Shown: positions 1 through 64,000 of the stretch, piece after piece | Layout of the letters: each line of letters starts with the position of its first letter | Position numbering within the stretch: the stretch's first letter is position 1 | Position numbers and translations under genes: made by a program | Assembly (NCBI GenBank): GCA_017475605.1 | Contig: JAFVFD010000005.1 | Location: forward strand, 75,833 to 139,832 | Source: Alphaproteobacteria bacterium | Lineage (GTDB): Bacteria > Pseudomonadota > Alphaproteobacteria > Rs-D84 | DNA length: 64,000 nucleotides | Direction of reading: 5' to 3' | The notes under the pieces: model-generated | Told to the model about the DNA's origin: nothing | The model's input: only the letters and a program-made list of their open reading frames with translations | Databases searched by the model: none

Positions 1-298
1 CAAGGTAATCGCGCACCGCCTTGACACGTTTTTTAGACAATTCAACATTATATGATTCAGGCCCGATTTCATCGGCATAACCGTCAAGATATATTTTCTT
101 GAACCTGTGTCCATGGATATAAATTAACCCCTGGTCCAGTTGTTGCGTAAATTCTGGCCGCACCACATATGACCCCAATTCAAAATAAATCGGTGTTTCC
201 GCCATTGTTCGATTTGTTGCGCACAAATCTGCCGCATCATTATTATGGCATGCCGCCAATGCGAACGCCCCAAATATAACGAACAAATATTTTTTCAT
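1..298 (-). CDS. OmpA-family lipoprotein, partial (C-terminus runs off the window start)
   Basis: Reverse-strand ATG at 296-298 followed by MKKYLFVIFGAFALAAC, i.e. a lipobox with Cys. Then an OmpA C-terminal-like segment YFELGSYVVRPEF...IYLDGYADEIGPESYNVELSKKRVKAVRDYL, which matches the GHTD-x-G-x-x-YN-x-x-LS-x-x-RA-x-V pattern. The reading frame stays open to position 1. Confidence 0.6.
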   Translation of the reverse strand, partial: MKKYLFVIFGAFALAACHNNDAADLCATNRTMAETPIYFELGSYVVRPEFTQQLDQGLIYIHGHRFKKIYLDGYADEIGPESYNVELSKKRVKAVRDYL

Positions 299-362
299 AG
301 AAACACCCTTTTTACCCATTGGCAAAACTAAATCGTGGGCGAAACCGCCCACGATTATTTCA

Positions 363-3300
363 TTACAGACCGAAAGTGATACCTGCGCGGAATGCCCAAT
401 CACTTGTTCCGCCGTATGATGCACCAGCATTCAACAACACATGGTCATTAAAGTAATGGAATGCACCAACCGCGACACCTGCACGATCGGCATACGCACC
501 CGTACCGATTGATATCTGGGTATCACCGCAATCACGCGCATTTGGAACCAACGCCGTCAAAGCAGCCATTGATGCCATACCGCTGTTGACTTTCTTTTCC
601 AACTTTTCAACCTTGTGATCGACTTTCGCTATGTTGGAATCCAGGACACGTACCGCTTCGGACAAATCGGTAACAGATGCCAGGTAATTTGTTCCATCAA
701 ATGTCATATTACCAATCAAATTACCCGTTGTTTCCAATGCGGTTGCGACATCTGTTTTCGCCGCGTTATTGATAGCGGTATTAAGCGATGCCAAACTGCT
801 GCGGTCGCCGATTGCGGAATCAATCGCAGTCAGGTGTTCTTCAACCGTTGTCCCGGTGGCAAGGTTACCCTTGTATGTGCCGGCACTTTCCAACTTGGTC
901 TTTAACCCATGGATTGTCCCCAGGGTTGCGTCAATGTTATTCAATGCCGCGACAACTGTTGTTGGTGTTGTTGTACCGCCATTAGCCAGCGCATTACCGA
1001 CCGAGTTCGCATCGTCGCGCGCGTTCAACCCGCTCATATCGCCTATTGTCGCATCCAGGTTGGCAATCGCCGCGTTCAATGTTGCGCCGGATACATTACT
1101 GCCACTTGTGATGGTGTTGGTATAGGTCGCATCTTCGGCCTGATTCTTGATGGTTGCGACCACACTTGATGTTGTGGCCAACGCGGAATCAGAACCCGCC
1201 ACATTACGTGCCAGACCCGCCGTATCAATCGATGTTATGGTGCTGGTCCCCAATGTGATTGAATCGGTTGCGGTCAATGTTTTGCCGGATACACCGTTTG
1301 TTGCAGACAAAGAATCTGCTGATACTGCGCCGGTAAATGTCGCGGTTGAACCAGACAGCGCGCCGGTTACACCCAATGTGCCACCAACCGTCGCATTACC
1401 CGCAATTGTCGCCGCCGCCGCGGTCAGACCAGTCGACGTCAATGTGTTGTTCGCATCAACTGTAAATCCGTTCGCCGCCGTTACAGATGCCAATGTTGCA
1501 GCACCGTTTTCGTCAATACTGTAATCAGAGCCAAACTTTACACCCTTTTCGGCAACAATTTGTTTTTCAAATGTGTTGGTTCCTGTAAAGGTGTTGTCCG
1601 TATCTGTTCCGACCGCTGTTGTCGCGATTGTATTAACCGCATCAACCAACGACACAGTATCACCGATTTTTTCACCACTTAAGATACCGGTTGTTGCAGC
1701 GGTGGTTTGCGCGTCGCCAACAACGTTCTGTAACGCATCAACCCCTGCATCCAAATTGCTTAACGCGCCCGCGATAGTAGTTGTCGACCCGATAACCTCT
1801 TTTGATGTCAATGCATTTTGTAATTGGTTATTTACATTTTCATCAACATCAACCCCCAGCAAGTTTTCCGCCCAATCGTGTGCCTGGTTATATACCGCGG
1901 TTACACCGGCTTCAACTGTGCTTAAGGCACCGGCAATCTTGTAATCGACAGAACCGACCGTTGACGCATCGCCGTTCAAGACATCAATTGCGTCTTTGTT
2001 TGCAGCAATGTTTGTTGCATTTGTCGCAATGGCATCGGCATTTGTTTTGGCCTGGCCATCCAATGTCTTCAAAGCACCGCTAAACGATGTATCACCCCCA
2101 AGGTAATTTGTCGTTCCCAAAGCGGCCTGTAACGCATCATCTGCATCATTTGCAGTGGAATCAATACCCAACGCGGTATTCATCCATGCTTCTGCTTGAT
2201 TCCATGCGGTCGTTGCGGTCGTTGCGATATTTGCAATTGCCGCCGTATTCGCATTGATTGCCCCGGCGACAGTTTTATCCGTTACCGAAGCATCATTCAA
2301 GACATCAATTTTCATCTTGCCGGCAACCAGGTCATGTGGAAGACCGGTATTCAAATCCCAACCAAAGTCATATTGGGACATAACATCCGCACTAAGTTTC
2401 ATATACTCTGCAACTGCTTCGGCTGTGGATGCCGCCGTCAATGTTTTGCCGGCGTTCGCCCCCGTTGTCAACAGTGCGCCCAGTGCATTTCTTTTATCCT
2501 TGGCTTCGACGGATGAACCGTCAATGGTTAAAATCGCCGTGTGCAAATCTGCGGCATCGACGGTGCTTGCCACAATGCGAGCATCCGCCATGGCATTTAC
2601 CTGGTCTATCAGTCCGACACCCGTCGCCGCGCCCAACGCATGTGCAATGGAACTTGCATTATCGCCCGCCGCCATAAGGTCAGATTGAACGTTCATCAAT
2701 TTCTTGCTTAACACATCAAATGTTGTTCCAACGGTTGCAACATTTGTCGCATTATCTGCCGCCCAAGTTGCGATTTCCGCATCGGTTGGGGTAGCAGCGT
2801 CCAGATTGGCCGCCAAGTTTGTTGCGGCGGTTGTGCCCAATGTGACTTCGCCCGATTGTGCGGCACCGGTTCCGATTTTGATTCCGGTTACCGCCGTGAT
2901 ATCAACCGCCTTGGCTGCATCAGGTGTCAATGCCGTGCCATTAACCTTGACAGATTGTATCGCGCTGTCTGCCTTTGTGCCCTGGGCCGCGGATGCGAAT
3001 TCCGCCGCGTCATGTGTCACAACATCGCCATATGTACCCAATGTTGTGTTGATTGCTGCGACGTTGGTTGCGTTTTCATCAATTGCACCCTGCAATGTCG
3101 TAGCCGTCAAACCAGACGTTGTGTTATCATAATCTGCCAAACGTGCATTTGCCTTCATCCCGGATGCATTTACCAATTTATCACTAAATACCAAATTCGT
3201 TCCGTCTTTTTCAACCTTGGTATAGTAATTCATTGCACCGGTAATTTGTAAATCATCCGACAACGTGGCATCGCCCACCGCCAGTGTTATTGAATCCGCC

Positions 3301-6300
3301 GTTCCATATTCAGACGATGTAAGGTTAATCGACTTAATCGTTGAACCGGTTGTTCCCGCGAACGAATCTATTGCCGGTGTTGCACCCTTCAGGTTTGCAT
3401 CGACATACAGATTTGCATTTTGCACCGTTCCCAGCCCGGTATCGATATTGTTATTGCGCGTATCCAAAGACCCACCAATCAGCGAACCGCTGAACCCTGC
3501 GCCATTTGCCACGAATACATTGTTTGTATTTGCGGTATCGTTAAACACCGTTGTCCCGGACACCAGGTTCATTACACCCGCGCCAGTGATTGATGCACCC
3601 GATGCAAATTTAACACCGTTTTTCAAATCAACCGTTCCGGCATTTGCCAATGTCGCGGTTGCGCCAAATGTATCGTTATCAAATTCGGCGGTTGCGCCGG
3701 CGACATTATTAACCGTTCCCGCATATGTAGTCGGGTCAGATTTCAACACACCAAAGTTATTAACATTTACACCGATAAATGAATCTTTGATGTTAAGGGT
3801 TGCGCCCGCCTTGTTCACGATATCGGACGAACCAGTAAATTTAACATCGTTCAACGACAACATGGCATTTTCAGAAACGTTCAAATCTTTCTGTAATTCG
3901 ATTGCAAAACCGTCGGCACCGGTTCCAGTAATTCTGAAATCAGAATTATCGATTGAATCATCTGAATCGAACACTTCATTTTCTGTAACGGTATAGTTCA
4001 ATGCCAAACGCGCACCGTCTGCATCGGTTGTTTCGACCGCGGTGTTAATACCGCCGGCGAAACCACGAACAATCATTTGACCGTCCGCCACACCCGATGA
4101 GTTGAATGTCACACCGGTATCAGATGTAAATATTGCCTCGGCAATATCAACGGTTGTGCCGTCGGACACGACCTGGAATGCCTTTTCGCCCGTGCCAATA
4201 TCACCGTTCAGCAGATTTCCAACATAGTATTTAACCGTTCCAGCGGCGGACGCATATTTATCGGCGGTTCCGTTATTCCAGTCAATATCGCCCTTGATTC
4301 CCGCGCCATCGGCCAGGGTAATATTGGACGACAAATCTTGGATAGCATCGTCAATAGTGTTAATAATCGCACCCGACGCGACATTGATGGTTGAACCTGT
4401 CAAATCGGCATTTGTCAAATGCAGTTCACCGGAATTCACATCGACGGTGTGCTTCTTTAATGTATTTGCGATATTGGTGGTTCCTGCACCATTGATATAT
4501 AACTTTGAACCTGCAACACCATCAAATCCACCAGCAAAGGTGTTTGTTTCACCCGCGCCAGAGATAATATTTATTGTTCCCATATTATTGTAAATATCAT
4601 TTGCAGTGGATGCGGTTATATTACCATTTTCTTCATCCCACGTTACATCAGATTTGTTTCCACTGAATGTGTTTGAACCATCAAATGTAATTGTTTTGCT
4701 TGCAGCATTAAAGATTGCACCACCCTTTTCCTTTGCAATATTGTTGGTAAATGTCGCATCTTTGATATTCAACGTATCAAGATTACGAATTGCACCACCA
4801 CCAATAACTGATGATGTTTTCGAAACCCCTGATGCTACGTTTCCGTTAAAGGTTGTGCCATCTATATTAAGGGTCCCTTTGTTGTTATATATTGCACCAC
4901 CAGTCGCTGCCACGTTCTGCGAAATACTACCACCGGTTATGGTTGAGGTTTTTCCACTAGTGCTGTTATAAATCGCACCACCATTACCGGTCGCACCTGT
5001 TCCTGCCGGCACAAGACCTAAACCTTCAACAACATAAATCGGTGCATCATTTTTAATACCACTGTTATTATCTATTGTTGCGTTGTTTATTGTAAATCCA
5101 TTACCACCATTAACCCAAATAACACCAGAACCACCGGTTGATGCATTACCGGTAATTTCAGTTCCGTCAATACTCAAACTGCCTGATGCTACATAGATAG
5201 CACCGGCTTTATTTGCCATATTGTCGGTAATGGAACCACCGCTGATTTCCAATGTTCCGCTATTGTTATAAATCGCACCGCCGGTACCCGTTTTCATAGT
5301 TTCAGTATTACCATCAACAAGCTTACCGTTGCCGGTAAACGTATTGTTTGTTAACGTCAATTTACCAGAACCGTTATAAATCGCACCACCCGATCCACCT
5401 GTGGAAGATTTTCCGGTATAGTTACCCGAAAATGTTGTATTTGATATTTCGGCATCAACAGTTGCATTGTTTTGAATTGCACCACCATTTGTTGCCACTG
5501 TATTACCAGTAAATATCGAATTATCAATGGTTAATTCACTGGTACCAAGATTTGTAATTGCACCACCATTTGTTGCGGTATTATTTTCAAATTTTGCATA
5601 ATCAATGTCCAAACTGCCGCCGGTTGCAGCGAAAATAGCACCACCGGCGCCACTAAACTCACTGCCTTTAAACGATGCACCTTTTGTTGCATTGACTGTC
5701 AACCCAGCACCCGATGCAATATTTGTCCGACCGGTTGATTTTAAACTCTCGCTGACGGTCATATCACCACTGTTAATTGTCAAGCCACCCGCACCAACAG
5801 CCAGGTTTTCAACCTCTATACCGTTTGCACGATTAACAACAACATTACCACTGTTAACATCCAGATTCTTTAATGCTGTATAATAGCGTCCATTTGTTGC
5901 AACGCCTGGTTCCGCCGATTCTGCGACTTCTGTTGCGGTCCATGTTGCACCATCCGTCATCTTAATCGTTGCACCGTGATTGATTTGCAATTTATCATCA
6001 CTTGGTTTATCCTCATAACTTAGCACCGTGTTTCCGGTCCAGTAAGATTCCGCACCATTCAATGTCACATTAACCGTTGCATCAACAGGTGCCCCCGAGT
6101 TTGGCCCTTGTCTAAAATCTATATCGCCGTCCATTTTGACAGTTTTATCACCGGCGGCATTGATATTGGTTACAGAAAGACCAGATGCATAAATGGCATC
6201 TTTGCCCTTGATGGTTGCATTACCGTTAATATTTACGCGCCCCTCGCTAAGAGCAGCAATTGCAGACGCATTCAAATTCGTTAAATTGATTTGATTCGCA

Positions 6301-6827
6301 GTTAAATTAACCGTTGCATAGGTATCTGTTTGCCCTGGATCAGAGCTGTTTTGAACCCACAACGCACCATACCCAACACCACCATCATAAGCTGGGTCAT
6401 TAACAGTTGATGTAATGGAAATTGTGTCATTCGCACGCACATCAACAACACTTTTTGTCCGAACAAGAATACCATCACCACCCGTGTTGATATTAATGGT
6501 GTTTGTGTTATCGCCCCCCAAATGCAACAGTGTCGGTTCAGTGGCACTATACACGGCATTTTTACCGATTTCAATTGCACGTCCATCACCAGGTTCCGTA
6601 ACACTTATATTTTCCGCCAACCATGTAACATTTTGATTACCAGTATATTTAAAAGAACCCGCTGTCCCTGTTGGATATAATTCATCCAATGACACATTTG
6701 TGTATTCAGCCATTGCGGGCGCGGTTGCGATTAAACCCAGTGCGATTGCGTTACACAAAATGCCATGACGTAAAACTGCGCGATACATAGCGGTCAATTC
6801 TTTCAGTACGGTTCTGGTTTGTTTCAT
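363..6827 (-). CDS. Trimeric autotransporter adhesin (YadA-like C-terminal anchor) with many GGAI(Y/F)N repeat modules
   Basis: Single 2154-aa ORF. RBS AAAGGAGAG lies 5 nt upstream of the ATG. The N-terminus MKQTRTVLKELTAMYRAVLRHGILCNAIALGLIATAPAMA looks like an extended signal peptide region. The passenger carries more than 12 GGAIYN/GGAIFN/GGAIQN repeats (Pmp/pectate-lyase-like beta-helix motif) plus a long Ala/Thr-rich stalk. The C-terminus has a coiled-coil (KVDHKVEKLEKK) and ends ...ISIGTGAYADRAGVAVGAFHYFNDHVLLNAGASYGGTSDWAFRAGITFGL, typical of a YadA-type 4-strand membrane anchor. Confidence 0.75.
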   Translation of the reverse strand: MKQTRTVLKELTAMYRAVLRHGILCNAIALGLIATAPAMAEYTNVSLDELYPTGTAGSFKYTGNQNVTWLAENISVTEPGDGRAIEIGKNAVYSATEPTLLHLGGDNTNTININTGGDGILVRTKSVVDVRANDTISITSTVNDPAYDGGVGYGALWVQNSSDPGQTDTYATVNLTANQINLTNLNASAIAALSEGRVNINGNATIKGKDAIYASGLSVTNINAAGDKTVKMDGDIDFRQGPNSGAPVDATVNVTLNGAESYWTGNTVLSYEDKPSDDKLQINHGATIKMTDGATWTATEVAESAEPGVATNGRYYTALKNLDVNSGNVVVNRANGIEVENLAVGAGGLTINSGDMTVSESLKSTGRTNIASGAGLTVNATKGASFKGSEFSGAGGAIFAATGGSLDIDYAKFENNTATNGGAITNLGTSELTIDNSIFTGNTVATNGGAIQNNATVDAEISNTTFSGNYTGKSSTGGSGGAIYNGSGKLTLTNNTFTGNGKLVDGNTETMKTGTGGAIYNNSGTLEISGGSITDNMANKAGAIYVASGSLSIDGTEITGNASTGGSGVIWVNGGNGFTINNATIDNNSGIKNDAPIYVVEGLGLVPAGTGATGNGGAIYNSTSGKTSTITGGSISQNVAATGGAIYNNKGTLNIDGTTFNGNVASGVSKTSSVIGGGAIRNLDTLNIKDATFTNNIAKEKGGAIFNAASKTITFDGSNTFSGNKSDVTWDEENGNITASTANDIYNNMGTINIISGAGETNTFAGGFDGVAGSKLYINGAGTTNIANTLKKHTVDVNSGELHLTNADLTGSTINVASGAIINTIDDAIQDLSSNITLADGAGIKGDIDWNNGTADKYASAAGTVKYYVGNLLNGDIGTGEKAFQVVSDGTTVDIAEAIFTSDTGVTFNSSGVADGQMIVRGFAGGINTAVETTDADGARLALNYTVTENEVFDSDDSIDNSDFRITGTGADGFAIELQKDLNVSENAMLSLNDVKFTGSSDIVNKAGATLNIKDSFIGVNVNNFGVLKSDPTTYAGTVNNVAGATAEFDNDTFGATATLANAGTVDLKNGVKFASGASITGAGVMNLVSGTTVFNDTANTNNVFVANGAGFSGSLIGGSLDTRNNNIDTGLGTVQNANLYVDANLKGATPAIDSFAGTTGSTIKSINLTSSEYGTADSITLAVGDATLSDDLQITGAMNYYTKVEKDGTNLVFSDKLVNASGMKANARLADYDNTTSGLTATTLQGAIDENATNVAAINTTLGTYGDVVTHDAAEFASAAQGTKADSAIQSVKVNGTALTPDAAKAVDITAVTGIKIGTGAAQSGEVTLGTTAATNLAANLDAATPTDAEIATWAADNATNVATVGTTFDVLSKKLMNVQSDLMAAGDNASSIAHALGAATGVGLIDQVNAMADARIVASTVDAADLHTAILTIDGSSVEAKDKRNALGALLTTGANAGKTLTAASTAEAVAEYMKLSADVMSQYDFGWDLNTGLPHDLVAGKMKIDVLNDASVTDKTVAGAINANTAAIANIATTATTAWNQAEAWMNTALGIDSTANDADDALQAALGTTNYLGGDTSFSGALKTLDGQAKTNADAIATNATNIAANKDAIDVLNGDASTVGSVDYKIAGALSTVEAGVTAVYNQAHDWAENLLGVDVDENVNNQLQNALTSKEVIGSTTTIAGALSNLDAGVDALQNVVGDAQTTAATTGILSGEKIGDTVSLVDAVNTIATTAVGTDTDNTFTGTNTFEKQIVAEKGVKFGSDYSIDENGAATLASVTAANGFTVDANNTLTSTGLTAAAATIAGNATVGGTLGVTGALSGSTATFTGAVSADSLSATNGVSGKTLTATDSITLGTSTITSIDTAGLARNVAGSDSALATTSSVVATIKNQAEDATYTNTITSGSNVSGATLNAAIANLDATIGDMSGLNARDDANSVGNALANGGTTTPTTVVAALNNIDATLGTIHGLKTKLESAGTYKGNLATGTTVEEHLTAIDSAIGDRSSLASLNTAINNAAKTDVATALETTGNLIGNMTFDGTNYLASVTDLSEAVRVLDSNIAKVDHKVEKLEKKVNSGMASMAALTALVPNARDCGDTQISIGTGAYADRAGVAVGAFHYFNDHVLLNAGASYGGTSDWAFRAGITFGL

Positions 6828-6862
6828 TGGGACTCTCCTTTCTTCACCTTGACGAATATTTT

Positions 6863-7186
6863 TTATTTTTTGTTATTGGTTGGTTGTGCCGGCTCGGTCT
6901 GAACACGACAGAGTGATATTGCCGACGAAATTGTTTGTGCAGATGCCTCGTCCACAAATTCCATTATGTTGGTTGTGGGACGCGTCTTCATTGAATTTAA
7001 AAACTTGTTAAATGCGCGAACCTGGTCATTGCTAAGGCGGTTATCAACAATGTTCGCAAAACATGCGCAATCCATTCCCGCGCCACATTGTTTCTTTAAA
7101 CTGCTGCGCGCACGCGAATCGGTTGTTGCAACGAAAAACACCGCGCCCAAAACGCATATACCCCCCAGGATATAAGCCCCGCGCAG
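6863..7186 (-). CDS. Hypothetical small membrane protein (start uncertain; may instead be 5' leader of the adhesin gene)
   Basis: Open frame with a plausible TM segment ILGGICVLGAVFFVATT and codon-like composition. The N-terminal third of the tool ORF (7300-7417) is encoded by a palindromic repeat element and is probably not coding. No convincing RBS was found. Confidence 0.2.
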   Translation of the reverse strand: MRGAYILGGICVLGAVFFVATTDSRARSSLKKQCGAGMDCACFANIVDNRLSNDQVRAFNKFLNSMKTRPTTNIMEFVDEASAQTISSAISLCRVQTEPAQPTNNKK

Positions 7187-7340
7187 CAATATTTTATTAT
7201 CTATTTGCAATTGCTTTCCCCCATGTAATAAGAATTCTTTCGATGATTTAAGATAGCACACAAAAAACCCGGTGCAACATTTTTTGTGTCTATACAACGC
7301 ATTTTTGGGGGACTTAGGAAAACAAACCCAGGTTTTGTCC

Positions 7341-7499
7341 ATACCACCAAAAACCGCTACCCCGTCGGCATTCGCCGACACCCCTTCGCCAGACGAAGGG
7401 GATTTAATCCCCTTCACATCGTGAATGGGTGGATTGCGAACAATGTGAGCAAGACGGGGTAGTTACCTGCCCCCGTACGCAGTTATGATACCACCAAAA
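7341..7499. repeat. Palindromic dispersed repeat element, copy 1, flanked by the 12-bp direct repeat ATACCACCAAAA
   Basis: Direct repeats at 7341-7352 and 7488-7499. Inverted repeat CTACCCCGTC (7357-7366) pairs with GACGGGGTAG (7453-7462). Inner hairpin CCCCTTCGCCAGACGAAGGGG at 7381-7401. The core CTACCCCG...CGCC(A)CCCCTT-N6-8-CGAAGGGGA recurs at 22919-22964. Confidence 0.5.
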
Positions 7500-7564
7500 G
7501 GTTCCTATTAAAAATCGCACGCCTTGTACGCATAATAAAAATATAACAATTGGGGGGAAATAAT

Positions 7565-8644
7565 ATGAATATGAAATACTTTGCCGCAACAATTGTCGGC
7601 ATTTTGGGAATCGCACATTACGCAGATGCATGTACGGGTATTACCCTGCGCGCGAAAAACAATGATATGGTTGTCGCACGAACTGTCGATTGGCATGGCG
7701 ACGAAATGAATAACATGTATGTAATTGCGCCACGCGGACACACACAAAAATCTTTGACCCCGGACGGCAAAATGGACGGCCACGAATTCACATCGGTATA
7801 TGGCTATGTTGGTATTGCGGTCCAGACACCAGATTTTGTAATCGATGGCACGAACGAGGCCGGACTTTCCGCAGGGTTATTCTATTTCCCTGAATATGGT
7901 GAATACCCCTGGTATAATAAAAATGATAAAGAAAACAGCATTGCGGACTTTGAATTGGTGGCGTGGATGCTGTCGCGGTTTTCAACCATCGACCAAATCA
8001 AAGAAGCCATCAAAGATATTACCGTTACCAATATCGACCCGTCTGCTTCAACGGTGCATTGGCGCATCACCGACGCGACCGGCAAACAGGTTATCCTTGA
8101 ATTCATTGATGGCGAGGCGCATTTTTACGACAGCAAGGTCGGCGCGATTTCGAATTCGCCGGGCTATCCATGGCACATTACAAACCTTAATAACTATATA
8201 AACCTGGAACCCGGGACCAGCAATCCAAAAAAACTGGGCGATTTTACATTGCGACCATTTGGCTCTGACAGCAAGATGCTGGGCCTGCCCGGCGACTTTA
8301 CACCGCCATCGCGATTTATTCGTGCCGCGCTGTTAAGCAACTATTCCATACCGCAAAAGGACGGTTATGAATCTGCGATGAAGGCGTTTCATATCTTGAA
8401 CAACCTGGACGTGCCGTTGGGGGTTGAATTTGATTCCGGCCGCGCAACAAACAATATGCCGTCCGCAACACAATGGACAATCGCAACCGATTTGGGCAAC
8501 CGGGTTATTTACTATCACACGATGTATAACCGCACAATCCGTTCTATCGATATGAAGAATATTGACTTTGCGAATGTCCGGTTCCAATACGCGCCCCTGG
8601 ACACAGCCAAGGTACAAACGATTATTCCAATAAAAGTAAAATAA
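7565..8644 (+). CDS. Secreted choloylglycine-hydrolase / linear-amide C-N hydrolase (Ntn-hydrolase) family protein
   Basis: Signal peptide MNMKYFAATIVGILGIAHYADA is followed directly by Cys (CTGITLRAKNND...ARTVDW...YVIAPRG), the N-terminal nucleophile arrangement of bile-salt hydrolase / penicillin V acylase. RBS GGGGGGAAA lies before ATG 7565. The tool start at 7550 is a TTG. Confidence 0.65.
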   Translation: MNMKYFAATIVGILGIAHYADACTGITLRAKNNDMVVARTVDWHGDEMNNMYVIAPRGHTQKSLTPDGKMDGHEFTSVYGYVGIAVQTPDFVIDGTNEAGLSAGLFYFPEYGEYPWYNKNDKENSIADFELVAWMLSRFSTIDQIKEAIKDITVTNIDPSASTVHWRITDATGKQVILEFIDGEAHFYDSKVGAISNSPGYPWHITNLNNYINLEPGTSNPKKLGDFTLRPFGSDSKMLGLPGDFTPPSRFIRAALLSNYSIPQKDGYESAMKAFHILNNLDVPLGVEFDSGRATNNMPSATQWTIATDLGNRVIYYHTMYNRTIRSIDMKNIDFANVRFQYAPLDTAKVQTIIPIKVK

Positions 8645-8648
8645 ATCG

Positions 8649-8679
8649 ATTTACCTTTCATTTTTTCGTGTATATAATC
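8649..8679 (+). promoter_or_regulatory. Putative sigma70 promoter for the DUF1015 gene
   Basis: TTTACC (8650-8655), 17-nt spacer, TATAAT (8673-8678). RBS AAAGGAG at 8691-8697, ATG at 8704. Confidence 0.35.
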
Positions 8680-8703
8680 GCCATACTATCAAAAGGAGAT
8701 TAT

Positions 8704-9942
8704 ATGAAAATTAAACCATTTCGGGGTATTCGCCCACCACGCGAACTGGCAGAAGAAGTCGCATCGCGTCCGTATGATGTTCTGAACTCTGCCGAAGCAA
8801 AAGCCGAGGCCGGCGAAAAATCATTACTGCACATTATAAAACCAGAAATCGACTTTGACCCAATTGCCGGTGAACACGAACAGCGCACCTATGACAAGGC
8901 CGTTGAAAACTTCAAGAAATGGCAGGACAATGGTTGGCTGGTCGCGGATGACCGGGAAATGTATTATATCTATGCCCAAACAATGAACGGCCGCACACAA
9001 TATGGCCTGGTTGCCGCCGCGAATGTTGACGACTATATGACCGGCAAAATTAAAAAGCACGAATTGACACGCAAAGAAAAAGAAGATGACCGCATGATTC
9101 ACGTGCGTATTCAAAACGCGAATTTGGAACCTGTGTTCTTTGCGTATCCAGATGTAGATGAAATGAATAAAATTGTTGCGGACTTTGTTGCGAACAACGC
9201 GCCCGAATACGACTTTGTTGCGCCGGACGGTTTCGGACACACATTCTGGGCAATTCGCGACGATGCAATAAATGCACGCATAACCGAAATCTTTAAAAAC
9301 ATTCCGGCAATGTATGTCGCCGATGGCCACCATCGTACCGCCGCCGCCGCACGTGTTGGCGCGGAAAAGCGCGAACAAAACCCGAACCACACCGGAAATG
9401 AAGAATACAATTATTTCTTGGCTGTGATTTTCCCATCGTCGCAATTGCACGTTATCGACTATAACCGCGTTGTGCGCGATTTGAACGGTTTAACAAAAGA
9501 AGAGTTCTTGAACAAGCTGTCTGAATCATTCGACGTTACCGAAATGGGTGCCGATATTTACAAACCAAACAAATTACATAACTTTGGAATGTATCTGGGC
9601 GGGAAATGGTATTCGTTAACCGCGAAACCCGGCACATATAATGACAGCGACCCGATTGGTGTTCTGGACGTAACAGTGTTATCGAACCTGGTGTTTGATA
9701 AAATCTTGAACCTGGGTGATTTGCGCACCAGCGCCCGCATCGACTTTGTCGGTGGTATTCGCGGCCTTGGCGAATTACAGAAACGTGTTGATTCCGGTGA
9801 AATGGTGGCGACATTTGCGCTGTACCCTGTTACAATGCAGCAAATTATCGATATCGCCGACACCGGCAACATTATGCCACCAAAAACAACATGGTTTGAA
9901 CCAAAATTGCGCAGTGGTTTGGTTATCCACAAATTGTCATAA
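8704..9942 (+). CDS. DUF1015-family protein
   Basis: N-terminus MKIKPFRGIRPPRELAEEVASRPYDVLNSAEAK matches the M-x-I-x-PF-x-G-x-RP...PYDV signature I recall for DUF1015. Strong RBS AAAGGAG. 413 aa. Confidence 0.55.
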   Translation: MKIKPFRGIRPPRELAEEVASRPYDVLNSAEAKAEAGEKSLLHIIKPEIDFDPIAGEHEQRTYDKAVENFKKWQDNGWLVADDREMYYIYAQTMNGRTQYGLVAAANVDDYMTGKIKKHELTRKEKEDDRMIHVRIQNANLEPVFFAYPDVDEMNKIVADFVANNAPEYDFVAPDGFGHTFWAIRDDAINARITEIFKNIPAMYVADGHHRTAAAARVGAEKREQNPNHTGNEEYNYFLAVIFPSSQLHVIDYNRVVRDLNGLTKEEFLNKLSESFDVTEMGADIYKPNKLHNFGMYLGGKWYSLTAKPGTYNDSDPIGVLDVTVLSNLVFDKILNLGDLRTSARIDFVGGIRGLGELQKRVDSGEMVATFALYPVTMQQIIDIADTGNIMPPKTTWFEPKLRSGLVIHKLS

Positions 9943-9945
9943 AAG

Positions 9946-9972
9946 AAACCGCCCAAACGGGCGGTTTTTATT
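9946..9972. terminator. Bidirectional rho-independent terminator
   Basis: ACCGCCC-AAAC-GGGCGGT hairpin (9948-9965) followed by TTTTTATTTTGTTTTT on the + strand and preceded by an A-run. It sits between the convergent genes ending at 9942 (+) and 9968 (-). Confidence 0.6.
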
Positions 9973-10375
9973 TTGTTTTTGCCTTATAGTTTTCAATATA
10001 TTTACGATAGTTTGGATCTTCTGTATATTTGGTTATATTGAATTTATCCATTTTGTGTAATCTGTTTGCGATTTGTCGCGCAGATGACGACACACCATGC
10101 CCTATGTGCGCACGAAAAATAATTTGCGCTGGAACATATTTATGACTTTTGTGCATACGTGGTTCAAAACCCATGGCACGCACAATCTCGAACGACTTGG
10201 CATCCATTTGTTCAAAGTAAACATACGGCTGTCCGTTGCGCGCACGCACAACTTCTGGAACCATGTCAAAAATATCGACCAACAATGCCGCATCAAAGTC
10301 CGCATTGTGCCGAAAATTATTTGGCAATTTTATCTCTGGTTTAATAATACTTTTTAAGCATTCTTTTATTGTCAT
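9968..10375 (-). CDS. Hypothetical protein (about 135 aa)
   Basis: ORF with internal start MTIKECLKSIIKPE at 10375, preceded by AAGGTG. No recognisable family. Confidence 0.4.
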   Translation of the reverse strand: MTIKECLKSIIKPEIKLPNNFRHNADFDAALLVDIFDMVPEVVRARNGQPYVYFEQMDAKSFEIVRAMGFEPRMHKSHKYVPAQIIFRAHIGHGVSSSARQIANRLHKMDKFNITKYTEDPNYRKYIENYKAKTK

Positions 10376-10444
10376 AAAAACACCTTTATTCTTGCAACAC
10401 AAGAATACACGAAAAACACTTTTTGTCAATATAATTATTATTTG

Positions 10445-13400
10445 CTAGATTCCCACCCGATGTGTCAATTTCATCATAAAGATGGACTCATTACCAAATT
10501 CATCTGTATTATTTGGATTTACCCGATAAATGAAGCCCAACGCGCCGTCTGTAAACGCGCCAAAGTTATGGCGATATTCCGCATTGAATCGCAATTCCCG
10601 TTTATCCGCACTTAAATCTAGTTCCGCGATATGTGCATTCGCAATATCAAGTGCAAAATTACCATCATCGGTATCAACAATATGATAGTCGGCATACGCA
10701 TATTGCAGCGCACCATGCCGCACCGCCAATGGTTGCGCAACACTTAACCGGAAATTACCAATTTCGGCACCAATTCCAAATGCGTTTGATTCAAGTTCTG
10801 ATACCCCCAGGACAAAGTCCCCCGCCCCATCGGTTGTTGTGCGCGCAAATGTCGCACGCGCGGTAAGTGTAAAATTATCAAATGGACGAACACGCAATTC
10901 ATTATCAACATATATCGTTTCACCCGCACCCATATCAAGCAAACCATTCGTATATGCCCCCAAAACAGTATCCGTTTCGTTCACCGCACCAACGGTTGTA
11001 TCAAACCCAAAATATTTACCACGCCATGCAACATTTGCACCCGCACCACGTACCAGGCCCAACCGCGCCGGCGCATAATTTGCCGCTATTGTTGGGTCAT
11101 GTTCCAACAAAGATTCATCAGTTACCGCACCTGAAAACGCGCGCGCACCAAACGACCATTTACCGAAATTATATTCAGCATCCGAAATAACTGCATTTGA
11201 CGCAAGGTTCAAAATCGGATTGCTCATCCCTGAAAAACGCGACACCCCGTCGGTAAGATGCCGCTGATACCCCGCTGCCATATTCCAATTACCCGTTGTC
11301 CAATCTAATTTCATATTATCCAATCCGCCCATATTGTCATTATAGGCACGCGGTGATACCGCCATTGAAAAACCAAGTTTCCCCATCTGAATCCGATTTT
11401 CATCCGCATCATGCGTTTTCAATTCGCCCAACACATCGCCCATATAAAGTCCATGCCTTGAATTCGTCCCCAGTGCGAATTCATTTGTCCAAACACGTGG
11501 CAACGACAATTCACCATCAACACTGGTCAACACATCAAATGCCGATGTCCGTAATGTTGCATTACGCGCACCAAATGCCGACGACGACATAAATGCTGTA
11601 TTAGATGCCGCCCGCCAATACGCATTACCGGCATCTGACACAATATCGGTTCCATTATAATAGAAAATATTTTTCCCCGGTGTTGTTGCGCGTTCAACAT
11701 TGATTAACCCGTAACCAAATACTTCCTTGAACGCATCAAGATAATCAAGATTTCCAGCATTCACCATATACTGATATTCATTTGGCAATTCATACATACC
11801 CTGTAGATACGATTTCAAGTCATCTTTTGTAAATGTGGTACCCGATTCATTTGTTCCCAAGTACGCACCATCGGCGGTCAATGCCACCAGCGCAAATATT
11901 TGTTGATTTGTCAGATACGGAAAGGCCGACTTTACCGCCCCAAATGCACCTGCGGCACTTGCCACCGCTAATTCATCGGTAACACCCGCCGCGGCAAAGC
12001 ACCATGGGTCAATTCCGTTTGCCCCCATACCCCCAACACCACACATACGCGCCCGATAATATGTATCATCGGTTGTGTCCGGCGTATTATTTGTATTTTG
12101 CCATTGTGCCAAAATATATTTATTATTCGGCGAATAACCGGAAACAGTTGATGTTCCATTGGTCCCTGTCCCCTTTTGTCCAACGGCAACAATGGACGCA
12201 AATAAATGTTCCATATTCGCACCGTATACCAGCGGTGCCGCATTTTCAAAAGTCGCAACCCGCGCCACCCCAGAATATGCCGCATCCGTTGTTACCCCAC
12301 CGGTTGAAAACAGGACCAATGGTGAATAAGACGAACCCAGCCCACTGAAAAACTGTTTTGCTATCGCCCCCTGGGTACTGGCTGTTGAATCGGCATTATA
12401 ATATTTATTCACATATAAAGAAAATTGGTTTTGATAATCTTCTGATGTTGTTGCGGATATAGACAACAAATCGTCAATGGTCGCTGTGTCCGTCGCATAC
12501 AAAGGTGTAATCACCGATGCATTTGCTAATATGTTTGGACGCGACCGCCCCATTGTAACATCACCCGCGGTGTACAATGCCGCCCCCGCCAACAATGCCC
12601 GATAATTATAATAGTCAATAGTATTTCCGTTATTATCAACGCCTCCACCCGTTCTAAAAATTGTCATTTGTCCGTTTGGCATAAATCCCATAAAGTCGGC
12701 AGTAGACCCTGTTGTAACGGAACCCGCCACCACCTTGGCCAGCAAATTATCCATATCGGTTGCCGATGTATTGTTTATCGCGGTGCCATTACCCGATAAA
12801 TCAAACGACGCGACCAACGTCGAATCTTCCGATGTAGTATCATCGGTCAATGTTCCGGTGTCTGTGCCATAGGTTATCTTGTTATTATAATATTTGCTGG
12901 AAATCATATTGTTGGACGCGGCATTCACTTCTGTTCCGTTGTTATTAAGTGTTGTCCATGGCATCAATTTATCCGCCAATGAAGTATCATCCGCGGCATT
13001 GATACCATTTGCGGTAATTAACGCAACATTTATCGGTCGGCCCCCCAACACAGGTTCTGTTCCCAAATTATTTCCACCGATATTCAACGGTGCATCGGTT
13101 GATTTATTGCGTAATGTTGACATACCCATATATCCGCGTGCGAATGCCGAATAGCCACGCATCATAAGCAGGTAATTTTGCCCATATGTATTTGTCATTA
13201 AATTAAAGTTTTTATATAAAATACTGTCTGTATCAGATGGGCTGTATAAATCCAGCGCATTTGTATAATTATAATCTTCCGCCAATGATGCCGGGCCATC
13301 TGGCAAAGTAAATGCCGCGGTTGCATTTGTCGAACCACCGCCACCATTGTTGCCACCACCATGTGATCCAGACGAAGAAGAAGATTTATTATCGTTTCCC

Positions 13401-13825
13401 GGATCCAACCAATCGGTTAACAAAAACAGCCCCCCAACGATAACGGCGGCCCCCGCCGCCGTTAATGTTATGCTTTGGGCAGAAGATAACCCGCCGAATA
13501 ACCCACCACTGCTGCCGGTTGGTTTATTCCTGGAATTATACTGCTTAATCTGACGGTCGCACTTTGATGCATCGGCACCATACATTTGTAATATTTGCGC
13601 GGCCCGAACATCGTTATTCATTAACGCGGTACACACCAACGACAGCCCAGTTGAATCAACATAATTTACGTTTGCGCCATTGTTGATAAGTGCCTGCACC
13701 TGCTGAATATCGGCATTTTTAGCCGCAGACAACAACTGTGCCGCAACCATAAATTCATTTGTTGCACCAAACGAAACCGCCGGTATCAAGAACAATAAAA
13801 AGCCGAAAACTCGCATAAATCTCAT
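10445..13825 (-). CDS. Secreted ankyrin-repeat / subtilase-like (S8-fold, probably catalytically degenerate) protein with an autotransporter-like C-terminal beta domain
   Basis: Signal peptide MRFMRVFGFLLFLIPAVSFGA. Ankyrin repeats (AAKNADIQQVQALINNGANVNYVDSTGLSLVCTALMNNDVRAAQIL). The segment ...AGAFGAVKSAFPYLTNQQIFALVALTADGAYLG...GYGLINVERA resembles the subtilisin Ser-motif region and C-terminal GYGL(I/V)N, but the GTSMA, HGTH and DTG catalytic motifs are not recognisable. The last ~300 aa show alternating amphipathic beta-strand character. Confidence 0.55.
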   Translation of the reverse strand: MRFMRVFGFLLFLIPAVSFGATNEFMVAAQLLSAAKNADIQQVQALINNGANVNYVDSTGLSLVCTALMNNDVRAAQILQMYGADASKCDRQIKQYNSRNKPTGSSGGLFGGLSSAQSITLTAAGAAVIVGGLFLLTDWLDPGNDNKSSSSSGSHGGGNNGGGGSTNATAAFTLPDGPASLAEDYNYTNALDLYSPSDTDSILYKNFNLMTNTYGQNYLLMMRGYSAFARGYMGMSTLRNKSTDAPLNIGGNNLGTEPVLGGRPINVALITANGINAADDTSLADKLMPWTTLNNNGTEVNAASNNMISSKYYNNKITYGTDTGTLTDDTTSEDSTLVASFDLSGNGTAINNTSATDMDNLLAKVVAGSVTTGSTADFMGFMPNGQMTIFRTGGGVDNNGNTIDYYNYRALLAGAALYTAGDVTMGRSRPNILANASVITPLYATDTATIDDLLSISATTSEDYQNQFSLYVNKYYNADSTASTQGAIAKQFFSGLGSSYSPLVLFSTGGVTTDAAYSGVARVATFENAAPLVYGANMEHLFASIVAVGQKGTGTNGTSTVSGYSPNNKYILAQWQNTNNTPDTTDDTYYRARMCGVGGMGANGIDPWCFAAAGVTDELAVASAAGAFGAVKSAFPYLTNQQIFALVALTADGAYLGTNESGTTFTKDDLKSYLQGMYELPNEYQYMVNAGNLDYLDAFKEVFGYGLINVERATTPGKNIFYYNGTDIVSDAGNAYWRAASNTAFMSSSAFGARNATLRTSAFDVLTSVDGELSLPRVWTNEFALGTNSRHGLYMGDVLGELKTHDADENRIQMGKLGFSMAVSPRAYNDNMGGLDNMKLDWTTGNWNMAAGYQRHLTDGVSRFSGMSNPILNLASNAVISDAEYNFGKWSFGARAFSGAVTDESLLEHDPTIAANYAPARLGLVRGAGANVAWRGKYFGFDTTVGAVNETDTVLGAYTNGLLDMGAGETIYVDNELRVRPFDNFTLTARATFARTTTDGAGDFVLGVSELESNAFGIGAEIGNFRLSVAQPLAVRHGALQYAYADYHIVDTDDGNFALDIANAHIAELDLSADKRELRFNAEYRHNFGAFTDGALGFIYRVNPNNTDEFGNESIFMMKLTHRVGI

Positions 13826-13888
13826 GAATTTCTCTCTGTGTACATAATCTTAACACAGATTTAACAATTCTGTCTAGCAAAAAATAAT

Positions 13889-13915
13889 ATCCCCATGCGA
13901 ACATGGGGATATATT
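13889..13915 (-). terminator. Rho-independent terminator for the 13941-14741 gene
   Basis: Minus-strand hairpin ATATCCCCATG-TTCG-CATGGGGATAT followed by TATTTTTT. Confidence 0.5.
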
Positions 13916-13940
13916 TACATCAACACATATATAATATGTA

Positions 13941-14741
13941 TTAATAACATTTAGAACGAGAACCCAAAACAACGGTCGTTGTTGTACGGCACGCGTTTTG
14001 ATACAGACGTTTCTTTTTCTGTGGTTCTGTTGTGTTCACATTATTATCATGGCCGTTAACATTACCATTTGCGTTAACAACACCATTTGCATTAACAATC
14101 ACATTACCATTGTTATCGCCAGTGATAACAACTGTTTGTGTTGGTGTGTGTGCATTTGTACGAACAACAACAGTATCCGGTGTGGCAACAATTTCTGTTT
14201 TCTGTTCCGGACATGGAGTTGGTTTCACCGGTGCCGACTTCGCTGGCTGCGCTGGTTTAACAGGTGCTGGTTTTGCCGGTTTCACAGGCTGTGCTGGTTT
14301 TGCCGGTTTTGCAGGCTTTTTGGCTGGCTTGGCCGGCTTTTTAGCCTGTTTCGCTGGTTTTTCACATTTGCAGCAATCACATTTGTTTTTCGCATCCTTG
14401 CAATCACAACCTGTCTTATTACCTTGGCATGCGCAAGCCTTGGCTTCACGACAAACCGCCAAAGAATCACGCAAATCTGCTATTGTGGAATCACGTACGA
14501 CAATTGTATCGCGCAAAGCGGAATTTTCATCATTCAATTCACTAATGCGCCCATTTGCCGCTTCGACTGCGTTGCTGGCATCTGTCAATGCTGTATTGTT
14601 CTTTGAAACAAGTGTATGCCATTCCTGTGCTTCATCACGTGCAGCACGTTTATCGCTGCACTGTTTAACACCGAAAACAATAGCGATAACCGCAACCGTT
14701 CCCAGTGCGATATTTGCCCAAGTTCTTTTATCCATAGCCAT
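13941..14741 (-). CDS. Membrane-anchored coiled-coil, Cys-rich protein with (PAKPAK)n proline/lysine-rich tandem repeats
   Basis: N-terminal TM WANIALGTVAVIAIVFGV. A coiled-coil segment. Cys cluster CACQGNKTGCDCKDAKNKCDCCKCE. Then KPAKQAKKPAKPAKKPAKPAKPAQPVKPAKPAPVKPAQPAKSAPVKP, encoded by imperfect tandem DNA repeats at about 14235-14345. RBS AAGGGA. Confidence 0.5.
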   Translation of the reverse strand: MAMDKRTWANIALGTVAVIAIVFGVKQCSDKRAARDEAQEWHTLVSKNNTALTDASNAVEAANGRISELNDENSALRDTIVVRDSTIADLRDSLAVCREAKACACQGNKTGCDCKDAKNKCDCCKCEKPAKQAKKPAKPAKKPAKPAKPAQPVKPAKPAPVKPAQPAKSAPVKPTPCPEQKTEIVATPDTVVVRTNAHTPTQTVVITGDNNGNVIVNANGVVNANGNVNGHDNNVNTTEPQKKKRLYQNACRTTTTVVLGSRSKCY

Positions 14742-14773
14742 TTTTTATCCCTTTGGTTATACTTGATGACTAA

Positions 14774-14802
14774 AATATAGACAAAATATTATGTTTTGTC
14801 AA
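14774..14802 (-). promoter_or_regulatory. Putative sigma70 promoter for the 13941-14741 gene
   Basis: Minus-strand TTGACA (revcomp of 14797-14802), 17-nt spacer, TATATT (revcomp of 14774-14779). Confidence 0.45.
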
Positions 14803-14887
14803 GTATAAATTTCATTTTTATTATTTTATCTTGTTTTTCCCTTTGCGCCCCACACCGTTTTTTGATATAATTAGGCATCAGAGAGAA

Positions 14888-15748
14888 ATGATAAAAAAAC
14901 TTGCTTTTGTAATACTATCTTGTGCGCTGGTGCCTGTGGTTGGGCATTCGGCGTGTTCACGCGCGAATTTAACACGTTGTTTGGATTCTGCGTGTGCGGT
15001 TAACATATCGTCAAATCCGGCGGCACGTTGTCAATATTGTGGTACTGCGGATGCCGGCGAACCGAACGACGCGGGGTTGCGTGCCGTATCCGTTGGAACA
15101 TCTGCGAAATACAATATTTCGGCGCGCGATTTGAAAAGCGCCCCAACCGATCCCGGCGAACGCTATGTTTGGGCATCAAAAAAATGTATTTCTATTGTTG
15201 ATGGCTGTACCGCGGACGATGTGTCGGATGTGTACGATAAATTAATTGAACAATCTTGTACCGCCGCGGGAATAAGTGCACAAATGGCCGTACTATTCGA
15301 AAATGCGCGCAAGGTTAAGACAGAATCTGCATGTAAATCTGAAATAACGGCGTGTATGGTTGGCGAAGCAAAATGTACTTCTAAATACAGCGGCTGTGCC
15401 GAAGATGCCGATTTTGATAAATATTTTTCGGAATGTTCCATCGCATCTGTTGGTTGTGATGCGTATTTGTCGGACATCCGTTCAACACTTGCCACCGCAC
15501 GCGATCGCGCAATTAAAAACGCCGAGGAAACACTTTTGGCCATTGTCCAATCGTACAGGGATGCGCGTGCAAAACGTTTGGCTGCAATTACCAAATCGTG
15601 CGATGATAACTCTGCGCGCGACGCGTGTATAACATCTGTATGTAACCGCAGTATGCCGAACAAGTGCGATGCGGCATATCCATCTGAAAAATCTATGGCA
15701 ACACAGTTGTGCAAGTTTTATGACATAGCGTGTTCGACATTAAAATAA
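14888..15748 (+). CDS. Secreted cysteine-rich protein, C-x6-C module family, paralog 1
   Basis: Signal peptide MIKKLAFVILSCALVPVVGHSA. Repeated modules ACSRANLTRCLDSAC, CKSEITACMVGEAKCTSKYSGC, CSIASVGC, CDDNSARDACITSVCNRSMPNKC. The tool ORF start at 14831 precedes the signal peptide and is unlikely. Confidence 0.55.
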   Translation: MIKKLAFVILSCALVPVVGHSACSRANLTRCLDSACAVNISSNPAARCQYCGTADAGEPNDAGLRAVSVGTSAKYNISARDLKSAPTDPGERYVWASKKCISIVDGCTADDVSDVYDKLIEQSCTAAGISAQMAVLFENARKVKTESACKSEITACMVGEAKCTSKYSGCAEDADFDKYFSECSIASVGCDAYLSDIRSTLATARDRAIKNAEETLLAIVQSYRDARAKRLAAITKSCDDNSARDACITSVCNRSMPNKCDAAYPSEKSMATQLCKFYDIACSTLK

Positions 15749-15755
15749 ACGGAAT

Positions 15756-17792
15756 ATGTTGAAAATGAATACGAACAGAACCGGAATCTTTGGCAGAAAA
15801 ATTTGTAGTGTGGCCTTTATTATTTTGGCGGTCGTTGCCGATGCGTCGGCTGCAAATGTGGTCCAGCGAAATACGGTATCTTCAACAAATCGGGTTTCGG
15901 CCACACGTCCATCCGCCGCGGCATCTCGTATGCCAACAATGATGGTTAATGTTGGCGCAACATCACAAAGCACAACACCGGCAGTATCGGACACACCCGC
16001 CACGACAACAACGAAAACCACAACTACAAACACCCCGGAACCAACACCAAACATTGAAAACAAATCATCACAATTTGGTACGGGCCTTACATCTAAATCA
16101 GAAACCCAGATTGACACCGCGGCAACAAACCTGGCTGAATTGGTCCGCGCACAACGTGCTGCACTGGATGCGGCGGATGCGACCGCGGCAATAACTGCGG
16201 CGGCACAAACCGTTACAATCAACGGGGAAAACTCCTGTGATACCGCGTTGCGTGAATGTATGATTGGCAAATGTGGTTCTAATTTTGCAAAATGCGTTTC
16301 CGATACAGATACTACATTTTTCGATAAAATGGACACATGCCGTCGCACAACGAATTGTACCGGCCATGAATATCAATTGTTTTCCGTTGAAATCAAGGCC
16401 GATCGTGATTTAAACGCAATGCTGGCAAATTATAACGCGACAATCGATTGCGGTAATAATTACGATTCTTGTATTATCGCACAGTGTGGGGCTAATTATT
16501 CCAAATGTATTGGTAAAAGTGCCGGCGACACCGCAATTGCAAAATGCGAATCAATCGCGAAATCATGTATTGAACGCGATTCCGGTTTGGCAATGCGAAC
16601 AATGGGTGTATTTGGCGAACTACGCCAGGATGCCGAACGCCAGATAGCAACCGACGAACAAAAATTGTATGCCCTGCGGGATAGAATGCGCACCCTTTGT
16701 ACGCGTTTGGGTGCAATGTTTGACGAACGCAGTTTGGATTGTGTTTATACGGTTAATTTTTATGCTGGCAAGGACAACACGCTTTTCGCATCCAAAAAAT
16801 TATATGCTGGTTCAACATTTGATTGCACACAAAATTGGTTCGGTATTGATGTAACAACATACCGCGAAAACGCACTCCGCGAAACACGCGCACAAACCGC
16901 GGCATCATCTGCGATGCTGGGGTCCGGTCTGGGCCAGGCCGTTGGTGCATTCACATCGGGCGCAATTGGTCGTGCCGTTGACCGGTTCCGCGCCGACAAT
17001 GCCCTGGAAGATAAAATCAATGAATGTATGGAAACCCACAACATGACGGAATCAGAATGTCGCGCCAAGATTAGTCCATCATCTGAAAAAACGGACAAGA
17101 CGGGAAATGCCAGCGAAACATTAAAGGCCGCCAAAGCACAATTTGATGATATTAAGAACAAGTTGGGTACAGACGGTGAAGGAAGTTTTTCAACGGGCAC
17201 TGTTTCATCTGCGGCCACAGCGGCAGCCGGTGCTGCAACATCCCAAGAAGATGGTTCGACTAAAGAAGAAGTTGTTGAAGAACAACCTGAAGACGAAGAG
17301 GTTTCAATGTCCACCCCAGATAATATAGACAAACCAGTAATCGACAAGAAACAAACAGATGACGTGTATGATGTTAATTTGCCAACCTCTTTATCAACTG
17401 AACCAATAGCTATCATCAACGGAAAACTTAAGGTAAATGTTGACAATAAGTACGCAGATGCCATTAGAAACTTTGTGAAAGACGAACGCTGGAAAGGTTC
17501 TGAAAAGAAACCACAGATATATAAAAATGTCCCCAACCAAACAATAGAGATAAGTTTATATAATAAGGCCTGGACTATAAACAAAGACTTGCATGACAAA
17601 TGGTTGAAAACTACAAAAGTCGATTCAAACAATTATCCTAATGATGAAATGTTTTCAGTTTGTTCAACACTAGAAAGCCAGTATTGTAATGGTTTAGACA
17701 ACTGTGGCATAAGTTATGTCGGTCGTCATAGTGGCACAGAAGCCAACTATTACTATGGTTGCTACATCTCTGTGCCATACAGCGAACAATAA
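15756..17792 (+). CDS. Secreted cysteine-rich protein, C-x6-C module family, paralog 2, with a compositionally distinct C-terminal domain
   Basis: Signal peptide; Thr-rich linker. Perfect C-x6-C-x4-C-x6-C modules (CDTALRECMIGKCGSNFAKC and CGNNYDSCIIAQCGANYSKC), plus CESIAKSC. Acidic linker. The last ~165 aa (17290-17792) are visibly more A/T-rich. Confidence 0.6.
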   Translation: MLKMNTNRTGIFGRKICSVAFIILAVVADASAANVVQRNTVSSTNRVSATRPSAAASRMPTMMVNVGATSQSTTPAVSDTPATTTTKTTTTNTPEPTPNIENKSSQFGTGLTSKSETQIDTAATNLAELVRAQRAALDAADATAAITAAAQTVTINGENSCDTALRECMIGKCGSNFAKCVSDTDTTFFDKMDTCRRTTNCTGHEYQLFSVEIKADRDLNAMLANYNATIDCGNNYDSCIIAQCGANYSKCIGKSAGDTAIAKCESIAKSCIERDSGLAMRTMGVFGELRQDAERQIATDEQKLYALRDRMRTLCTRLGAMFDERSLDCVYTVNFYAGKDNTLFASKKLYAGSTFDCTQNWFGIDVTTYRENALRETRAQTAASSAMLGSGLGQAVGAFTSGAIGRAVDRFRADNALEDKINECMETHNMTESECRAKISPSSEKTDKTGNASETLKAAKAQFDDIKNKLGTDGEGSFSTGTVSSAATAAAGAATSQEDGSTKEEVVEEQPEDEEVSMSTPDNIDKPVIDKKQTDDVYDVNLPTSLSTEPIAIINGKLKVNVDNKYADAIRNFVKDERWKGSEKKPQIYKNVPNQTIEISLYNKAWTINKDLHDKWLKTTKVDSNNYPNDEMFSVCSTLESQYCNGLDNCGISYVGRHSGTEANYYYGCYISVPYSEQ

Positions 17793-17820
17793 AGTAAACG
17801 AATAAGAATTACAAAAGACA

Positions 17821-20800
17821 ATGAAAAAATTATTGATTGCTTTTTTATTTATCGTATCTGTAATACCGGCGGCATTTTCCGCACAGTCTGATGTGTATTC
17901 ATGTGGTATTGCGTCATCCGCTTCTGCACCGAATATAGTTCCCGCAGACAATTGTATTCCCCAGGATATTTTACGGGACTATCGTGTTATCAAGGGAACC
18001 GTTGTCAAGGCAAAAACAGATTCCAGGGAAAAGGTCGAACTTGTTTCCATACGTTTTACCCCGAAAGATAAATCTCAATCAAAAGAATTAATGTTCATCG
18101 CCAGCCCACATTTCGCATTTTATATCAAGAAAGGTATAGATGGTGATATTTCTTTTACTGCCGATGGATATCAAACACTTATATTACACCCACGTGATTT
18201 TGATGAAACCATGGGACGTTATGTTGAAATGGTACCCCAAAGTGCAGCCCCAACCACTACAGCACATGCTGTTGAAAGTCCAACAACACCAACATCTACC
18301 CCTGAAGCAAATAAAGCTGCAACCAGCACAACGCGCACACGTGCATCTACGCGTTCAGGTTCTACGCCACCAACAAATGGCGGTTCTGCCACTACCGCAA
18401 CAGTACATAAAAAAATTAACGGCAAGATTATCGAAGGTGACACAAAATTACCCGCTATTGGCGCATACGTTACCCCACGTGGTGTCAAATCGTCCCCGTC
18501 TAATTCGGGTATAGCCGATGAAACAGGTGCTTTTCATATTGAAATGTTCCCTGCAAACACCGACGCAGAGGTGTCGTATATGGGGTACACAACAAGAATA
18601 GTTTCCGCATCACAAATGAATGATGGGATGAATATTACACTTCAGCCATCTACAGAAACTTTGGACAAGGCGGTCCTTTCCATTGTTGATTGTGGCAAAG
18701 AAAAGCGTGCAGAATTACACGCACTTACAGCCGAAGTATTAAACAACACAACGTGTATTCCAACATCTTGTGAAAATGGTTATATTTTGGAAAAACCTAA
18801 AAACATTGATGCAAAATGTACATCTTGTACAGGTCGTGTTCCCCTGGCCCGCACAGTAACAGTTGAAAACAACCAATGTGTTCCTGACAGATGCGAAACA
18901 AACCTGGTACGCGTTGGCAATCAATGCTTGGTCGATTGTGATAAATTCAAATCTAAATTAAATGCCAAGACGGTAACACGAAAGACCCCCGGGCCAACAA
19001 CTATTGCCCCAAACAATGACTATTCTTCATTTTGTAACATAGAAAGTTGTATAAACCATTCTTTCAAAAAAATTGATAATCAGTGTGTCTTACAAACAGA
19101 CAAAGAATGTGATGATGTCGCCAAAAACATTAAATATGCATCGCCAAAAGGTAAATATATATACGATCGCAAGACCGATACTCTTATCTGCATTCCGGAC
19201 TCTTGTACAGCAACGGGATATGTTGTTAATAAGACTACTGGTCAATGCGAATTAAAAGATAACAATTGCCCTGCTGAAATCTTGGAAAAGATGGATCCAA
19301 ATGCATCGGCGGGCAGTATAAAAGAACGTGACCCCATCACAGGTGTTGCCAAAACATGCGAAATTACAGGGTGTAATAATTCCATGACCCCTAATTCCAA
19401 CGGCACCAAATGCGTCAATTCGCAATGTGGCTGCGGTCAAACTTGGGATTCAACAAAAGATGAATGTGTGTCAAAAACCGAAAGAACATGCAGTGTAAAA
19501 AATGTAAAACACGCAAAGCCGTCTGGAAAATTACAATGCCAAAACACAACAAGCATGGCATTGTCTGACGCATGCGACAAGAATACTAGTTGTAAAGAAA
19601 TCTGTGCTGTTACAGAATGTGAAGACGATTACAAATTAAACCAACAAAACAATTCTTGTGATGTTCCAACCGGTGAATGCGATTTTACTGGCGACAAACA
19701 ATTCGCCAAAGACAAAGGTATTTGGAAAGAAAAATCAGGTGTGTTGGTTTGTGAACCCATCTGTAATGGCACAAACTATGAACTTGACTGGAACCCCCAA
19801 GAAAAGAAGTATAACGGTTGCAAAGTTAAATATTGTCCATGTGGTTCAATCTTGGATGACTCGACAAAGTCTTGTAAAACATGGGCCGAACTTGGTAAAT
19901 CTAACTGCGACCCGATGCCGACTGGCGCAACAGCGGCCACCCGCAGTTGTCGCGATAATTCCAGTGGTGTCGAAACCACCAACTGTGCCGACGGTACATG
20001 TACAGAATTCTGTAAGATAACCGCGTGTGATACGGCCGCCGGATATATATTAAAGGATGGCACATGTGAATCTCAGGTTGGCAAACCATGTACCGCCGAG
20101 CAATTGCCAGAAAACGCGGTGGCGGGAACACAACGCGAAAACAATGGCAAGATAGAATGTGTTATCAGCAAATGCGCCAACGGATTTGAGGTTCGCCCTG
20201 ATGAATTGTCCTGTGCACCCAAAATGGTATTAAGTCCGGAACAATACCAAGATGAAATCGCCGAACTGGCCGACAACGCACAAAAAATGCATGAACGTGA
20301 AACATCGTTGGAAAATCGTATATTGGGCGCGGCGGGAATTGGCGCAACGGGTATTGGTGGTACAATGATTGGCGGCGCATTGGCCGAACGTCGTGCGGAC
20401 GATGATGCGGAACGCGCAATGCGTGCATATCTGGAAACATTCCATTGCGATTATGGTAATGGTACGAATGTAAAGGGTGGCGAAACAAATGTCGAATTAC
20501 CGGGCGGTAACGATATGATTGGCCTTTACACCGAATACGCACAACTTGCCAATGATTTAAAGATTCGCAAGGAAGCCCTGGGCCTTCGTCCCGGCATTGA
20601 ATCCGAGGTTGTTATTGACAAGGCCGAAACAGGTTTATACGAATACAGCAATAACGGTATTACCGGTGGAACGTACGCATCTATCGCACGTGCCCTGCTG
20701 AACCCAGACGGCGAAGATGCAAAGATGTGGGCCGCGCAACGCGCCGCCACCGACAGCAAATTAAAAACAGGTGCAATTGTCGCCGGTGTTGGTACGGTGG

Positions 20801-21810
20801 GTTCCCTGGTCGGCAACATCGCAATCAATCATGGCAAGGGAAATAATGCAAAAGAGATTATAGCAAGATATGAAAAATTACGCGCACCACTTGCCGTGGC
20901 CGCTGAACATGCCAACACACCGTATACCCCGGGTGATAATTCGCTTGATTGTTCTAGATTTACCGGAACCACAGGTGTTGGTAAATCACCAAACTGCGTA
21001 TGCGCAGACCCAACAAACACAAGATTTAACTATGACCGTGGTGGTTGTGTTCCATGCGAAAGCAACAAGGTATATAATCAAAACGACGAATGTGTGTGCC
21101 CAAGTGCAACACCACGTTGGAACGATGCGACAAATCGTTGCGAGTCAGAACCAACCGTTTGTCCATTGGCAAATAAATTAAAACACGCCACAAAATGTGA
21201 ATGTGTTGAAAACGCAAGTGCGCCAGACGGCAAAAATTGCCAATGCAAAACAGACGAAGGTTTCGAAGAAAAAGACGGTCAATGCGTTCAGAAAGAAGTA
21301 CCACCAGAACACGAATCTGGATCAGAAATTGGAAAATTCTCGTTCTCGGCAGATGCCCTTTTCGCGTCAAGTCGCTGGGAAATCAAATCTGACAAGCTTA
21401 CTCAACTGCGCAGCGATTTGGCAAATGCAAAACAAACTGCGACAACCGAAAAAATTGATTTGAACGCGGACGATTATTGTGTCGTCGTCGTTGGAAAAAC
21501 CGACCGCACACAATATCCTAAAAACAGTTCTATGAACAATACAAAACTGTCTTTGTATCGCGCAAATGCCATCAAAAACGAATTAAAAACTGTATTCAAA
21601 GAATCTAATATACTTACCTATGGCATCGCAGCGAAAGACTGTCCGAAAACAAAATATCCCAGGGCAAATACCGCCGATTGCCGTCGTGTAGATGTTACTT
21701 GGTTGGCAGGATCATGCGAAGACAATAAAAATAATACAACAAATTGGATTAGCAATGTCGCAGAAGCAACAGATGCTATATCAGAATTACAGAGTTTATT
21801 AAAAAAATAA
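17821..21810 (+). CDS. Large secreted multidomain protein: CarboxypepD_reg-like domain, EGF-like Cys-rich repeats, glycine zipper, OmpA-like C-terminal domain
   Basis: Signal peptide MKKLLIAFLFIVSVIPAAFSA. Pro/Thr-rich linker. KINGKIIEGDTKLPAIGAYVTPRGVKSS...GAFHIEMFPANTDAEVSYMGYTTRIV resembles the carboxypeptidase-regulatory-like domain. Over 60 Cys in C...C..C repeats. Gly-zipper ILGAAGIGATGIGGTMIGGALA. The C-terminus FSFSADALF...VVVGKTDRTQYPKNSSMNNTKLSLYRANAIKNEL...CRRVDV fits the OmpA C-terminal domain pattern. Confidence 0.6.
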   Translation: MKKLLIAFLFIVSVIPAAFSAQSDVYSCGIASSASAPNIVPADNCIPQDILRDYRVIKGTVVKAKTDSREKVELVSIRFTPKDKSQSKELMFIASPHFAFYIKKGIDGDISFTADGYQTLILHPRDFDETMGRYVEMVPQSAAPTTTAHAVESPTTPTSTPEANKAATSTTRTRASTRSGSTPPTNGGSATTATVHKKINGKIIEGDTKLPAIGAYVTPRGVKSSPSNSGIADETGAFHIEMFPANTDAEVSYMGYTTRIVSASQMNDGMNITLQPSTETLDKAVLSIVDCGKEKRAELHALTAEVLNNTTCIPTSCENGYILEKPKNIDAKCTSCTGRVPLARTVTVENNQCVPDRCETNLVRVGNQCLVDCDKFKSKLNAKTVTRKTPGPTTIAPNNDYSSFCNIESCINHSFKKIDNQCVLQTDKECDDVAKNIKYASPKGKYIYDRKTDTLICIPDSCTATGYVVNKTTGQCELKDNNCPAEILEKMDPNASAGSIKERDPITGVAKTCEITGCNNSMTPNSNGTKCVNSQCGCGQTWDSTKDECVSKTERTCSVKNVKHAKPSGKLQCQNTTSMALSDACDKNTSCKEICAVTECEDDYKLNQQNNSCDVPTGECDFTGDKQFAKDKGIWKEKSGVLVCEPICNGTNYELDWNPQEKKYNGCKVKYCPCGSILDDSTKSCKTWAELGKSNCDPMPTGATAATRSCRDNSSGVETTNCADGTCTEFCKITACDTAAGYILKDGTCESQVGKPCTAEQLPENAVAGTQRENNGKIECVISKCANGFEVRPDELSCAPKMVLSPEQYQDEIAELADNAQKMHERETSLENRILGAAGIGATGIGGTMIGGALAERRADDDAERAMRAYLETFHCDYGNGTNVKGGETNVELPGGNDMIGLYTEYAQLANDLKIRKEALGLRPGIESEVVIDKAETGLYEYSNNGITGGTYASIARALLNPDGEDAKMWAAQRAATDSKLKTGAIVAGVGTVGSLVGNIAINHGKGNNAKEIIARYEKLRAPLAVAAEHANTPYTPGDNSLDCSRFTGTTGVGKSPNCVCADPTNTRFNYDRGGCVPCESNKVYNQNDECVCPSATPRWNDATNRCESEPTVCPLANKLKHATKCECVENASAPDGKNCQCKTDEGFEEKDGQCVQKEVPPEHESGSEIGKFSFSADALFASSRWEIKSDKLTQLRSDLANAKQTATTEKIDLNADDYCVVVVGKTDRTQYPKNSSMNNTKLSLYRANAIKNELKTVFKESNILTYGIAAKDCPKTKYPRANTADCRRVDVTWLAGSCEDNKNNTTNWISNVAEATDAISELQSLLKK

Positions 21811-21828
21811 TATGATTGTTATTTGATA

Positions 21829-21857
21829 CCCCCGCCCATTTGGGCGGGGGTATTTTA
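21829..21857. terminator. Bidirectional rho-independent terminator
   Basis: CCCCCGCCC-ATTT-GGGCGGGGG followed by TATTTTAT, between the convergent genes ending at 21810 (+) and 21855 (-). Confidence 0.6.
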
Positions 21858-22610
21858 TGGGTTGTAATAACAACTGCTTGTAAATTGAAAATTACCAATA
21901 TTATCGTGCAGTGTATAGTTCCCTGGTATATAACACTCATTTATGGCAGAGGCCCCTGCCCCTATTGTTGTTCCAACCGCTGCATCAGTGCCACTTGTTC
22001 CAGCATAAAATGTTGAAGATATCGGACATCGACTGCAAGAATTATTATTTAAATAATATCCTTGTACACACACAAAATTCGGCCCACCTGGACAACCAGC
22101 ATTATCAGGACACGCATTACACCGCGGGTCGTCCATTGAACTGGCTATTCCGTAATACCCAGATGCACATCTAAACTCTACTATTGTATTACATGTGCCA
22201 CAAATACATGTTTTTCTTTGTCTCATTTGAATGTGATACGAATTAGCCGGTGTCCAGTCTGAATCGGAACAATTTGTACAAGATGCCGAAGGGCACCCGC
22301 AGGTTTTATAAATATTCGTTGACGAATATTCACATCCATCATCTGTATAAGTTACATCCGTTAACACTTGACCTGTATTACATGATGTGCAACTTTGTAC
22401 AGGACGAAAAGCCACGCTACCACTGCCATCGTAATTTGGATTAACAATAAAGTATATTGTTTCCGATGTTTTACAATTACTGCCAGTTATTATTGTTGAA
22501 AGTACATAAGAAGAATCGGGCCTGGTTTTTGTATTTGTACATGTTTGTCCATAAGCGTTAGTAAGTGTAACAAATATTATACTAGATGTGATTAAACAGT
22601 TCCTCTTCAT
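21855..22610 (-). CDS. Secreted cysteine-rich protein with eukaryote-like furin/EGF-type Cys repeats (C..GYY..C..CP)
   Basis: Signal peptide MKRNCLITSSIIFVTLTNAYG. 30 Cys in 230 aa. Motifs CASGYYGIASSMDDPRCNACPDNAGCPGGPNFVCVQGYYLNNNSCSRCP. Confidence 0.5.
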   Translation of the reverse strand: MKRNCLITSSIIFVTLTNAYGQTCTNTKTRPDSSYVLSTIITGSNCKTSETIYFIVNPNYDGSGSVAFRPVQSCTSCNTGQVLTDVTYTDDGCEYSSTNIYKTCGCPSASCTNCSDSDWTPANSYHIQMRQRKTCICGTCNTIVEFRCASGYYGIASSMDDPRCNACPDNAGCPGGPNFVCVQGYYLNNNSCSRCPISSTFYAGTSGTDAAVGTTIGAGASAINECYIPGNYTLHDNIGNFQFTSSCYYNP

Positions 22611-22647
22611 TGTGTTTCCCCTTCCCTTTGTGTTTCCAAGCGACCGA

Positions 22648-22760
22648 TTTAAAACGGTGGTTTTGATTCGGCTATTTTTGCCGTTGACAAAGTCCCGGAA
22701 AACCGAATAAAATAGGAATAATTAAGAGGCCGATTTTAAACCACCGTTTTAAATCGGCAA
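22648..22760. repeat. About 110-bp palindromic (MITE-like) element with an embedded promoter-like and terminator-like arrangement
   Basis: 20-bp inverted repeat CGACCGATTTAAAACGGTGGTTT (22650-22672) pairs with AAACCACCGTTTTAAATCGG (22738-22757). Inner TTGACA-17-ATAAAA (22685-22713) on the + strand is followed by hairpin GCCGATTT...AAATCGGC and a T-run. Confidence 0.35.
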
Positions 22761-22914
22761 CTTTTATTTTATGCAACACATTGTGTTTACGGCATAATCC
22801 GCCGATTTTTTGTTTTTAATTTTTTGTGTTTTTTCTTTGTCATTGCAAGCCTGCGAAGCAATCCACAAACCCGTTAGATTGCCACGGTCGCTATGCTCCA
22901 TCGCAATGACAAAC

Positions 22915-22995
22915 ACCACTACCCCGGCTCGTTTCACTCGCCACCCCTTAGCATGCGAAGGGGAATTACTGAACTCTGCCCCCCATCGCCCCACC
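22915..22995. repeat. Palindromic dispersed repeat element, copy 2 (homologous to 7353-7470)
   Basis: CTACCCCGG (22919-22927) and CGCCACCCCTTAGCATGCGAAGGGGAATTA (22939-22967) align with copy 1. It is preceded by the inverted repeat TGTCATTGC (22839-22847) / GCAATGACA (22905-22913). Confidence 0.45.
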
Positions 22996-23032
22996 ATATT
23001 ATGTTGACAGGAAACACGACATTGCTTGTACT

Positions 23033-23062
23033 AAAAAACCGCCCGTATGGGCGGTTTTTATC
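23033..23062 (-). terminator. Rho-independent terminator for the autotransporter gene
   Basis: AACCGCCC-GTAT-GGGCGGTT hairpin with flanking A-run and T-run. The gene's stop is at 23070. Confidence 0.6.
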
Positions 23063-23069
23063 AAGAACA

Positions 23070-26000
23070 TTAGAATCTGTACGACCCAGACAATCTGAAC
23101 TTGTGGAACTGAATATCGTTGTTATATTGATAACGATAATCAAGACCCATTTGGAATCCCTTGGCCGACAACAATTCCACACCACCACCAATATTTGCCC
23201 ACAATGGATCAATATCTACACTGTACTTGCTGTAAGTTTTCGCCGGACCAAACTTAAAGTTAATTGAATCTGGAACCCCCAGGACATCATATTCGATTCC
23301 CGCCGATGCATATGGACGAACCTGGAACCAGGATGTTGGGTATATACGTTTTTGTACAATCAACGAATAGCCCGGTGTGAATATCAGATAACCATCCGAA
23401 TCCATTTGCATATAATCGGAACCTGCGGCCTTTTCTTTGACCGAGAAGCCAAAGTTATATCCAACACGCGCATACGCGTTACCGACCAGATATTGATTCA
23501 ACCAATCATGTAACAGGCCCCATTCGGAAATCAAACTAAATGCCGTACCGGAACCACTTATGCTTGAAACATAGTTCTGTTCACGCGAAATATCCAGCAA
23601 GTGTAAATCAAAGAACCCGTTTCCATACAGACGTGTTTTCGTACCCAAAATCTTCATCATGTATGCACCCAAACCAATATTCGTGTCTGCAACATCAAAA
23701 CTGACGCGGCCATTGATGGTTTCATTTGGTCTGTAACTTAAATCTATTGTATCAGCATCATCAGATGACATGTGCGAAACATGGCCAACAAATCCCAAAA
23801 GTAATGTTGAAGAATGTTGCCAATCATAACCGCCCATTATGCTGAATCTGTCGCCGTTCGCATGTTTTCCATCATCTGTATTTTGATAGAATAAACCATA
23901 GTCAACATCAACCCATGCTTTTTTCAAACTGCGATGACGATTCCAAATAAATTCATCCAACATGTGATCTTCGAAATCGCGGAATGTGGTATGTTCATTT
24001 AACACAACATCGCCCGCAACCAATTCTGCTTCACGTGGCTGGACCAGGCGACTAAACCGCGCCAATGCTGTACCATCCGGATTCAACACATATTGTTCCA
24101 TACGGTTGTACAATTCATTTGCCAATTCTTCTAAATTAGTTCCGGCAAATGCTACTGGTATCGCCTCGATTGGTGTAGTGTTATTAAACTTCTTATCCTT
24201 TAACCCACCCGCAATCATTTCGTCCAATGCGCCGGCGGCATCATGTTCACCATCGGTATGATTATCTACACGATCCACAATTGGTTGAATTTTGAAGACT
24301 TCAACCGGACCACCAAAGCGGGAATCAAACACGATATAGATACTGTCGGTTACACCATCTTCGTCTATATCACGCACCGTCAGATATGCCGGTAATTGTG
24401 TTTGCGTTTGGTTCGCGTTTGCATTTTCAGCAATAGAATTGTCGAAATACTTGAAACACAAACTGCCATCGGCATTACAGAAATTGACATTCAGGTTACG
24501 AATCTTGTTTGCCAATTCATCCAAGCCTTCACTGCTGGCGGAATGTAACAACCAAATGGCGGTACCACTGTCCACCATATCGAATATATCAATTCCGATT
24601 TGTGGCGCGACCAATTCATCGCCCGACAATTCAGAACCAACATTCGTTGCCTTGTTGATAAAACGACCCGCAACAGAAATCAATGGTGCCGCATTACCAT
24701 CTGTGGCATTTGTGATTTGACCCAATGTATTATCATCAGCCAATGATACCGTCGACCAATAATTGTATGTTGTTGAATTAATTTCCACACCCGGATATCC
24801 TAAAATCGCGGCATGTATCATGCTGTTATTATCAAATGTATAATTACCGCCAACATCCATGTGTTCAAGGCCAACAAATTGTACCCCGCCAGAAACATTA
24901 CCACCCACATCAACATCCAGCCAGTTATTTGCTGGATCCGCCTGGATACGCAAATTGGTTGCATCAATATTATTCGTAATCGCAACATCACTGCTTTTAA
25001 TCGTCATTGAACCAGATTCCTGTTTGATTCCCTTGACGGTTAAATTAGATGTTGTTAATACATGATTGTCGGACATTATGTTAACATCGCCCGTTCCCAA
25101 CCCAGATGTATAATTTTGACGCAACATTCCACCAATCGTAAACGCATTACCCAATGTCAAGGTATTTGCGGTTATTGTTGCCGTCCCAGTGTTATTTTTG
25201 AACGATGCGGCATTAACGGCACCTGATGTTGTCTTTAATGACAAAGTACCAGTATTTTCCACAACCCCCAATGACAAATCATCAGTTGTATTCAATGTCA
25301 ACGTGCCCGCGTTTTTGGTCTTTGCGTTGTTCCCCGTTATCGCGACAGATTCCGCATTGATTATTGCCGTACCCGCTGCAACAACATCAATACCATTTGC
25401 AAATGTCGCATTATTTGTAATGTTATAAGTTACTGTATTGGCATTAACCAACAATGCACCACCTGAAACATTCAAATTATCTGCCTTCAATGTGCCGCCA
25501 TTATTCAAGACCAACACACCACCGGTTGTGCCACCCTGGCTCATATCGCCATTGGATACAGATATATCGCCATCAACATCTATCGCCCCAGATGCCAACT
25601 TGGTTGTTCCGCCCGACAATGTCATACTATCTGAATTAACAGATGCACCCGACAAAGTAACATCGCCCCCCGATACAACCACAGAATCTATGCCCAGCGC
25701 ATTTGTTGCCGCCACCGTCGTTGTCCCGGCCGATGAATCCAACCCGGACATTGTTATGGCCTTGGCATTTATATCCAATGTACCTTTGTTCGTTACAGTA
25801 CCCGTATTAACCGAATCGGTGGTGTTCGTGGTTCCCAATGAAACCGTACCAGATGTCCCATTGTTAATCGCCGCTGTTTTAACGGTTGTACCGGTTGCCG
25901 TAACCGTACCACCATTTGTTGTTGTTATTGCATCATTAAACTTAACCACATTAGATGCAGTAACATTTAACACACCATTCGCTGTATCTGCCACAATTGC

Positions 26001-28265
26001 ACCACCCAACGTTGCATCGTTTCCGGACACAATATTCAATGTTCCATTTTTAATCGATGCACCACCATCTACCAATACATCGCCGGTATTCGTTTTTAAT
26101 GTAATTGCGGATGGGCCACTTATAACCACACCCTTGGTTTGACCGGTTGTACCGTCAAAGAATATTCCATTATCAATATCAATGTCGCCACTTGTTGCGG
26201 TTACACCATTCCCATGCAGAAGGAACAATCCAGCCCCCGACAAAGATTTTAATGTTGTTGCACCAGAATATATTTCAACCGTTCCACCATTGTTTGCCGT
26301 AACATCACCAGTAATATCTAATGTTGTTTGCGTTGTTGATGTTGGTGCGTTACCGAACGCAATATTCCCCTTGCCACCAACGGTTACATCGCCACCAACC
26401 TCTATTACATTGGCCGCCAATGTTCCAGTACGCGCCACAGACGAATCGGTTGCGGTAACATCACCATCAATATTTATTTGTCCAGTGGACGCAAGTGTAA
26501 ATCTGTTAACACCACTGTTTGCAACATTAACATCGCCCGCCGCGGTTGCATTAGTTCCACTAAATGTTAAATTGCCATTGATTTGCGTTCCGCCACCAAC
26601 AGTTAAATTATATGTATTCGCCCCAACGTTAAACGCACCCGTCGTTACCAAAAGGTCGTTAGTTATTGTTGCGCCACCAATCCGCGCATCCAGGTTTGTT
26701 ACACCACCCTGGGCATCAATACCACCGATAACAACACTGGCCCCTGCCAAATCGGAGCCCTCGATTGTCGTTGTTCCTGCGGTTGTTAACACAACGCCAT
26801 CAATTGCGATTTGACGCGCACTAACATCAGTTGTTCCACCGGAATTGCTAACCCCACCAGACAAATGAATTTTTCCAGTCGGATCGGTTTGCGCCGCAAC
26901 GGTCAAAACACCATTACCAGTATTGGATACACTGGTTAATTCTATGATATCGCCATTCAATGTCATCACACCGGCATTAGATACCGCCCCGGTCGCGGTT
27001 AATGTGCCATCCGCAGAAACCGTCGTTTTTGACCCGGCGGCACCATAAATACTTGTCCCAGATGGTGTAGTAATTGTGATATTACCGGCGGTGTCTTCTA
27101 TTGTAGAAACTGTTAATTGATAACCGCGGTTTTGAATTGTGTTGGCTGTTATGCCGCCGGCCCCCGCGGTCAAAGTCATATTTGCCGCCGCGTTTTCTGA
27201 ACCGTTGGAAATATTGTTCGCAGCAATTGAACCGCCACTTACCACCAATTCAAAGTTTGTTAATTTATTATTTTCAAAAACCTGGGACAGACTGTCTGCA
27301 CCGCCACCCAAATTCAATGTACCTGTTTTAAGGCTGAAAGTATTGGTGGCCTCCATATCGCTTAAATCAAAACCATATGCCAAACTAGTTTCACCCGTAA
27401 CAACAATTGATAAATTACCCTTGTTCACGAACGATGCCTGGGTCCCCGAACCACCATTAATTTCCAATGAATCAACCGCAATATTCATGATACTGCCGGT
27501 GTTATCATTCTTCATTGTTCCATCAACAGTCATATCCGTACCGGTTATACGCATAAGGGTTCCACTGTTTTCGACACTGCCACTTGTTGTAATTTCATCA
27601 CCCGATTCAACAAGCATAGAACCACTGTTGTTTTGGATATTACGCGCAGAAATACTGCCCGCTGTGATTTGCGTTTCCGCATTACCATTTGCGATAAAAT
27701 CGTTAGTAATCGCTAAACCATTTGTAACATTGATTGTTGTGTTTCCGGACACAGAATCAATCGTTCCGGTTATATTTGCGGCATTCGCGGTTATTTCAAG
27801 GTTATCCTTGCTGGTAATATTACCGGTATTAAGTGTACCGATATTTTCCATTACCAACCCACCATCCGCACTTATCGTACCAATATTAACAGACGAAATT
27901 GTTGTGCCCTGGGTTTTAGATTTAATCCCCAACGAATAACCAGACAAAACTTCTAATACACTTGTAATAGAAACATTACCATCACTTGCAATTGTATACG
28001 GATTCAATGCGGTTGGTTCAACAAAAATCTGACCACTGGCAACCCCGGAACCAGCCTGTCCAACATACAAATTACTTGCCGACAAACCGCCGGTTCCCAA
28101 CGATAAACCGTTACCTGAAATAACACGCACAAAATTATCAGACGGCACCGCCAGCCCATCCATAACATTTGAATTCGGGGCCGTCGCCGGATCAATAACA
28201 ATCGGTTCCGCGACCGCCGCGCTAAACGGCACAACACATGACATAAATGCTAAAAATTTTTTCAT
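23070..28265 (-). CDS. Classical (type Va) autotransporter with a long beta-helical passenger
   Basis: 1731 aa. Signal peptide MKKFLAFMSCVVPFSAAVA. Highly repetitive Gly/Thr/Asn/Ser-rich passenger. The C-terminal ~280 aa have alternating hydrophobic beta-strand pattern and end ...QFHKFRLSGSYRF, the terminal aromatic of an autotransporter beta-barrel. Confidence 0.8.
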   Translation of the reverse strand: MKKFLAFMSCVVPFSAAVAEPIVIDPATAPNSNVMDGLAVPSDNFVRVISGNGLSLGTGGLSASNLYVGQAGSGVASGQIFVEPTALNPYTIASDGNVSITSVLEVLSGYSLGIKSKTQGTTISSVNIGTISADGGLVMENIGTLNTGNITSKDNLEITANAANITGTIDSVSGNTTINVTNGLAITNDFIANGNAETQITAGSISARNIQNNSGSMLVESGDEITTSGSVENSGTLMRITGTDMTVDGTMKNDNTGSIMNIAVDSLEINGGSGTQASFVNKGNLSIVVTGETSLAYGFDLSDMEATNTFSLKTGTLNLGGGADSLSQVFENNKLTNFELVVSGGSIAANNISNGSENAAANMTLTAGAGGITANTIQNRGYQLTVSTIEDTAGNITITTPSGTSIYGAAGSKTTVSADGTLTATGAVSNAGVMTLNGDIIELTSVSNTGNGVLTVAAQTDPTGKIHLSGGVSNSGGTTDVSARQIAIDGVVLTTAGTTTIEGSDLAGASVVIGGIDAQGGVTNLDARIGGATITNDLLVTTGAFNVGANTYNLTVGGGTQINGNLTFSGTNATAAGDVNVANSGVNRFTLASTGQINIDGDVTATDSSVARTGTLAANVIEVGGDVTVGGKGNIAFGNAPTSTTQTTLDITGDVTANNGGTVEIYSGATTLKSLSGAGLFLLHGNGVTATSGDIDIDNGIFFDGTTGQTKGVVISGPSAITLKTNTGDVLVDGGASIKNGTLNIVSGNDATLGGAIVADTANGVLNVTASNVVKFNDAITTTNGGTVTATGTTVKTAAINNGTSGTVSLGTTNTTDSVNTGTVTNKGTLDINAKAITMSGLDSSAGTTTVAATNALGIDSVVVSGGDVTLSGASVNSDSMTLSGGTTKLASGAIDVDGDISVSNGDMSQGGTTGGVLVLNNGGTLKADNLNVSGGALLVNANTVTYNITNNATFANGIDVVAAGTAIINAESVAITGNNAKTKNAGTLTLNTTDDLSLGVVENTGTLSLKTTSGAVNAASFKNNTGTATITANTLTLGNAFTIGGMLRQNYTSGLGTGDVNIMSDNHVLTTSNLTVKGIKQESGSMTIKSSDVAITNNIDATNLRIQADPANNWLDVDVGGNVSGGVQFVGLEHMDVGGNYTFDNNSMIHAAILGYPGVEINSTTYNYWSTVSLADDNTLGQITNATDGNAAPLISVAGRFINKATNVGSELSGDELVAPQIGIDIFDMVDSGTAIWLLHSASSEGLDELANKIRNLNVNFCNADGSLCFKYFDNSIAENANANQTQTQLPAYLTVRDIDEDGVTDSIYIVFDSRFGGPVEVFKIQPIVDRVDNHTDGEHDAAGALDEMIAGGLKDKKFNNTTPIEAIPVAFAGTNLEELANELYNRMEQYVLNPDGTALARFSRLVQPREAELVAGDVVLNEHTTFRDFEDHMLDEFIWNRHRSLKKAWVDVDYGLFYQNTDDGKHANGDRFSIMGGYDWQHSSTLLLGFVGHVSHMSSDDADTIDLSYRPNETINGRVSFDVADTNIGLGAYMMKILGTKTRLYGNGFFDLHLLDISREQNYVSSISGSGTAFSLISEWGLLHDWLNQYLVGNAYARVGYNFGFSVKEKAAGSDYMQMDSDGYLIFTPGYSLIVQKRIYPTSWFQVRPYASAGIEYDVLGVPDSINFKFGPAKTYSKYSVDIDPLWANIGGGVELLSAKGFQMGLDYRYQYNNDIQFHKFRLSGSYRF

Positions 28266-28376
28266 TGTATTTTTTCGTTTTATTATGGTTAATTTTATGC
28301 TTGTATTTTATCATAATTTAGCAATCATAACAAGACAGAAAAATAACTTATCGTTACGTAAAGAAGGAGAAAAAGT

Positions 28377-29639
28377 ATGTACAAAATAAAACGTATCCAC
28401 GCACGTCAAATCATGGACAGCCGCGGAAATCCAACCGTTGAATGCGATGTCGTATTGTCCGGTGGCGCGTTTGGGCGCGCGGCGGTACCGTCCGGCGCAT
28501 CTACCGGTGCAGCCGAGGCGCTTGAACTGCGTGATGGTGGAACGAAATACATGGGACGTGGGGTATTGACGGCGGTAAAAAATGTTAACGATATTATCGC
28601 ACCGGCAATTATTGGAATGGATGCCACACACCAGATTGAAATTGATGAAAAAATGTTGGAATTGGATGGCACAGACAACAAATCAAAATTGGGGGCGAAC
28701 GCAATATTGGCCGTATCTTTGGCGGTGGCACATGCGGCGGCATGCGCAAAACAAATGCCACTATACAAATATATCGCTGAAATATTTGGCGAAGAAAACC
28801 CATGCGTTTTACCACGTCCAATGATGAACATTATTAACGGTGGCGCACATGCGGACAACGGCCTGGATGCCCAGGAATTTATGATTATCCCTGTTGGTGC
28901 GAAATCTGAATTTGAAGCTATCCGTATGGGGTCCGAGGTTTTCCATCACCTTAAAACAATTCTGAAACGCGGTGGCAATTCAACAAATGTTGGTGACGAA
29001 GGTGGCTTTGCACCAAACTTTCAATCAACCCGCGCGGCATTGGATACCATTATGACCGCAATAACCGATGCGGGATACACCCCCGGTACCGATATTGCAA
29101 TTGGCCTTGATGTTGCATCATCTGAATTTTACAAGGATGGCAAATATTTATTCGAAGGCCACGAAATGTCCGCCGATGATATGATTGCGTTTTATGAAAA
29201 ATTAATTTCTGATTATCCAATCATTTCTATTGAAGATGCACTGGCCGAAGAAGATTGGGATGCATGGAAAACATTGACCGCGCGCATTGGCAACAAATGC
29301 CAATTGGTTGGCGATGATTTATTTGTAACGAATCCTGCACGCCTTGAACGCGGTATAAATATGGGGGCGGCAAATGCCATCTTAATCAAAGTAAATCAGA
29401 TTGGCAGTCTTACCGAAACCCTGCGCGCAATTAAAATGGCCCAGGATGCAAAATATGGTGTAATCGTTTCACACCGCAGTGGCGAAACCGAAGATACCAC
29501 GATTGCCGACCTGGCGGTTGGAACAAACGCTGGCCAAATAAAAACTGGTTCCATGTCGCGTACCGACCGTATGGCAAAATATAACCAGTTGGTCCGCATA
29601 GAAGAAGAACTGGACAAACGCGCAAAATATGGTATATAA
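28377..29639 (+). CDS. eno: Enolase (phosphopyruvate hydratase)
   Basis: [55 protein letters not shown]... Full-length enolase, 420 aa. RBS AAGGAGAAA. Confidence 0.93.
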
Positions 29640-29651
29640 ATATACAACAAA

Positions 29652-29685
29652 GGAAACGGGGAATAGCATTATTCCCCGTTTAGTT
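29652..29685 (+). terminator. Rho-independent terminator after eno
   Basis: AAACGGGGAATA-GCAT-TATTCCCCGTTT followed by AGTTT. Confidence 0.55.
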
Positions 29686-29691
29686 TAACAA

Positions 29692-29895
29692 ATGAATGTA
29701 TCTAATTTGATTATTTATATCAAATACATTGTCGCAATTATTCTGGTTGTGGCGGTTTTCTGTGCGCCGGCATATCTGGCGGGCCAAACCGGTCGCGATA
29801 AAACAGATATGACAAAAATACGTGTTGGATCATGGCTGCTGGGGTGGTCAATTATCGGTTGGCTTTGGGCATTATTCAAAGCATCCAAGAAATAA
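29692..29895 (+). CDS. Small membrane protein, superinfection-immunity-like (Imm_superinfect-type LLGW..IGW..AL motif)
   Basis: 67 aa with two TM segments. The C-terminal motif SWLLGWSIIGWLWALFKA resembles NLLLGWTGIGWIAALIWA of the Imm superinfection immunity family. Confidence 0.4.
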   Translation: MNVSNLIIYIKYIVAIILVVAVFCAPAYLAGQTGRDKTDMTKIRVGSWLLGWSIIGWLWALFKASKK

Positions 29896-29916
29896 ATTAT
29901 AAAAAACAATAAAAAA

Positions 29917-29946
29917 AGACGGGGCATGAAAAGCCCCGTCATTTAA
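29917..29946. terminator. Bidirectional rho-independent terminator
   Basis: GACGGGGC-ATGAAAA-GCCCCGTC flanked by AAAAAAA and TTTTTTTT. Confidence 0.6.
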
Positions 29947-29975
29947 TTGTTTTTTTTCAGATGTTTGAACAAATA

Positions 29976-30107
29976 CTATCTTTCGATTTCTTCGGGCAGT
30001 TTTCCCAGGCGCGCCGACAGTTCTGCGCGGATATCAACCTTCGCAGCCGCCTTTTTAAAGCCAACTTTACGCCCTGCCTGTTCAAACTTTTTTACGTTAT
30101 CAGTCAT
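29976..30107 (-). CDS. Small basic protein, 43 aa (MTDNVKKFEQAGRKVGFKKAAAKVDIRAELSARLGKLPEEIER)
   Basis: Below the ORF-track cut-off. ATG 30105-30107 is preceded by AAAGGTAG. A consensus-like promoter lies upstream and the bidirectional terminator immediately downstream. Confidence 0.35.
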   Translation of the reverse strand: MTDNVKKFEQAGRKVGFKKAAAKVDIRAELSARLGKLPEEIER

Positions 30108-30145
30108 GTTTCTACCTTTATTCAAAACATCTCTCTGACAAACCA

Positions 30146-30173
30146 ACTATATACACATAAATATTTTTGTCAA
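30146..30173 (-). promoter_or_regulatory. Putative sigma70 promoter for the 43-aa ORF
   Basis: Minus-strand TTGACA (revcomp of 30168-30173), 16-nt spacer, TATAGT (revcomp of 30146-30151). Confidence 0.4.
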
Positions 30174-30213
30174 GTATTTTGTTGTTTGTCAAATTTTATC
30201 CCAAACACCCCTT

Positions 30214-31770
30214 TTATTCGTCGCAACCGTATTCGCCACACGTGCCATCGGAATATTCGCCAACTTCTATCGCGACAGGATTGCCTGCCGGCTCATTAGT
30301 TGTATAATGCGTTTCCTTGACTACGCGGACACGACGATTTGCCGCATTCGGTGTATTGTCTGGTGTCGGAACAGCCAAATCTTCTTCACCACTGGATACG
30401 GCGACAATCTGACTTGCCGGGATACCGTATTGAATCAGCATTTTCTGGACCGCTTCGGCACGACGACCCCCCAGGGCATAGTTGTAACTTTTTGACCCGG
30501 CGGTATCGGTATGTCCGACCACAGAAACCTTGATATTCTTGTTTGATTGTGTCGCATCGGCCAATTTTTCAATCAAATCACGATATTCAGGTTTAATAAT
30601 CGCCTTGTTGAAATCAAAACGAACTTCAAAGACTTCTTCCATGACATGCTGTTTTGGTTCCAATGGAATCTGTTGAACCTTAATCATTGTCTTTTCGCCA
30701 GCGGCCGCCTGTAATTTATCCAAACGTGCGTTAATTGCCGCCAATTCTTCACGCATAGCCATCATCATATCGATAAATTCTGCGCGGGTTACGACATCGT
30801 CATTTACGACTGGAACAACAACTGGTTCTGGGTCTGGACAATTACATGATTCCTGGACAACAGGTTCTGGTTGTGGGCATGGCTTAACCTTGCACACAGT
30901 TTTTGCGCATGTGCAGTTTGATCCGGCCTGTAAACTGTTACCATTGTTGGACATGTTTTTGCTGACTGTTTTATCACCACCATAAATGTTTTGATTAAAT
31001 ACCATTGGTTGTACAGGTACCGGGTTAATAAGGTGTTCCGGCACATTCACATTGTTAACAATAATAACACCTTCGCGGGCGCGAGACGAATTGCTCATTG
31101 CGCGCATATTGCGTGTTTCCGGGTAATATTCACCGGCACTGCGCTGAACATCATTAACTGCGATTTCTGTTTTAACTGTTTGTGTTGTCTGGGTCTGGAC
31201 AGGTGTTTTTGCGATTACCTTGCCCCCCTTGCAATCACGCAGGGCAACCAAAGCCTTTTGGAAACGGTCGCGACATTGACGCGCGGTTGCTTCTTGGCCA
31301 CTGGCGGTGGCGGACAACCAACAATCGTATTTAGCCTGAACTTCGGCCGCCAATTCAGGATGTAAATCGGATGCATCGTTTTTCAATTGTTCCATCAATT
31401 CATTGTATGCGGTATATAATTCAAACGATGTTTGTTCATCATCAACCGGCCAATTTTCCATTGTTTCCGGGAACGGCAATTCACCAGAAAATGCGGCAAC
31501 CGCCTTCTGTGCGAACAATTCGCCCATTTCAGGATAGCCTGATGTACGCGCATTGTATATAGCATACGAACGATAGTTCATCGCCAATTGATTCAAAAAG
31601 GAATCTTTATGTGGTGCAGAATACACATCCAACCGTTCAACATAATCGACAGTTGGTGTTGAAACATCATATGCGACATCGCCCGCATTATCACGCGCAC
31701 ACGCGCCCAATGCCAGTATCAACAGGCCTGTCAATATTTGTACTTTGCACTTTGAACTTTGATTTTTCAT
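30214..31770 (-). CDS. OmpA-family lipoprotein
   Basis: Lipobox LILALGAC. C-terminal FDFNKAIIKPEYRDLIEKLA...VVGHTDTAGSKSYNYALGGRRAEAVQKML...NRRVRVV is a canonical OmpA C-terminal domain. The middle carries a Cys/Pro-rich segment CTCAKTVCKVKPCPQPEPVVQESCNCPDPEP. Confidence 0.75.
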   Translation of the reverse strand: MKNQSSKCKVQILTGLLILALGACARDNAGDVAYDVSTPTVDYVERLDVYSAPHKDSFLNQLAMNYRSYAIYNARTSGYPEMGELFAQKAVAAFSGELPFPETMENWPVDDEQTSFELYTAYNELMEQLKNDASDLHPELAAEVQAKYDCWLSATASGQEATARQCRDRFQKALVALRDCKGGKVIAKTPVQTQTTQTVKTEIAVNDVQRSAGEYYPETRNMRAMSNSSRAREGVIIVNNVNVPEHLINPVPVQPMVFNQNIYGGDKTVSKNMSNNGNSLQAGSNCTCAKTVCKVKPCPQPEPVVQESCNCPDPEPVVVPVVNDDVVTRAEFIDMMMAMREELAAINARLDKLQAAAGEKTMIKVQQIPLEPKQHVMEEVFEVRFDFNKAIIKPEYRDLIEKLADATQSNKNIKVSVVGHTDTAGSKSYNYALGGRRAEAVQKMLIQYGIPASQIVAVSSGEEDLAVPTPDNTPNAANRRVRVVKETHYTTNEPAGNPVAIEVGEYSDGTCGEYGCDE

Positions 31771-31797
31771 AAAGTATCCCCTTTCCTAATTGTCTGT

Positions 31798-31826
31798 ATT
31801 ATACGATTTTTCGCAAAATTAGTAAA
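31798..31826 (-). promoter_or_regulatory. Putative sigma70 promoter for the OmpA-family lipoprotein gene
   Basis: Minus-strand TTTACT, 17-nt spacer, TATAAT (revcomp of 31798-31803). RBS AGGAAAGGGGA before the ATG at 31770. Confidence 0.4.
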
Positions 31827-31863
31827 GCATAAAAACACAGAACCCAACAATTATTACAGGTTT

Positions 31864-32679
31864 TTATTTATCCATAAACTGTGATGCGATTGATCCCAAC
31901 GAAGACAGCCCACCATTAAGGCTTGCGCCACTTTGCGTGATACTTCCAACCGTCTGCATAATTTGTGATGTGCTGGTGTTTTTCCCAACATTACCCATAG
32001 CAGTGGTAAGGAAGTCCCCCCACATTTCTTTTTTCTTTTTACTGATTCTAGTGTCGGAACAATCTTCTACACGCGCCAACAATTTTCCAGCCATTGTTAA
32101 ATTATCACGTGTGGTATAATCGGCCATACCGAAATCAACTAAATCAAAAATCTCATAAATATTAGAAACTGTTTTTTGGTCTTTTGTACTGCATGTCGGT
32201 GAACCATCTGGACAATATGTCGCCTTGCTGGCCTTTGGAAAACCATTCCAGACCATTTCTGCATCCGCAGCAGATGCAAAATTATCATAGCAAATATTTG
32301 CCATATCGGTTCCCGCGGAATAACGCACCGAAGCCTCGTACCCCACACCACCGGGACAACGCGTTTTATTTAATTTACGTTCAACTTCTTCTGCCGTCAT
32401 TGTTCCAGTTTTTGCCCATTCCTTGATTGTGTTATTTACGAATTCGATTTCTGCACTTGATGGAATACAATATGTATCAAGTTCGCGTTGCTTTGCATTA
32501 AGGTTTTGAACATCGGAAACCAAACTTAAAACAGATGGCACCAAACTTGTTGCGGTGTTTGTTGCGCTTGCTTCCTGGGTCGCGACCGGTGCCGCTTTTT
32601 TAATAGTAACAGCCGCACCCACCACATTTGTGGTCGCGCACAAAACCAACGCAATAAACAATGTCAGATTTTTCTTCAT
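31864..32679 (-). CDS. Secreted hypothetical protein
   Basis: Signal peptide MKKNLTLFIALVLCATTNVVGAA. 271 aa with a Gly/Ser-rich C-terminus. Confidence 0.45.
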   Translation of the reverse strand: MKKNLTLFIALVLCATTNVVGAAVTIKKAAPVATQEASATNTATSLVPSVLSLVSDVQNLNAKQRELDTYCIPSSAEIEFVNNTIKEWAKTGTMTAEEVERKLNKTRCPGGVGYEASVRYSAGTDMANICYDNFASAADAEMVWNGFPKASKATYCPDGSPTCSTKDQKTVSNIYEIFDLVDFGMADYTTRDNLTMAGKLLARVEDCSDTRISKKKKEMWGDFLTTAMGNVGKNTSTSQIMQTVGSITQSGASLNGGLSSLGSIASQFMDK

Positions 32680-32770
32680 CTCTCTGTGGTAAATATTATA
32701 TCATAAAAAATGTTGCTCTCAAATATAAAAATTGCTTTTTATTAACGGGCGCGCTAAAGTGTTTCTTGAT

Positions 32771-33247
32771 ATGACAGACAACAGAACATTTCTTATCTTT
32801 TCTAAACACCGCCGTCTTCAACGTCTGTGGCAGTTTTTTTTCACAGGCTGGGGACTGGTGATGGTTGCGGCATTGGTTGCGGGCACGCTGTTCACGCGCC
32901 AATTATTATGGACGCCTATTGCCGCGATAAATATGCGCGACATCGCAACAAATCAGTTCAAGATGACGGACGCATCTTTTTCCGGGCTTGATCGCGATGG
33001 CAACCCATTTCACATCAATGCAAAAACAGCGCGCCAGGAATACGACCAACCAGACATTGTTTTTCTGGATACAATACGTGGCAACATAACACGTAAAATT
33101 GATGGAAAAATGGAAACGAATAATGTTTCCGCCGACCATGGTCAGTATCATATAAAACAGAAACGCGTTACTTTAAGTGGTAATGTATATTTACATTCGA
33201 CAACTGGGGACAAGGTATTAACAGACGAAATGGTGATAAAACTATGA
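32771..33247 (+). CDS. lptC: LptC-like LPS export protein (membrane-anchored, OstA-fold)
   Basis: N-terminal TM anchor FFFTGWGLVMVAALVAGTLF. It lies immediately upstream of, and overlaps by 4 nt with, lptB. The tool start at 32732 is a TTG; ATG at 32771. Confidence 0.4.
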   Translation: MTDNRTFLIFSKHRRLQRLWQFFFTGWGLVMVAALVAGTLFTRQLLWTPIAAINMRDIATNQFKMTDASFSGLDRDGNPFHINAKTARQEYDQPDIVFLDTIRGNITRKIDGKMETNNVSADHGQYHIKQKRVTLSGNVYLHSTTGDKVLTDEMVIKL

Positions 33248-33972
33248 AACAATCTGTATTACGTGTTGAACATTTATCAAAATCATATGGAAAACGCATG
33301 GTTATACGCGACATATCACTGGTCGCGCGCCAGGGCGAATCGGTTGGCCTGCTGGGACCGAACGGTGCGGGAAAAACAACTGCGTTCTATTGTATAACGG
33401 GCCAATTAAATGCCACCGGCGGACAAATCTTTTTGAATTCCCAGGATATAACCCACCTGCCGTTTTATCAACGGGCAAGATTACACATCGGCTATTTACC
33501 CCAGGAAAACAGCGTGTTCCGCGGTCTTACCGTTGAACAAAATATTATGGCTATATTAGAGGTTGTCGAACCCAGCAAAAAGAAACGTCAACAAAAATTG
33601 GATGCTTTACTTGATGAATTTGCGATTTCGTCCCTGCGACGCAGCCCGGCAACCGCACTTTCCGGTGGTGAACGTCGCCGCGTAGAAATTGCGCGCGCGT
33701 TGGCGAACGATCCAAAGTTCATTTTGCTGGACGAACCATTTGCGGGTATTGACCCGATTGCTGTTAATGAAATTCGTTCATTGGTATCGCAATTAAAAAA
33801 TCGTGGTTTGGGGGTAATTATTACCGACCACAATGTTCGTGAAACATTGGGCATTACCGACCACAGTTATGTTTTACACGACGGCAAGATTTTAAAGCAT
33901 GGCACGACTGATGAAATTATTGCCGATGAAATGGTTAAAAAAGTCTATCTTGGCGAAGATTTTGTGATGTAA
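33244..33972 (+). CDS. lptB: LPS export ABC transporter ATP-binding protein LptB
   Basis: Walker A GPNGAGKTT. Signature LSGGERRRVEIARAL. LLDEPFAGIDPIAV. 242 aa, the typical LptB length and motifs. Confidence 0.85.
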   Translation: MKQSVLRVEHLSKSYGKRMVIRDISLVARQGESVGLLGPNGAGKTTAFYCITGQLNATGGQIFLNSQDITHLPFYQRARLHIGYLPQENSVFRGLTVEQNIMAILEVVEPSKKKRQQKLDALLDEFAISSLRRSPATALSGGERRRVEIARALANDPKFILLDEPFAGIDPIAVNEIRSLVSQLKNRGLGVIITDHNVRETLGITDHSYVLHDGKILKHGTTDEIIADEMVKKVYLGEDFVM

Positions 33973-33973
33973 A

Positions 33974-34030
33974 AAACCGCCCCAGTTTTCACGCGACAAG
34001 GATTAACGTGAAAACTTTTTTCGGGGCGGC
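33974..34030. terminator. Bidirectional terminator (long compound hairpin)
   Basis: CCGCCCC-AGTTTTCACG...CGTGAAAACT-TTTTTC-GGGGCGG between the convergent genes lptB and 34065-36161. Confidence 0.5.
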
Positions 34031-34064
34031 ACTTTAGGGACACACCTAAAGAAACTTTTACCCG

Positions 34065-36161
34065 TTATTCACATGCACCATACGATGCGGCAACGGTCGC
34101 ATTTTCGATACACACACTGCCCGATACCGCGCATGCGGAGCGAACCAAAGTGATTGTACCATCAATGCTTGATTTGTAATTCAGGGCCGCGGCCTTACAC
34201 TGATTCAAATCAGTATATTCCGCACATGACAATTTCCAAGACTTACAATCAACCGCGGTTGCTGTTGGGCTAACCGTATCTGGCAAACGCAGATTCCATT
34301 TCACATAAAAATCTTTCAATGTGCCAATCGAATGTGATTTACCAAAACCAACCGTATTCAAACCATCACCAACACGACAGTTAATATTGTTGCGTTCAAC
34401 AAATGCGGTAATAGCGGTCGCCAAACCACCGGTTCCCGCACCAATCGCCGCGCCGGTTGCAATACTCTTGCCCATATTAGACTTTTCGCCATTCAACACA
34501 TCAAGGCCACCGAACACACCATCTAATTCGGCAATTTCAACCTCGGTTTCATCCTTGTTAACACAGCCGATACCCAGGTTTGTACATTTCAAACCACCTG
34601 CCAAATTGTCCGGATTGCGTAATGACTTGAAACGGCAACCAACTGTATCTTTGGCACACGAAGATGCCTCAACATTCAAATCACCAGATTCAATCGAACC
34701 AACCGAAACCAAGTAATCTATACAAGGTTTAGTATCCAATTTCCCGGCACCCGCACACGTTGTTGCCAGCAAGTTATCAATACAGGCTATTTTAGCACCA
34801 TCATCTTCACAACCCGCTGGTAATTCATATCCATTCGGATCAAACGAATCATTATAGACAAATGTACAATTCAACACATCATTACCAAAGCAACGGCTAA
34901 TATCTTGCTTTACGGTTTGATAGTTTGTGTACAAATCGACAATCGCACGACATTGACGCGCCGTCAAATCATTCGTTGTGATTTTATCGCCTTCGGGTAA
35001 ATATCTGTTAAGAGAATAGATATTCACACTTTTACGCAATTGGTCGCTTAATGTTTTGACCGCAGATTTATTATCGCAATCAAATGCGCGTTTGCCATGG
35101 CCCGCCAATGCACCAATTCCGGCACCGGCCAATGTTCCGCCACCAATACCCACAACCGCGGCAGTGCTTGTATCGTTCATCAACGAAAAACCGAACAAAT
35201 CTTTGTTACAAGTGAATGTATCGCCGGCGGCACGCCAAACCTCGGCTGGCTGGTCATTGCCCAGTGCACCGAACAACCAGTTGTTTTTGATTTGAGTGTC
35301 TTTGTTATATGCGGCCACGCGCAGATAGCAGGTTGCAGTTGTTGCATCCCAACGCGCATAGTGTCCACGCGCCCCATCAACACCCGGGTTGCCATAATTT
35401 AATTCTGCGCCCATCGGATTAGTCTTGATTAACACCCCGCCCTGTTGATTATTATAGGCACCAACGCGGTTATTATATTCACTTGTTGTACCACCATTGT
35501 TTTCGACGGCTGCAAACGATGGCCCATATGTATTCACATCCAACAACAGACATGTGTTTTCAGCCTGGTTTGGTGTCAAACCCGTTTTGCGCAAAACAAA
35601 GTTGTAATATTCCGGCTGAATCTTGCGCGAATTAAAGTCAACCCAAACATCTGCGATTGCGCGATATACAGGCTTGCAATCACGACGAACATCCGTCATA
35701 CATTTTTCCACCTGAATCGAGCAAAGCCCCATGCCATTCATAATCGCATTACGCATATCTTCGTTGAACAAATCATTCAAACCACCCGGCAAGGCACCGT
35801 TATTTATACACGCCAAAACATCGTTCATACAGTTTTGAACAGTATATTCAGAATTACGCACACCACCATCTGGACATTCCGGGGTTGGTTGTGGATCTGG
35901 CTGTGGATCATCTGGTTTTGGGTCCGGCTGTGGTTGTGGTTGTGGTTGCGGTTGTTGTGCAACATTTGTTGATATATTTGCCGGATTAATTGTCATTGTC
36001 GGCATAGACGGCATACGAAACGATTGTGCACCCGCACGATTACCCGCACGAACATTTGCCGCCGCACGCGGTGTTGCATCCGCCGCAAATGCCGCACAAA
36101 CAAAGGATATTACACCGAAACAGGCAACCAGGCCGCCGAATAATTTTGATGATTTTGTCAT
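34065..36161 (-). CDS. Secreted cysteine-rich protein, C-x6-C module family, paralog 3, with two glycine-zipper segments
   Basis: Signal peptide MTKSSKLFGGLVACFGVISFVCAAFAADA, RBS GGGGGA. (PQ)n low-complexity encoded by the tandem DNA repeat 35885-35960. Modules CMNDVLAC, CSIQVEKCMTDVRRDC, CAKDTVGC, CKSWKLSC, CAVSGSVC. Gly-zippers VVGIGGGTLAGAGIGALAG and IATGAAIGAGTGGLATAI. Confidence 0.55.
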   Translation of the reverse strand: MTKSSKLFGGLVACFGVISFVCAAFAADATPRAAANVRAGNRAGAQSFRMPSMPTMTINPANISTNVAQQPQPQPQPQPDPKPDDPQPDPQPTPECPDGGVRNSEYTVQNCMNDVLACINNGALPGGLNDLFNEDMRNAIMNGMGLCSIQVEKCMTDVRRDCKPVYRAIADVWVDFNSRKIQPEYYNFVLRKTGLTPNQAENTCLLLDVNTYGPSFAAVENNGGTTSEYNNRVGAYNNQQGGVLIKTNPMGAELNYGNPGVDGARGHYARWDATTATCYLRVAAYNKDTQIKNNWLFGALGNDQPAEVWRAAGDTFTCNKDLFGFSLMNDTSTAAVVGIGGGTLAGAGIGALAGHGKRAFDCDNKSAVKTLSDQLRKSVNIYSLNRYLPEGDKITTNDLTARQCRAIVDLYTNYQTVKQDISRCFGNDVLNCTFVYNDSFDPNGYELPAGCEDDGAKIACIDNLLATTCAGAGKLDTKPCIDYLVSVGSIESGDLNVEASSCAKDTVGCRFKSLRNPDNLAGGLKCTNLGIGCVNKDETEVEIAELDGVFGGLDVLNGEKSNMGKSIATGAAIGAGTGGLATAITAFVERNNINCRVGDGLNTVGFGKSHSIGTLKDFYVKWNLRLPDTVSPTATAVDCKSWKLSCAEYTDLNQCKAAALNYKSSIDGTITLVRSACAVSGSVCIENATVAASYGACE

Positions 36162-36280
36162 AGAAAATCCCCCCATGATAGTTGTTCTAATTATACCATA
36201 AAAAAGCCTTAAAAAAAGTTTTTTTACCGTAATTTTTGCTTTTTATTGAAAAAACTTAAAACATTGACAAAAACAATATC

Positions 36281-37381
36281 TTGTCTATAATAGAATTGAT
36301 GTGGAATAAAGTACAAGATTTTTATAACAATAACAAACATGCGATTATTTGGACCGCATGCTATATCTTTGCGTCATGGGCCATTATGCGCTATATGTTT
36401 AATTTCAATATCTTTTCCGCAACCCGTTGGCACCAACTGTTTCATTCGCATCTGTATGGCTTTGCGGGTTTCGTATTCAGTATTTTGATTTTGGCGATGG
36501 TGCCACTTTACATTGCAACGACCGTTATTATCGCACGAACCAAAACGCCACTTTTTAATATAAACATAACAATACCTGAATTTATCAAGACTTTTATTAA
36601 GAACGCATTTATTCAAACACCAATGCCGGACGAAGAACCACTTGCCACCACAGTTCAGGAAAACGAATCGGGACAAGAAAACCCAACCGAACAAACACCA
36701 GGCAACGAAAATACGGAAACACCGACCGAAACCACATCGCCCAACCCCGTACCAGACACCGTCCCGGCGGAATTACGCGTTGCATATATGCGCGCCCGCG
36801 ACAATGTTTTACACACACAGAAATCTGTATTTGACCTTGCTAATACCACCCGGACACCCGCCCCGGCACCAATCGCCGAACCGGCAAGTGCGGATGCCAC
36901 CCCAATGGAAGATTTTTCTATTCCAACAGATTTTGATATTACCGACACAGACAGCATTATGGGGAACGTGCCAACATTTACCGATATTGACCTGGATGCC
37001 GATATTGATGACGATACCGATGAACAAACACCCGAAATTACAGACATAAAAACCCAAAACAATGAAAACCAAGATGTAATAAACTATCTGAACAAAAAAT
37101 CTGTTCCATGTGAAATTATTGACGACATTGTTGTAACTGACAAATTCGCAATTGCATCGCACACAGATTCTGATTTCTGGGTTGCGGACAATGAATCATG
37201 GTTTGCCGCCGGAAAAATAAGAAAATCACCAATTGTATCTGTGTTAAATGTTGCAAAGCAACGCAACGTCCAACCGGTGTTATATTTGACATACGATAAC
37301 ATAATGGACATTGATGAATTGCGTACTGGGTGGCAAGATGCCGGCATTCGTGTGATAAACAACTTGGACGAATTAAAATAA
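36281..37381 (+). CDS. Membrane protein with acidic disordered linker (hypothetical)
   Basis: Two N-terminal TM helices; strongly acidic Thr/Pro/Asp/Glu-rich middle; a C-terminal globular region with no recognisable family. Confidence 0.45.
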   Translation: MSIIELMWNKVQDFYNNNKHAIIWTACYIFASWAIMRYMFNFNIFSATRWHQLFHSHLYGFAGFVFSILILAMVPLYIATTVIIARTKTPLFNINITIPEFIKTFIKNAFIQTPMPDEEPLATTVQENESGQENPTEQTPGNENTETPTETTSPNPVPDTVPAELRVAYMRARDNVLHTQKSVFDLANTTRTPAPAPIAEPASADATPMEDFSIPTDFDITDTDSIMGNVPTFTDIDLDADIDDDTDEQTPEITDIKTQNNENQDVINYLNKKSVPCEIIDDIVVTDKFAIASHTDSDFWVADNESWFAAGKIRKSPIVSVLNVAKQRNVQPVLYLTYDNIMDIDELRTGWQDAGIRVINNLDELK

Positions 37382-37408
37382 AAAACCGCCCGTTTGGGCG
37401 GTTTTTAT
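37381..37408. terminator. Bidirectional rho-independent terminator
   Basis: AACCGCCC-GTTT-GGGCGGTT with flanking A-run and T-run. Confidence 0.6.
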
Positions 37409-40368
37409 TAGAATTGGGTATCAGTACATGTTTCTTTTTCTTCGCCCCAATCTTTACAATACTTATTACCAAACAGCGGGTTCTTGGTATTTTCACAACT
37501 TTGTGAACGGACACATTTATGACAATTCAACGTTTCCCATTCAAATGTCGATGTAATCGTTTCTTTGTAATTCCACTGGTTTAACTGGGCCGAAGCAACC
37601 AACTCACGTTCTGTAATGTTGTCCACACCATTTGCAGAACCAGATCCGACATTACCCAACAACCCCATGCCGGCAACAGCAGTCGCGCCCACAGCCACAC
37701 CATTCACTGTCACCCCCGCAACCGTTATTGCTGTTGCAGAAAGTGCGGCAGGCCCCATAAGCGGCACCGCAACACAGGCACCGGTTATTGCAACCGCGGC
37801 CAATATTTTACCAAACGCATTTTTCGGGGGATTTGGTGATTTTGGCAATGTGGATGATGACGGCAATCCTAAACACGACAAACGTGCAATTTCACGACGT
37901 GCATCCAGGACATTTTTACCCTGAATTTCTGCCATACGTTCCCCAATTGTTGCATAATCTTGTAATAATTTTTCGTTTAATTCATCGTATTTTGTATAGT
38001 AATTTGATTTCGCCTGTTTCAGGGCCGCACTTGCAATCAATGACCGCATTTGCTTTGTTAATTCTGGGAAGCGCGGATTTTCCTTGGATCCGATTGTTGT
38101 GCGGGTTGAACGTGTACCATTCGCCGTTACAACATTTTTATTCATACCCTGAACTTCGCGACCATACATACAGAACTGAACTGTTGGGTCTGATTCAATC
38201 GTATTAATTGCATTATTAATACTATTCTGTAATTGCGCCAATTCAGATTTGACTTTTTCTTTCTGTTCGGGACTGATGCTTTTTGCTTCATCAACTTTCG
38301 TTAAATAGTCTTCAACTGATGATAATTTACCATCGGAACCAACCTCTACACTTTCCCAATAAATTGTCCCATCGATTACACCGGCCAATGGTGTTATAGG
38401 CCCCAATTGAGTACTGGTTGAACCTTCAACACGTCCCAATTCAACGTCTTGAATTTGCGCAACATCGGTACGACATGAATAGAAATCTATATCCGTAAGA
38501 TTTCCATTTTCATCCGTCTTGTAGCCACAAATTTTATAATCCAACGAATGCGCCCCTATTCCATTATCAATGGCTAATCCATTACAATTTTCGGTATCAC
38601 CACAAACTTTGATCATGGCTTCGTCGGCGGCCTTTTGGCACATGGTCAACATATTGTTGTCAATATTCAGCATAATACCTTGGACCATATTGGCGATTTC
38701 ATCGTAAACCTTGTTGCCACGAATATCCTGGCCTTCATAAACCTTTTGACAACCGACCAGTTTATCATACGGACACATACGCATAATGGTATCCGTATCC
38801 AGACCAACACATTGTGTATAGTCCGAACCACAGCGATCTTCTGACTGCAGACAGGATTTAACTTCCTTTGTACAGGAATCAACACGCATAGATGCCAAAC
38901 GCGCGACCACGAAATCCCAAATTTGTGATTTTTGCGCTTTGGATGCACTTGATGCATCAATACCACACGCATTAAGTGGAATCTTACATACATTAAGCAT
39001 CGTTTCTGGACGTGTCAAACACATATCATACGAACCGTCGGGGTCGTTTGGATCGATATTATCACGACAGGCCTTTTGGAAACAGGACGATATATTCCCG
39101 ATACAATTTTGACGGGCATTATCTTCAGCAATCAATTCAGCCGACTTGATTTGCGGTGCAATTTCTTTAAGGAATGTATCCCAAACCTTGTCCGCGACCG
39201 CAACGCATTGTTTTGTAACCGTTTCGCACAACGGTTTCTTAGACAGCAGTGTATCATACGATGATGCCGCTATTTCTATCGTTGTGGCCGAACCCTTGAC
39301 AGAATAACTTTTGGCTTTTCTGGACGTACTTTGGGTTGTGTTTGTATTATCCATCGCAGAAATCATCGCACATGCCGCGAAATCATTACCACAACCACCA
39401 GTTGTCTGCATACACTTTTTGAATTCTATTGTACACTGGCCCAAATCATAACGATTTTCCGCACGCAATTGTTCCAATGCCGCATCGCGCAGTGCGCGTT
39501 CCGCAGTCGCTAATTTAGTTTGACTGGCACTTTTCTGCTGTTTCAAACTGTTTTCATACGCATTACAATCAGATTTGATTTTTTGCGCATATAACAATTT
39601 CAGCATTGACATATCAGCCGCACATTCTGGTATCTGCGCCGCACATAAATCAGATGCCGCCCGTTGTAAAGCGTCCCCTGTTTTACCATCTATTGACGAC
39701 ACTTCACCGAAAATATCAAACACATCGTCTTCTTCGAACATGGCGCTGTTGTCCCAAATCGACAAATCAAGTTTCCGACGACCCTTTTCATCCCGGTCCA
39801 CAGAATCTATCGCATCTTTTGCCGCGGCATTTGCCTTGGCTATCGCCGCATCGGCATCCAATCCCATTTCGATTTTTTCAACACCATATGTTGCCATTTG
39901 ATATGATTGCTGATCCAGTTTTTCGATTTCGGCTAAAACCTCGTCTAATTCGGCATTACGATTACTGCAAACACACCGACCACCACTGGTATTGTCCAGC
40001 ATACAAAACGCATCCATACAGCCATAATATTTATTTTGGCATTGTTCATTAACCGCGGTGTTGGCAACGGCACCCGCAACCTTGGTTCCAGAATTGATAA
40101 CCTTTTGTGATGTAACCGCCGCACGTGCAGCCACAGTTTTGGGTTGTGTTGTGGCACTGCGTACAGATGTATTTCGCACCGCATTCGTTGACCGAACGGC
40201 ATTGCCACGCACCGCACTGCGTGCCGTCGTCGCCGCCCCAGATGTCGCACTTTGCGTCGCAACCGGTGTCCCCGAACCGCGTCCACGCGTTACAGGCGCC
40301 GCCGCATTTGCGTTTATAACCGCACCCAAAATCAACAGGATAGAAATAAATAATTTTCTCATCCACAA
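37408..40368 (-). CDS. Secreted cysteine-rich protein, C-x6-C module family, paralog 4 (986 aa), with a C-terminal Gly/Ala-rich hydrophobic segment
   Basis: Signal peptide MWMRKLFISILLILGAVINANA. Modules CQNKYYGCMDAFCMLDNTSGGRC, CTIEFKKCMQTTGGCGNDFAAC, CETVTKQC, CIGNISSCFQKAC, CTKEVKSCLQSEDRCGSDYTQC. A coiled-coil-like region. ILAAVAITGACVAVPLMGPAALSATAITVAGVTVNGVAVGATAVAGMGLLG. Confidence 0.55.
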   Translation of the reverse strand: MWMRKLFISILLILGAVINANAAAPVTRGRGSGTPVATQSATSGAATTARSAVRGNAVRSTNAVRNTSVRSATTQPKTVAARAAVTSQKVINSGTKVAGAVANTAVNEQCQNKYYGCMDAFCMLDNTSGGRCVCSNRNAELDEVLAEIEKLDQQSYQMATYGVEKIEMGLDADAAIAKANAAAKDAIDSVDRDEKGRRKLDLSIWDNSAMFEEDDVFDIFGEVSSIDGKTGDALQRAASDLCAAQIPECAADMSMLKLLYAQKIKSDCNAYENSLKQQKSASQTKLATAERALRDAALEQLRAENRYDLGQCTIEFKKCMQTTGGCGNDFAACAMISAMDNTNTTQSTSRKAKSYSVKGSATTIEIAASSYDTLLSKKPLCETVTKQCVAVADKVWDTFLKEIAPQIKSAELIAEDNARQNCIGNISSCFQKACRDNIDPNDPDGSYDMCLTRPETMLNVCKIPLNACGIDASSASKAQKSQIWDFVVARLASMRVDSCTKEVKSCLQSEDRCGSDYTQCVGLDTDTIMRMCPYDKLVGCQKVYEGQDIRGNKVYDEIANMVQGIMLNIDNNMLTMCQKAADEAMIKVCGDTENCNGLAIDNGIGAHSLDYKICGYKTDENGNLTDIDFYSCRTDVAQIQDVELGRVEGSTSTQLGPITPLAGVIDGTIYWESVEVGSDGKLSSVEDYLTKVDEAKSISPEQKEKVKSELAQLQNSINNAINTIESDPTVQFCMYGREVQGMNKNVVTANGTRSTRTTIGSKENPRFPELTKQMRSLIASAALKQAKSNYYTKYDELNEKLLQDYATIGERMAEIQGKNVLDARREIARLSCLGLPSSSTLPKSPNPPKNAFGKILAAVAITGACVAVPLMGPAALSATAITVAGVTVNGVAVGATAVAGMGLLGNVGSGSANGVDNITERELVASAQLNQWNYKETITSTFEWETLNCHKCVRSQSCENTKNPLFGNKYCKDWGEEKETCTDTQF

Positions 40369-40509
40369 CCCCCTATTATCTGTATTATTTTATCATATTA
40401 ATCCCTTTATTAAAAACACTTTTTCAAACAAATTTATCCCCTTTCACACAAAATATTGACAATTATTGTTTTTGTATTATATTATACATGTAAACCAGTG
40501 GGGGATTTT

Positions 40510-41292
40510 ATGTCAAACAACATTGACATTTTTGGCGAATTTGCACCGGCTTATACAATAAGCAACGAAAATCAGCGATGGGCAACCAGCGCAGTTCCAA
40601 ACATATCGCGGGTTTTAACCGTTGCGGGTTCTGGCGACCAGGCTTTGTTTTATCACATAAACGGCGCAAAACGAATCGATACATTCGATAAAACTCAAAA
40701 TGCCCGCGTTATCCAGGACATAAAGTTTACCGCCATACAACATGTTTCATACCACGAATATTCTAATTTATTGATAGATTTATTCCATGTCAAAGATATC
40801 AGATGTATCCCAACAATGAAAAAGCTTATGCCTTTATTGCCACGCGAAACAATAAGAATCATTAACACACCGGGCAATAATTATTTATTTGGGGCCGGAC
40901 TGGATGCGCGGTATTATCCTGAAAACATCCCCACGCCCGCGGAATATGATTATTTAAAACACACACTTAAAAAGCCGTTTAATTTTATATGCACCGACCT
41001 GTATGATTTAAGTGCTAAAATAACCGGTAAATATGATTTGATAAACATTTCAAATATTTTTGATTATTGCTATAACGCGCAACAACAAGGTGACATTTTG
41101 AGAAAACTTTCGCGCCATCTTGTACCCGGCGGACATATTGTATATTTACCCCAGGCGGAAAAATTTTCGTATAACAAAATACATATTCCATTACAAAACA
41201 GCGAATTAAATTATCTGCAAAAATTACAACAAAAACAAACAAAAATGATTTTGTTTAGATATACACAATTAGCAAAAATGAAACAGAAATAA
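40510..41292 (+). CDS. Probable class I SAM-dependent methyltransferase-like protein
   Basis: RBS GGGGGA before ATG 40510. VLTVAGSGDQALFY resembles SAM-binding motif I. 260 aa. Low certainty on function. Confidence 0.35.
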   Translation: MSNNIDIFGEFAPAYTISNENQRWATSAVPNISRVLTVAGSGDQALFYHINGAKRIDTFDKTQNARVIQDIKFTAIQHVSYHEYSNLLIDLFHVKDIRCIPTMKKLMPLLPRETIRIINTPGNNYLFGAGLDARYYPENIPTPAEYDYLKHTLKKPFNFICTDLYDLSAKITGKYDLINISNIFDYCYNAQQQGDILRKLSRHLVPGGHIVYLPQAEKFSYNKIHIPLQNSELNYLQKLQQKQTKMILFRYTQLAKMKQK

Positions 41293-41304
41293 AAAACAAA
41301 ATAA

Positions 41305-41328
41305 AAAACGGGGCAAATGCCCCGTTTA
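41305..41328. terminator. Bidirectional rho-independent terminator
   Basis: AACGGGGC-AAAT-GCCCCGTT between 41292 (+ gene end) and the rplQ stop at 41330. Confidence 0.55.
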
Positions 41329-41329
41329 A

Positions 41330-41899
41330 TTATTTGCCGGTTGCACGACGTTTAACAGCAACTTCTTTCTTGGCTGTTGTCGCCTTGGCTGCCTTTGGTG
41401 CCGCCTTTTCTACCTTGGCTGCTGGTGCCTTTGGCGATGCTTTCTTGGCTGCTGGCTTTTCGGCTGTTGCTTCACTTGCAACTTCTGCTGGTGCCGCTGC
41501 TGCCGCTGCCTTTGGTGCAGACTTTTTCGCATTTTCGTCGCGATCAACCAATTCAATAATCGCCATTGGTGCCGCGTCGCCATAACGGAAACCCGCCTTT
41601 AATACGCGTGTATAACCGCCGTTGCGTTTAGCATAACGTGGGCCCAAAACCGCGAACAGTTTTTTAACTGTTGCTTCTGCCCCATTACCCAATTCAGACG
41701 CAATCAAACGACGATTTGCAACGGTATCAACCTTGGCGCGAGTAATCATTTTTTCGACCACACTGCGCAGGTCTTTTGCCTTTGGCAAAGTTGTTTTAAT
41801 TTGTTCACGTTCAATCAAGTTTTTCGCCAAGCCGATAAATAATGCTTTGCGTGCATTTGTGTCGCGATTAAATGTGCGACCTGCTTTCATATGTCTCAT
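41330..41899 (-). CDS. rplQ: 50S ribosomal protein L17 with Ala/Lys/Pro-rich C-terminal extension
   Basis: [45 protein letters not shown]... matches L17. The tail ~[45 protein letters not shown] is low-complexity. Confidence 0.9.
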
Positions 41900-42000
41900 C
41901 GATTACTCCTTTATTTTGTTTCAGCCCCGGACCACCCGGGGATTTGTTGAGACACCCGCAACCAAAGTTTCCCCTGAATTGCGGGTTTTGTTTTTATCCC

Positions 42001-43029
42001 TTATTTATAAGGATCTTCATATTTCTTGGCCAATTCTGCGATATTTTCCGGTGGCCAACCTGGTACTTCCATACCCAATCCCAAACCCATGGCTTCCAAT
42101 TGAGCCTTGATTTCATTCAAAGACTTGCGGCCAAAGTTTGGTGTTTTCAACATGTCTGCTTCGGTTTTCTGGACCAATTCGCCCAACCAATTGATTTTGT
42201 CGTTCTTCAAGCAGTTATTTGCACGAACAGACAATTCCAATTCATCAACATGTTTCAACAATTTCGGATCAAATGGCAACGCATCTTTTGCCTTATCATC
42301 TTCGGATGGTGCATTGATTTGTGCAGGATCTTCAAAGTTGATAAAGACAACCAGTTGGTCTGTCAAGATACGTGCGGCATATGCGATTGCATCTTCTGGT
42401 GCAACACTGCCATTTGTTTTAACTGTCAATTCCAATTTATCATAGTCTGTAGATTGACCAACACGTGTTTGTGTAACTGTGCTGGCTACATTCAAAACTG
42501 GCGAATAAATTGAATCGACCGGAATAACCCCCAATGGTAAATCGGCGGCATTTTGTGATGCAGGCACATAGCCACGTCCGGTTCCCAATGTGATTTCCAT
42601 ATCAAAATTTGCGCCCTTGTCCAAAGTGCAGATTTCGACATCTTTGTTCATAACTTCGACACCACCCGATGTTTCAATCATACCGGCGGTAACGACTGCT
42701 GGACCTTTAACTTTCAGGTATGCTTTGTGCTGGCCTTCGGTCAAGGCTTTGAAATAAACACCCTTTAAGTTAAGGATAATGTCGGTAACATCTTCGCGGC
42801 AACCTGGGACGCTGCTGAATTCATGCTGGACACCATCAATTTTAATATAAATTGGCGCACAGCCCTGAAGTGAAGACAACAATACGCGACGTAATGCCGT
42901 CCCCAGTGTTAAACCGAACCCCTTTTCCAATGGTTCGGCGACCAAAGTTGCGATATTTGAATCATGTTCATCGACCACGACATTAAGTTTTTTTGGCTTA
43001 ATAAGGGTCATCCAGTTCTTTTCAATCAT
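42001..43029 (-). CDS. rpoA: DNA-directed RNA polymerase subunit alpha
   Basis: [18 protein letters not shown]...[34 protein letters not shown]... plus the C-terminal domain ...[12 protein letters not shown]. 342 aa. Confidence 0.93.
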
Positions 43030-43099
43030 ATGTTTTTTCCTTATGGCTTAGTTTATTATTTTCACCAAATTGCGCCCAAACCCGTTGTGCGCGTGCGTT

Positions 43100-43128
43100 A
43101 TTTTATACTGACAAAAGCCAATTGTCAA
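43100..43128 (-). promoter_or_regulatory. Putative sigma70 promoter for rpoA-rplQ, downstream of the inserted island
   Basis: Minus-strand TTGACA (revcomp of 43123-43128), 17-nt spacer, TAAAAT (revcomp of 43100-43105). Confidence 0.4.
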
Positions 43129-43208
43129 CATATTATTCATTGTTTCCACCCCCAAAAGCCCAAGAAAACACCTGAAACATTTGACAAAAATTATTTTTAT
43201 CTAAAAAC

Positions 43209-43237
43209 TTGACAATCGGCATTTTGTGTCCTAATAT
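43209..43237 (+). promoter_or_regulatory. Near-consensus sigma70 promoter for the 43268-43633 gene
   Basis: TTGACA (43209-43214), 17-nt spacer, TAATAT (43232-43237). RBS AAAAGGAA at 43253-43260. ATG at 43268. Confidence 0.55.
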
Positions 43238-43267
43238 CGTATCAGTCCAACCAAAAGGAATACAAAT

Positions 43268-43633
43268 ATGAAAAAAACAATTTTGTCTGGCATCGTCGCA
43301 TGTGTTATCTGCGCACCGGTTTATGCGTCTGACGGTGGTGTCTATGGTGATTACAACACCGAAATGAAAACCACAGCCGAAGATTTCGTTCGTGTCGAAC
43401 GCGTTGCACAACCAGTTGCTGTGAAAACAGTTGCCGCGAAACCAGCATGCACAAAATGCAACAAATGCGCTGCCAAAGTTTGTGGCGAACCATTTGAAAA
43501 GGTTGTAAATCGTGAATATTTCGTTCGCGAAACAGTACAACAGTATCGTCCGGTTGTTTCCTATGTACCGGCTGGTTCATACACAACCGTTCGTGCGGTT
43601 GCAACACCAAAATGCAACAAATGCGGTTTCTAA
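43268..43633 (+). CDS. Small secreted (possibly lipo-)protein with two KCNKC-containing internal repeats
   Basis: MKKTILSGIVACVICAPVYA signal peptide (IVAC is lipobox-like). The repeats ...KPACTKCNKCAAKVCG... and ...TPKCNKCGF end with the same Cys motif. 121 aa. Confidence 0.45.
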   Translation: MKKTILSGIVACVICAPVYASDGGVYGDYNTEMKTTAEDFVRVERVAQPVAVKTVAAKPACTKCNKCAAKVCGEPFEKVVNREYFVRETVQQYRPVVSYVPAGSYTTVRAVATPKCNKCGF

Positions 43634-43660
43634 TAATCGTATAAAAAGTTTGCGCTAAGA

Positions 43661-43695
43661 AAAAAACCACCCAAACGGGTGGTTTTTATTTTTGA
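43661..43695. terminator. Bidirectional rho-independent terminator
   Basis: AACCACCC-AAAC-GGGTGGTT followed by TTTATTTTTG, between 43633 (+) and 43686 (-). Confidence 0.6.
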
Positions 43696-44633
43696 TTTTT
43701 TGCCGCCTGAACATATTGCGACCGCATGACACGCAAAATAGCCACCCAATCTTCGTGTTGATGCATGAACGAATGACGACTTTCTGGAAATTCAACGAAT
43801 CGCATTTTTTCCTTTGGTGAATATTCATTAACCTGGTTATAAATTGAACGAATATATTCAATTGGTGATTTTTGATCTTTGCCGCCCGCAACCATTGTAA
43901 CAGGTATATTATATTGCGCCATCAAATCGGGTCGCGGTTGCAATGCGACAACTTCATCATAAAACTTGGTGAACAATGAAACATACCGGTTTTGTCTGAC
44001 CAGCATAACATCGTGCGGACTCATAAGGCCCATAGGCACTTTTTCAAATTCATCATCAGATAAATCTGGATATTGATGATGATGCATAAACTTTTTTGAA
44101 AAATCGAACCATTCTTTTGTAACATATGGCGCAAACAATATTGCCCCCGAAAAGCCAACCGGACGATTTTGTAAAACACGACGATTAAAAACTTCCAAAA
44201 CCCCCGTTCCACCCAGCGAATGACCAACCACACAGGTCCACTTGCCCATTGACATTTTTGAAACGATTTCCAAACCTGCATCCATCAAATCTATAAATTC
44301 AGGAAACGTATTTTTCTTGGCTAATTCCGCGGATATTTCCGGTTTAAAATTCCCCAGGAAAGTATCCAGCGCATAAATATTATATTTGTGTTTAAGGGAC
44401 CAATAACTTAATGCCCCCATCAATGGTTCTATTTGTGTATTACTGGCCAGGCCCGGCACCAAAACAAAATTACCACGCGCCACATCACCCACCGAATAGT
44501 GTGTAATCTGACCGATTGTTCCCAAATCTGTCCTTGACGAAAAATGCATCTGCCACGTAAAATACTTGCCCTTTAATTCGGGCAACGCATCGGCATAATT
44601 TTTTGGAATAAAAACATCTTTTAGTGGTTTCAT
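43686..44633 (-). CDS. Alpha/beta-hydrolase fold protein (esterase/lipase-like)
   Basis: GHSLGG nucleophile elbow (G-x-S-x-G). About 315 aa. Start taken at MKPLKDV. Confidence 0.55.
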   Translation of the reverse strand: MKPLKDVFIPKNYADALPELKGKYFTWQMHFSSRTDLGTIGQITHYSVGDVARGNFVLVPGLASNTQIEPLMGALSYWSLKHKYNIYALDTFLGNFKPEISAELAKKNTFPEFIDLMDAGLEIVSKMSMGKWTCVVGHSLGGTGVLEVFNRRVLQNRPVGFSGAILFAPYVTKEWFDFSKKFMHHHQYPDLSDDEFEKVPMGLMSPHDVMLVRQNRYVSLFTKFYDEVVALQPRPDLMAQYNIPVTMVAGGKDQKSPIEYIRSIYNQVNEYSPKEKMRFVEFPESRHSFMHQHEDWVAILRVMRSQYVQAAKNQK

Positions 44634-44685
44634 AACAAAACAAACATAACACAAAAACCAAAAATGTCAACAAAACTAAATAAAT

Positions 44686-44712
44686 AAAAACCGCCCGTCT
44701 GGGCGGCTTCTT
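44686..44712 (-). terminator. Rho-independent terminator after the specificity-subunit gene
   Basis: Minus-strand CCGCCC-AGAC-GGGCGG followed by TTTTTATTTATTT. Confidence 0.5.
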
Positions 44713-44715
44713 GCT

Positions 44716-45642
44716 TTAAATTAAATCCGAATACGGCAAAGATTTGATATAATTTTCCATATAATCCCAATCTGGATTGCCATTTTTATCAACAGGCAAT
44801 TTTATGACAGTGTTACGAATTTTTGTCTGATTAAACTTTCGACCATAACTATATCTATATCTTTCTTTATTTATAATAGTCGCAAGATACGCACCGATAT
44901 AACTGTTCAATCTAAATTTTGGTGTCAATTTTTCTACATGGTCACTGGCAGAAAAATTGAATGCCTGATACGAACAAAAACCGGCGACAGCACTATCTAT
45001 AACAAGAACATTTCCTTTTTCTGTAAAATAATTATAAAAACCAGCGACGCCATTATTAGTTGCTTGGGTGGTCACATATGGATATTTACCACTACCGTAA
45101 CTTTCTAATTCATCTAATTTTGTTGTTTTCGTTCCAGATATATCAAATAAATCAGATAACTTAAAACTTTGCCACGATGTCGTATCAAACGGTAATTCTT
45201 TGTGTTTTATTTTTGTGTTAATTGGACTGTAATCGATTTTATATTTTTTCAACCAATCTGGTAATGGTGGTAAATTGATGTTTTTTAACGTTCTGTTTGC
45301 TTGACGACCATAACTATAACGATACGCATTCATTTTTATCGCATGACAATAAAACAACTTTTCTTCCAACGACATTTCTTTTTTAGGTTTCAGCACCAAC
45401 ACATGAAAGCCAGTATAAAAAGGTTTGTCTTGAACAAAAGATGATAAAACACTGCCACCAACAGCAACCGTTATTAAACCCGCTTGAAAGGGTTCTTTAT
45501 CTGTTTTGACAACTCTTGCGACAACGCCATTGTTTTCACCTGTTCTGGCAACAAAATTTATGTCAGCCCCCTTATCAATTTCCATATTGATAAGTTCAAA
45601 ACCATTTCCCTGATAAATATCAAATAATTCTGATACTAACAT
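44716..45642 (-). CDS. Restriction-modification specificity subunit (HsdS / BcgIB-like, two target-recognition domains)
   Basis: Two repeated halves, each ending in the conserved S-subunit spacer motif: ...NAYRYSYGRQANRTLKNINLPPLP and ...ERYRYSYGRKFNQTKIRNTVIKLP. 308 aa. Separated by 2 nt from the upstream nuclease-methyltransferase gene. Confidence 0.7.
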   Translation of the reverse strand: MLVSELFDIYQGNGFELINMEIDKGADINFVARTGENNGVVARVVKTDKEPFQAGLITVAVGGSVLSSFVQDKPFYTGFHVLVLKPKKEMSLEEKLFYCHAIKMNAYRYSYGRQANRTLKNINLPPLPDWLKKYKIDYSPINTKIKHKELPFDTTSWQSFKLSDLFDISGTKTTKLDELESYGSGKYPYVTTQATNNGVAGFYNYFTEKGNVLVIDSAVAGFCSYQAFNFSASDHVEKLTPKFRLNSYIGAYLATIINKERYRYSYGRKFNQTKIRNTVIKLPVDKNGNPDWDYMENYIKSLPYSDLI

Positions 45643-45644
45643 TG

Positions 45645-47507
45645 TTATTCACTCGTTTTTGTCAGATATGCCAGATAATTTTTTACTGTCTGTTCAAAAT
45701 CAGATTGGGCCAGTTTTGAATAATCGGTTTCCATATATGCTTCACACAACCACTCATCATTCCATTTAACAGGTTTTTTTGCGGTAAAACCATCTCTAAC
45801 ATCCAAATTTTCATATAAATCTAACCATTCTTTTTTGATTTTTTCCCAACGATTGAATTTATCAATACGACCTAGTTTTTTTGCCTTTACAAAACCATCA
45901 TCTTTGTAATATCCAAAGAACGTTTGCTTGGTTGAATCGTGTGGTTTATGTGCAGTCCAAACCATTACACAGACATTGGTACTAGCATTATTTGAATAAA
46001 ATATATCATCTGGCATTGAAAACACCGCTTTTAATGTGTGGTCCTTGAACAATCTTTCTCGCTCGGTTTTGAATTTTGTCCCTATAGCACATGACATAGG
46101 CACAACCACAACACCTGTTCCACCAGGTACCAACAAATCCAACATGTTTTGAACAAATTCTAATTCGGTATGCCCCTTCTGTGAATACGGTGGATTAATC
46201 AGACCAACGGTTAATTGTTTTTCTTGTAACCAATCTCTTGTTTCTGCCTTAAAACAATCGCCATATTTAATATTTGACTTACCATCACCACGAACAATCA
46301 TATTCGCAATTGCTAATGTATAAATATCATCATCAGATTCCACACCATATAATTGTTCACGCTTAATTCTCTCTATTTCTTTTTGGTTTGCATTCTTAAA
46401 CATTTTTGACATGGCAGTAACCAAGAAAGCCCCAGAGCCGCAACAAATATCTACCACACGACTATTTTTATTCACCCCAGCCAAATCACACATAAATTCT
46501 GTTAAATGTTGTGGTGTCAATACTATTCCCAGACCCTTACCATCACCACCACTATATTTTACAAATTCATGATAAAATATTCCCAATGCATCAATTGCGC
46601 TGTCGGCATAATCCATCATAGGCTTTATTTTCCTATCAAGTTCAGATATAAACCAAAGCAAAGAATTATCACTGTTTAATGGAATATCTTTTATTGCATC
46701 ATTGCGACCTATTTTTTCAAAATGACCTTTAATATCATTGATTTTATCTTGTCTAATATCACTCTTTTCCAGAACCGTTTTTATTGCATCTTGCAACAAA
46801 GTATGCAATGCCCTGAATGAATTTTGATTTACATAATTATTCACAAAATCATCATCTTTCAACGCAATTAAAATACCAGCAATAAAAACAGGTTTTTCCT
46901 TTTCTGGCATTCTTAAAGCCCGCAAAGAATCATGCATAACCAAAGCCAGTTTTCGAATTTCATCAATAGATACTTTTTTGCTAATTTTTTCACCCTTTAC
47001 CATATGTAAATAATTTTCCGGGTCAAATAAAACGTCCCTTCCTCTCCTTAATTCCTGCGGTTCTTCCTGCCCTTTGCGCCAATCAAACGTGCTAATTTTG
47101 CAATTATCTATCGTTGTCCCAGATACCGCAATTGCAACAACATTAAAATAATCTTTGATAAACTTTGCGTAATACAATACACCATCAACAGCAAATGCAT
47201 CTGGCTGATTTCTTTTTTCGGACTCATGTTTTTTCACTGATGCCTTACATTCTATCACAAGCACTGTATCACGTGATTTATCAAAAGTTATTACAAACTC
47301 CGGTTTACCAATTCCTTTGCCACCGCAGTCATATTGATTTAAATCACAAATCTTGGGTTTACCACCGGCACGTTCCAATGCTTCACGCAAATCGCCGTTA
47401 ATTTTTGACGCATCAGATTGCGGATAAACAACACCCCATGGATTTTTACCAAGTACAAAATCCATTTCTCTTTGTGTTAAACTTTCCGTCATTCTTTCGC
47501 TAGCCAT
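45645..47507 (-). CDS. Type IIB (BcgI-like) restriction-modification enzyme subunit A: N-terminal PD-(D/E)xK nuclease fused to a gamma-class N6-adenine DNA methyltransferase
   Basis: N-terminal KPEFVITFDKSRDTVLVIECKAS fits PD...ExK. SAM motif I VDICCGSGAFL, then motif IV NPPY. 620 aa, close to BcgIA (about 637 aa). No HsdR-type helicase in the vicinity. Confidence 0.7.
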   Translation of the reverse strand: MASERMTESLTQREMDFVLGKNPWGVVYPQSDASKINGDLREALERAGGKPKICDLNQYDCGGKGIGKPEFVITFDKSRDTVLVIECKASVKKHESEKRNQPDAFAVDGVLYYAKFIKDYFNVVAIAVSGTTIDNCKISTFDWRKGQEEPQELRRGRDVLFDPENYLHMVKGEKISKKVSIDEIRKLALVMHDSLRALRMPEKEKPVFIAGILIALKDDDFVNNYVNQNSFRALHTLLQDAIKTVLEKSDIRQDKINDIKGHFEKIGRNDAIKDIPLNSDNSLLWFISELDRKIKPMMDYADSAIDALGIFYHEFVKYSGGDGKGLGIVLTPQHLTEFMCDLAGVNKNSRVVDICCGSGAFLVTAMSKMFKNANQKEIERIKREQLYGVESDDDIYTLAIANMIVRGDGKSNIKYGDCFKAETRDWLQEKQLTVGLINPPYSQKGHTELEFVQNMLDLLVPGGTGVVVVPMSCAIGTKFKTERERLFKDHTLKAVFSMPDDIFYSNNASTNVCVMVWTAHKPHDSTKQTFFGYYKDDGFVKAKKLGRIDKFNRWEKIKKEWLDLYENLDVRDGFTAKKPVKWNDEWLCEAYMETDYSKLAQSDFEQTVKNYLAYLTKTSE

Positions 47508-47596
47508 TTTGTCCTTCCTTTTATAAAAACTATAGACAAAGTTACATATCCCCTACAAGCAATATTTTATCATAAAATGCTTTTTTATAAAACATT

Positions 47597-47626
47597 AAAA
47601 CACCACCGCAATTGCGGTGGTGTTTT
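47597..47626 (-). terminator. Rho-independent terminator immediately after rpsK
   Basis: Perfect 15+15 palindrome AAAACACCACCGCAA|TTGCGGTGGTGTTTT, with a T-run on the minus strand. The rpsK stop is at 47649. Confidence 0.6.
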
Positions 47627-47648
47627 AATAACGGCTAATCAATAATGA

Positions 47649-48032
47649 TTACACGCGGCGCACTTTCTTTGGACGGCAACCGTTGTGCGGAATGCGTGTT
47701 GTATCGGTAATAGATTGGACAATTAAACCCGCGTTTGCCAAACCACGCACTGCGGATTCACGACCCTGACCAATACCGCGCATCAAAACATCAACTGTTT
47801 TCATACCCATTTCGGCGACTTTCTTGCCAACCGCATCGGCTACAACCGTTGCCGCATATGGTGTGGACTTTTTCGCGCCCTTAAAATTATTAGCACCCGC
47901 GGTTGCCCATGTTAACACCGCACCCGACGGATCTGTGATTGTGATACGTGTATTGTTATTTGTCGCGACGACATGCGCAATGCCATGCGATACTTTTTTA
48001 ACTACTTTCTTTTTAGCTTTTGTAACTGCCAT
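47649..48032 (-). CDS. rpsK: 30S ribosomal protein S11
   Basis: ...GIAHVVATNNNTRITITDPSGAVLTWATAGANNFKGAKKSTPYAA... 127 aa. Confidence 0.93.
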   Translation of the reverse strand: MAVTKAKKKVVKKVSHGIAHVVATNNNTRITITDPSGAVLTWATAGANNFKGAKKSTPYAATVVADAVGKKVAEMGMKTVDVLMRGIGQGRESAVRGLANAGLIVQSITDTTRIPHNGCRPKKVRRV

Positions 48033-48093
48033 TATTTTTACCTTTTATTTAGATGTCTTCAATTAACTTTCGTGTTAATCTCTACCCAAAATG

Positions 48094-48471
48094 TTATTTA
48101 CCCTTGACCGCGGAACCTGCGACCACAACACGTTTACCCTTACGCGTACGGGCATTGGTTTGTGTACGTTGTCCACGAACCGGCAAACGATTACGGTGGC
48201 GAATACCACGATATGTTTTAAGGTCTTGTAAACGTTTGATGTTCATTGCGACTTCACGACGAACATCACCTTCGACCTTGAAGTTTTGTTCAATATAATT
48301 CGAAATTTTGATAACATCAGCGTCTGTCAAATCTTTCGCGCGCAAACCGTCTTTCAATTTCAACGCTTCACAAATCTTGGCGGCGCGGGCCGGACCAATA
48401 CCATGAATATAGCGCAACGCGATTTCAATGCGTTTTTCTGCTGGAATGTTAACACCTGCTATACGTGCCAT
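48094..48471 (-). CDS. rpsM: 30S ribosomal protein S13
   Basis: [37 protein letters not shown]... 125 aa. Confidence 0.93.
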
Positions 48472-48611
48472 TTTTCATTTTCCTTTTTTATTGTCTTTGA
48501 CGCGAAAACGCGCCGTCCTTTTTCACCCATAAAATCTGCCGTCCAGATTTACGAGTTATTCTATTTTGCCGAATTATTCTATATTAAATCCGGCAAAAGT
48601 CAAATCTTGTT

Positions 48612-49931
48612 TTAGTTGCGGAACCGCCCATGACGCTGTGCGTGTCCAACAACACCTGTATATTGCTTTGCCACCAAATACGATTGAACCTGGTTCCACG
48701 TGTCCAGAATAACCCCGGCAACGATTAAAACACTTGTTCCACCGATGGTAAGTGGCATACCCGCGTGTGTATTCAAAATAATTGGCAACACACACACCAC
48801 AATCAAATACAGAACACCTATTGCCGTTGTGCGCGATACAACATCATCCAAATATTTGATTGTCTGTTCACCCGGACGAACACCTGGGATATATCCACCC
48901 ATATTTTTAAGGTTCGTACTTGTTTCTTCGGAATTAAATACAACAGCGGTCTGGAAATACGCAAAGAACGCAATTAAAACCGTATACAAAATAATATACG
49001 ACCATGCCCCGTATGTAAAGAATCCCAACACCTGCTGAACGAACAAGTTTTCACTTTGAACGAAACGTTGTACAAATGCCGGTAACATCATAATAGATGC
49101 CGCAAACACAGGCCCCATAACACCTGACATATTAACCTTAATCGGCAAATAAGATGCGTTCGTATTCATAACGCCGTTGGACATAACCTGGCGCGGATAC
49201 AAAATTTGAATACGACGTTGTGCCTGTTCAAAGAATGCGATTAATGCGATAATACCAACAACGAATACAACCGTAAGTGCAATCATCGCAGGCGACATCT
49301 GACCAACGGAACCCAAACTAAATAACTTGCCAACACCACTTGGAATCTGGGCAACGATACCAGCAAAGATAAGAAGTGATGCACCCTGACCCACACCACG
49401 TGCGGTAATCTGTTCCGCCAACCACATAACGAATACGGTACCACCAACCAACGCAATAATAGCCGATAATTCAAATGCGAACCCTGGGTTCACAACCGCG
49501 GCAACACCATTGACCGGCGCCATAGATTCCAAACCACGAACAACCGCCCAACCCTGAACGACCGCTAAAAACACCGCCAAATAACGTGTATATTGGTTGA
49601 TTTTGATACGACCAGATTCACCTTCTTTGCGCAAATCATTCAGGTTTTTACTTGTTGCGGTTAACAACTGTAAAACGATAGATGCTGAAATATATGGGAA
49701 AATATTTAATGCCAAAACCGACATACGCGACAGTGAACCGCCACTGAACATATCGAACATTCCCATCATGCCACTGCCTTCACCATTGAAAAGGTGCAAA
49801 ATCGCAGATGCATTTACCCCCGGTAATGGAATAAAAGAACCGATACGATACACAATCAATGCCCCCAATGTGAACATGATGCGTTTTTGTAAATCAGTCA
49901 AATTTCCAAAATATTTTTTCAAGAGTTTCAT
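48612..49931 (-). CDS. secY: Preprotein translocase subunit SecY
   Basis: 439 aa polytopic membrane protein, ...RIMFTLGALIVYRIGSFIPLPGV..., in the conserved position after rplO. Confidence 0.9.
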   Translation of the reverse strand: MKLLKKYFGNLTDLQKRIMFTLGALIVYRIGSFIPLPGVNASAILHLFNGEGSGMMGMFDMFSGGSLSRMSVLALNIFPYISASIVLQLLTATSKNLNDLRKEGESGRIKINQYTRYLAVFLAVVQGWAVVRGLESMAPVNGVAAVVNPGFAFELSAIIALVGGTVFVMWLAEQITARGVGQGASLLIFAGIVAQIPSGVGKLFSLGSVGQMSPAMIALTVVFVVGIIALIAFFEQAQRRIQILYPRQVMSNGVMNTNASYLPIKVNMSGVMGPVFAASIMMLPAFVQRFVQSENLFVQQVLGFFTYGAWSYIILYTVLIAFFAYFQTAVVFNSEETSTNLKNMGGYIPGVRPGEQTIKYLDDVVSRTTAIGVLYLIVVCVLPIILNTHAGMPLTIGGTSVLIVAGVILDTWNQVQSYLVAKQYTGVVGHAQRHGRFRN

Positions 49932-49987
49932 TGCGCTAAGATTTTAACCAGTTATGCGCATCCGGTTTCCCGAATGCGCAAGTTAGA

Positions 49988-50446
49988 TTATTTGTTTTTA
50001 ATAGAACCGCCGGCTTTTACAATTGCGGCTTCGGCTGCCTTGGACCATTTGTCCGCAACAACGTTAATCGCAGATTTGATTTCGCCCTTGGCCAAAATCT
50101 TCAAACCATCCATTTCACGATTGATGATTTTTGCAGCCATCAATGATTCCATTGTGATTGCTTTGCCTGCATCAATTTTACCCGATGCGATAAACTTTTC
50201 AATATCGCCAAGGTTGATTGTTGCATATTCCTTGTGGAATGGATTTTGGAATCCAAACTTTGGGAAACGACGCAAAATCGGCATCTGACCACCCTGGAAA
50301 GTGGCTTGTTTGCGGGAACCCGCACGTGCCTTTTGACCCTTGGTACCACGACCGGCTGTTTTTCCATAGCCCGATGCCATACCACGACCAACGCGTTTGA
50401 CATCGCTGCGTGCACCAAAATTATCCATCAATGCATTTAATTTCAT
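49988..50446 (-). CDS. rplO: 50S ribosomal protein L15
   Basis: MKLNALMDNFGARSDVKRVGRGMASGYGKTAGRGTKGQKARAG... Confidence 0.9.
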   Translation of the reverse strand: MKLNALMDNFGARSDVKRVGRGMASGYGKTAGRGTKGQKARAGSRKQATFQGGQMPILRRFPKFGFQNPFHKEYATINLGDIEKFIASGKIDAGKAITMESLMAAKIINREMDGLKILAKGEIKSAINVVADKWSKAAEAAIVKAGGSIKNK

Positions 50447-50528
50447 TTCTTTTTCCTTTTAGTCCTACGAACCTTATATAGTTCTTTGTCGCACATAAAC
50501 AAGAGTTTACGTACTCGGTTTTACTTTA

Positions 50529-50709
50529 TTTATTTTTCAACGATTTCGACCAAGTGTGCAACGCGTGCGACCATGCCACGCACTGCTGGTGTGTCGTTGA
50601 TTTCACGTGTTTTGCCAATGCGGCCCAAGCCCAATGCTAAAACAATTTTGCGTTGTGCTTCTGGACGATGAATCAAACCACGTGTTTGTTTTACGATAAT
50701 CTTTGCCAT
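50529..50709 (-). CDS. rpmD: 50S ribosomal protein L30; reading frame disrupted by an apparent 1-nt insertion near 50580-50581 (as sequenced)
   Basis: The minus-strand ATG at 50707-50709 gives MAKIIVKQTRGLIHRPEAQRKIVLALGLGRIGKTREINDTPAV, a strong match to L30. After that the frame shifts. Deleting one C in CCACGCCACTGC (50577-50588) restores RGMVARVAHLVEIVEK* (E. coli [20 protein letters not shown]). As given, the ORF terminates at TGA 50536-50538 with an aberrant 14-aa tail. Not in the ORF track (under 60 aa). Confidence 0.6.
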
Positions 50710-50729
50710 CTGAACACCTCTGCGTCTTA

Positions 50730-51287
50730 TTATTCTGCGGCTTCTGCGTTTTCTTCAAACTTTTTACCGTCGCGACCGGCGATAATTTCAGAAACAGATT
50801 TACCACGACGCGCGGCAACTGTCTTTGGCGAATTCATTTTAGAAAAAGCCAAGAATGCTGCACGAACCATGTTGTTTGGATTGTTGGAACCCTGGGACTT
50901 AACAACAACGTCCTGGACACCCAAGCATTCAAACACCGCACGCAACGCACCACCGGCAATAATACCAGTACCTGGAACAGCACTGCGTACAACCAAGCGA
51001 GATGCACCATATCTGGATTCGATATCGTGATGTAATGTGCGTCCTTCTTTCAATGGAACGCGAATCATTTTCGCTTTTGCGGCCTTGGTTGCCTTCTGCA
51101 CAGCAGCCTGGACTTCCAATGCTTTACCTTTGCCGAAACCAACACGACCAGCCTTGTCCCCGACCACAACCAGGGCCGAGAAAGACATATTTTTACCACC
51201 TTTAACAGTCTTGGATACGCGGTTGATAGAAACCAATTTATCTACCAAGTTATCCGTCTGTAATTTTTTATCATCAAAACGTGCCAT
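50730..51287 (-). CDS. rpsE: 30S ribosomal protein S5
   Basis: ...[38 protein letters not shown]... Confidence 0.93.
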
Positions 51288-51310
51288 TTATATACTCCGT
51301 TTAATTTGAA

Positions 51311-51667
51311 TTAGATTCTAACGCCACCGGCGCGGATTGCTTCGCACAGTGCTTTTACACGACCATGATAGCGATAACCGCCACGATCGAAATAACAATT
51401 ATCAGCCAATTTAGCCTTTACCAAACGTTCAGCAAATGCTTTACCGACCAATTCTGCGCCTGCAACATTCCAGCCTTTTCCTGCGAAGCCTTTTTCCTTG
51501 CTTGATGCCGCACACAGTGTATGACCATGCACATCATCAATCGCCTGGATTTCAATATGACGACCAGAACGGAAGACTGACAAACGAATCTTGCCAGGAT
51601 TTTTTCTTTTTAACGCACCGCGATTTGCGATTGTGCGTCTTTCTTCAGTAGACAAATGTTTTAACAT
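51311..51667 (-). CDS. rplR: 50S ribosomal protein L18
   Basis: 118 aa, ...RLSVFRSGRHIEIQAIDDVHGHTLCAASS..., in the conserved spc-operon position. Confidence 0.9.
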   Translation of the reverse strand: MLKHLSTEERRTIANRGALKRKNPGKIRLSVFRSGRHIEIQAIDDVHGHTLCAASSKEKGFAGKGWNVAGAELVGKAFAERLVKAKLADNCYFDRGGYRYHGRVKALCEAIRAGGVRI

Positions 51668-51714
51668 TTCGTTTCCTTTTTTCCCATCCCCGTAACAGCG
51701 GAGAAGATTATTTA

Positions 51715-52266
51715 TTATTTCTTTTTACCTTCTTTGTGGCGGATTGTTTCGCCCTTATAGAAGATGCCCTTGCCCTTGTACGGGTCTGCTTTACGAACTT
51801 TGTGAATCTTGTCAGCAAACAAACCAACCGCACATTTATCGATTCCACGAATTGTGAATTCTGTTGGTGTGCCACCGATTTCAACGGTCAGGCCAGCCGG
51901 TATTTCCATAACAACATCATGGGAATAACCAGCAACCAAAACCAATTTATTGCCAGATACAGATGCCTTGTAACCAACACCTTTCATGTACATTTCTTTG
52001 GCAAAACCGTTTGTAACACCCAATGCCGCATTACGAATATTGCGTGTCATTGTGCCCCACATAGCGCGGGATGTTTTGTCTGCATCATCTTTTGGTGTAA
52101 CAACAACCTGCCCTGCTTCGACCTTGATATCGACCAGGCTGGCATTTTTTGTATCAACTGGAACCTTCAATTCACCCTTTGGGCCCTTGATAACAATTGC
52201 GTTATCGACAACAGCCGCTGTAACGCCATCCGTTAATTTTACTGGATATTTTCCTGCACGAGACAT
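51715..52266 (-). CDS. rplF: 50S ribosomal protein L6
   Basis: MSRAGKYPVKLTDGVTAAVVDNAIVIKGPKGEL... Confidence 0.93.
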   Translation of the reverse strand: MSRAGKYPVKLTDGVTAAVVDNAIVIKGPKGELKVPVDTKNASLVDIKVEAGQVVVTPKDDADKTSRAMWGTMTRNIRNAALGVTNGFAKEMYMKGVGYKASVSGNKLVLVAGYSHDVVMEIPAGLTVEIGGTPTEFTIRGIDKCAVGLFADKIHKVRKADPYKGKGIFYKGETIRHKEGKKK

Positions 52267-52288
52267 AACTTAATCCTTCTGCTTTTAA

Positions 52289-52687
52289 TTATATAACCTT
52301 GCACAATACTTCGCCGCCAACATTCATAAGGCGCGCTTTGTGATCAGTCATGACACCGTTTGGCGTTGAAACAATCGCGATACCCAGGCCATTTAAAACC
52401 TTTGGCATTTTCGCGCTGCCGGAATATACACGACGGCCCGGTTTTGACACGACAGAAATTTCTTGGATTGCACCGTTGCCATTAACATATTTCAATTCAA
52501 TGACCAAATTTGAACGGTGTTCATCAATTTTTTCTTGACGGAAATCGGTAATAAAACCTTCTTCCTTTAATACATTCAGAACTGCTGCACGCAGTTTGCT
52601 GTTTGGAACGGTGACTGTTTCTTTACCCGCAACTTGACCATTACGGATGCGTGTTAACATGTCTCCGATTGGGTGTGATAATGACAT
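52289..52687 (-). CDS. rpsH: 30S ribosomal protein S8
   Basis: MSLSHPIGDMLTRIRNGQVAGKETVTVPNSKL... Confidence 0.93.
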   Translation of the reverse strand: MSLSHPIGDMLTRIRNGQVAGKETVTVPNSKLRAAVLNVLKEEGFITDFRQEKIDEHRSNLVIELKYVNGNGAIQEISVVSKPGRRVYSGSAKMPKVLNGLGIAIVSTPNGVMTDHKARLMNVGGEVLCKVI

Positions 52688-52773
52688 CTTTTGTTACTCC
52701 TTCTCTGTGGGCAAGCCCACATTTCTGGCCCAGCTGCATTGTCCACAACTGGGGTTTATGTTATCAGTTGATT

Positions 52774-53076
52774 TTACCAACTGGATTTACGAACACCTGG
52801 CAATTTCCCTTCGGATGCCTGGGTGCGAACTTGCTGGCGGCAAAGACCGAACATACGGGAATACCCGCGTGAACGTCCCGTTACCGAACAACGATTGCGC
52901 AAACGTGTTGGGTTCGCGTTACGTGGCAACTTCGCCAATTTTTTCATCGCGTCCATGCGTTCATCTGGTGTTGCATTGACGGACATTTTTTCCTTGATCG
53001 CTTCGCGCTTTTTTGCATATTTTGCGACCAATACTTCACGTCTTTTTTGTTTGTTTATCAACGCTAATTTAGCCAT
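52774..53076 (-). CDS. rpsN: 30S ribosomal protein S14
   Basis: MAKLALINKQKRREVLVAKYAKKR...RNRCSVTGRSRGYSRMFGLCRQ... Confidence 0.93.
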   Translation of the reverse strand: MAKLALINKQKRREVLVAKYAKKREAIKEKMSVNATPDERMDAMKKLAKLPRNANPTRLRNRCSVTGRSRGYSRMFGLCRQQVRTQASEGKLPGVRKSSW

Positions 53077-53092
53077 TTTTATACCTTTTTAA

Positions 53093-53638
53093 TTATTTCA
53101 AAACCAAAGGCAAGCCGATTTTGGTCAGCAATGCACGTGCTTCATCATCTGTTTTCGCAGTTGTCGCGATAACGATATCCATACCGCGAATTGCGTCAAT
53201 TTTATCCACAGAAATTTCTGGGAAAATCAGATGTTCTTTGATACCAAACGCATAGTTTCCACGTCCGTCAAATTTAGATTTTGACAAACCACGAAAGTCC
53301 TTTACACGCGGTAACGCGACTGTGATTAATTTATCCAAGAAATCATACATTCTTTTGCCGCGCAATGTAACCTTGGTACCAATGGCCTGACCTTCGCGCA
53401 GACGATATGTCGCAATTGACTTTTTCGCATGTGTGATAACCGACTTTTGTGCAGCAATAGCGGTCAAATCAGCCGCCGCCGCATCCAATTTCTTTTTATC
53501 AGAAACCGCTTCGCCGACACCCATGTTCAAAACAATCTTTGACAATTTTGGCACGGCCAGCGCATTTGTGTACCCGAATTCTTTAACTAATTCAGGAACA
53601 ATCTGTTTTTCATATATTTCACGCAATCTGCTTTGCAT
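53093..53638 (-). CDS. rplE: 50S ribosomal protein L5
   Basis: [44 protein letters not shown]... Confidence 0.93.
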
Positions 53639-53686
53639 TTTTTTATTCCTTAACGTTTTGTTTCCGTAACAGCGGAAACCGATTTA

Positions 53687-53989
53687 TTATAATTCCGCCC
53701 CAGACTTCTTGGCGATACGAACCTTTTTATCACCCGAAACCTTGTATCCAACGCGCGTTGCCTTCTTGGTCTTTGGATCAACCAATGCAACATTAGATAC
53801 ATGTACAGGTGCTTCGCGATCAACAATATGACCCGGTGTATCCTGGGTTGGTTTCACATGCCATTTATGACGGTTTACACCTTCTACAACAACACGTGAT
53901 TCAGATGGGCGCGCTTCCAGCACTTTGCCTTTGACGCCCTTGTATTTTCCTGAAATAACTACGACTTCATCGCCTTTCTTAATTTTCAT
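53687..53989 (-). CDS. rplX: 50S ribosomal protein L24
   Basis: [24 protein letters not shown]... Confidence 0.93.
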
Positions 53990-54019
53990 TTTGTAGCCTT
54001 TTATTTATTCTGGACGCCA

Positions 54020-54394
54020 TTACAAAACTTCTGGTGCCAAAGACACGATTTTCTGAACATCGTATTTACGACGAACTTCACGTGCGATTGGGCCAAAGAT
54101 ACGTGTTCCAATTGGTTCAAAGTTGTTTTTGTTAATCAAAACAACTGCGTTATCATCAAAACGGATGATAGAACCATCTGGACGTTTGATTGGGAATTTT
54201 GTACGAACGATAATAGCACGTTGTACAGTCCCCTTTTGAACCTTGCCACGTGGAATGGCTTCTTTGATGGCGACGACGATTTTGTCGCCGACTGTTGCGT
54301 AACGACGATGAGAACCGCCCAACACCTTGATGCACATTGCTTTACGTGCACCGCTGTTGTCTGCAACTGTCATAACTGTTTCATTTTGAATCAT
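54020..54394 (-). CDS. rplN: 50S ribosomal protein L14
   Basis: [40 protein letters not shown]... Start taken at MIQ rather than the upstream tool start at 54424. Confidence 0.93.
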
Positions 54395-54491
54395 TTTTTT
54401 ACCCTTTTCCTGCGAATGGGGCAATCCCCCACCGCTTTGTTTCTGGGTTCCGACTGGGTTTTACCCCCTCAAAGAACCCGATTACACAATC

Positions 54492-54761
54492 TTAGTCAAT
54501 AACTTCGACTTCACCGTCTTTTGAAACACCAACGCGTCCCTTTACAACCCAAGTTTTTGTCTTGGAAATTGGACGATGTTCTTCGATTGCGACGATTTCA
54601 CCAACTTTGTATTCGTTGTTTTCATCGTGTGCTTTATACTTTTTGTTCTGCTTCACGAACTTACCATACAGCGGATGACGGAAACGACGTTCCACTTCGA
54701 CAACGACAGTTTTGTCGTTTGCTGTACTTTTTACGGTTCCTTGCAGTATACGTTTTGGCAT
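54492..54761 (-). CDS. rpsQ: 30S ribosomal protein S17
   Basis: [35 protein letters not shown]... Confidence 0.93.
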
Positions 54762-54855
54762 AACTATTGTCCCTTAACTTGTTACTTGTTTTTCTAACCG
54801 ATTTTCGCCTATGATACCTTATTTTTTAGAAATCTCAACAAAAATCGGTATGTTC

Positions 54856-55047
54856 TTATTTTGCAGCGTTCAATTTTGTTTTAACGCGCGCAATTTCCCG
54901 ACGAGTTTGACGCATAACATGCGTTTTCGGCAATTGGCCTGCTTCGTGTTGGAAACGTTGGTTCATTTGTTCTTTTTTCAAATCAACCAATTTGCTTTCC
55001 AAAGCTTCCTTGGTCAATGCTGCTTTTTCTTGTTTCTTTTCTGCCAT
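54856..55047 (-). CDS. rpmC: 50S ribosomal protein L29
   Basis: 63 aa, [33 protein letters not shown]... Confidence 0.9.
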
Positions 55048-55075
55048 CTTTTTTACCTTTTGCTTTGGATTTTAA

Positions 55076-55489
55076 TTAGTTAACTTTACGTTCAACAACT
55101 TTGGTTTTAACTGGCAATTTCGCCGATGCCAACGCGAATGCTTCATATGCGATTTCTGGTTTAACACCGTCAATTTCGAACATGATGCGACCCGGTTTTA
55201 CGCGGCAAATCCAGTATTCAACCGCACCTTTACCTTTACCCATACGAACCTGGGCAGGCTTGGTTGTAACAGGAACATCTGGGAAAATACGAATCCATAA
55301 TTTACCCATACGTTTCATATGACGAGTAATCGCACGACGCGCGGCTTCGATTTGACGCGCTGTGATGCGTTCTGGTGTCATGGCTTTCAGTCCAAACGAA
55401 CCGAACGCCAATTCGCTGCCGCCCTTGGCTGCGCCATGGATACGGCCTTTCTGCTGTTTGCGAAACTTTGTTTTATTTGGCATTAACAT
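55076..55489 (-). CDS. rplP: 50S ribosomal protein L16
   Basis: [36 protein letters not shown]... Confidence 0.93.
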
Positions 55490-55520
55490 GGTACAAATCC
55501 TCTATTCTGTTTGTTTAGAC

Positions 55521-56222
55521 TTATTTGCTTTTTCTTTCGCTGCTGCCGGCATATTCGGTGGGTCTCGCCATTTCCGAAGCCAACTTTTCTTTATTCACGA
55601 CATCACCTGTGTAAATCCAAACTTTAACCCCAACAACACCATATGTTGTTTTTGCCTGGATTGCTGCATAGTCAATGTCCGCACGCAATGTGTGCAATGG
55701 AATACGGCCTTCGCGAATCTGTTCGCTACGTGCAATTTCGGCACCATTCAAACGACCGCTGCACATAACTTTGATACCTTGGGCCCCTGCTTTCTGGGCA
55801 TTTTGAATTGCTTTCTTCATTGCGCGTTTGAACGAAACACGACCTTCGATTTGTTGCGCGATGCCCTGGGCAACCAATTGCGCGTTCAAATCAGGACGGC
55901 GAACTTCGTAAATATTAACGACAACTTGGTCATTTTTAACCAATTTTTTGATGTCGTTACGCAATGTTTCAATATCTGCACCGTTTTTACCGATAATCAT
56001 ACCCGGACGCGATGTGTGAACGGTTACAACTACCTTCTTGGCAAAGCGTTCAATAACAACCTTGGCCAAACCGGCTTTCTTTAATTTTTTAGTAATGAAT
56101 GCGCGGATTTCGTTATCTTCTGCTAACAATTTAGCATAGTCTTTCTTACCGGCAATCCAACGGGAATCTGTTACTTTGTTAATTCCCAGACGCTGTGAAA
56201 TTGGCGATACTTTCTGTCCCAT
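55521..56222 (-). CDS. rpsC: 30S ribosomal protein S3
   Basis: MGQKVSPISQRLGINKVTDSRWIAGKKDYAKLL... Confidence 0.93.
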   Translation of the reverse strand: MGQKVSPISQRLGINKVTDSRWIAGKKDYAKLLAEDNEIRAFITKKLKKAGLAKVVIERFAKKVVVTVHTSRPGMIIGKNGADIETLRNDIKKLVKNDQVVVNIYEVRRPDLNAQLVAQGIAQQIEGRVSFKRAMKKAIQNAQKAGAQGIKVMCSGRLNGAEIARSEQIREGRIPLHTLRADIDYAAIQAKTTYGVVGVKVWIYTGDVVNKEKLASEMARPTEYAGSSERKSK

Positions 56223-56307
56223 TTCTTATTTCCTTGGTTTGTGGTTCGTGTTCTTGAAGCGTTCGCTTTATTCAGGGTTGCCCCTTACCACGTTCCACTG
56301 TTCTTTT

Positions 56308-56733
56308 TTATTTTGTTGTTTTTTTAGTTTCTTTTTTTGTTTCCGTTTTTTTGGCCTTTTTAGAAGGAGCCACGCCCGATTCCAACACGATGGTCAGATT
56401 CGAAAATGGTTTCAAAATTGGACGTGCGCTGCCGCGTGGTCCGGCCATAATACGTTTCATGGTCAATGCCTTGCCGCACCAGATTTCTTTGACGAACAAA
56501 GAATCTGCTGGCAAATTTTTATTGTTTTCTGCATTTGCAATTGCAGACAACAATGTTTTCAGCACTTCATCAGAAACGCGTTTTTTCGAAAACTTTAATA
56601 CATCAATCGCACGATCAACCGGCAATCCGCGAACCATATCGCACACCAGGTTTAATTTCTGATGGCTTACGCGAATCATTTTGTTAAACGCGCGAACTTG
56701 ATTTTCTTTGATTCCATATCTTGTCGTTGTCAT
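56308..56733 (-). CDS. rplV: 50S ribosomal protein L22 (Lys-rich C-terminal tail)
   Basis: ...ARPILKPFSNLTIVLESG... followed by the tail PSKKAKKTETKKETKKTTK. Confidence 0.9.
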   Translation of the reverse strand: MTTTRYGIKENQVRAFNKMIRVSHQKLNLVCDMVRGLPVDRAIDVLKFSKKRVSDEVLKTLLSAIANAENNKNLPADSLFVKEIWCGKALTMKRIMAGPRGSARPILKPFSNLTIVLESGVAPSKKAKKTETKKETKKTTK

Positions 56734-56760
56734 AACTGTACCTACCTTTATATGAAATTA

Positions 56761-57048
56761 TTATTTCTTAGCCGCTGCGGCTTTCTTGTTCGCTGCGTGC
56801 CCTTTGAAGGTGCGAGTTGGTGCAAATTCACCCAATTTGTGTCCAATCATATCTTCTACGATTGCAACAGGAATGAATTTGTTACCATTGTGAACTTCAA
56901 AAGTCAATCCCACCATTGGCGGCACGATTGTGCTGCCACGGGACCATGTTTTAATTGGTTTACGGTCATCATTTGCATTCGCAGCCGCAGTCTTTTTCAA
57001 GACAGACGGATGAACATAAGGACCTTTCCATACTGAACGAGACATCAT
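56761..57048 (-). CDS. rpsS: 30S ribosomal protein S19
   Basis: [19 protein letters not shown]...[16 protein letters not shown]... Confidence 0.93.
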
Positions 57049-57070
57049 TTACTCCGTTTTTTATTTCTTA

Positions 57071-57904
57071 TTATTTTTTCTTTGCCAAATGTCTGCTACG
57101 GATAATCATCTTAGCAGTACGTTTATTGCTACGGGTACGATATCCCTTGGCCGGAATACCTGTACGTGATACCGGTTCGTGGCCCTTAGAATGACCATTA
57201 CCACCACCCATCGGGTGATCGTTCGGGTTCATTGCCATACCGCGGACAGATGGACGGATACCCAACCAACGTGCGCGACCAGCCTTGCCCAAATTGACGT
57301 TGCGTTGATCCGGGTTGGAAACGCTGCCAACTGTGGCAAAACAATCGGAATGAACTTTACGCAACTCGCCGCTGTTCATTTTAATCTGTGCATAAACGCC
57401 GTCTTTACCCATCAATTGAGCATAGCAACCTGCACTACGGGCCAATTGACCACCAGCGCCCGGTTTCAATTCAACGTTATGAACGATTGTACCGATTGGC
57501 ATATTTTTCAATGGCATCGCATTACCTGGTTTGATGTCTTCACGTTCGCCGGAAATAACGACATCACCGACCTTTAAATCACGTGGTGCCAAAATGTACG
57601 AACGAATACCATCTTTGTATTCAATCAATGCGATGAATGCTGTACGATTAGGATCGTATTCCAAACGCAACACAGTTGCTGGAACATCCATTTTTTTACG
57701 TTTAAAATCAATCAAACGATATGTACGTTTGTGGCCACCACCCTGATGCATAACGGTTACATGACCAAAATTATTGCGCCCACCATGGGACTTGATACCG
57801 ACTGTCAAAGCCTTTTCTGGCGCGCCGCGATAAAGTTCACTGCGATCGACCTGGGTCAAACCACGTGTACCTGCGGTTGTCGGTTTGTAATGCTTTAATG
57901 CCAT
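57071..57904 (-). CDS. rplB: 50S ribosomal protein L2
   Basis: 277 aa, ...[28 protein letters not shown]... Confidence 0.93.
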
Positions 57905-57975
57905 TTTTTACTACCTTTGTTTGCCATAACAATAACGTCCAAAAATATGGATTCTCTGTTATGGCGGTTAATTAA

Positions 57976-58311
57976 TTATTGTACGTTTGCAGACAGATCC
58001 AATTTCGCATCTGCTGGCAATGTAACATACGCTTTTTTAACAGTGCGCTGTGTACCGCTGCTGCGACCACGGAAAGATTTTACTTTGCCTTTCACAACAA
58101 CAATGTTAATCTTTGTGGGCTTAACATTATATATCGCTTCGACGGCTTGTGCAACATCTTCTTTTGTCGCTTTTGCTGCAACTTCGAACGCAACACCATT
58201 CATTTCAGACAGTTTTGCTGCCTTTTCCGAGATTATCGGGCGACGCAGTACATCAAAAGCACCGGCGGTCGCAACGATTTTCTTTTCTGAATTAACTTTC
58301 TTTTCTGCCAT
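57976..58311 (-). CDS. rplW: 50S ribosomal protein L23
   Basis: ...DVLRRPIISEKAAKLSEMNGVAFEVAAKATKEDVAQAVEAIYNVKP... Confidence 0.9.
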   Translation of the reverse strand: MAEKKVNSEKKIVATAGAFDVLRRPIISEKAAKLSEMNGVAFEVAAKATKEDVAQAVEAIYNVKPTKINIVVVKGKVKSFRGRSSGTQRTVKKAYVTLPADAKLDLSANVQ

Positions 58312-58328
58312 TTTATTGACCCTCTAGA

Positions 58329-58949
58329 TTATGCCAATCTTGCTTCCACTGCTTTGACTGCATCTGCTGTCAAAACCAATTTTTCATGTTTCAAGATATC
58401 CAAAACATTCAAACCAATTGTCGGCAACACATCAATGTTTTCGATATTGGCTGCTGATTTCTTGAAGTTTTCATCCAAATTGTCCGCACCAACGAACAAA
58501 GCAGATGCGATATTCAATTTTTTCAATTGCTTCGCAAAAGCACCTGTCTTGGCTGCTTTCAATTTTTCAGAATCAATCACAATCAATGAACCATCTTTGA
58601 CCTTGGAAGACAAAGCCATTTTCAAGCCCAAACTGCGAATCTTTTTTGGTAAATCAATCGCATGATCGCGAACAACTGGTCCATGAACGACACCACCGCC
58701 ACGCATGTGAACATTGTATTTTTCACCCTGACGTGCGTTACCAGTCTTTTTCTGTTTGAATGCTTTTTTACCACTGCCCGCAACATCGGAAACGGTTTTA
58801 ACCGCATGTGTACCGGCGCGGGATTTTGCGCGTTGCCATGTAACAACACGATGCAAAATGTCTGCACGTGGTTCTAAACCAAAAACGCTGTCCTGCAATT
58901 CTGCTTTGCCGACCGCTTTACCATCAAAATTAATAATGTCTATTTGCAT
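58329..58949 (-). CDS. rplD: 50S ribosomal protein L4
   Basis: MQIDIINFDGKAVGKAELQDSVFGLEPRADILHRVVTWQRAK... RBS GAAGGTGA before the ATG at 58949. The tool ORF begins 10 codons earlier at 58979, overlapping the rplC stop. Confidence 0.9.
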   Translation of the reverse strand: MQIDIINFDGKAVGKAELQDSVFGLEPRADILHRVVTWQRAKSRAGTHAVKTVSDVAGSGKKAFKQKKTGNARQGEKYNVHMRGGGVVHGPVVRDHAIDLPKKIRSLGLKMALSSKVKDGSLIVIDSEKLKAAKTGAFAKQLKKLNIASALFVGADNLDENFKKSAANIENIDVLPTIGLNVLDILKHEKLVLTADAVKAVEARLA

Positions 58950-58978
58950 TTTATTCACCTTCACTTCTGTCGTCGCCA

Positions 58979-59689
58979 TTATTCCGCAACTGTTTCTGTT
59001 GTGGTGTCAGCCCCGGCATTGTTTAATTTGGTTGGGACCGGTAAATCTTTCTGTTCTTTTTTAACTGCATCGGTCACCAATACGAATGTGCCGTTTGCAC
59101 CTGGAACAGCGCCTTCAACGAAGATTAAGTTTTCTGCTTCGTCCATACCAAATACTTTCAGGTTTTGAACCGTTACAGTTTCATTACCCATCTGGCCTGC
59201 CATCTTTTTACCTTTCAAAACACGACCTGGCCATTCGCGCATACCTGTACCACCGATTGAACGATGTGCTTTTAAAACACCATGGGATGCTTCCTTACCG
59301 CCAAAGTTATGACGTTTCATCGCACCCTGGAATCCTTTACCCTTGCTTGTTGCCTGAACATCAATAAATTGTCCAACAACAAAATGAGACGCTGACATTG
59401 CAGTCCCTGCTGGGATAACGCAATCGTCAGATACGCGGAATTCCGCAACCTTACGAAATGGCTTAATGCCTGCTTTTTCTGCCGCAACCGCTTGTGGTTT
59501 TGCAACATGTTTTGCCTTGGCTTCGCGCAAACCCAAAATATTTGCGACGTAACCATTCTTTTCCATCGTCCGATTCCCAATGACTGTGCAGTCGCCAACC
59601 GATAACACTGTTACTGGATGTGCCACACCCGCATCGTCATACAGACGAGTCATACCTATTTTTGTTGTTATTAATCCGCTACGTTTCAT
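58979..59689 (-). CDS. rplC: 50S ribosomal protein L3
   Basis: MKRSGLITTKIGMTRLYDDAGVAHPVTVL... Confidence 0.93.
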   Translation of the reverse strand: MKRSGLITTKIGMTRLYDDAGVAHPVTVLSVGDCTVIGNRTMEKNGYVANILGLREAKAKHVAKPQAVAAEKAGIKPFRKVAEFRVSDDCVIPAGTAMSASHFVVGQFIDVQATSKGKGFQGAMKRHNFGGKEASHGVLKAHRSIGGTGMREWPGRVLKGKKMAGQMGNETVTVQNLKVFGMDEAENLIFVEGAVPGANGTFVLVTDAVKKEQKDLPVPTKLNNAGADTTTETVAE

Positions 59690-59758
59690 TTTTTTGCCTT
59701 TTTTTAGTCAGAGGTTGGTGCGTTTTATTTTTTGCATCCCACACCAACACTAACAGTT

Positions 59759-60070
59759 TTACAATTTAATTTTTACATCGACACCGGATGTCAAATCCAA
59801 CTTCATCAACGCATCAACTGTCTGAGGGGTTGGATTAACAATATCTACGACCGCCTTGTGATTGCGGATTTCGAATTGTTCACGTGATTTTTTATCAACG
59901 TGTGGCGAACGGTTCACTGTAAATTTTTGAACCAATGTCGGCAAGCGAACGGGTCCAACGACATCTGCGCCAGTGCGCTTCGCTGTCTTAACAATTTCAT
60001 CAACAGATTCCATCAAGTTACGATGGTCAAATGCTGTTAATTTAATACGAATTTTTGATGCTGGTACCAT
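59759..60070 (-). CDS. rpsJ: 30S ribosomal protein S10
   Basis: [45 protein letters not shown]... Start taken at the internal Met rather than the tool start at 60109. Confidence 0.9.
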
Positions 60071-60148
60071 TTGTTCGTTTTCCTTATCGTTATTCGGGCC
60101 GGTAATCATTGGAGCTTTAATCCAATTACACCGACCCGTTTGTTACCA

Positions 60149-61336
60149 TTATTTAATAATCTTCGATACAACACCTGCGCCAACTGTGCGTCCGCCTTCA
60201 CGGATAGCAAAGCGACGACCTTCGTCCATAGCAATAGGTGCAATCAATTGCACTGTGATACGAACGTTATCGCCCGGCAAGACCATTTCTTTGTCTGCTG
60301 GCAATGTGATTGTACCAGTTACGTCTGTTGTGCTGAAGTAGAACTGTGGACGATAGTTGCTAAAGAACGCTGTATGACGGCCACCTTCTTCTTTTGTCAA
60401 GATATAAACTTCAGCTTCAAAGTCTGTGTGTGGAGTGATGGAACCTGGTTTGCAGATTATCTGACCACGTTCTACTTCTTCCTTCTTGGTTCCACGCAAC
60501 AACAAACCTACGTTATCACCGGCTTCACCTTGATCCAACATTTTGCGGAACATTTCGACACCGGTAACAACTGTTTTCTGTGTTGGACGCAAACCAACGA
60601 TTTCACATTCATCACCAACTTTGACAACGCCAGATTCAACACGGCCTGTAACCACTGTACCACGACCTGTGATTGAAAATACGTCTTCAATTGGCATCAA
60701 GAATGGTTTATCAACTGGACGTTCTGGCATTGGGATGTATTCATCGCATGCTTTCAACAAAGCGTCAATTGATTCTTTACCAAAACCATCATTTTTGCCT
60801 TCCAAAGCGGAAATAGCAGAACCGCGGATGATTGGAGCATTATCGCCATCGAAGTCATTTGCAGACAACAATTCACGAATTTCCATTTCAACCAATTCCA
60901 ACAATTCTGGATCGTTTGCCAAATCGCATTTGTTCAAATAAACAACGATTTTTGGAATACCAACCTGACGTGCCAACAAGATGTGTTCACGTGTCTGAGG
61001 CATAGGACCATCAGTTGCAGCAACAACCAAGATAGCACCATCCATCTGGGCAGCACCGGTAATCATGTTTTTAACATAGTCCGCGTGTCCTGGGCAGTCA
61101 ACGTGCGCATAGTGGCGATTTGCTGTTTCATATTCAACGTGTGCGGTGTTAATTGTAATACCACGTGCGCGTTCTTCTGGGGCGTTATCGATTTGATCAA
61201 CACCTTTCTGCGCATCGGTTCCAACACCATAGTAGTGAACGATAGCGGCTGTCAAAGTCGTTTTACCGTGGTCAACGTGACCAATGGTACCGATGTTAAC
61301 ATGCGGCTTGGTTCTTACATATTTTTCTTTTGCCAT
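60149..61336 (-). CDS. tuf: Elongation factor Tu
   Basis: [32 protein letters not shown]...[28 protein letters not shown]... 395 aa. Confidence 0.95.
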
Positions 61337-61447
61337 AGTTTTTCTCCTTAAGGCTTCTGTTTTGTTAATCTGATTTTCGATTTCCGGGTTATGGATTTCT
61401 GAACCTAATCATAACCCAGAAATTTTAAATCACAATCTTTTTTTTGT

Positions 61448-63529
61448 TTATTTTGTCAGTTTCTTTATAACTTCGTCTGCAACATTCTGCGGCACTTCGG
61501 CATAGTGCGACAATTCCATATATGGATTTGCACGCCCCTGCGACAAAGAACGCAATGTCTTGACATATCCGAACAGGTTTGCCAACGGCACAAACGCAGA
61601 AATCAATTGATTTCCGAATTGTGTTTCAATCCCGTTGATTTGGCCACGACGGCTGTTCAAGTCACCGATGATGTCCCCGACGTATTCTTCCGGTGTGTTA
61701 ACCGAAAGTTTCATAATCGGTTCCAACAACTTTGGCGCCGCTTTCTTCATCGCTTCGCGGAAGCACGCACGCGCCGCTATTTCAAAGCATAATACATTAG
61801 AGTCAACTTCGTGATACTTACCATCTACCAATGTAGCCTTGAAATCCACAGTCGGATAGCCAATCAAGACACCTGTCTGTTGCGCTATCTTCAAACCCTT
61901 TTCAACACCTGGGATATATTCTTTTGGAATAGCCCCACCAACAATCTTGTTTTCGAATTCATAGCCTGCACCCGGTTCCAACGGTTCAAATTCAATCTTA
62001 ACCTGGGCATACTGACCAGAACCACCTGACTGTTTCTTGTGTGTATATTCTTCGGTAACAGGTTTGCGGAATGTTTCGCGATACGCAATACGTGGTTCGC
62101 CAACATTAACGTCAACCTTGAATTCACGAGACAAACGATCAACCAAAATTTCCAAGTGTAATTCACCAACACCAGCCAAAATTGTCTGACCTGATTCTTC
62201 GTCCACAGATACGCGGAACGACGGGTCTTCTTTGGCCAATGCCTGTAAACCCAACGCCATTTTTTCAACGTCGGCCTTGGTCTTTGGTTCAACTGCGATG
62301 GAAATAACCGGTTCTGGAATATGGATGTTTTCCAAAATAATCGGGTTTGCTTCATCGCACAGTGTATCGCCTGTAATTGTTTCTTTCATACCAACCAATG
62401 TGATAATATCACCGGCCGATGCTTCCTTGATTTCTTCACGCTGATTAGAATGCATCAACAACATACGACCAACGCGTTCACGTTTGTCGCGGTTGGAATT
62501 ATAAATGTAAGACCCGGAAACCAATTTACCAGAATAAATACGAATGAACATCAAGTTTCCAACGAATGGATCGTTCGCAACCTTAAATGCCAACGCGCTG
62601 AACGGTTCGTTTGGACTTGGGTGACGTTCAATAACGGTTTCCTTATCCAACTTTGTTCCCTTAATAGCCGGAACATCCAACGGACTTGGCAAATAATCAA
62701 CAATAGCATCCAACAATGGTTGAACACCTTTGTTCTTAAATGCGGTACCGCACAAAATTGGGTTAAAGTTCTGGTTAATTGTACCCTTGCGGATTAATTT
62801 TTTGATGGTTGCTGTATCTGGAATCTTGCCTTCCATATAGGCTTCCATAATATCATCATCCAGAGTTACAACTTCTTCAATCAATTTGTTGTGTAATTCT
62901 TCTGCTTTCGCTTTCAAATCTTCTGGAATATCGATTGTAACAGGATGGGAACCCATTTCATCTTCCCAGATTAAGCCCTTCATTTCAACGACATCGACAA
63001 CGCCTTTGAAATCAGATTCTGCACCAATTGGGAAATTGATGACCAATGGATTTGCACCCAAACGTTCACGAATCATATCAACACAGCGGAAGAAGTTTCC
63101 ACCGATACGGTCCATCTTGTTAATAAAGCAAATACGTGGAACATTGTAACGATCCGCCTGACGCCAAACGGTTTCAGTTTGTGGCTGAACCCCCGACACA
63201 GATTCAAAAACAGCGACCGCACCGTCCAAAACACGCAATGAACGTTCCACTTCCATGGTAAAGTCCACGTGTCCCGGGGTATCAATCAAATTGATACGGT
63301 GATCGCGCCAAAAACATGTCGTTGCCGCAGATGTAATTGTAATACCACGTTCCTGTTCCTGTTCCATCCAGTCCATTGTCGCGGCACCATCGTGCACTTC
63401 GCCAATCTTATATGTTTTACCGGTATAGAACAAAATACGTTCAGAAGTTGTTGTTTTCCCCGCGTCAATATGCGCCATAATACCGATATTGCGGTACATA
63501 TGTAAAGGGGCGGTTTTTCCAACAGACAT
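61448..63529 (-). CDS. fusA: Elongation factor G
   Basis: ...[25 protein letters not shown]...[23 protein letters not shown]... 693 aa. Confidence 0.95.
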
Positions 63530-63559
63530 TGTATGTTTCCTTTTTTTCTTTCGTTAAAA

Positions 63560-64000
63560 TTACCAACGGAAATGTGCAAACGCCTTGTTCGCTTCTGCCA
63601 TCTTGTGGGTATCAATCTTTTTCTTAAATGCGCCACCATTGCCCGCCAATGCATCACGCAATTCCGCGAACAATCTTTCTTCCATGCTGCGTTCGCCGCG
63701 TTTACGTGCGAACATAACCAACCAACGCAAAGCCAATGTTTGTTGACGTTCCGGGCGGACTTCAACCGGAACCTGATAAGTTGCACCGCCAACACGACGA
63801 CCCTTGACTTCTACACTTGGTTTAAGGGCATCGACCGCTTCCAAAAATGCGGCCAATTCATTACCGTCTTTTGCAACTTTTTTCAGTTTATCTAATGCAC
63901 CATAAACGATGTTTTCGGCAACTTCTTTTTTGCCGTCCCACATAACTACATTAATACATTTCGCAACAACCAGATTGTTATATTTAGAATCTGGCAAGAT
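63560..64000 (-). CDS. rpsG: 30S ribosomal protein S7, partial (N-terminus beyond window end)
   Basis: ...[15 protein letters not shown]...[32 protein letters not shown]...KAFAHFRW. Alignment to S7 implies about 9 further N-terminal codons beyond position 64000. Confidence 0.85.

Follow-up and report, generated by a model that had tools for sequence, protein, structure and literature searches.

What kind of element is the palindromic repeat at positions 7341-7499 of this stretch of alphaproteobacterial DNA (64,000 nucleotides in all, called the window here; all positions refer to it)? A first-pass annotation described it as copy 1 of a dispersed palindromic family with at least two copies, with the geometry of a MITE or a REP/RPE-like element and with a 12-bp direct repeat at its ends. 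That description lacked two features which emerge below, namely that copy 1 is a dimer and that the partner of the family is a DUF559 endonuclease gene and not a transposase.

An alignment of copy 1 to its own reverse complement and to copy 2 resolved copy 1 into two inverted copies of the single unit present in copy 2 (Table 1). What had been taken for a single element is in fact two units arranged tail to tail, and copy 2, which had been drawn as far as 22995, is confined to the solo unit 3. The individual motifs reported before are correct. The 12-bp direct repeat is exact at both positions, the inverted repeats that flank copy 1, CTACCCCGTC (7357-7366) and GACGGGGTAG (7455-7464), are exact reverse complements over 10 nt, and both copies have CAAAcACCaCTACCCCG, CACCCCTT and CGAAGGGGA in common in the same order. 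The direct repeats, however, do not abut the inverted repeats; 4 nt separate the left one from the left inverted repeat and 23 nt separate the right one from the right inverted repeat. The tag CCCCGTC is present in units 1 and 2, and copy 1 has no coding capacity. A search with the covariance model R1 with filters off found exactly three units and no fourth one in the 64-kb window.

The similarity between the copies had been considered as a possible product of chance in AT-rich DNA. The motif CCCCTT-N7-CGAAGGGGA, with up to two mismatches, has 5 matches where 0.08 are expected by chance, and CTACCCCG has 3 matches where 0.54 are expected; the motifs hence exceed chance, and the DNA, with a GC content of 0.41-0.48, is not AT-rich. 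RNA folding of the element, which had been proposed as a check, gave -61.5 kcal/mol and z = -5.4 for 7341-7499. Folded as DNA, 7345-7474 reached z = -5.2 on the plus strand and -3.4 on the minus strand. Copy 2 alone, in which hairpin 1 is lost, is no more stable than its shuffled versions (z = -0.45).

Table 1. Features of the two repeat loci in the window. The three units that are scored with R1 all sat in the R1 training alignment; independent copies score 40-77 bits.
Feature	Position	Strand	Description
Strain-variable block	7331-7501		171 nt; includes units 1 and 2 with the two 12-nt repeats
12-nt direct repeat, left copy	7341-7352		ATACCACCAAAA, exact
Unit 1	7345-7414	+	R1 65.2 bits, E = 2.8e-15
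Unit 1, head	7357-7364		CTACCCCG
Unit 1, hairpin 1			GTCGG-CATTCG-CCGAC
Unit 1, hairpin 2 and tail	end of hairpin 2 at 7401		CCCCTTCG-CCAGA-CGAAGGGG; tail ATTT
Centre between units 1 and 2			GGGGATTTAATCCCC, 5 nt
Unit 2	7396-7474	-	R1 42.3 bits; inverted, tail to tail with unit 1
Unit 2, hairpins			degenerate, CCCATTCAC-GAT-GTGAAGGGG; hairpin 1 long and decayed (TTGCTCAC..TTCGCAA)
12-nt direct repeat, right copy	7488-7499		ATACCACCAAAA, exact
Spurious 5' extension of ORF 6863-7417	7262-7417	-	called gene is 6863-7261
Promoter-like site	7508-7536	+	TTAAAA-17-CATAAT, consensus match only; upstream of choloylglycine-hydrolase-family gene
Neighbouring inverted hairpin pair	22836-22913		TGTC-ATTGC...GCAAT-CCA; different repeat family; abuts unit 3
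Unit 3, solo (copy 2)	22907-22976	+	R1 52.4 bits
Unit 3, head	22919-22926		CTACCCCG
Unit 3, hairpins			hairpin 1 decayed; hairpin 2 CCCCTTAG-CATG-CGAAGGGG

The family is far larger than the two copies on which it had been proposed. An exact-pattern scan of one genome per species (CTACCCCG-N14-24-CACCCCTT-N4-10-CGAAGGGGA) returned at least 119 stretches, from genomes labelled as seven or more phyla. Among the matches listed, the labels include Alphaproteobacteria (Rickettsiales and others, including Candidatus Enterousia), Gammaproteobacteria, Francisella, Caedibacter, Ignavibacteria, Kapaibacterium, Flavobacteriales, Chitinophagales (Bacteroidota), Gracilimonas, Deferribacteraceae, Spirochaetia/Treponema and UBP14. 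The consensus of 115 distinct copies consists of an A/T-rich leader, ACCA-CTACCCCG, hairpin 1, CACCCCTTCG-loop-CGAAGGGGA and (A/C/T)TT; the unit is about 55 nt long (46-55 nt), and conservation ends outside the edges of the consensus. Membership was scored with R1, which describes a head (C)CAC(T/C)ACCCCG, hairpin 1 and CACCCCTYC-loop-GRAGGGGA-WTT. R1 found about 155 full-length units in 60 fetched loci, some of them single, others in head-to-head or tail-to-tail pairs or in arrays. In its commonest form the unit reads ACCACCCCG, hairpin 1, CACCCCTCC-N-GGAGGGGAAT. The CTACCCCG/CCCCTTC form of the window is a subtype, and the head and hairpin 2 switch together (11 vs 0). From their sequence the three window copies can be assigned to this family of two-hairpin units.

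Hairpin 1 was left unconstrained in the search pattern, and it turned out to be variable and strongly covarying. All four Watson-Crick types occur at pairs 25-44 and 26-43, with 86 double changes (CG 22, AU 20, UA 16 and GC 13 in one pair; GC 31, UA 19, AU 10 and CG 8 in the other), and the covariation score is 0.215; shuffles gave 0.044, and slid partners no more than 0.055. RNAalifold missed this hairpin on a MAFFT alignment because of its variable length; the structure used in R1 was set by hand. Hairpin 2 shows compensatory CG to TA changes at positions 6 and 7 without wobble. Wobble pairs are generally no commoner than other mismatches: there are none in hairpin 1, and a second count gave 2 TG among some 600 pairs and 0 among some 900. 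The structure of the repeats lies at the level of DNA. The second pair of hairpin 1 is usually a conserved T.C mismatch; this mismatch, seen in upstream-type units, and the asymmetry between left and right are features of the sort that hairpin-binding enzymes use. No Rfam family matched at the gathering threshold in the window or in 12 repeat-rich loci, and the Rfam matches at E up to 10 in 6800-7600 were sub-threshold noise (the best scored 19.9 bits against a threshold of 58.6). A scan for terminator-like sites found none at the units. With no Rfam match, no terminator-like site and no wobble, the units were not classed as structured RNAs or intrinsic terminators. Retron msr/msd, integron attC and tRNA-derived elements were dropped as candidates as well, since no reverse transcriptase, integrase or tRNA is nearby.

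Copy 1 lies in a gap of 740 nt between a trimeric-autotransporter-like gene (363-6827, minus strand) and a choloylglycine-hydrolase-family gene (7565-8644, plus strand). The N-terminus of the ORF at 6863-7417 had been explained either as an artefact or as an in-frame insertion of the element. The former is correct, because the gene callers of sister contigs give only 6863-7261 (132 codons; the 132-aa gene call on L207 and L208). The locus is intergenic and the overlap with the repeat is due to extension of the ORF, which leaves no in-frame insertion.

Alleles of this locus were collected from contigs with orthologues of the hydrolase (97-87% identity; contigs with an identical protein count as the same strain). 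The conserved genes of the window are 76-80% identical to those of Candidatus Enterousia and of rumen alphaproteobacterial MAGs. Four allele states were found, and all of them have the right boundary of the variable block, directly before TTCCTATTA, in common. The promoter-like flank directly downstream of the block is also kept in all alleles. The window shares the unit pair with L120, L207 and L208. A second state, in L201, whose hydrolase is 97% identical, lacks the element; it diverges from the window at 7331 onwards, and a mosaic of CGTC-type REPs, 228 nt long and unrelated, takes its place. In L202-204 the site has a degenerate unit and one REP, and in L205, L206 and L209 just 12-20 nt. 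The pair in L207 is nearer to the consensus, with a CCA-CTACCCCG head and GAAGGGG in unit 2. Because the window is mutated at these places, its copy 1 carries extra mutations. The window copies are polymorphic between strains and decayed.

The 12-nt direct repeat had been interpreted as a target-site duplication. Among the flank-swapped controls, which were drawn from 229 unit clusters, 0.5% attain its score of 24 (99.5th percentile); since the repeat is unusual by this measure it could have arisen as a target duplication, like those of the cassettes described below. This interpretation is plausible, with p about 0.005 and with long duplications in the complete relatives, but the repeats do not abut the unit ends. 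The comparison with empty sites yielded alternative and near-empty alleles of copy 1, while a site with a single copy of ATACCACCAAAA was not found among the contigs with hydrolase orthologues. In L207 and L208 the left copy reads TTACCACCAAAA (11/12 in L207), and the L201 allele has neither copy. In other genomes heads-out pairs have ATACCAC, with which the repeat begins, as their outer terminus.

Copy 2 is located after the terminator of a gene for a 1731-aa autotransporter. The inverted hairpins next to it (DNA fold z = -3.9, with degenerate stems) fit the CGTC/TGTC-tagged REP type as defined in PMC3733652. A search for the empty site of copy 2 returned just identical contigs, and the neighbouring protein has no homologue except itself. 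At about 47.5 kb of the window the relatives L104 and L042 contain hairpin mosaics, and the comparison gave no clean pair of filled and empty sites.

We clustered the ORFs of the 119 listed loci that had been selected by the repeat. Only one family, DUF559, occurred in at least three genomes with units at both ends. The product of this partner gene has about 125 aa (about 120 codons) and matches Pfam DUF559 (PF04480) with E = 4e-32. In L038, L034, L075 and L111 two inverted units, heads inward, enclose the gene. The unit on the same strand is translated as the C-terminal tail of the protein, ...HYP....HPFA(S/C)EGD*. In a search that used the protein only, the best 120 homologues contained such a unit-encoded tail in full in 40 cases (including HPFASEGD, TPSPDEGD and TPPEEGN) and in part in 21; in 7 of the 120 the inverted unit encodes an N-terminal extension (SPSLAKGW..DGVV).

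An independent sample was obtained from metagenomes with the domain-trimmed patterns Q[KR][IV]IGNYI and [LV]V[ILV]E[IV]DGxSH, which gave 80 loci, 76 of them with enough flank. R1 detected an inverted unit that ends at most 170 nt upstream of the gene in 61/76 loci, a direct unit that starts at most 170 nt downstream in 55/76 and both in 48/76; the controls with the wrong orientation gave 12 and 13. An independent detector based on hairpins found 57 upstream units, 66 downstream units, both in 50 loci and neither in 3, at a background of 0.34 units per kb. These data show that DUF559 cassettes have the units as their inverted termini. Cassettes are 467 bp long in the median and have the bounds AATT/CCCC...GGGG/AAT(T), where the slash marks the edge, with the tails of the units outward. 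In 11 of 51 cassettes, where 1.6 are expected, both units have an identical hairpin 2, including the loop. In the aligned DUF559 proteins the catalytic-type residues D53, E64, D66, H70 and K73 are invariant, which indicates that the nuclease is kept functional. A survey of the PD-(D/E)XK superfamily places DUF559 with Vsr and a Vsr-like homing endonuclease (PMC3424549). The only solved relative, 3HRL, is an uncharacterised Neisseria protein from structural genomics.

The window itself contains no DUF559 gene; the only tblastn match in its 64 kb is a unit-encoded peptide at 22924-22965. It also holds no complete cassette, as there is no gene and the pair is heads-out with a 5-nt centre. The similarity of the DUF559 proteins did not correlate with the unit subtype (p = 0.27), which gives no support for co-evolution; the subtype tracks the lineage of the host and not the clade of the protein. 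The same DUF559 protein was not found in other contexts: all 22 contigs with P0038 have a single context. A plasmid collection gave no match to the unit, and a phage collection just two weak matches to DUF559. A literature search found no report that links DUF559, COG2852, PF04480 or MTES_1575 to repeats or mobility.

The flanks of the cassettes provide information on how they insert. Left and right flanks were compared with all other units masked, and swapped flanks served as controls (99th percentile score 23). About 5 of 53 complete cassettes have a clear long duplication, far above this percentile. In L038 a perfect direct repeat of 53 nt abuts both ends of the cassette and corresponds to the last 17 codons of alaS plus the stop codon. 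In the related genome L107 there is no cassette: the terminator comes immediately after alaS, whose C-terminal peptide (...SSGIRRITMSVGTLAE*) is the same. L038 and L107 form a pair of a filled and an empty site, and in the filled one units and gene lie as one block inside the target duplication. The other duplications include one of 42 nt in L196 (95% identical), which takes in the ribosome-binding site and the start codon of the gene downstream, one of 42 nt in L034 (88% identical) and one of 28 nt in L186. The cassette inserts as one piece with target duplication, and its sites are diverse and unrelated (after alaS, before fpg, after gap). L083 has a single unit where L034 has the whole cassette, which reveals one route by which solo units arise.

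Taken together, we think that the window copies are probably decayed, gene-less relatives of the units of a mobile DUF559 cassette, and that solo units and pairs are its non-autonomous derivatives. The complete element is a DUF559 (Vsr-like PD-(D/E)XK) endonuclease gene bracketed by two inverted units, about 470 bp in total, which enters as one piece and duplicates a long and variable stretch of target DNA. The solo units and pairs would be generated by loss of the gene, as L083 and L034 suggest, or by spread in trans. Units and other types of REPs may accumulate at a few permissive intergenic spots, which in this case would be upstream of a promoter (7331-7501) and downstream of a terminator (22907-22976). 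At the molecular level the units may act as DNA, in the form of extruded or single-stranded hairpins. The DUF559 nuclease would recognise and nick the folded units and so drive mobility; it could nick the target strands tens of bases apart and could also act on gene-less units in trans. The putative role of the protein is thus the recognition and nicking of hairpins and the mobilisation of units, and the window copies themselves presumably have no host function. A wider claim, to which we give somewhat less than even credence, is that the DUF559 cassette constitutes an undescribed minimal mobile element, with a Vsr-like nuclease, staggered nicks and 28-53 bp duplications, and that the gene-less units are its REP-like population across phyla.

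Several observations sit less easily with this scheme. The window pair is heads-out, opposite to the cassette, and the 12-nt repeat is off the ends of the units. The lack of a DUF559 gene in the window, the small share of cassettes with a clear long duplication, the rarity of the cassette on phages and its absence from the plasmid collection belong here too.

The units could alternatively be classical REPs, that is GTAG-tagged sequences moved by RAYT, an IS200-like Y1 transposase, with copy 1 as a REPIN doublet. They are extragenic, their inverted doublets, clusters and head-to-head or tail-to-tail layouts are those of BIMEs, the window subtype ends in GGGGTAG, and the same organisation is described in the REP literature (PMC3733652). 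We nevertheless consider this very unlikely. Most of the family has GGGGTGG instead of GTAG; DUF559 is the sole recurrent ORF family that adjoins units in the 119 listed loci, with no transposase-like family among them; and the unit sequence is common to several phyla, whereas a REP is as a rule confined to one species or genus. Furthermore, on the strand that ends in GGGGTAG the tag is situated 3' of the unit hairpins, while in E. coli REPs it lies 5' of the hairpin. An effect at the level of RNA is even harder to credit. The repeat would in that case serve as a terminator, as a hairpin that stabilises mRNA, as a small RNA or, in the 5'-UTR, as a regulator of the choloylglycine hydrolase gene, as might be expected from the strong predicted RNA fold (z = -5.4), from the cassettes, whose mRNA has the direct unit at its 3' end, and from the AAUUU that follows hairpin 2. 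But copy 1 lies upstream of the promoter-like site between divergent genes and is probably not transcribed, and it is absent or replaced in sister strains with the same downstream gene. The folding of both strands, the lack of wobble pairs and of terminator-like sites at the units, and the absence of an Rfam match at gathering score do not suggest an RNA either.

A different question is whether DUF559 is the cause of mobility or a trapped passenger or addiction gene, in which case the units would be spread by other machinery or by host recombination or slippage at hairpins. The numbers lend some credit to this idea, as gene-less units far outnumber cassettes; Nl494_bin11, for example, has 24 loci with dozens of units and no DUF559. 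The association of the unit subtype with the host lineage instead of the protein clade points the same way, and so do the heads-out pairs, which cannot come from a cassette by simple deletion. Yet in 48-50 of the 76 DUF559 genes both units keep a fixed orientation and position with respect to the start and stop codons, units and gene lie together inside the target duplication, and the five catalytic-type residues do not vary. On this evidence a mere passenger seems unlikely, and we retain the interpretation of the window copies as relatives of the units of a mobile DUF559 cassette.

The feature works like a REP or a MITE and yet differs from each family with which it was compared. With REPs, BIMEs and REPINs it has in common short imperfect palindromes with a conserved unpaired tag, the occurrence as extragenic singletons, inverted doublets and clusters, a partner gene bracketed by inverted copies of the repeat (the 'REPtron') and, putatively, recognition as DNA hairpins. 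It differs in that the unit has two hairpins and 46-55 nt, in the conservation of its sequence in several phyla, in the bracketed gene, which encodes a Vsr-like PD-(D/E)XK endonuclease (PF04480) and not an HUH Y1 transposase, and in the long target duplications of the cassettes. To our knowledge RAYT and IS200-type elements make no long target duplications.

The REPs with a CGTC tag (Di Nocera et al. 2013, PMC3733652) include the cores of Rickettsia RPE-4/-6 and the Neisseria dRS3, and they apparently lack a dedicated transposase. They are defined by a CGTC or TGTC tag, a single stem of 8-9 bp that starts with two A-T pairs, a loop of 4-5 nt and a CCA tail (PMC3733652). Like our units they are mostly alphaproteobacterial and often dimers, and in many units hairpin 1 has an identical tag and tail, CGTC-stem-loop-stem-(G)CCA. 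Hairpin 1 of the units, in contrast, is GC-rich and variable in length (4-9 bp), and a CCCCTYC...GRAGGGG hairpin always follows it. The window units were hence not counted among these REPs, given their GC-rich stems of variable length and obligatory second hairpin. True CGTC/TGTC REPs (22836-22913) adjoin unit 3, and in L201 such REPs stand in place of the unit pair.

The resemblance to MITEs such as the Neisseria Correia/NEMIS elements and the Coxiella QMITEs is that the repeats are non-coding, intergenic, polymorphic between strains, possibly flanked by target duplications, and have terminal inverted repeats which match those of a coding relative; this match is seen in the hits of R1, a model made from units of the window type, to the flanks of 61 and 55 of the 76 DUF559 genes. 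In this case, however, no IS with a DDE or other transposase acts as the autonomous relative, the duplications differ in length and are long (12-53 nt) where MITEs have a fixed 2-10 bp, and the orientation of the window pair is opposite to that of the cassette. The affinity to REPs and MITEs that had been suggested at the outset stands, with no coding capacity in the element. The affinity to Rickettsia palindromic elements is doubtful: these are likewise palindromic, found in Rickettsiales-like alphaproteobacteria and readable as protein, as the unit is in the C-terminal tail and the N-terminal extensions of DUF559, but they insert in frame while both window copies are intergenic, in a comparison made by description only. 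The Vsr-like EDxHD homing endonucleases (I-Bth0305I; PMC3239194, PMC2677866) resemble the cassette as tiny selfish genes that consist of nothing but a nuclease with the Vsr/PD-(D/E)XK fold. Homing endonuclease genes reside in introns, in inteins or at one conserved site and are copied by repair, without terminal hairpins or target duplications; DUF559 cassettes, in contrast, occupy many unrelated sites.

The repeats in the window are probably inert relics. They matter for annotation, as they cause the false extension of an ORF, and they mark a strain-variable spot close to a promoter. Their importance in the source genome is low; it is the wider family that is of real interest. DUF559 is a large family of unknown function, and it would gain a role if the cassette is what we take it to be. 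Should the nuclease drive mobility, this would represent a novel mode of movement for a tiny selfish element, and the enzyme would become a candidate for the 'missing enzyme' of palindromic repeats without a transposase, such as the CGTC-type REPs at the same intergenic sites. Even ycjD of E. coli, a DUF559 gene, has degenerate hairpins of the unit kind on both sides.

A complete DUF559 cassette, that is, a DUF559 gene between two inverted units with their tails outward, is flanked in locus L038 by a duplicated stretch of 53 nt from the alaS 3' end, and the two copies are identical. The matching site in the related genome L107 is empty. The positions are listed below, together with those of a hairpin family of the window.

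Positions of the alaS duplication and of a hairpin family
Feature	Positions	Strand	Remark
53-nt alaS duplication copies	L038 5616-5668 and 6126-6178	reverse	compared with L107 7790-7860
AAAAACCGCCCG-N3-GGGCGGTTTTT hairpins	window 9942-9974, 23032-23064, 37379-37411, 43660-43692, 44684-44716		A and T runs on either side

In another locus, L186 (634-1290), the DUF559 gene has on either side a block made up of a downstream unit, a spacer of 28 nt and an upstream unit, immediately upstream of the start of fpg. This arrangement is a partial tandem, or else it arose by insertion into a unit pair that was already there. In the region 1351040-1351830 of E. coli K-12 (NC_000913.3), a hairpin spans the start of the DUF559 gene ycjD, and downstream of the gene lie the sequences CCCTCTCCC...GAGGGGG and TCCCCTCGCCCCTCTGGGGAGAGGG, both in degenerate form. 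One DUF559 protein, P0038, is encoded on 22 contigs (L211-L219), all of which stop about 300 nt 3' of the gene, one of them at 198 nt. The only contig end that was read, that of L211, falls within a TGTC-type REP located after a tRNA gene; assemblies therefore probably break at such repeats.

Heads-out unit pairs recur in the Rickettsiales genome Hs463_bin75 (L006, L016, L040 and L102), with a conserved spacer of 40-60 nt and the outer termini TATACCAC... They look like a MITE-like form that shares the geometry of the unit pair in the window.

In the window an inverted pair of TGTC-ATTGC...GCAAT-CCA hairpins (22836-22913) directly adjoins unit 3, the solo copy. These hairpins are of the CGTC/TGTC-tagged REP type, which in the sister strain L201 stands in place of the unit pair. 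A 29-nt inverted repeat (22644-22672 and 22729-22757, 90% complementary) encloses a promoter-like TTGACA-18-TAAAAT site (22684-22713), which is upstream of the gene for a Cys-rich protein (21855-22610). The five hairpins with A and T runs listed above are likely to be bidirectional intrinsic terminators.

Four very large predicted surface proteins are encoded inside 28 kb of the window (363-6827, 10445-13825, 17821-21810 and 23070-28265). One is a YadA-like trimeric autotransporter (2154 aa), two are autotransporter-like (1126 and 1731 aa), and one is OmpA-like and Cys-rich (1329 aa). In L120, a contig of the same strain, 17 nt within the DUF1015 gene (window 9667-9683) are missing, which splits the gene call there; the cause is a frameshift variant or else a mistake in the assembly. 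The GC content is 0.35-0.38 across 44000-48000, compared with about 0.43 elsewhere, and this segment may be foreign DNA.

Follow-up and report, generated by a model that had tools for sequence, protein, structure and literature searches.

The window analysed here, a stretch of 64,000 nucleotides of alphaproteobacterial DNA, carries a reverse-strand gene. Its product starts with a signal peptide and two ankyrin repeats, continues with a hydrophobic helix (H2) and a Gly/Ser/Asn linker, and ends with a subtilisin-fold domain followed by an 18-strand barrel. The features of the locus are as follows, all on the (-) strand.

10445..13825 (-), whole gene, 1126 codons plus stop (ORF list)
13847..13912 (-), terminator-like hairpin (13912-13887) then promoter-like site (13876-13847) (consensus scan)
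13766..13825 (-), predicted Sec signal peptide, residues 1-20 (sequence features)
13541..13759 (-), two ankyrin repeats, residues 23-95 (Pfam Ank_4; DARPin alignments)
13406..13507 (-), Gly-rich hinge and hydrophobic helix H2, residues 107-140, GGLFGGLSSAQSITLTAAGAAVIVGGLFLLTDWL (hydropathy, conservation)
13316..13405 (-), low-complexity Gly/Ser/Asn linker, residues 141-170 (composition)
11657..13315 (-), subtilisin-fold body lacking the catalytic triad (putative pseudo-subtilase), residues 171-723
12998..13033 (-), putative Asp32-strand remnant, residues 265-276, INVALITANGIN against subtilisin VKVAVIDSGID (greedy hhalign)
12779..12805 (-), putative His64-motif remnant, residues 341-349, FDLSGNGTA against D..GHGTH (hhalign)
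11906..12010 (-), Ser221-motif and helix remnant, residues 606-640, DPWCFAAAGVTDELAVASAAGAFGAVKSAFPYLTN (partial Pfam S8 match)
11696..11716 (-), GYGLINV, C-terminal S8 core motif, residues 704-710 (hhalign)
11558..11656 (-), junction of body and barrel, residues 724-756 (AF2 model)
10448..11557 (-), predicted outer-membrane beta-barrel, residues 757-1126 (18 modelled strands)

The reading frame is one real gene, coding for an outer-membrane protein specific to the lineage of Candidatus Enterousia and the order Rs-D84. Homologs align over the full length of the gene product at 50-99% identity, 253 stretches of the gene were confirmed in GTDB species genomes, and the complete domain architecture is present in all 80 fetched loci; since these come from independent assemblies, the idea that the ORF is an artefact of gene fusion or assembly was rejected. 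No other case of the combination of ankyrin repeats, pseudo-subtilase and porin-like barrel was found in the databases searched. A profile search of 1.84 billion representatives returned the family alone (70 clusters), with no bridge to active S8 enzymes; ankyrin matches were the only ones in Pfam, NCBIfam and PDB sequence searches with the full-length protein, and likewise when distant family members were run against Pfam. A search of 22 other ORFs of the window found no paralog of body or barrel, and scanning the window for Rfam families and tRNAs gave no hits.

The organism is uncultured, and Rs-D84/Enterousia are gut Alphaproteobacteria. They are widespread in human, livestock and poultry guts, have genomes of less than 1 Mb, lack respiration, have an incomplete glycolysis and are thought to rely on a partner organism (PMC12306168). 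Despite this strong genome reduction the full length of the gene is kept in all fetched loci, and its ankyrin-helix tip is near-invariant across the group; it is therefore a strong candidate for a core role in the envelope or in contact.

Shortly before the start codon come a terminator-like hairpin (11-bp stem with 5 G-C pairs, followed by a T-run) and then a promoter-like site, TAGACA-18-TAAGAT preceded by TG; as consensus matches only, they suggest that the gene forms its own transcription unit. The gene directly upstream (13941-14741) encodes an inner-membrane-anchored, coiled-coil, Pro/Lys-rich, rod-like protein, and at least 55 of the 75 loci have a positional ortholog of it. This conserved neighbour hints at a trans-envelope complex.

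The preliminary description had called the product a secreted ankyrin-repeat protein; the ankyrin part is borne out, and sequence features agree with export. The N-terminus has the layout of a Sec signal peptide (MRFMR, a hydrophobic core with a 19-residue Kyte-Doolittle peak of 1.9, a proline at -6 and an SFG|A cleavage-type site), from which cleavage is predicted. P15 and A21 are invariant among homologs, all of whose N-termini have n, h and c regions that close with a small-x-small motif followed by alanine. Residues 31-79 match Pfam Ank_4 above its cut-off (E 3.3e-5, 24.5 bits against 22.7), DARPin alignments span residues 25-91, and there are two consecutive repeats of the 33-residue type; distant members match too. 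The repeats are the best-conserved part of the protein, with a median identity to the query of 88%, compared with 57% for the body, and all 71 sequences compared have their Cys65 and Cys89. The AF2 model has a pLDDT below 50 across the ankyrin-H2 region and gives H2 no confident position.

H2 was found in all 150 members tested, with a 19-residue Kyte-Doolittle maximum of 2.07 in the query and a median of 2.14. The hinge and H2 have a median identity to the query of 79%, and AF2 places a short, low-confidence helix at residues 127-133 within the segment. The mean net charge of its flanks in the 150 members is +1.45 on the N-terminal and -2.39 on the C-terminal side. Because this is the reverse of the pattern in inner-membrane stop-transfer anchors, and because a barrel stranded in the cytoplasm could not reach the outer membrane, such a role for H2 was rejected; on the same grounds the whole chain would be exported by Sec. 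The linker that follows (G 30%, S 23%, N 17%) is the least conserved segment, with a mean top-residue frequency of 0.54 and pLDDT below 35.

The body adopts the alpha/beta fold of subtilisins, its sheet being made of seven parallel strands, and its closest structural relatives are secreted or surface subtilases. It carries a hypervariable insertion site, and Cys595 and Cys609 are invariant. An S8-like fold around the Ser-motif helix and GYGLINV had been proposed for it, and sequence comparison agrees at these points. PF00082 matched 9 of 28 family fragments (best E 1.9e-4), the partial match covering profile positions 242-274, the Ser-motif region; the query itself stayed below the gathering score, with no match at E<=10 at full length and, for residues 581-730, 12.1 bits where 21.8 are required. 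GYGLINV, the best-conserved 15-residue stretch of the body (0.88), forms the sole confident hhalign block and pairs with subtilisin BPN' residues 263-273. With subtilisin BPN', Carlsberg and proteinase K as partners, hhalign probabilities reached only 1.4-2.5%. Neither the body alone nor a seven-sequence body profile found a match among PDB sequences (E<=10 for the profile), and for the central strands, around the equivalent of BPN' Asn155, three sequence alignments gave three incompatible registers.

What has become of the catalytic residues? The Ser221 position, the one triad site with HMM support, falls on Thr616, Asp617 or Glu618. Among 154 sequences position 616 is T in 137, N in 8 and S in 7, position 617 is D in 123 and position 618 is E in 136; serine occurs at 616-618 in at most 8. 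When the protein is aligned by HMM with fusolisin or with Aeromonas ASP, the catalytic serine comes to lie opposite E618 in either case. The Asp/His half of the body gave no S8 signal in the HMM test, and we therefore infer from a low-probability hhalign alignment that the Asp32 position corresponds to Thr271 (147 of the 154 have Thr, 6 have Ser and none has Asp), where the AF2 model has a strand, E266-271. The His64 position would similarly correspond to Asn346, which is highly variable (S56, N26, F21, H19, A10, Y10, W6), near a D342 present in 154 of 154. At the mapped positions none of the 154 sequences has a D-H-S triad, and the query body contains a single histidine. The strands and helix that formerly bore the triad are the best-conserved segments of the body.

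Judged by its sequence, then, the subtilisin domain is a pseudo-enzyme with no conserved Ser-His-Asp triad anywhere in it, as the preliminary description had supposed. It is very unlikely that the body is still an enzyme with non-canonical residues, for example Thr616-Asp617-Glu618 with D342 or D359, loosely analogous perhaps to the Ser-Glu-Asp of sedolisins. Other residues occur at all three positions (N, S, Y or G at 616; A, S or G at 617; G, A or D at 618), a variation unusual for catalytic residues, and known S8 pseudo-proteases such as CspC and CspA have decayed likewise. Enzymes of the subtilase fold are not known to use Thr or Glu as their nucleophile.

The C-terminal part had been described as autotransporter-like, and it is here that the earlier reading, sound for the ankyrin repeats and for a pseudo-S8 domain without a triad, fails. 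NalP and SphB1 are subtilase autotransporters, and a classical type Va arrangement would display ankyrin repeats and pseudo-S8 passenger through a 12-strand translocator. This is largely refuted and highly improbable: there is no match to the PF03797 Autotransporter model, the modelled barrel has 18 strands, not 12, and no alpha-helical linker passes through its pore in the model. The junction, whose pLDDT is low to medium, is modelled as short strands plus a helix of 4 residues instead of a long pore-type helix, and the only other helix nearby is one of 7 residues at 795-801. Neither POTRA domains nor a 16-strand Omp85-type barrel (type Vd PlpD-like, Omp85, TpsB) were found. As modelled, the barrel is porin-sized, with the geometry of porins (16-18 strands), turns of 1-5 residues and, as in porins, a third loop that is longest and conserved, although no porin family gave a Pfam or PDB sequence match. 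Its outer loops are its best-conserved part, and it ends in HR(L/V)GI, lacking the usual terminal aromatic residue. Its structural matches include OmpM1, PelB, BcsC and PgaA, barrels with periplasmic N-terminal domains.

We conclude that the protein is probably a non-catalytic outer-membrane scaffold of this architecture, a judgement that leaves aside the side of the membrane on which its domains lie. The barrel would be its outer-membrane anchor, the dead subtilase would be a rigid, non-catalytic binding platform that retains the old substrate cleft, and the ankyrin-H2 module may be a conserved interaction or anchoring end.

On which side does the pseudo-subtilase lie? Our preferred placement, tentatively held, is by analogy with subtilase autotransporters on the outer face of the barrel. 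Several observations run against it and towards a second arrangement: the 18-strand parity, with its short turns, puts the barrel start, and hence the N-terminus, in the periplasm; the model shows no linker that spans the pore; as in porins, it is the third loop that is the longest conserved one; and there is the conserved inner-membrane-anchored neighbour. In that second arrangement, which is possible though on balance doubtful, the barrel would be a porin-like channel or anchor from which pseudo-subtilase, linker, H2 and ankyrin repeats hang in the periplasm, linking the outer membrane with the cell wall or with a partner in the inner membrane, perhaps comparably to SLH-porin fusions (OmpM) or TPR-barrel exporters. 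The periplasmic N-terminal domains of the structural matches and the extreme conservation of the ankyrin repeats, which fits an internal partner, also speak for it. However, it leaves H2 without a natural place, since a single pass would split ankyrin repeats and body across the inner membrane; the body's secreted and surface relatives and its hypervariable insertion site fit it poorly; outer loops that were the sole exposed part should vary, yet they are the best-conserved part of the barrel; and the terminator-like hairpin separates the gene from its upstream neighbour. What probability these two placements leave goes to split topologies, in which H2 would cross the outer membrane.

Beyond the preferred outer-face scaffold, we see as improbable a device, made in one piece, by which an obligately partner-dependent bacterium attaches to another cell. 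Here the barrel would hold the protein in the bacterium's outer membrane, the dead subtilase would be a stalk, and the near-invariant N-terminal module would be a membrane-inserting tip, H2 spanning the partner's membrane; its basic N-flank and acidic C-flank would fit ankyrin repeats on the partner's cytoplasmic side. In a variant, H2 would span the cell's own outer membrane, which would put the body on one side and a disulfide-locked ankyrin domain on the other. If true, either topology would have no described counterpart among families of outer-membrane proteins.

Legionella and Coxiella, which are host-associated too, have Dot/Icm Ank effectors with ankyrin repeats. Those are cytoplasmic type IV secretion substrates without a Sec signal peptide, whereas the repeats here follow one, have two invariant cysteines and belong to an outer-membrane protein; matches to NCBIfam AnkY and AnkH are weak (E 0.05, about 12 bits, far under 600-bit cut-offs). 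FhaC/TpsB and Wzi are outer-membrane barrels plugged by an N-terminal amphipathic helix, FhaC having POTRA domains as well. In contrast, H2 is strongly hydrophobic, and POTRA domains are absent. The porins OmpT (Vibrio cholerae), Omp32, OprP, maltoporin and the SLH-porin OmpM1 have 16-18 strands and sequence identities of 8-11%; no porin is known to have a subtilase or ankyrin domain.

Among subtilase autotransporters, Ssp (Serratia marcescens) keeps its Asp76/His112/Ser341 triad intact, frees itself by self-cleavage and has a 248-residue beta-helix stalk and a translocator (PMC9977779). Compared with Ssp (PDB 8e7f), the present protein has neither triad nor stalk and an 18-strand porin-like barrel, and compared with both Ssp and fusolisin (PDB 8axg) it has an additional N-terminal ankyrin-helix module. 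It thus offers a clean example of a passenger-like domain on a porin-sized instead of a type V barrel. CspC and CspA of Clostridioides difficile (PDB 6mw4, 9pr9) are S8 pseudo-proteases with decay of the same kind; unlike the protein here, they are soluble Firmicute spore proteins with no membrane barrel or ankyrin repeats. Because the Csp proteins are not the closest subtilases to the body, its loss of catalysis is independent of theirs, and the protein is also a clean case of a protease fold that has become a non-catalytic module separately from the clostridial Csp proteins.

The ORF list confirms the target gene at 10445-13825 on the reverse strand of the window, where it encodes a protein of 1126 amino acids. 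Sequence, family alignment and two AF2 models together give an eight-part anatomy. The seven parts within the protein are set out here by residue number; the eighth, in the gap upstream of the gene, is listed further below with the adjoining features.

Parts of the target protein
1-20, Sec-type signal peptide (Pro conserved at -6; cleavage-type site of small-x-small form, next residue Ala)
23-95, two ankyrin repeats, with Cys65 and Cys89 invariant
107-140, Gly-rich hinge and strongly hydrophobic helix, H2 (Kyte-Doolittle 19-residue maximum 2.07)
141-170, Gly/Ser/Asn linker
171-723, subtilisin-fold body (AF2 pLDDT 80-95), with Cys595 and Cys609 invariant
724-756, short junction between body and barrel
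757-1126, all-beta domain (the barrel) of 18 long strands (pLDDT 84.7 and pTM 0.80 when modelled alone)

The ankyrin repeats of the preliminary description are borne out: Pfam searches of the full query gave Ank_4 alone (residues 31-79, E 3.3e-5, 24.5 bits, cut-off 22.7), with no Peptidase_S8 or Autotransporter match even at E<=10, and the only PDB sequences found were designed ankyrin proteins, aligned over two repeats (residues 25-91). H2 did not figure in that description. At the barrel C-terminus (residues 1103-1126, window 10448-10519) a conserved HR(L/V)GI stands where proteobacterial outer-membrane beta-signals usually have a terminal aromatic residue.

The two strings first likened to subtilisin are in place: AGAFGAVKSAFPYLT (residues 625-639) and GYGLINV (704-710). 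A 150-aa query fragment matches the subtilase family PF00082 at E 0.12 (profile positions 242-274 of 288), as do 9 of 28 diverse family members in the Ser-motif region, the best at E 1.9e-4; those 28 show no other recurrent family match there. When a profile of the PF00082-matching region was compared with PDB sequences, three of the four matches at E<=10 were S8 proteases, namely fusolisin and Aeromonas ASP (two entries), and the Ser motif and C-terminal GYG motif were what aligned in them. The Asp/His half of the body gave no signal in HMM searches, and whole-body profiles matched no PDB sequence. An S8 relation thus has support at the sequence level, though it is weak and local. A chance resemblance is unlikely.

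Could the body still be an active enzyme? The catalytic motifs are indeed absent, the query having neither HGTH nor GTSxAxP; the DTG at residue 322 and GTS at 557 were rejected as chance strings at non-conserved positions. H540 is the sole His in the 553-residue query body, and among 71 diverse members no His column reaches 90%, H540 being highest at 76%. The two HMM alignments with genuine S8 enzymes agree in setting E618 opposite the catalytic Ser. The candidates within a shift of two residues are T616 (Thr in 137, Asn in 8 and Ser in 7 of 154 sequences), D617 (Asp in 123) and E618 (Glu in 136), and the only Ser in query residues 600-630 is S623. A greedy hhalign alignment would place Asp32 (subtilisin BPN' numbering) at T271, within VNVALITANGIN, a position occupied by Thr or Ser in 153 of the 154 sequences and by Asp in none. 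The same alignment would place His64 at position 346, in an FDLSG-x-GTA motif likened to D..GHGTH, in which D342 is invariant and x varies among S, N, F, H, A, Y and W; position 346 is His in just 19 of 154. The register of the central strands, on which any equivalent of Asn155 would depend, differs among three alignments. Asp, His and Ser occur together in none of the 154 sequences. The triad has been lost, a conclusion independent of any single alignment, and continued activity is unlikely.

The best-conserved stretches of the body are GYGLINVERA, GFMPNGQMTIFRTGG, DPWCFAAAGVTDE and GGRPINVALITANGI, all vestigial core motifs, which argues for retention of the old cleft in some non-catalytic use rather than decay. 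The pseudo-protease half of the earlier reading stands; the other half, a non-catalytic scaffold or binding protein, is the role that we infer.

Clustered at 90%, the family numbers at least 678 members. All come from uncultured Alphaproteobacteria and are either unnamed or annotated 'ankyrin repeat domain-containing protein'. An exhaustive body-profile search of 1.84 billion representatives found only 70 clusters at 50% identity, and GTDB species genomes hold 253 confirmed stretches of the gene. Titled genomes are those of Candidatus Enterousia and other Alphaproteobacteria or Proteobacteria, from human, mouse, chicken, horse, pig and ruminant gut; two closed chromosomes measure 0.72 and 0.96 Mb. 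Enterousia and the order Rs-D84 have reduced genomes that lack respiration, the TCA cycle and standard transporters, and probably depend on partners; this literature does not mention the target protein (PMC12306168). Most homologs are of about 1212 aa, with a beta-rich insertion of 60-80 aa (TLT-type repeats) after query residues 395-402 (window approximately 12620-12642) that grows to about 230 aa in members of 1380-1401 aa. This hypervariable site lies within the subtilase fold, and the query is a short form without the insertion. No paralog of body or barrel was found within the window.

Where does H2 reside? Conservation is highest in the ankyrin repeats and H2, whose median identities to the query are 88% and 79%; the body has 57% and the barrel 58%. 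Each of the 150 members tested has H2, with a median Kyte-Doolittle value of 2.14. The flanks of H2 are basic on the N-side (mean +1.45) and acidic on the C-side (mean -2.39), the reverse of what is expected of a stop-transfer anchor after an exported domain, and such an anchor would keep the barrel from leaving the cytoplasm. We therefore reject that role and infer export of the entire chain across the inner membrane. AF2 pLDDT is below 50 for residues 12-170. Logical options for the final site of H2 are the barrel lumen, a membrane interface, the membrane of a partner cell, or a position in or across the outer membrane, with ankyrin repeats and body then on opposite sides. This topological puzzle and the near-invariant ankyrin module deserve follow-up more than any other feature.

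Synteny around the target gene is strong.

Features adjoining the target gene
7550-9942, forward strand, choloylglycine hydrolase family gene (CBAH, E 8e-63) and DUF1015 gene (E 1e-114)
9968-10429, reverse strand, 153-aa ORF beginning 15 bp past the target stop codon, no Pfam match
115-bp gap upstream of the target gene, terminator-like hairpin and promoter-like site
13941-14741, reverse strand, 266-aa ORF directly upstream, with N-terminal TM helix, coiled coil and Cys-rich stretch
14831-21810, forward strand, divergent cluster of Cys-rich secreted proteins (ORF305, ORF678) with ORF1329

Given the hairpin and promoter-like site, the target gene probably has its own transcript. The 153-aa ORF, poorly conserved and detectable in just 4 of 80 related loci, may be co-transcribed with it. 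ORF305 (Cys-rich, with a signal peptide) stands beside the target in 74 of 80 loci, ORF678 (Cys-rich in its N-terminal half) in 73 and ORF1329 (1329 aa, a weak CarboxypepD_reg match) in 51; the choloylglycine hydrolase gene, possibly a bile-salt hydrolase, is nearby in 30 and the DUF1015 gene in 25. The 266-aa product has no Pfam match, a Pro/Lys-rich KPAKPA tract of TonB-like appearance and an Asn/Val-rich C-terminus. It is an inner-membrane-anchored, rod-like protein whose positional ortholog lies just upstream of the target in no fewer than 55 of 75 related loci, fast-evolving and very divergent in sequence, its features being kept.

Further away, a 2154-aa ORF (363-6827, reverse strand) encodes a trimeric autotransporter adhesin: it carries a YadA-like membrane anchor at its C-terminus (PF03895, E 5.4e-10) and also matches a Chlamydia PMP repeat. 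This organism therefore has a type V system of canonical kind beside the unusual target. Giant uncharacterised proteins are unusually many for a genome below 1 Mb, including ORFs of 1731 aa (23070-28265), 986 aa (37408-40368) and 703 aa (34065-36176), all on the reverse strand and without a Pfam match at E<=0.001. G+C falls to 0.35-0.38 at 44000-48000, from about 0.43 elsewhere, over a 620-aa N-6 DNA methylase ORF (45645-47507, reverse strand; PF02384, E 3e-30), and an acquired restriction-modification island is a possible reading. Nearly all of the window has a negative GC skew, and the 64 kb contain no tRNA, tmRNA or Rfam family match.

The alignments and models identify the target as an outer-membrane-type barrel joined to a catalytically dead subtilase and to an ankyrin-helix module of very high conservation, and purifying selection acts on it throughout the order. 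We lean slightly, and tentatively, towards a body on the outer face of the barrel, since its longest structural alignments are with autotransporter passengers, it contains the hypervariable insertion site, and the barrel loops assigned to the exterior vary less than its strands do, as though something capped them. A periplasmic body is a lesser but substantial possibility, favoured by the strand parity of the barrel, the absence of a pore linker, a porin-like third loop and the rod-like protein encoded next door.

Finally, how does the target compare with known systems? Its gene order resembles that of the subtilase autotransporters Ssp, NalP, SphB1 and fusolisin, and CspC and CspA are precedents for a pseudo-subtilase. 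The C-terminus had been described as autotransporter-like, but it has neither the 12-strand PF03797 barrel nor the pore helix that define type Va, 18 strands being modelled; the POTRA and Omp85 barrel that define type Vd are likewise lacking. A classical autotransporter is thus unlikely, nor is the protein an active S8 peptidase. It was right to call the combination unusual: in the searches run here, ankyrin repeats, hydrophobic helix, dead subtilase and 18-strand porin-like barrel were not found together outside this lineage.

What the first reader, a model, noticed from the sequence alone, without database searches (positions are those of the whole stretch)
14888..22610. Cluster of paralogous secreted cysteine-rich proteins built from recurring C-x6-C(-x4/6-C-x6-C) modules; apparently an undescribed family
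Three consecutive plus-strand genes (14888-15748, 15756-17792, 17821-21810) all carry signal peptides and many cysteines, and so do the genes at 34065-36161 and 37408-40368. The spacing C-x6-C recurs at least 20 times across them, often as C-x6-C-x4-C-x6-C. Examples are CDTALRECMIGKCGSNFAKC, CGNNYDSCIIAQCGANYSKC, CQNKYYGCMDAFC, CTIEFKKCMQTTGGCGNDFAAC and CTKEVKSCLQSEDRCGSDYTQC. The shared module, signal peptides and physical clustering point to a lineage-specific expanded family of disulfide-rich envelope or secreted proteins. I do not recognise a named domain for this module.
Basis: seen in the sequence. Interest (0 to 1): 0.7.

Follow-up and report, generated by a model that had tools for sequence, protein, structure and literature searches.

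The report
Undescribed disulfide-hairpin envelope protein family
A reduced-genome gut alphaproteobacterium (Candidatus Enterousia group) carries a conserved gene cluster of secreted, helical proteins built around a previously undescribed six-cysteine hairpin unit that is most likely locked by three nested disulfide bonds; its function is unknown, and an envelope scaffold is the best guess.

Summary
The C-x6-C motif is real. A, B, E and F have 6, 5, 6 and 11 such gaps against about 1 expected. Gene C (3, chance level) and gene D (0) lack it.

HMMs built from one family find the others. E carries only simpler twin C-x6-C pairs.

All conserved cysteines are invariant across orthologues. In divergent relatives they disappear in pairs (C434+C450, C506+C532, C952+C981, C422+C468). 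This points to structural disulfides in a nested ladder rather than metal sites.

Pfam, NCBIfam, PDB sequence searches and fold searches give no significant match. Public records call the proteins hypothetical.

The host is a Candidatus Enterousia-like bacterium (order Rs-D84, genomes about 1 Mb, no respiratory chain). The genes F, J/E, C-B-A and G form a cluster that is syntenic across many species, and relatives carry tandem F paralogues.

Function is inferred only. I favour a disulfide-stabilised envelope scaffold, partly membrane-anchored and tied to peptidoglycan through C. The family is undescribed, but C and D are not members.

The parts
13941..14741 (-). G: N-terminally membrane-anchored protein with a coiled coil, a dense Cys cluster and PAKPAK-type proline-rich repeats. 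It is transcribed divergently from A and is a fast-evolving cluster member.
   Evidence: ORF. A single hydrophobic segment at aa 7-25. Found next to A in relatives. Median identity about 30%. No Pfam or NCBIfam hit.
14774..14824 (.). G/A intergenic region with back-to-back sigma-70-like promoter matches: TTGACA-17-TATATT on the minus strand and TTGTCA-17-TATTAT on the plus strand.
   Evidence: These are consensus matches only: 28 sites were found in the scanned region against 21.4 expected.
14888..15748 (+). A: secreted 286-aa all-helical protein with 20 invariant mature Cys and one six-Cys unit.
   Evidence: The AlphaFold2 (AF2) model is all-alpha with pLDDT 78.
15332..15457 (+). Six-Cys hairpin unit of A (aa 149-190): CKSEITACMVGEAKCTSKYSGCAEDADFDKYFSECSIASVGC.
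15756..17792 (+). B: secreted 678-aa protein. It has a Thr/Pro/Ala-rich N-terminal spacer, two six-Cys units, a domain shared with E (aa 320-399), a glycine-zipper segment (aa 385-405) and a C-terminal half that varies between species.
   Evidence: The 7-nt gap to A and 28-nt gap to C suggest an A-B-C operon.
16236..16358 (+). Six-Cys unit 1 of B (aa 161-201).
16449..16568 (+). Six-Cys unit 2 of B (aa 232-271). C232 and C271 are both replaced in the same orthologue, L071.
17821..21810 (+). C: 1329-aa secreted cluster member WITHOUT the C-x6-C module. It has a CarboxypepD_reg-like domain (aa 199-285), 8 copies of C-x4-C-x2-GY...C, 6 copies of CxC...C, two Gly/Ala-rich hydrophobic segments and an OmpA-like C-terminal region.
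21337..21732 (+). OmpA-like (peptidoglycan-binding type) C-terminal region of C, aa 1173-1304.
   Evidence: TIGR03350 matches at 1.1e-7 and PF00691 at 0.027, both below their curated cut-offs. JGI names a fragment in the same 90% cluster 'OmpA-like peptidoglycan-associated protein'.
34065..36161 (-). E: secreted 698-aa protein with a QP/DP-rich spacer, six C-x6-C pairs arranged as twin pairs, and two glycine-zipper segments (aa 334-352 and 566-585). It shares one domain with B but has no four- or six-Cys module.
   Evidence: The annotated start gives 698 aa.
35700..35831 (-). Twin C-x6-C pair 1 of E (C111/C118 and C147/C154).
   Evidence: Position sums are 111+154 = 118+147 = 265.
34110..34247 (-). 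Twin C-x6-C pair 2 of E (C639/C646 and C677/C684).
   Evidence: Position sums are 1323 and 1323.
36281..37381 (+). J: membrane protein with an acidic linker and an unassigned C-terminal domain. It is always divergent from E in relatives.
   Evidence: Present in 52 of 77 loci, with no family match.
37408..40368 (-). F: secreted 986-aa protein. The true start is probably the ATG at 40362, giving 984 aa as in the NCBI record. It has 38 invariant Cys, two six-Cys units inside an internal duplication, long helices, a small beta region, a Gly/Ala-rich hydrophobic stretch and a Cys-containing C-terminal beta domain ending in TQF.
39205..39435 (-). Six-Cys unit 1 of F (aa 312-388), with a 47-aa insert between C4 and C5.
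38965..39105 (-). Twin C-x6-C of F (C422/C429 and C461/C468), enclosing the dispensable pair C434-C450.
   Evidence: Co-loss of C422+C468 and of C434+C450.
38749..38874 (-). Six-Cys unit 2 of F (aa 499-540). C506 and C532 are lost together in 6 divergent relatives.
37639..37821 (-). Gly/Ala/Val-rich hydrophobic stretch of F (aa 850-910). It is a candidate membrane hairpin or glycine-zipper anchor. Its composition is conserved but its sequence and length are not.
   Evidence: The segment aa 859-909 has pLDDT below 50.

Best explanation
SHOWN
- A, B and F, and more loosely E, belong to an undescribed family of Sec-exported, mainly alpha-helical proteins. The family is specific to Candidatus Enterousia-like gut Alphaproteobacteria (order Rs-D84).
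- The recurring unit is a helical hairpin of about 40 residues with six invariant cysteines: C1-x6-C2-x4/6-C3-x6-C4-x11-14-C5-x5-7-C6. One copy carries a 47-aa insert between C4 and C5.
- The consensus of the front part is C-x6-CM-x2-4-CG-x-D-[FY]-x2-C.

INFERRED FROM PAIRED LOSS OF CYSTEINES AND FROM POSITION ARITHMETIC
- The cysteines form three nested disulfides: C1-C6, C2-C5 and C3-C4.
- The two cysteines of a C-x6-C lie one heptad apart on the same face of a helix. Each bonds to a partner on the antiparallel element.
- This follows the same logic as mitochondrial twin-CX9C/CX3C hairpins, with an extra disulfide closing the loop. E and parts of F use the simpler two-disulfide 'twin C-x6-C' version.

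INFERRED, WEAKER
- The proteins act together as a disulfide-stabilised structural assembly of the cell envelope.
- A would be the soluble component. B, E, F and C would be anchored through Gly/Ala-rich (glycine-zipper-like) hydrophobic segments. C would be tied to peptidoglycan by its OmpA-like end.
- Genes F, J/E, C-B-A and G would be inherited as one functional cluster.
For: The motif is not chance:
- Cysteines are invariant in orthologues.

The module is homologous across families:
- An HMM built from A-orthologue copies ranks F (7.7e-7) and B (2.7e-6) next among all window ORFs. An HMM built from F copies finds B (2.6e-8) and A (1.2e-4).
- hhalign gives A-B 76%, B-F 64% and A-F 51-59% over about 100 colinear columns, with nine Cys aligned.
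- F's internal repeat scores 92%.
- An HMM built from the five window copies alone finds the module in 161 ORFs of 77 related loci. The pattern there is A once, B twice, F and F-paralogues twice, and nothing else among 2627 ORFs.

Disulfides and their topology, from 150 F-family representatives under 50% identity:
- C434+C450 are both replaced in 10 and never singly.
- C952+C981: both lost in 6, singly in 0 and 0.
- C506+C532 (C2+C5): both lost in 6, singly in 1 and 0.
- C422+C468: both lost in 6, singly in 0 and 4.
- C232+C271 (C1+C6) of B are both lost in one orthologue.
- Position sums of proposed partners are equal in every copy, for example 149+190 = 156+183 = 339 in A and 232+271 = 239+264 = 503 in B.
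- Conserved mature Cys counts are even: A 20, F 38.
- AF2 places C1 and C2 within one helix, C3 and C4 in the following loop, and C5 and C6 in or at the next helix.

Envelope role:
- Sec signal peptides.
- Gly/Ala-rich hydrophobic segments in B, C, E and F.
- OmpA-like end of C.
- Long rod-like helices whose only fold matches are coiled-coil, spectrin or syntaxin-type bundles.
- No enzymatic domain in any member.
- The cluster is syntenic across many species next to rplQ.
- F relatives occur in 380 GTDB species stretches and in 884 clusters at 50% identity.
- A, B, E and F evolve at one common, moderate rate. Identity is about 53% where L17 is 83%.
Against: - No atomic coordinates were available, so S-S distances in the models could not be checked.
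- Only C2-C5, one case of C1-C6 and several non-module pairs have co-loss support. C3-C4 is assigned by elimination.
- hhalign probabilities between families are moderate (51-76%), and aligned cysteines inflate such scores.
- AF2 confidence is moderate (pLDDT 78 and 66.5, pTM about 0.4).
- The lineage is reported to lack respiratory chains (PMC12306168), so the usual quinone-dependent DsbB route for periplasmic disulfides may be missing. I could not check for Dsb or VKOR genes.
- The OmpA-like and CarboxypepD_reg hits in C are below the curated cut-offs.
- Nothing tested here shows that the proteins interact, where they sit, or that the hydrophobic segments are membrane-embedded.
Confidence: 0.55

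Rival explanations
1. The proteins are surface adhesins or contact proteins used to attach to a host cell or partner microbe. The disulfide hairpins would only provide protease- and shear-resistant stalks, and the variable parts would do the binding.
For: - Rs-D84 bacteria are proposed to be partner-dependent and to carry many unexplained membrane proteins (PMC12306168).
- The window is rich in adhesin-type genes: a YadA-anchor autotransporter with a Chlam_PMP repeat, and two further giant autotransporter-like ORFs.
- B's C-terminal half and C's repeat region vary between species.
- F paralogues are amplified in tandem in relatives.
Against: - A, E, F and the N-terminal half of B are uniformly conserved with invariant Cys.
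- The adhesin genes are not part of the cluster in other genomes.
- An OmpA-like peptidoglycan-binding end and internal hydrophobic hairpins argue for a periplasmic or membrane location for at least C.
- No beta-barrel or known surface-export domain was found in A, B, E or F.
Confidence: 0.22
2. The cysteines bind metal ions (for example Cu(I) or Zn storage, or redox buffering) along helices, as in cysteine-lined copper storage bundles, and do not form disulfides.
For: - C-x6-C puts thiols on one helix face at heptad spacing.
- The organism is a gut anaerobe reported to lack respiratory chains, which makes oxidative folding less obvious.
Against: - Cysteines are lost strictly in specific pairs, not singly or as whole clusters.
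- Conserved Cys counts are even.
- No His, Met or Asp partner pattern is conserved around the cysteines.
- Export is by Sec-type signal peptides.
- There is no similarity to known metal-storage families.
Confidence: 0.08
3. The proteins are secreted toxins, effectors or antimicrobial proteins whose disulfides give extracellular stability.
For: - They have a signal peptide, are disulfide-rich and have no known domain.
Against: - The proteins are large (up to 986 aa), syntenic next to core genes, and found across 380 species stretches.
- They show no immunity-gene pattern.
- Hydrophobic anchor segments are present.
Confidence: 0.05
4. The C-x6-C recurrence is a composition or chance effect in cysteine-rich sequences, with no common origin.
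For: - Gene C reaches 3 C-x6-C by chance alone.
- Cysteine columns inflate profile scores.
Against: - Shuffle tests.
- The sharp peak at gap 6.
- Invariance across orthologues.
- Conserved non-Cys positions: CM, CG-x-D-[FY].
- Cross-family HMM hits.
- Conserved copy number per protein in 77 loci.
Confidence: 0.01

Closest known systems
Twin-CX9C (CHCH domain) and twin-CX3C (small Tim) proteins of the mitochondrial intermembrane space
   Same: Two antiparallel helical elements each carry two cysteines at a fixed spacing. These are paired in a nested way (outer-outer, inner-inner) to lock a hairpin. The compartment is the counterpart of the alphaproteobacterial periplasm. (The description of CHCH and Tim proteins is my own knowledge. 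The nested pairing here rests.)
   Different: - Spacing is 6, not 9 or 3.
- Full units have a third, loop-closing pair (CG-x-D-[FY]-x2-C).
- Units are embedded, up to several per chain, in proteins of 286-986 aa with Sec signal peptides.
- There is no Pfam CHCH hit and no sequence similarity.
- I claim analogy only, not homology.
Helicobacter cysteine-rich proteins (Hcp, Sel1-like repeat proteins)
   Same: Secreted, all-alpha repeat proteins in which regularly spaced cysteine pairs staple helix-turn-helix units. They come from a host-associated bacterium. (Own knowledge.)
   Different: - No Sel1/SLR match in Pfam.
- Here the two cysteines of a C-x6-C bond to distal partners rather than to each other, at least for C422, C506 and C232.
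- The repeat length and consensus differ.
Chlamydial cysteine-rich outer-membrane complex (OmcA/OmcB/MOMP) alongside Pmp autotransporters
   Same: A reduced-genome, dependent bacterium that combines PMP-repeat autotransporters with several conserved cysteine-rich envelope proteins. A disulfide-stabilised envelope is the proposed role in both.
   Different: - There is no sequence or domain similarity.
- The proteins here are helical.
- Intermolecular cross-linking is not shown.
- Peptidoglycan and rod-shape genes are present in this lineage.
YiaD / SlyB / Pcp-type glycine-zipper proteins and OmpA-like peptidoglycan anchors
   Same: Gly/Ala-rich zipper-like hydrophobic segments occur in B, C, E and F. 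In C such a segment is combined with an OmpA-like C-terminal region, which is the YiaD architecture.
   Different: - All hits are far below the cut-offs (YiaD 13.5 bits against 175).
- There is no lipobox (for A, for the others).
- Large cysteine-rich domains are added.

Membership tests
Any described protein domain family (Pfam-A 2025, NCBIfam 20.0) | Score at or above the family's curated cut-off on A, B, E or F or on excised sub-domains | tested here: not met
   A has zero hits. The best hits for B, E and F have E >= 0.003 and lie far below the cut-offs, in low-complexity regions.
Any protein with a solved structure | Sequence-profile or fold match | tested here: not met
CHCH / twin-CX9C | Two CX9C motifs on a helix-turn-helix, with a Pfam CHCH match | tested here: not met
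   Spacing is x6 throughout and there is no Pfam hit. Only the pairing logic is shared.
Sel1-like repeat / Helicobacter Hcp | Sel1 repeat profile match, with the disulfide inside each repeat's Cys pair | tested here: not met
   No Sel1 hit. Co-loss indicates distal partners for C-x6-C cysteines.
OmpA family (applies to gene C only) | C-terminal OmpA-like peptidoglycan-binding domain above the cut-off | tested here: inconclusive
   PF00691 scores 15.2 bits against a cut-off of 27.2. TIGR03350 scores 31.9 bits (E 1.1e-7) against 139.8. JGI names a fragment of the same 90% cluster OmpA-like.
Proposed new family (six-Cys C-x6-C hairpin proteins) | Match to the module HMM built from other family members | tested here: met
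   A, B (twice) and F (twice) match with domain E-values of 1e-11 to 1e-16, and they also match across families. E scores 0.24. C and D have no hit.
Proposed new family (six-Cys C-x6-C hairpin proteins) | Invariant cysteines at fixed spacing plus a Sec signal peptide | tested here: met
Proposed new family (six-Cys C-x6-C hairpin proteins) | Nested disulfides C1-C6, C2-C5 and C3-C4 | tested here: inconclusive
   Co-loss supports C2-C5 (six representatives) and C1-C6 (one orthologue). C3-C4 is assigned by elimination. There are no coordinates or chemistry.
Disulfide-dependent exported proteome (DsbA/DsbB- or VKOR-dependent) | Presence of a periplasmic thiol oxidase system in the genome | not testable with these tools
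   Only 64 kb of the genome and flanks of 10 kb or less in relatives were readable. No thioredoxin-like gene lies in the conserved cluster. The lineage is reported to lack respiratory chains.

The most novel reading that the evidence does not exclude
The F, J/E, C-B-A and G cluster may encode a new kind of envelope or cell-contact apparatus specific to the Rs-D84 order: a disulfide-laddered helical scaffold. It would need dozens of structural disulfides per protein set in an anaerobe reported to lack respiratory chains. That would in turn imply a so far unrecognised route of oxidative protein folding in the periplasm. The twin C-x6-C hairpin would then be a bacterial counterpart of the mitochondrial twin-CXnC design.
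Probability: 0.2. Interest if true: 0.75.

Novelty: new variant of a known kind. Interest (0 to 1): 0.5.

Why it matters
- Rs-D84/Enterousia bacteria are widespread in human and animal guts. They have genomes of about 1 Mb with roughly 900 genes and an unexplained, probably partner-dependent lifestyle.
- The cluster (G, A, B, C, E, J, F) takes up about 13.7 kb of coding sequence, more than 1% of such a genome. It is among the most conserved of the lineage's unannotated genes, so it probably underlies an important envelope property.
- The six-Cys unit is a clean, testable structural motif. A family model could be deposited in Pfam and would annotate thousands of 'hypothetical proteins'.
- The cluster also raises a concrete question: how does a bacterium reported to lack respiratory chains form so many periplasmic disulfides?

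Tried and rejected
1. Pfam and NCBIfam scans of all cluster proteins and of excised sub-domains gave nothing significant. The sub-domains were J's C-terminal part, F's C-terminal beta domain, the B/E shared domain and B's variable end.
3. Including C and D in the family is rejected. Their C-x6-C counts are at or below chance, they have no module hit, and their repeat types differ. D resembles Ephrin_rec_like-type repeats only weakly (E 0.02).
4. E as a full family member is only partly supported.
5. The lipoprotein hypothesis for A is rejected. The distance between the AxA site and the first Cys varies, and there is no lipobox.
6. Clustering all ORFs of the 77 loci to find further conserved neighbours, such as Dsb-like genes, yielded only ribosomal and rpoA genes and spurious antisense ORFs.
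7. Walking outward from the most divergent listed relative (P0390) stayed within the same synteny and the same unnamed lineage.
8. The exact-sequence look-up of B failed, probably because the annotated start differs.
9. Literature searches for Enterousia, Rs-D84 and CX6C found no description of these proteins.

Full report
WHAT IS THERE

I label them as follows:
- A: 14888-15748 (+), 286 aa, 21 Cys
- B: 15756-17792 (+), 678 aa, 22 Cys
- C: 17821-21810 (+), 1329 aa, 69 Cys
- D: 21855-22610 (-), 251 aa, 22 Cys
- E: 34065-36161 (-), 698 aa, 30 Cys
- F: 37408-40368 (-), 986 aa, 39 Cys

All quoted peptides are present. Each protein except D has a clearly hydrophobic N-terminal segment. Across 46 orthologues, A shows classical AxA-type Sec signal peptides ending just before an invariant CSRANLTRC, at a variable distance. 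It is therefore not a lipoprotein.

IS THE SPACING MORE THAN CHANCE?

Gaps of exactly six residues between adjacent cysteines number 6 in A, 5 in B, 6 in E and 11 in F. Residue shuffles give means of 0.94, 0.55, 0.97 and 1.17, and at most 1 of 5000 shuffles reaches the observed value. Pooled over these four proteins, 28 of about 100 gaps equal 6, against 4 gaps of 5 and 7 gaps of 7.

C has 3 such gaps, which is the chance expectation (mean 2.6). D has none.

THE UNIT IS LARGER THAN DESCRIBED

The four-Cys form occurs five times: A149, B161, B232, F312 and F499. In every copy two more cysteines follow. The full unit is C1-x6-C2-x4/6-C3-x6-C4-x11-14-C5-x5-7-C6, and F312 carries a 47-aa insert between C4 and C5. 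Positions other than cysteine are also conserved, giving the consensus C-x6-CM-x2-4-CG-x-D-[FY]-x2-C.

HOMOLOGY BETWEEN THE PROTEINS

Cross-family HMM tests:
- An HMM built only from the A-orthologue copies ranks F (7.7e-7) and B (2.7e-6) directly after A among all window ORFs of 60 aa or more.
- An HMM built from F copies finds B (2.6e-8) and A (1.2e-4).
- E reaches only 0.24. C and D are not found.

Profile-profile comparisons:
- A-B 76%, B-F 64% and A-F 51-59%, over about 100 colinear columns in which nine cysteines align.
- The two halves of F's Cys-rich region match each other at 92%.
- B and E share a different segment, B320-399 with E269-348, at 70%. It runs into a glycine-zipper stretch.

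An HMM built from the five window copies alone finds the module in 161 ORFs of 77 related loci. The copy number there is fixed: A once, B twice, F and F-like paralogues twice. Nothing else is hit among 2627 ORFs.

My reading is that A, B and F are paralogous in a region of about 100 residues. E is a looser relative that uses plain twin C-x6-C pairs (C111/118 with C147/154, and C639/646 with C677/684). C carries other cysteine repeats: 8 copies of C-x4-C-x2-GY...C and 6 copies of CxC...C.

DISULFIDES AND THEIR TOPOLOGY (INFERENCE FROM COMPARATIVE DATA)

All 20 mature Cys of A and 38 of F's 39 Cys are invariant in orthologues. Both counts are even.

Among 150 F-family representatives that are under 50% identical to each other, cysteines disappear in specific pairs:
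- C434+C450: both replaced in 10, never singly
- C952+C981: both replaced in 6, never singly
- C506+C532: both replaced in 6, singly in 1 and 0
- C422+C468: both replaced in 6, singly in 0 and 4
- C614+C632: both replaced in 16, singly in 3 and 12

In addition:
- In one B orthologue, C232 and C271 are both replaced.
- C506-C532 is C2-C5 of a unit, and C232-C271 is C1-C6.
- C422-C468 is the outer pair of a twin C-x6-C.
- The position sums of proposed partners are equal in every copy, as expected for an antiparallel ladder. Examples are A 149+190 = 156+183 = 339, B 232+271 = 239+264 = 503, F 422+468 = 429+461 = 890, and E 111+154 = 118+147 = 265.

AlphaFold2 places C1 and C2 in one helix, C3 and C4 in the following loop, and C5 and C6 in or at the next helix (A: pLDDT 78; F: pLDDT 66.5).

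I therefore propose a helical hairpin locked by nested disulfides C1-C6 and C2-C5, with a loop disulfide C3-C4.

IS IT KNOWN?

- Pfam-A and NCBIfam give no significant match for A, B, E, F, G, J or excised sub-domains.
- PDB profile searches return nothing.
- Public records call the proteins hypothetical. The locus tags are IJ866_02360 to IJ866_02430.
- The only domain hints concern C: a CarboxypepD_reg-like domain (3e-5) and an OmpA-like C-terminal region (TIGR03350 at 1e-7). Both are below the curated cut-offs.
- Literature searches found no description of these proteins.

ORGANISM AND DISTRIBUTION

F is 100% identical to a protein of an 'Alphaproteobacteria bacterium' MAG. Related loci come from Candidatus Enterousia and unnamed gut Alphaproteobacteria of humans, ruminants, horses and birds.

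This lineage (GTDB order Rs-D84) has genomes of about 0.75-1.0 Mb. It is fermentative and lacks the TCA cycle and respiratory chains. It keeps peptidoglycan and rod-shape genes, and it is thought to depend on partners (PMC12306168).

Family sizes:
- F relatives were confirmed in 380 stretches from the GTDB species-representative genome collection.
- F relatives form 884 clusters at 50% identity in a library of 1.84 billion proteins.
- A has 730 relatives.

GENE CLUSTER

In most relatives the order is rplQ, a methyltransferase-like gene, F, J (opposite strand), E, C, B, A, G (opposite strand). There are rearrangements, but the genes stay linked.

In the window the two halves are separated by about 11 kb. 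That stretch holds D, a 1731-aa autotransporter-like gene, enolase, an OmpA-family lipoprotein, lptC and lptB.

A-B-C is probably an operon, with gaps of 7 and 28 nt. G and A share a region with back-to-back promoter-like sites.

Evolutionary rates: A, B, E and F show about 53% identity where L17 shows 83%. C and J show about 37% and G about 30%.

Relatives carry extra F-like paralogues. One lineage has four in tandem, each with 37-45 Cys, 10-11 C-x6-C gaps and two modules.

FUNCTION (INFERENCE, MODERATE TO LOW CONFIDENCE)

There is no catalytic domain in any member. Four things point to a disulfide-stabilised structural assembly of the envelope:
- the long helices
- the Gly/Ala-rich zipper-like hydrophobic segments in B, C, E and F
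- the OmpA-like end of C
- the uniform conservation

The main rival is a role in adhesion or contact. In its favour are the lifestyle, the nearby adhesin genes in the window, the variable parts of B and C, and the paralogue amplification.

Metal binding is disfavoured by the pairwise loss of cysteines. Toxin or effector roles and chance are unlikely.

An open issue is how such a cell oxidises dozens of periplasmic cysteines without a respiratory chain. I could not inspect the rest of the genome for Dsb or VKOR genes.

VERDICT

The motif is real and the family is undescribed. It is better defined as a six-Cys nested-disulfide hairpin present in A, B and F, with E a looser relative and C and D not members. 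It sits in an order-wide syntenic cluster of unknown function. I rate it of moderate interest (0.5). It would be a good candidate for a new family model and for a structural and biochemical test.

Noticed in passing
window 43686-47507: A low-GC stretch (35-38% against about 43%) lies between rpoA and the secY/ribosomal-protein genes. It encodes an alpha/beta-hydrolase, a type I restriction-modification specificity subunit (Methylase_S) and an N6-DNA methylase. It looks like an insertion into the conserved ribosomal super-operon.
   Followed up: partly
window 363-6827, 10445-13825, 23070-28265: There are three giant minus-strand surface-protein genes. The first is a 2154-aa trimeric autotransporter with a YadA anchor and a Chlam_PMP repeat. 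The second is a 1126-aa protein with an N-terminal ankyrin repeat and an autotransporter-like C-terminus. The third is a 1731-aa repeat protein with no Pfam hit. Together they take about 15 kb of a genome of about 1 Mb.
   Followed up: partly
window 21855-22610 (-): D is a 251-aa cysteine-rich protein (22 Cys) of another type, with CxxC...GYY repeats. It is only weakly similar (E 0.02) to an Ephrin_rec_like-domain protein that sits between rpsK and rpoA in a relative (L078 3260-4381). D is found in only 2 of 77 related loci.
   Followed up: partly
window 17821-21810 (+): C contains 8 copies of C-x4-C-x2-G-[YF]...C and 6 copies of C-x-C-x10-14-C. The number of repeats seems to vary between species: only 27 of 69 Cys are conserved in 7 orthologues.
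   Followed up: partly
window 13941-14741 (-): G has a very dense Cys cluster (C-x5-C-x-C-x6-C-x-C-x6-C-x-CC-x-C). It is followed by about 60 residues of PAKPAK-type repeats, reminiscent of periplasm-spanning proline-rich linkers.
   Followed up: no
window 7550-8644 (+): A choloylglycine (bile-salt) hydrolase family gene (PF02275, 8e-63) is kept in this very small genome.
   Followed up: no
window 22611-34064: In many relatives E is directly followed by C-B-A-G. In this window about 11 kb separates the two halves of the cluster. It holds D, an autotransporter-like gene, enolase, the OmpA lipoprotein H, I, lptC and lptB. Two related loci share the window's arrangement.
   Followed up: partly
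L078 6385-19435 (ENA ERZ1667816 scaffold_65): Four tandem F-like paralogues (988, 1106, 857 and 910 aa) lie directly downstream of rplQ. Each has two modules about 185 residues apart.
   Followed up: yes
L017 and L031: Contigs carrying clear F orthologues are deposited under 'Bacteroides fragilis' and 'Muribaculaceae' bin names. They are probably mis-binned Rs-D84 contigs in public MAGs.
   Followed up: no
window 40362-40368: The longest ORF of F starts at a TTG (MWMRK...). Orthologues and the NCBI record (984 aa) start at the ATG two codons downstream, where M3 is invariant.
   Followed up: yes

Follow-up and report, generated by a model that had tools for sequence, protein, structure and literature searches.

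A large exported envelope protein of gut Alphaproteobacteria built around a conserved double glycine-zipper module

Escherichia coli SlyB, YfgH, OsmB and YiaD are outer-membrane proteins whose 2TM glycine zipper lies in that membrane, and YiaD adds an OmpA C-domain (bioRxiv 10.64898/2025.12.22.696046). The N-terminal extension of SusC sits ahead of the TonB box and is thus periplasmic; even in SusC, it has no known function (PMC7782687). Elements resembling both are joined in one open reading frame within the 64,000-nucleotide stretch analyzed here (the window); the product of this frame is a large exported protein of the cell envelope, from an uncultured alphaproteobacterium of the gut (Candidatus Enterousia group). 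From its N terminus, this protein consists of a signal peptide, one or two CarboxypepD_reg-like (CPD) β-sandwiches, a variable disulfide-rich arm, a conserved unannotated module (MOD), a second Cys-rich block (CYS2) and an OmpA-like domain. The original prediction of an unusual domain chain stands in outline and is revised in the extent of the Cys-rich region, its EGF identity and the number of zippers. The topology and function proposed for the protein below are inferred.

An operon conserved in Rs-D84

The target is the third gene of an operon, after two genes for Cys-rich exported proteins, with gaps of 7 nt and 28 nt, the latter between w_678 and the target.

10445..13825, minus strand: w_1126, divergent neighbor with an N-terminal ankyrin repeat, conserved beside the cluster
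13941..14741, minus strand: w_266, divergent neighbor; TM helix at the N terminus, coiled coil, tail rich in Cys/PAK
14831..15748, plus strand: w_305, first operon gene, exported Cys-rich protein with 20 invariant Cys (synteny, Cys count)
15756..17792, plus strand: w_678, upstream operon gene, exported Cys-rich protein (synteny, Cys count)
17821..21810, plus strand: the target, 1329 aa plus stop codon (ORF reading of the window)

The predicted 1329-aa frame is real: it begins with ATG, has no internal stop, and the identical protein is present on three public contigs. The true start of w_305 is probably the ATG at 14888, and the sequences most like promoters are found in the divergent gap at 14742-14830. 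The w_678 product, with 15 invariant Cys, contains six C-x5/6-C pairs and, C-terminally, a single glycine zipper; w_266 is weakly conserved at the same position (30-37% identity), and the neighboring genes include those for a YadA-type and another autotransporter-like protein. The order w_305, w_678, MOD protein is kept in 15 GTDB species representatives and at locus L001, and in a natural fusion (P0044, locus L043, on two contigs) a w_678-type protein is joined to MOD-CYS2-OmpA. The suggested link to the "C-x6-C" proteins is supported by both the conserved order and the fusion.

The family is a large set of envelope proteins specific to the Rs-D84/Candidatus Enterousia lineage, gut Alphaproteobacteria with genomes of ~0.75-1.0 Mb. 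The MOD profile matches at least 899 clusters at 50% identity with E<=1e-3 (695 with E<=1e-30), and every named member is either a Ca. Enterousia protein or from unclassified gut Alphaproteobacteria. The architectures that recur are CPD-MOD-CYS2-OMPA (38), MOD-CYS2-OMPA (28), CPD-MOD (16) and MOD only (13). MOD is the constant element, and both the N-arm and the CYS2-OmpA tail are optional.

Terminal domains and Cys-rich blocks

17821..17883, plus strand: Sec (SPase I) signal peptide, residues 1-21, MKKLLIAFLFIVSVIPAAFSA followed by QSD (sequence reading, hydropathy)
17947..18237, plus strand: N-terminal domain, residues 43-139, probably a divergent CarboxypepD_reg-like β-sandwich (iterated family HMM)
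18241..18414, plus strand: Thr/Ala/Ser/Pro-rich linker, residues 141-198 (composition)
18415..18675, plus strand: CarboxypepD_reg-like β-sandwich, residues 199-285 (PF13715, E 3.3e-5)
18691..20214, plus strand: Cys-rich arm, residues 291-798, 48 Cys (Cys spacing)
20947..21291, plus strand: second Cys-rich block, residues 1043-1157, 14 Cys (Cys spacing, family alignment)
21337..21726, plus strand: OmpA-like peptidoglycan-binding domain, residues 1173-1302 (HMM, family profile)

The signal peptide is of the Sec type, with a cleavage site read as AFS/AQ, and no lipobox Cys was found in it. The motifs on which the domain chain was first proposed are all present: KINGKIIEGDTKLPAIGAYVTPRG at 197-220, AGIGATGIGGTMIGGALA at 838-855 and, at the OmpA end, GKTDRTQYP, LSLYRANAIKNEL and CRRVDV at 1225-1291. 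In HMM scans, the target alone falls below the CarbopepD_reg_2 and OmpA thresholds, whereas at the family level both domains are far beyond chance. CarbopepD_reg_2 (PF13715) covers its full length (1-87 of 88) at 24.3 bits, under the gathering threshold of 32.2; PF13715 is matched by 30 of 55 relatives, several exceeding that threshold, and the profile of these 55 matches the SusC/RagA N-terminal extension (8aa4_A residues 13-122, E 1.3e-13) and also 9hfj and 6ytc. The predicted CarboxypepD_reg-like domain is confirmed at the family level and, as judged by these profile matches, is of the same kind as the SusC extension. Residues 43-139, which match nothing in Pfam, are probably a second, divergent β-sandwich, a tentative assignment suggested by an HMM that initially matched only the N-domains of P0009, P0010 and P0025 and upon iteration also residues 195-276.

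The predicted OmpA-like C terminus with its Asp/Arg pattern is also supported. PF00691 scores 15-19 bits on the target alone (threshold 27.2) and matches 54 of 55 relatives, at best with E 1e-18; a search with the family profile finds the OmpA C-domain structures 2mqe and 4erh (E 4e-20) and YiaD 2k1s (E 1.7e-16), along with Pal, MotB, TssL and YfiB, and the family HMM matches the canonical OmpA protein of the window (E 2.5e-15). A PDB search with a poor first model returned OmpA-like domains only. D1228, N1240 and R1247 are invariant across the family. The proposed His-to-Lys replacement carries no meaning, as this position is Y/F in aligned enterobacterial OmpA and H or K within the target's own family. 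C1274 and C1287 probably form a disulfide; they lie just ahead of the final RRVxI strand, where the alignment places the Cys pair of enterobacterial OmpA C-domains.

The target contains 69 Cys, of which 66 lie outside MOD, all within blocks of even count. The arm, which spans 510 aa rather than the ~700 aa first estimated, comprises nine units, four-Cys modules of the form C-x~20-C-x4-C-x~11-C, each finishing with a C-x(3-4)-C-x(9-20)-C hairpin, and carries two CxCG..C inserts at 536-549 and 672-685. Its "EGF-like" label is a loose pattern analogy: the likeness lies in short disulfide hairpins of the forms C-x-x-G-[YF]-x(4-8)-[DG]-x-x-C and CxC-x-G[YF]...C, similar to the C-terminal half of EGF, but EGF follows a six-Cys pattern whereas each unit here has four Cys with C-x4-C spacing. 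The arm has no Pfam match, no EGF HMM matches the target even at E<=10, cEGF is matched by only three of 55 relatives, and the unit profile finds nothing significant among PDB sequences (best, a CRTAC1 EGF hairpin, E 0.12). The second block, absent from the original prediction, follows the zipper region and precedes the OmpA-like domain; it is made of CxC-x(11-15)-C hairpins, including CQCKTDEGFEEKDGQC, and was the sole confident part of the first structure model (pLDDT 67-77).

The double-zipper module and its proposed topology

20236..20913, plus strand: MOD, conserved unannotated module, residues 806-1031 (family HMM, E 1e-102)
20320..20385, plus strand: glycine zipper 1, residues 834-855, ILGAAGIGATGIGGTMIGGALA (family alignment)
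20446..20448, plus strand: invariant lone Cys876 in the motif TFxCxYG (alignments)
20767..20832, plus strand: glycine zipper 2, residues 983-1004, TGAIVAGVGTVGSLVGNIAINH (family alignment)

MOD, ~220 aa long with no match in Pfam, NCBIfam or PDB, has a central loop domain bracketed by two stalk helices, these in turn by glycine zipper 1 on the N-terminal and glycine zipper 2 on the C-terminal side, with one further helix beyond each zipper. An AlphaFold2 model (pLDDT 76.3, pTM only 0.45) places one zipper on each of two long helices, at 36-79 and 171-209 of the construct. The predicted glycine zipper thus exists as a segment, but it is one of two in a larger new module, and Gly-zipper family HMMs do not match the target even at E<=10. 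Zipper 1 is uncharged in 84% of 147 relatives, with G844 97% and G846 99% conserved; zipper 2 is uncharged in 89% and contains conserved N999 and N1003. Cys876 is invariant in alignments of 147, 87 and 55 sequences; of 12 complete module-only proteins, 10 have its equivalent as their sole Cys and only one has a lipobox-like motif. Summed over a biological-hydrophobicity scale with values reportedly those of Hessa et al. 2005, a crude, position-independent approximation, zipper 1 scores +5.6±1.4 and zipper 2 +3.9±1.1 (n=147), compared with +1.7 for the target's own signal peptide and +1.4 for the w_266 TM helix. Strictly apolar runs extend for only ~15 residues before conserved Q849, S852, N999 and N1003, and zipper 1 is followed by an acidic flank (K+R 1.6 vs D+E 5.0). 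By these sequence measures the zippers are too weakly hydrophobic to act as Sec stop-transfer segments in the inner membrane, and the whole chain would be exported, a reading favored by the signal peptide, the even Cys counts of the blocks outside MOD and the position of the C1274/C1287 pair.

We posit, giving the idea an even chance, that the target acts as a scaffold that is exported in full, associates with the outer membrane and is tethered to peptidoglycan, an analog of YiaD in spite of a nonhomologous zipper. Following Sec export of the whole chain, MOD would fold as a long antiparallel helical hairpin whose paired zippers insert into, or oligomerize at, the outer membrane, as do the E. 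coli glycine-zipper lipoproteins SlyB, YfgH, OsmB and YiaD, while the OmpA-like domain would bind peptidoglycan via Asp1228 and Arg1247. Together these contacts would tie the outer membrane to the wall, as YiaD, Pal or OmpA do, and keep the Cys-rich arm, rigid and variable, within the envelope; the other Cys-rich products of the operon are probable complex partners, possibly via the lone Cys876. The original proposal that the protein tethers a Cys-rich stalk to peptidoglycan is in this sense plausible. Several observations run against a scaffold: (i) MOD lacks a glycine-zipper HMM match, and its zippers are ~125 residues apart rather than joined by a tight turn; (ii) the target is not a lipoprotein, unlike all E. 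coli analogs; (iii) in a hairpin the two arms share a side, which would leave the highly variable N-arm in the periplasm and fits poorly with its adhesin-like variability; and (iv) nine or more modules may make the arm longer than the periplasm is wide.

The zippers could instead span the cytoplasmic membrane, as in a MotB/TssL/TagL-like protein with the 125-aa Cys876 loop in the cytoplasm and both arms in the periplasm. Two uncharged ~20-residue segments and a predicted hairpin that keeps the N and C arms together would suit this arrangement, as would the best NCBIfam match, to the TssL OmpA domain TIGR03350 (E 1e-7), and many OmpA-like domains, e.g., those of MotB, PomB and TagL, are anchored in the inner membrane. 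We nonetheless consider it unlikely: the insertion scores are strongly unfavorable, and the loop-side flank is acidic, with a higher K+R total on the supposedly periplasmic side, contrary to the positive-inside rule. The TIGR03350 match covers the OmpA part only, at 31.9 bits, far under the 139.8-bit cutoff. In the P0044 fusion, three zippers precede CYS2-OmpA; if all of them crossed the membrane, the Cys-rich and OmpA domains would be cytoplasmic.

The variability of the N-arm raises another alternative, that of a surface adhesin or variable antigen whose CPD and Cys-rich portions lie outside, with MOD as a new α-helical, probably oligomeric outer-membrane anchor/translocator and the OmpA-like domain in the periplasm. 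Among positional orthologs of 511-1181 aa, MOD is 45-70% identical, whereas the N-arm cannot be aligned and differs in its number of modules; a contig end cuts the gene at 18 of 40 genomic loci, as is typical of variable or multicopy surface genes. The autotransporter-like neighbors would fit a surface role, as would the thought that reduced-genome bacteria of this group rely on partners (PMC12306168). Yet Pfam and NCBIfam scans found no β-barrel, T9SS, T5SS or other known translocation domain, the even number of crossings in the predicted hairpin leaves both arms on the same side, and module-only and N-arm-less members are so common that MOD does not exist solely to display the arm. Surface display appears improbable, and a secreted or contact-dependent α-helical pore-forming toxin/effector with MOD as its membrane-inserting element is highly improbable.

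Relation to known systems

One close counterpart of the target is E. coli YiaD (NF053611, PDB 2k1s), an outer-membrane lipoprotein that likewise combines glycine-zipper helices with a C-terminal OmpA-like domain and presumably shares its role in outer-membrane association and wall tethering. The target differs in its SPase I signal without a lipobox, in zippers without a Gly-zipper HMM match, between which sits a ~125-aa conserved insert with an invariant Cys, and in an additional ~800-aa N-terminal arm and Cys-rich block; NF053611 matches only its OmpA part (13.5 bits vs a 175-bit cutoff). Module-only members (signal peptide plus MOD, ~250 aa) parallel the small "glycine zipper 2TM" outer-membrane lipoproteins of the SlyB/YfgH/OsmB and Rickettsia 17-kDa antigen type in their uncharged (G/A/S)xxxG helices, exported through Sec, but have no sequence or HMM relationship to them, are not lipoproteins, and possess a much larger loop domain with coiled-coil helices on both flanks.

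The β-sandwich at 199-285 is homologous to the SusC/RagA N-terminal extension (PF13715), but in place of the TonB box, plug and barrel that follow it there, it heads a Cys-rich arm. The C-terminal domain is homologous to those of OmpA, Pal, MotB and TssL/TagL (PF00691), with which it shares the TD...NxxLSxxRA motif; it is a divergent copy, under the Pfam threshold, and its anchor is neither a β-barrel, nor a lipid, nor a classical TM helix. By joining known β-sandwich and peptidoglycan-binding domains via a conserved, previously unannotated double glycine-zipper module, these proteins constitute a new protein family rather than a new kind of biology.

Layout of the predicted exported protein

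As originally described, the protein is encoded by an ORF (17821..21810, plus strand) that starts with ATG and runs for 1329 codons with no internal stops. At 42-45% GC, the ORF does not stand out in the window, and thus nothing suggests a foreign island. The N terminus is a classical Sec signal peptide (MKKLLIAFLFIVSVIPAAFSA, followed by QSD) that lacks a lipobox, and the cleavage site (AFS/AQ) carries no Cys, leaving the protein without a lipoprotein signal.

Layout of the protein encoded at 17821..21810 (+), in residues
1-21: signal peptide
43-139: N-terminal domain
141-198: Thr/Ala/Ser/Pro linker
199-285: CarboxypepD_reg-like domain
291-798: Cys-rich arm, 48 Cys
806-1031: mostly helical module (MOD) with uncharged Gly-rich segments at 834-855 and 983-1004 and a single Cys, Cys876
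1043-1157: second Cys-rich block (CYS2), 14 Cys
1173-1302: OmpA-like domain, 4 Cys
1303-1329: short helical tail

The original prediction had recognized one of the two glycine zippers and overlooked the other, together with the second Cys-rich block; its estimate of about 700 aa for the Cys-rich arm was too long, the measured length being 510 aa.

Judged from the single sequence, the two recognizable domains fall short of their HMM thresholds, the very outcome that the original prediction had named as refuting it, but the relatives restore both assignments. CarbopepD_reg_2 (PF13715) aligns end to end (1-87 of 88, E = 3.3e-5) at 24.3 bits versus a gathering threshold of 32.2. This model is matched by 30/55 relatives and CarboxypepD_reg (PF13620) by 28/55, with relatives over the threshold at 54.0, 52.7, and 41.6 bits; the N-terminal part of the family profile retrieves the SusC/RagA N-terminal extension from the PDB (8aa4_A, residues 13-122) at 1.3e-13, in support of the predicted β-sandwich. 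The OmpA model (PF00691, gathering threshold 27.2) scores 15.2 bits on the whole protein (E = 0.027) and 19.1 bits on the isolated segment (E = 0.0017). Scanned individually, 54 of the 55 relatives match it at E ≤ 1e-3 (best E = 1e-18), some above the threshold (e.g., 47.7 and 49.1 bits). Among PDB sequences, the 55-sequence family profile matches the OmpA C-domains 2mqe and 4erh (E = 4e-20), YiaD (2k1s, 1.7e-16), TagL/TssL, MotB/PomB, Pal, and YfiB, and the family OmpA HMM matches the canonical OmpA protein of the window (30214..31770, minus strand) at E = 2.5e-15. Residues D1228, N1240, and R1247 are invariant in the 55 sequences and align with the TD/RA positions of 2mqe and 4erh; the Asp (TD) and Arg (LSxxRA) conserved in the OmpA family make the diaminopimelate contacts. 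The C1274/C1287 pair, just ahead of the last strand, occupies the Cys-pair position of the aligned enterobacterial OmpA C-domains. A first AlphaFold2 model, built on a 2-sequence alignment (pLDDT 40.7) and usable for the CYS2 block only, has a low-confidence OmpA domain (pLDDT 35-50) whose top 50 Foldseek matches in the PDB are all OmpA-like (E 0.015-0.24, probability up to 0.98). In NCBIfam, the best match is the TssL OmpA domain (TIGR03350, E = 1e-7, 31.9 bits versus a cut-off of 139.8), MotB and DotU models appear at E > 0.02 only, and the marginal match to the YiaD family NF053611 (13.5 bits versus 175) covers the OmpA part only. Because relatives, profile matches, and invariant residues agree, we consider both domain assignments sound; the protein's own OmpA domain is a divergent copy. 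The expectation of an OmpA-like C terminus with its Asp and Arg retained therefore holds at the family level. The remark that a conserved His had been replaced by Lys is without weight, as the position is Y/F in aligned OmpA sequences and H/K within the family.

The canonical OmpA-family protein (518 aa, PF00691 E = 3e-19), whose N-terminal region of ~380 aa is unannotated, may be the organism's conventional tether between outer membrane and peptidoglycan.

The Cys-rich arm is composed of nine units, in each of which a single Cys is followed, 16-32 residues on, by a closing C-x(3-4)-C-x(9-20)-C hairpin, plus two CxCG...C inserts. The resulting four-Cys unit, C-x(16-32)-C-x4-C-x(9-14)-C, occurs in 279 copies in 152 family proteins, with the consensus CxxxxxxNATxGxxxxxxxxxxCxIxxCxxGYxxxxDxxxC. 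EGF-like domains follow a pattern of six Cys (C-x-C...C; pairing 1-3, 2-4, 5-6) in ~40 aa, and the four-Cys units do not conform to it (PF00008, PF07645, PF12662). No EGF HMM in Pfam matches residues 290-800 or 1040-1160 at E ≤ 10, and isolated segments (Cys-rich arm, CYS2, MOD, and N-terminal domain) retrieve nothing meaningful from Pfam. A profile of the unit finds nothing significant among PDB sequences, the best match being the terminal hairpin of the CRTAC1 EGF-like domain (E = 0.12). Of the 55 relatives, three match cEGF and five match CPL1-like; nine relatives scanned individually to locate the cEGF matches have no such match. "EGF-like," the term used in the original prediction, describes the small CxxG[YF]...C hairpins fairly but does not amount to a family assignment.

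A two-zipper module as the family core

A word-indexed search with the full protein returned one homolog, P0001 (39% identity over 595-1300), because low-complexity words filled the 8000-candidate list. In contrast, a profile of the C-terminal half, searched exhaustively, matches 899 clusters (50% identity) at E ≤ 1e-3, 695 of them at E ≤ 1e-30. A scan of one genome per species yields 40 loci, all from gut metagenomes and all titled Candidatus Enterousia, uncultured Alphaproteobacteria, or "uncultured Rickettsiales." Candidatus Enterousia/Rs-D84 are widespread uncultured gut bacteria; Enterousia, of the order Rs-D84, are fermentative, non-flagellated, and peptidoglycan-making, with genomes of 0.75-1.0 Mb (PMC12306168). 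Each ~0.9-Mb genome holds at least 2-4 paralogous copies by a pattern-limited count.

At 18 of the 40 loci (among L002-L041), the MOD-family gene ends at a contig end, and several assemblies hold 2-4 paralogs; these cuts suggest that assemblies break at a gene family that is present in several copies or varies between strains.

Among 152 family proteins (the protein studied here, P0001, and 150 listed representatives), local family HMMs delineate four recurring architectures: CPD-MOD-CYS2-OMPA, where CPD is the CarboxypepD_reg-like domain (38 proteins), MOD-CYS2-OMPA (28), CPD-MOD (16), and MOD alone (13). MOD is the sole constant element, with 45-70% identity among 147 sequences and invariant positions that include E827, M867, C876, K917, L920, G925, E927, Y940, S954, and A958. 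In a MOD-only profile search that matched 142 proteins, none of the 120 matches listed is annotated by Pfam across the module, and such names as occur read "hypothetical protein." Cys876 is the only mature Cys in 10 of 12 complete module-only proteins, one of the 12 having a lipobox-like motif.

The first zipper follows a small-xxx-small run, G839-T843-G847-G851-A855, and the second has similar patterns; the zipper glycines are conserved, and the segments are free of charge in 84-89% of sequences. The zippers are not two helices joined by a short turn, as ~125 conserved residues (856-982) lie between them. AlphaFold2, run on residues 795-1040 with an 87-sequence alignment (pLDDT 76.3, pTM 0.45), predicts long helices on either side of this loop.

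Predicted secondary structure of MOD (AlphaFold2, construct numbering)
12-33: helix
36-79: 44-residue helix, its N-terminal half being zipper 1
Loop domain: small β-hairpin and short helices
171-209: 39-residue helix, its C-terminal half being zipper 2
216-237: final helix

The glycine zipper foreseen in the original prediction is thus a GxxxG-type uncharged helix, but Gly-zipper families (PF05433, PF13488, PF13436, PF13441) have no Pfam match on MOD at E ≤ 10 and match 0/55 relatives, and the zipper belongs to a larger new module. MOD is an unannotated module of ~220 aa with two glycine zippers, and it defines at least 899 clusters at 50% identity. The β-sandwich and OmpA-like ends are ordinary; what is new is MOD as the constant core of a multi-paralog family, embedded in a conserved three-gene Cys-rich operon, with named members only in Rs-D84-type gut Alphaproteobacteria. 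The module merits a domain-family definition, which would annotate hundreds of "hypothetical proteins."

The Cys-rich operon and its surroundings

The gene is the third of a putative operon whose first two genes encode Cys-rich exported proteins, here called w_305 and w_678.

The operon and its divergent neighbors
10445-13825 (-): w_1126, 1126 aa, N-terminal ankyrin repeat, 49-59% identity across species
13941-14741 (-): w_266, transmembrane helix and coiled coil with a CxC/PAK-rich tail, conserved divergently beside the operon
14831..15748 (+): w_305
15756..17792 (+): w_678
17821..21810 (+): the MOD protein

The intergenic gaps are 7 nt (w_305 to w_678) and 28 nt (w_678 to the MOD gene). Promoter-like sites score best in the divergent gap ahead of w_305, although the promoter/terminator scan as a whole does not rise above shuffled expectation. 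The order of all five genes is preserved in L001 and 15 different species-representative assemblies, across which w_305 and w_678 show 51-62% identity; two further loci, cut by the contig start, keep w_678 alone, and at L017 and L020 the positional orthologs lack the CYS2-OmpA tail. In P0044 (L043:1986-4805, 939 aa), a w_678-like part (residues 13-431, with its own glycine zipper) is fused to MOD-CYS2-OmpA (455-936); the fusion sits in the same operon slot, behind a w_305-like gene, and is found on two contigs. Operon conservation and this Rosetta-stone fusion support the proposal that the protein forms one system with w_305 and w_678, the "C-x6-C" proteins of the original prediction. For the divergent w_266 and w_1126, the evidence, a neighborhood conserved among small syntenic genomes, is weaker.

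The Cys skeletons of w_305 and w_678 are strictly conserved and consist mostly of C-x6-C pairs; neither protein has a Pfam match, and the w_678 of this genome is extended behind its glycine zipper by a variable stretch of ~250 aa. Invariant Cys number 20 in the w_305 family, 15 in the w_678 family (an odd count), and one in MOD. That w_678 and Cys876 share an intermolecular disulfide is an attractive speculation; the mature Cys count of the P0044 fusion is odd, and since its parity does not close cleanly, we do not rely on such a bond. Homology between these components found no support in profile-profile comparisons, which were not significant for MOD and w_678 (E = 0.025, probability 2%), MOD and w_305, or w_305 and w_678 (E = 0.0055, probability 6.6%).

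Several other features of the window were recorded.

Other features of the window
363-6827 (-): 2154-aa protein with the YadA-like membrane anchor of a trimeric autotransporter and a marginal match to the Chlamydia PMP repeat
21855-22610 (-): 251-aa exported Cys-rich protein, convergent to the MOD gene; L016 has a weak homolog (31% identity, E = 9e-12) close to a MOD paralog
23070-28265 (-): 1731-aa protein with a signal peptide, long Gly/Thr/Asn-rich repeats, and an autotransporter-barrel-like C terminus (...YRF), with no Pfam or NCBIfam match at E ≤ 1; homologs adjoin enolase, near module-only MOD paralogs in L021, L026, and L041
43686-47507 (-): low-GC segment (35-38% versus ~43%) with genes for an alpha/beta-hydrolase-like protein, a type I R-M specificity subunit (Methylase_S), and an N6 DNA methylase

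The last segment lies between rpoA (42001-43029) and secY (48612-49931), in the ribosomal-protein cluster, and is therefore probably an inserted island. Although it covers the str/S10/spc/alpha region of ribosomal-protein genes (EF-G, EF-Tu, L2, SecY, and RpoA), the 64-kb window yielded no tRNA gene and no Rfam family at gathering score.

Proposed placement in the envelope

By default, the entire chain would be exported. We posit, giving this reading about an even chance, that the protein is an outer-membrane-associated, peptidoglycan-tethered scaffold in which the zipper hairpin keeps both arms in the periplasm. In SusC, the CarboxypepD_reg-like domain lies ahead of the TonB box (PMC7782687), so that a periplasmic location suits it, and exported outer-membrane glycine-zipper helices have a precedent in SlyB, YfgH, OsmB, and YiaD of E. 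coli (bioRxiv 10.64898/2025.12.22.696046).

Display of the N-terminal arm at the cell surface, which we regard as unlikely, would accord with an arm that is unalignable between positional orthologs of 511-1181 aa and with a gene cut by contig ends in 18/40 loci; both traits are more typical of surface antigens, make the arm the chief difficulty for the periplasmic scaffold, and keep this alternative alive. Comparably doubtful is an inner-membrane protein that crosses the bilayer twice, at the zippers; hydrophobicity, charge distribution, and a natural fusion speak against two ordinary passes. When the biological hydrophobicity scale, with values reportedly those of Hessa et al. (2005), is simply summed over the best 19-mer, the zippers score +5.6±1.4 (zipper 1) and +3.9±1.1 (zipper 2; n=147), a weak hydrophobicity for membrane passes, and the same sum gives +1.7 for the signal peptide and +1.4 for the w_266 transmembrane helix. 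Strictly apolar runs extend for only ~15 residues before conserved Q849, S852, N999, and N1003; an acidic flank follows zipper 1, and K+R content is higher on the would-be periplasmic side. P0044 has three zippers, which, if all were passes, would place its Cys-rich and OmpA domains in the cytoplasm. Nor does the protein fit the MotB/TssL type of inner-membrane-anchored OmpA-like proteins: the protein has a cleavable signal peptide in place of a hydrophobic N-terminal transmembrane anchor with a cytoplasmic N terminus, and the hydrophobicity of the zippers is unfavorable.

Improbable, too, is a bolder reading in which MOD is a new class of α-helical outer-membrane anchor whose oligomeric paired zippers span the membrane and either display the conserved 125-aa loop on the cell or give the variable Cys-rich arm access to the surface, while Cys876 and the odd Cys of w_678 would have MOD nucleate a disulfide-cross-linked, peptidoglycan-anchored lattice. 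If true, these reduced-genome gut Alphaproteobacteria (Rs-D84) would have in this lattice their main structure at the envelope and host interface, similar in function to the cysteine-rich outer-membrane complex of chlamydiae.

The family is large, multi-paralogous, and unannotated, and its module has no Pfam model or structural relative, making it a prime candidate for envelope or interface machinery. The family would also extend the emerging theme of the glycine-zipper outer-membrane stabilizer (SlyB, YfgH, YiaD) past lipoproteins and Gammaproteobacteria. Like the E. coli zipper set of SlyB, YfgH, OsmB, and YiaD, the Enterousia family has module-only and module-plus-OmpA members, and YiaD, in which glycine-zipper helices are combined with an OmpA C-domain (bioRxiv 10.64898/2025.12.22.696046), would be the functional analog of the "glycine zipper plus OmpA-like" combination described here.
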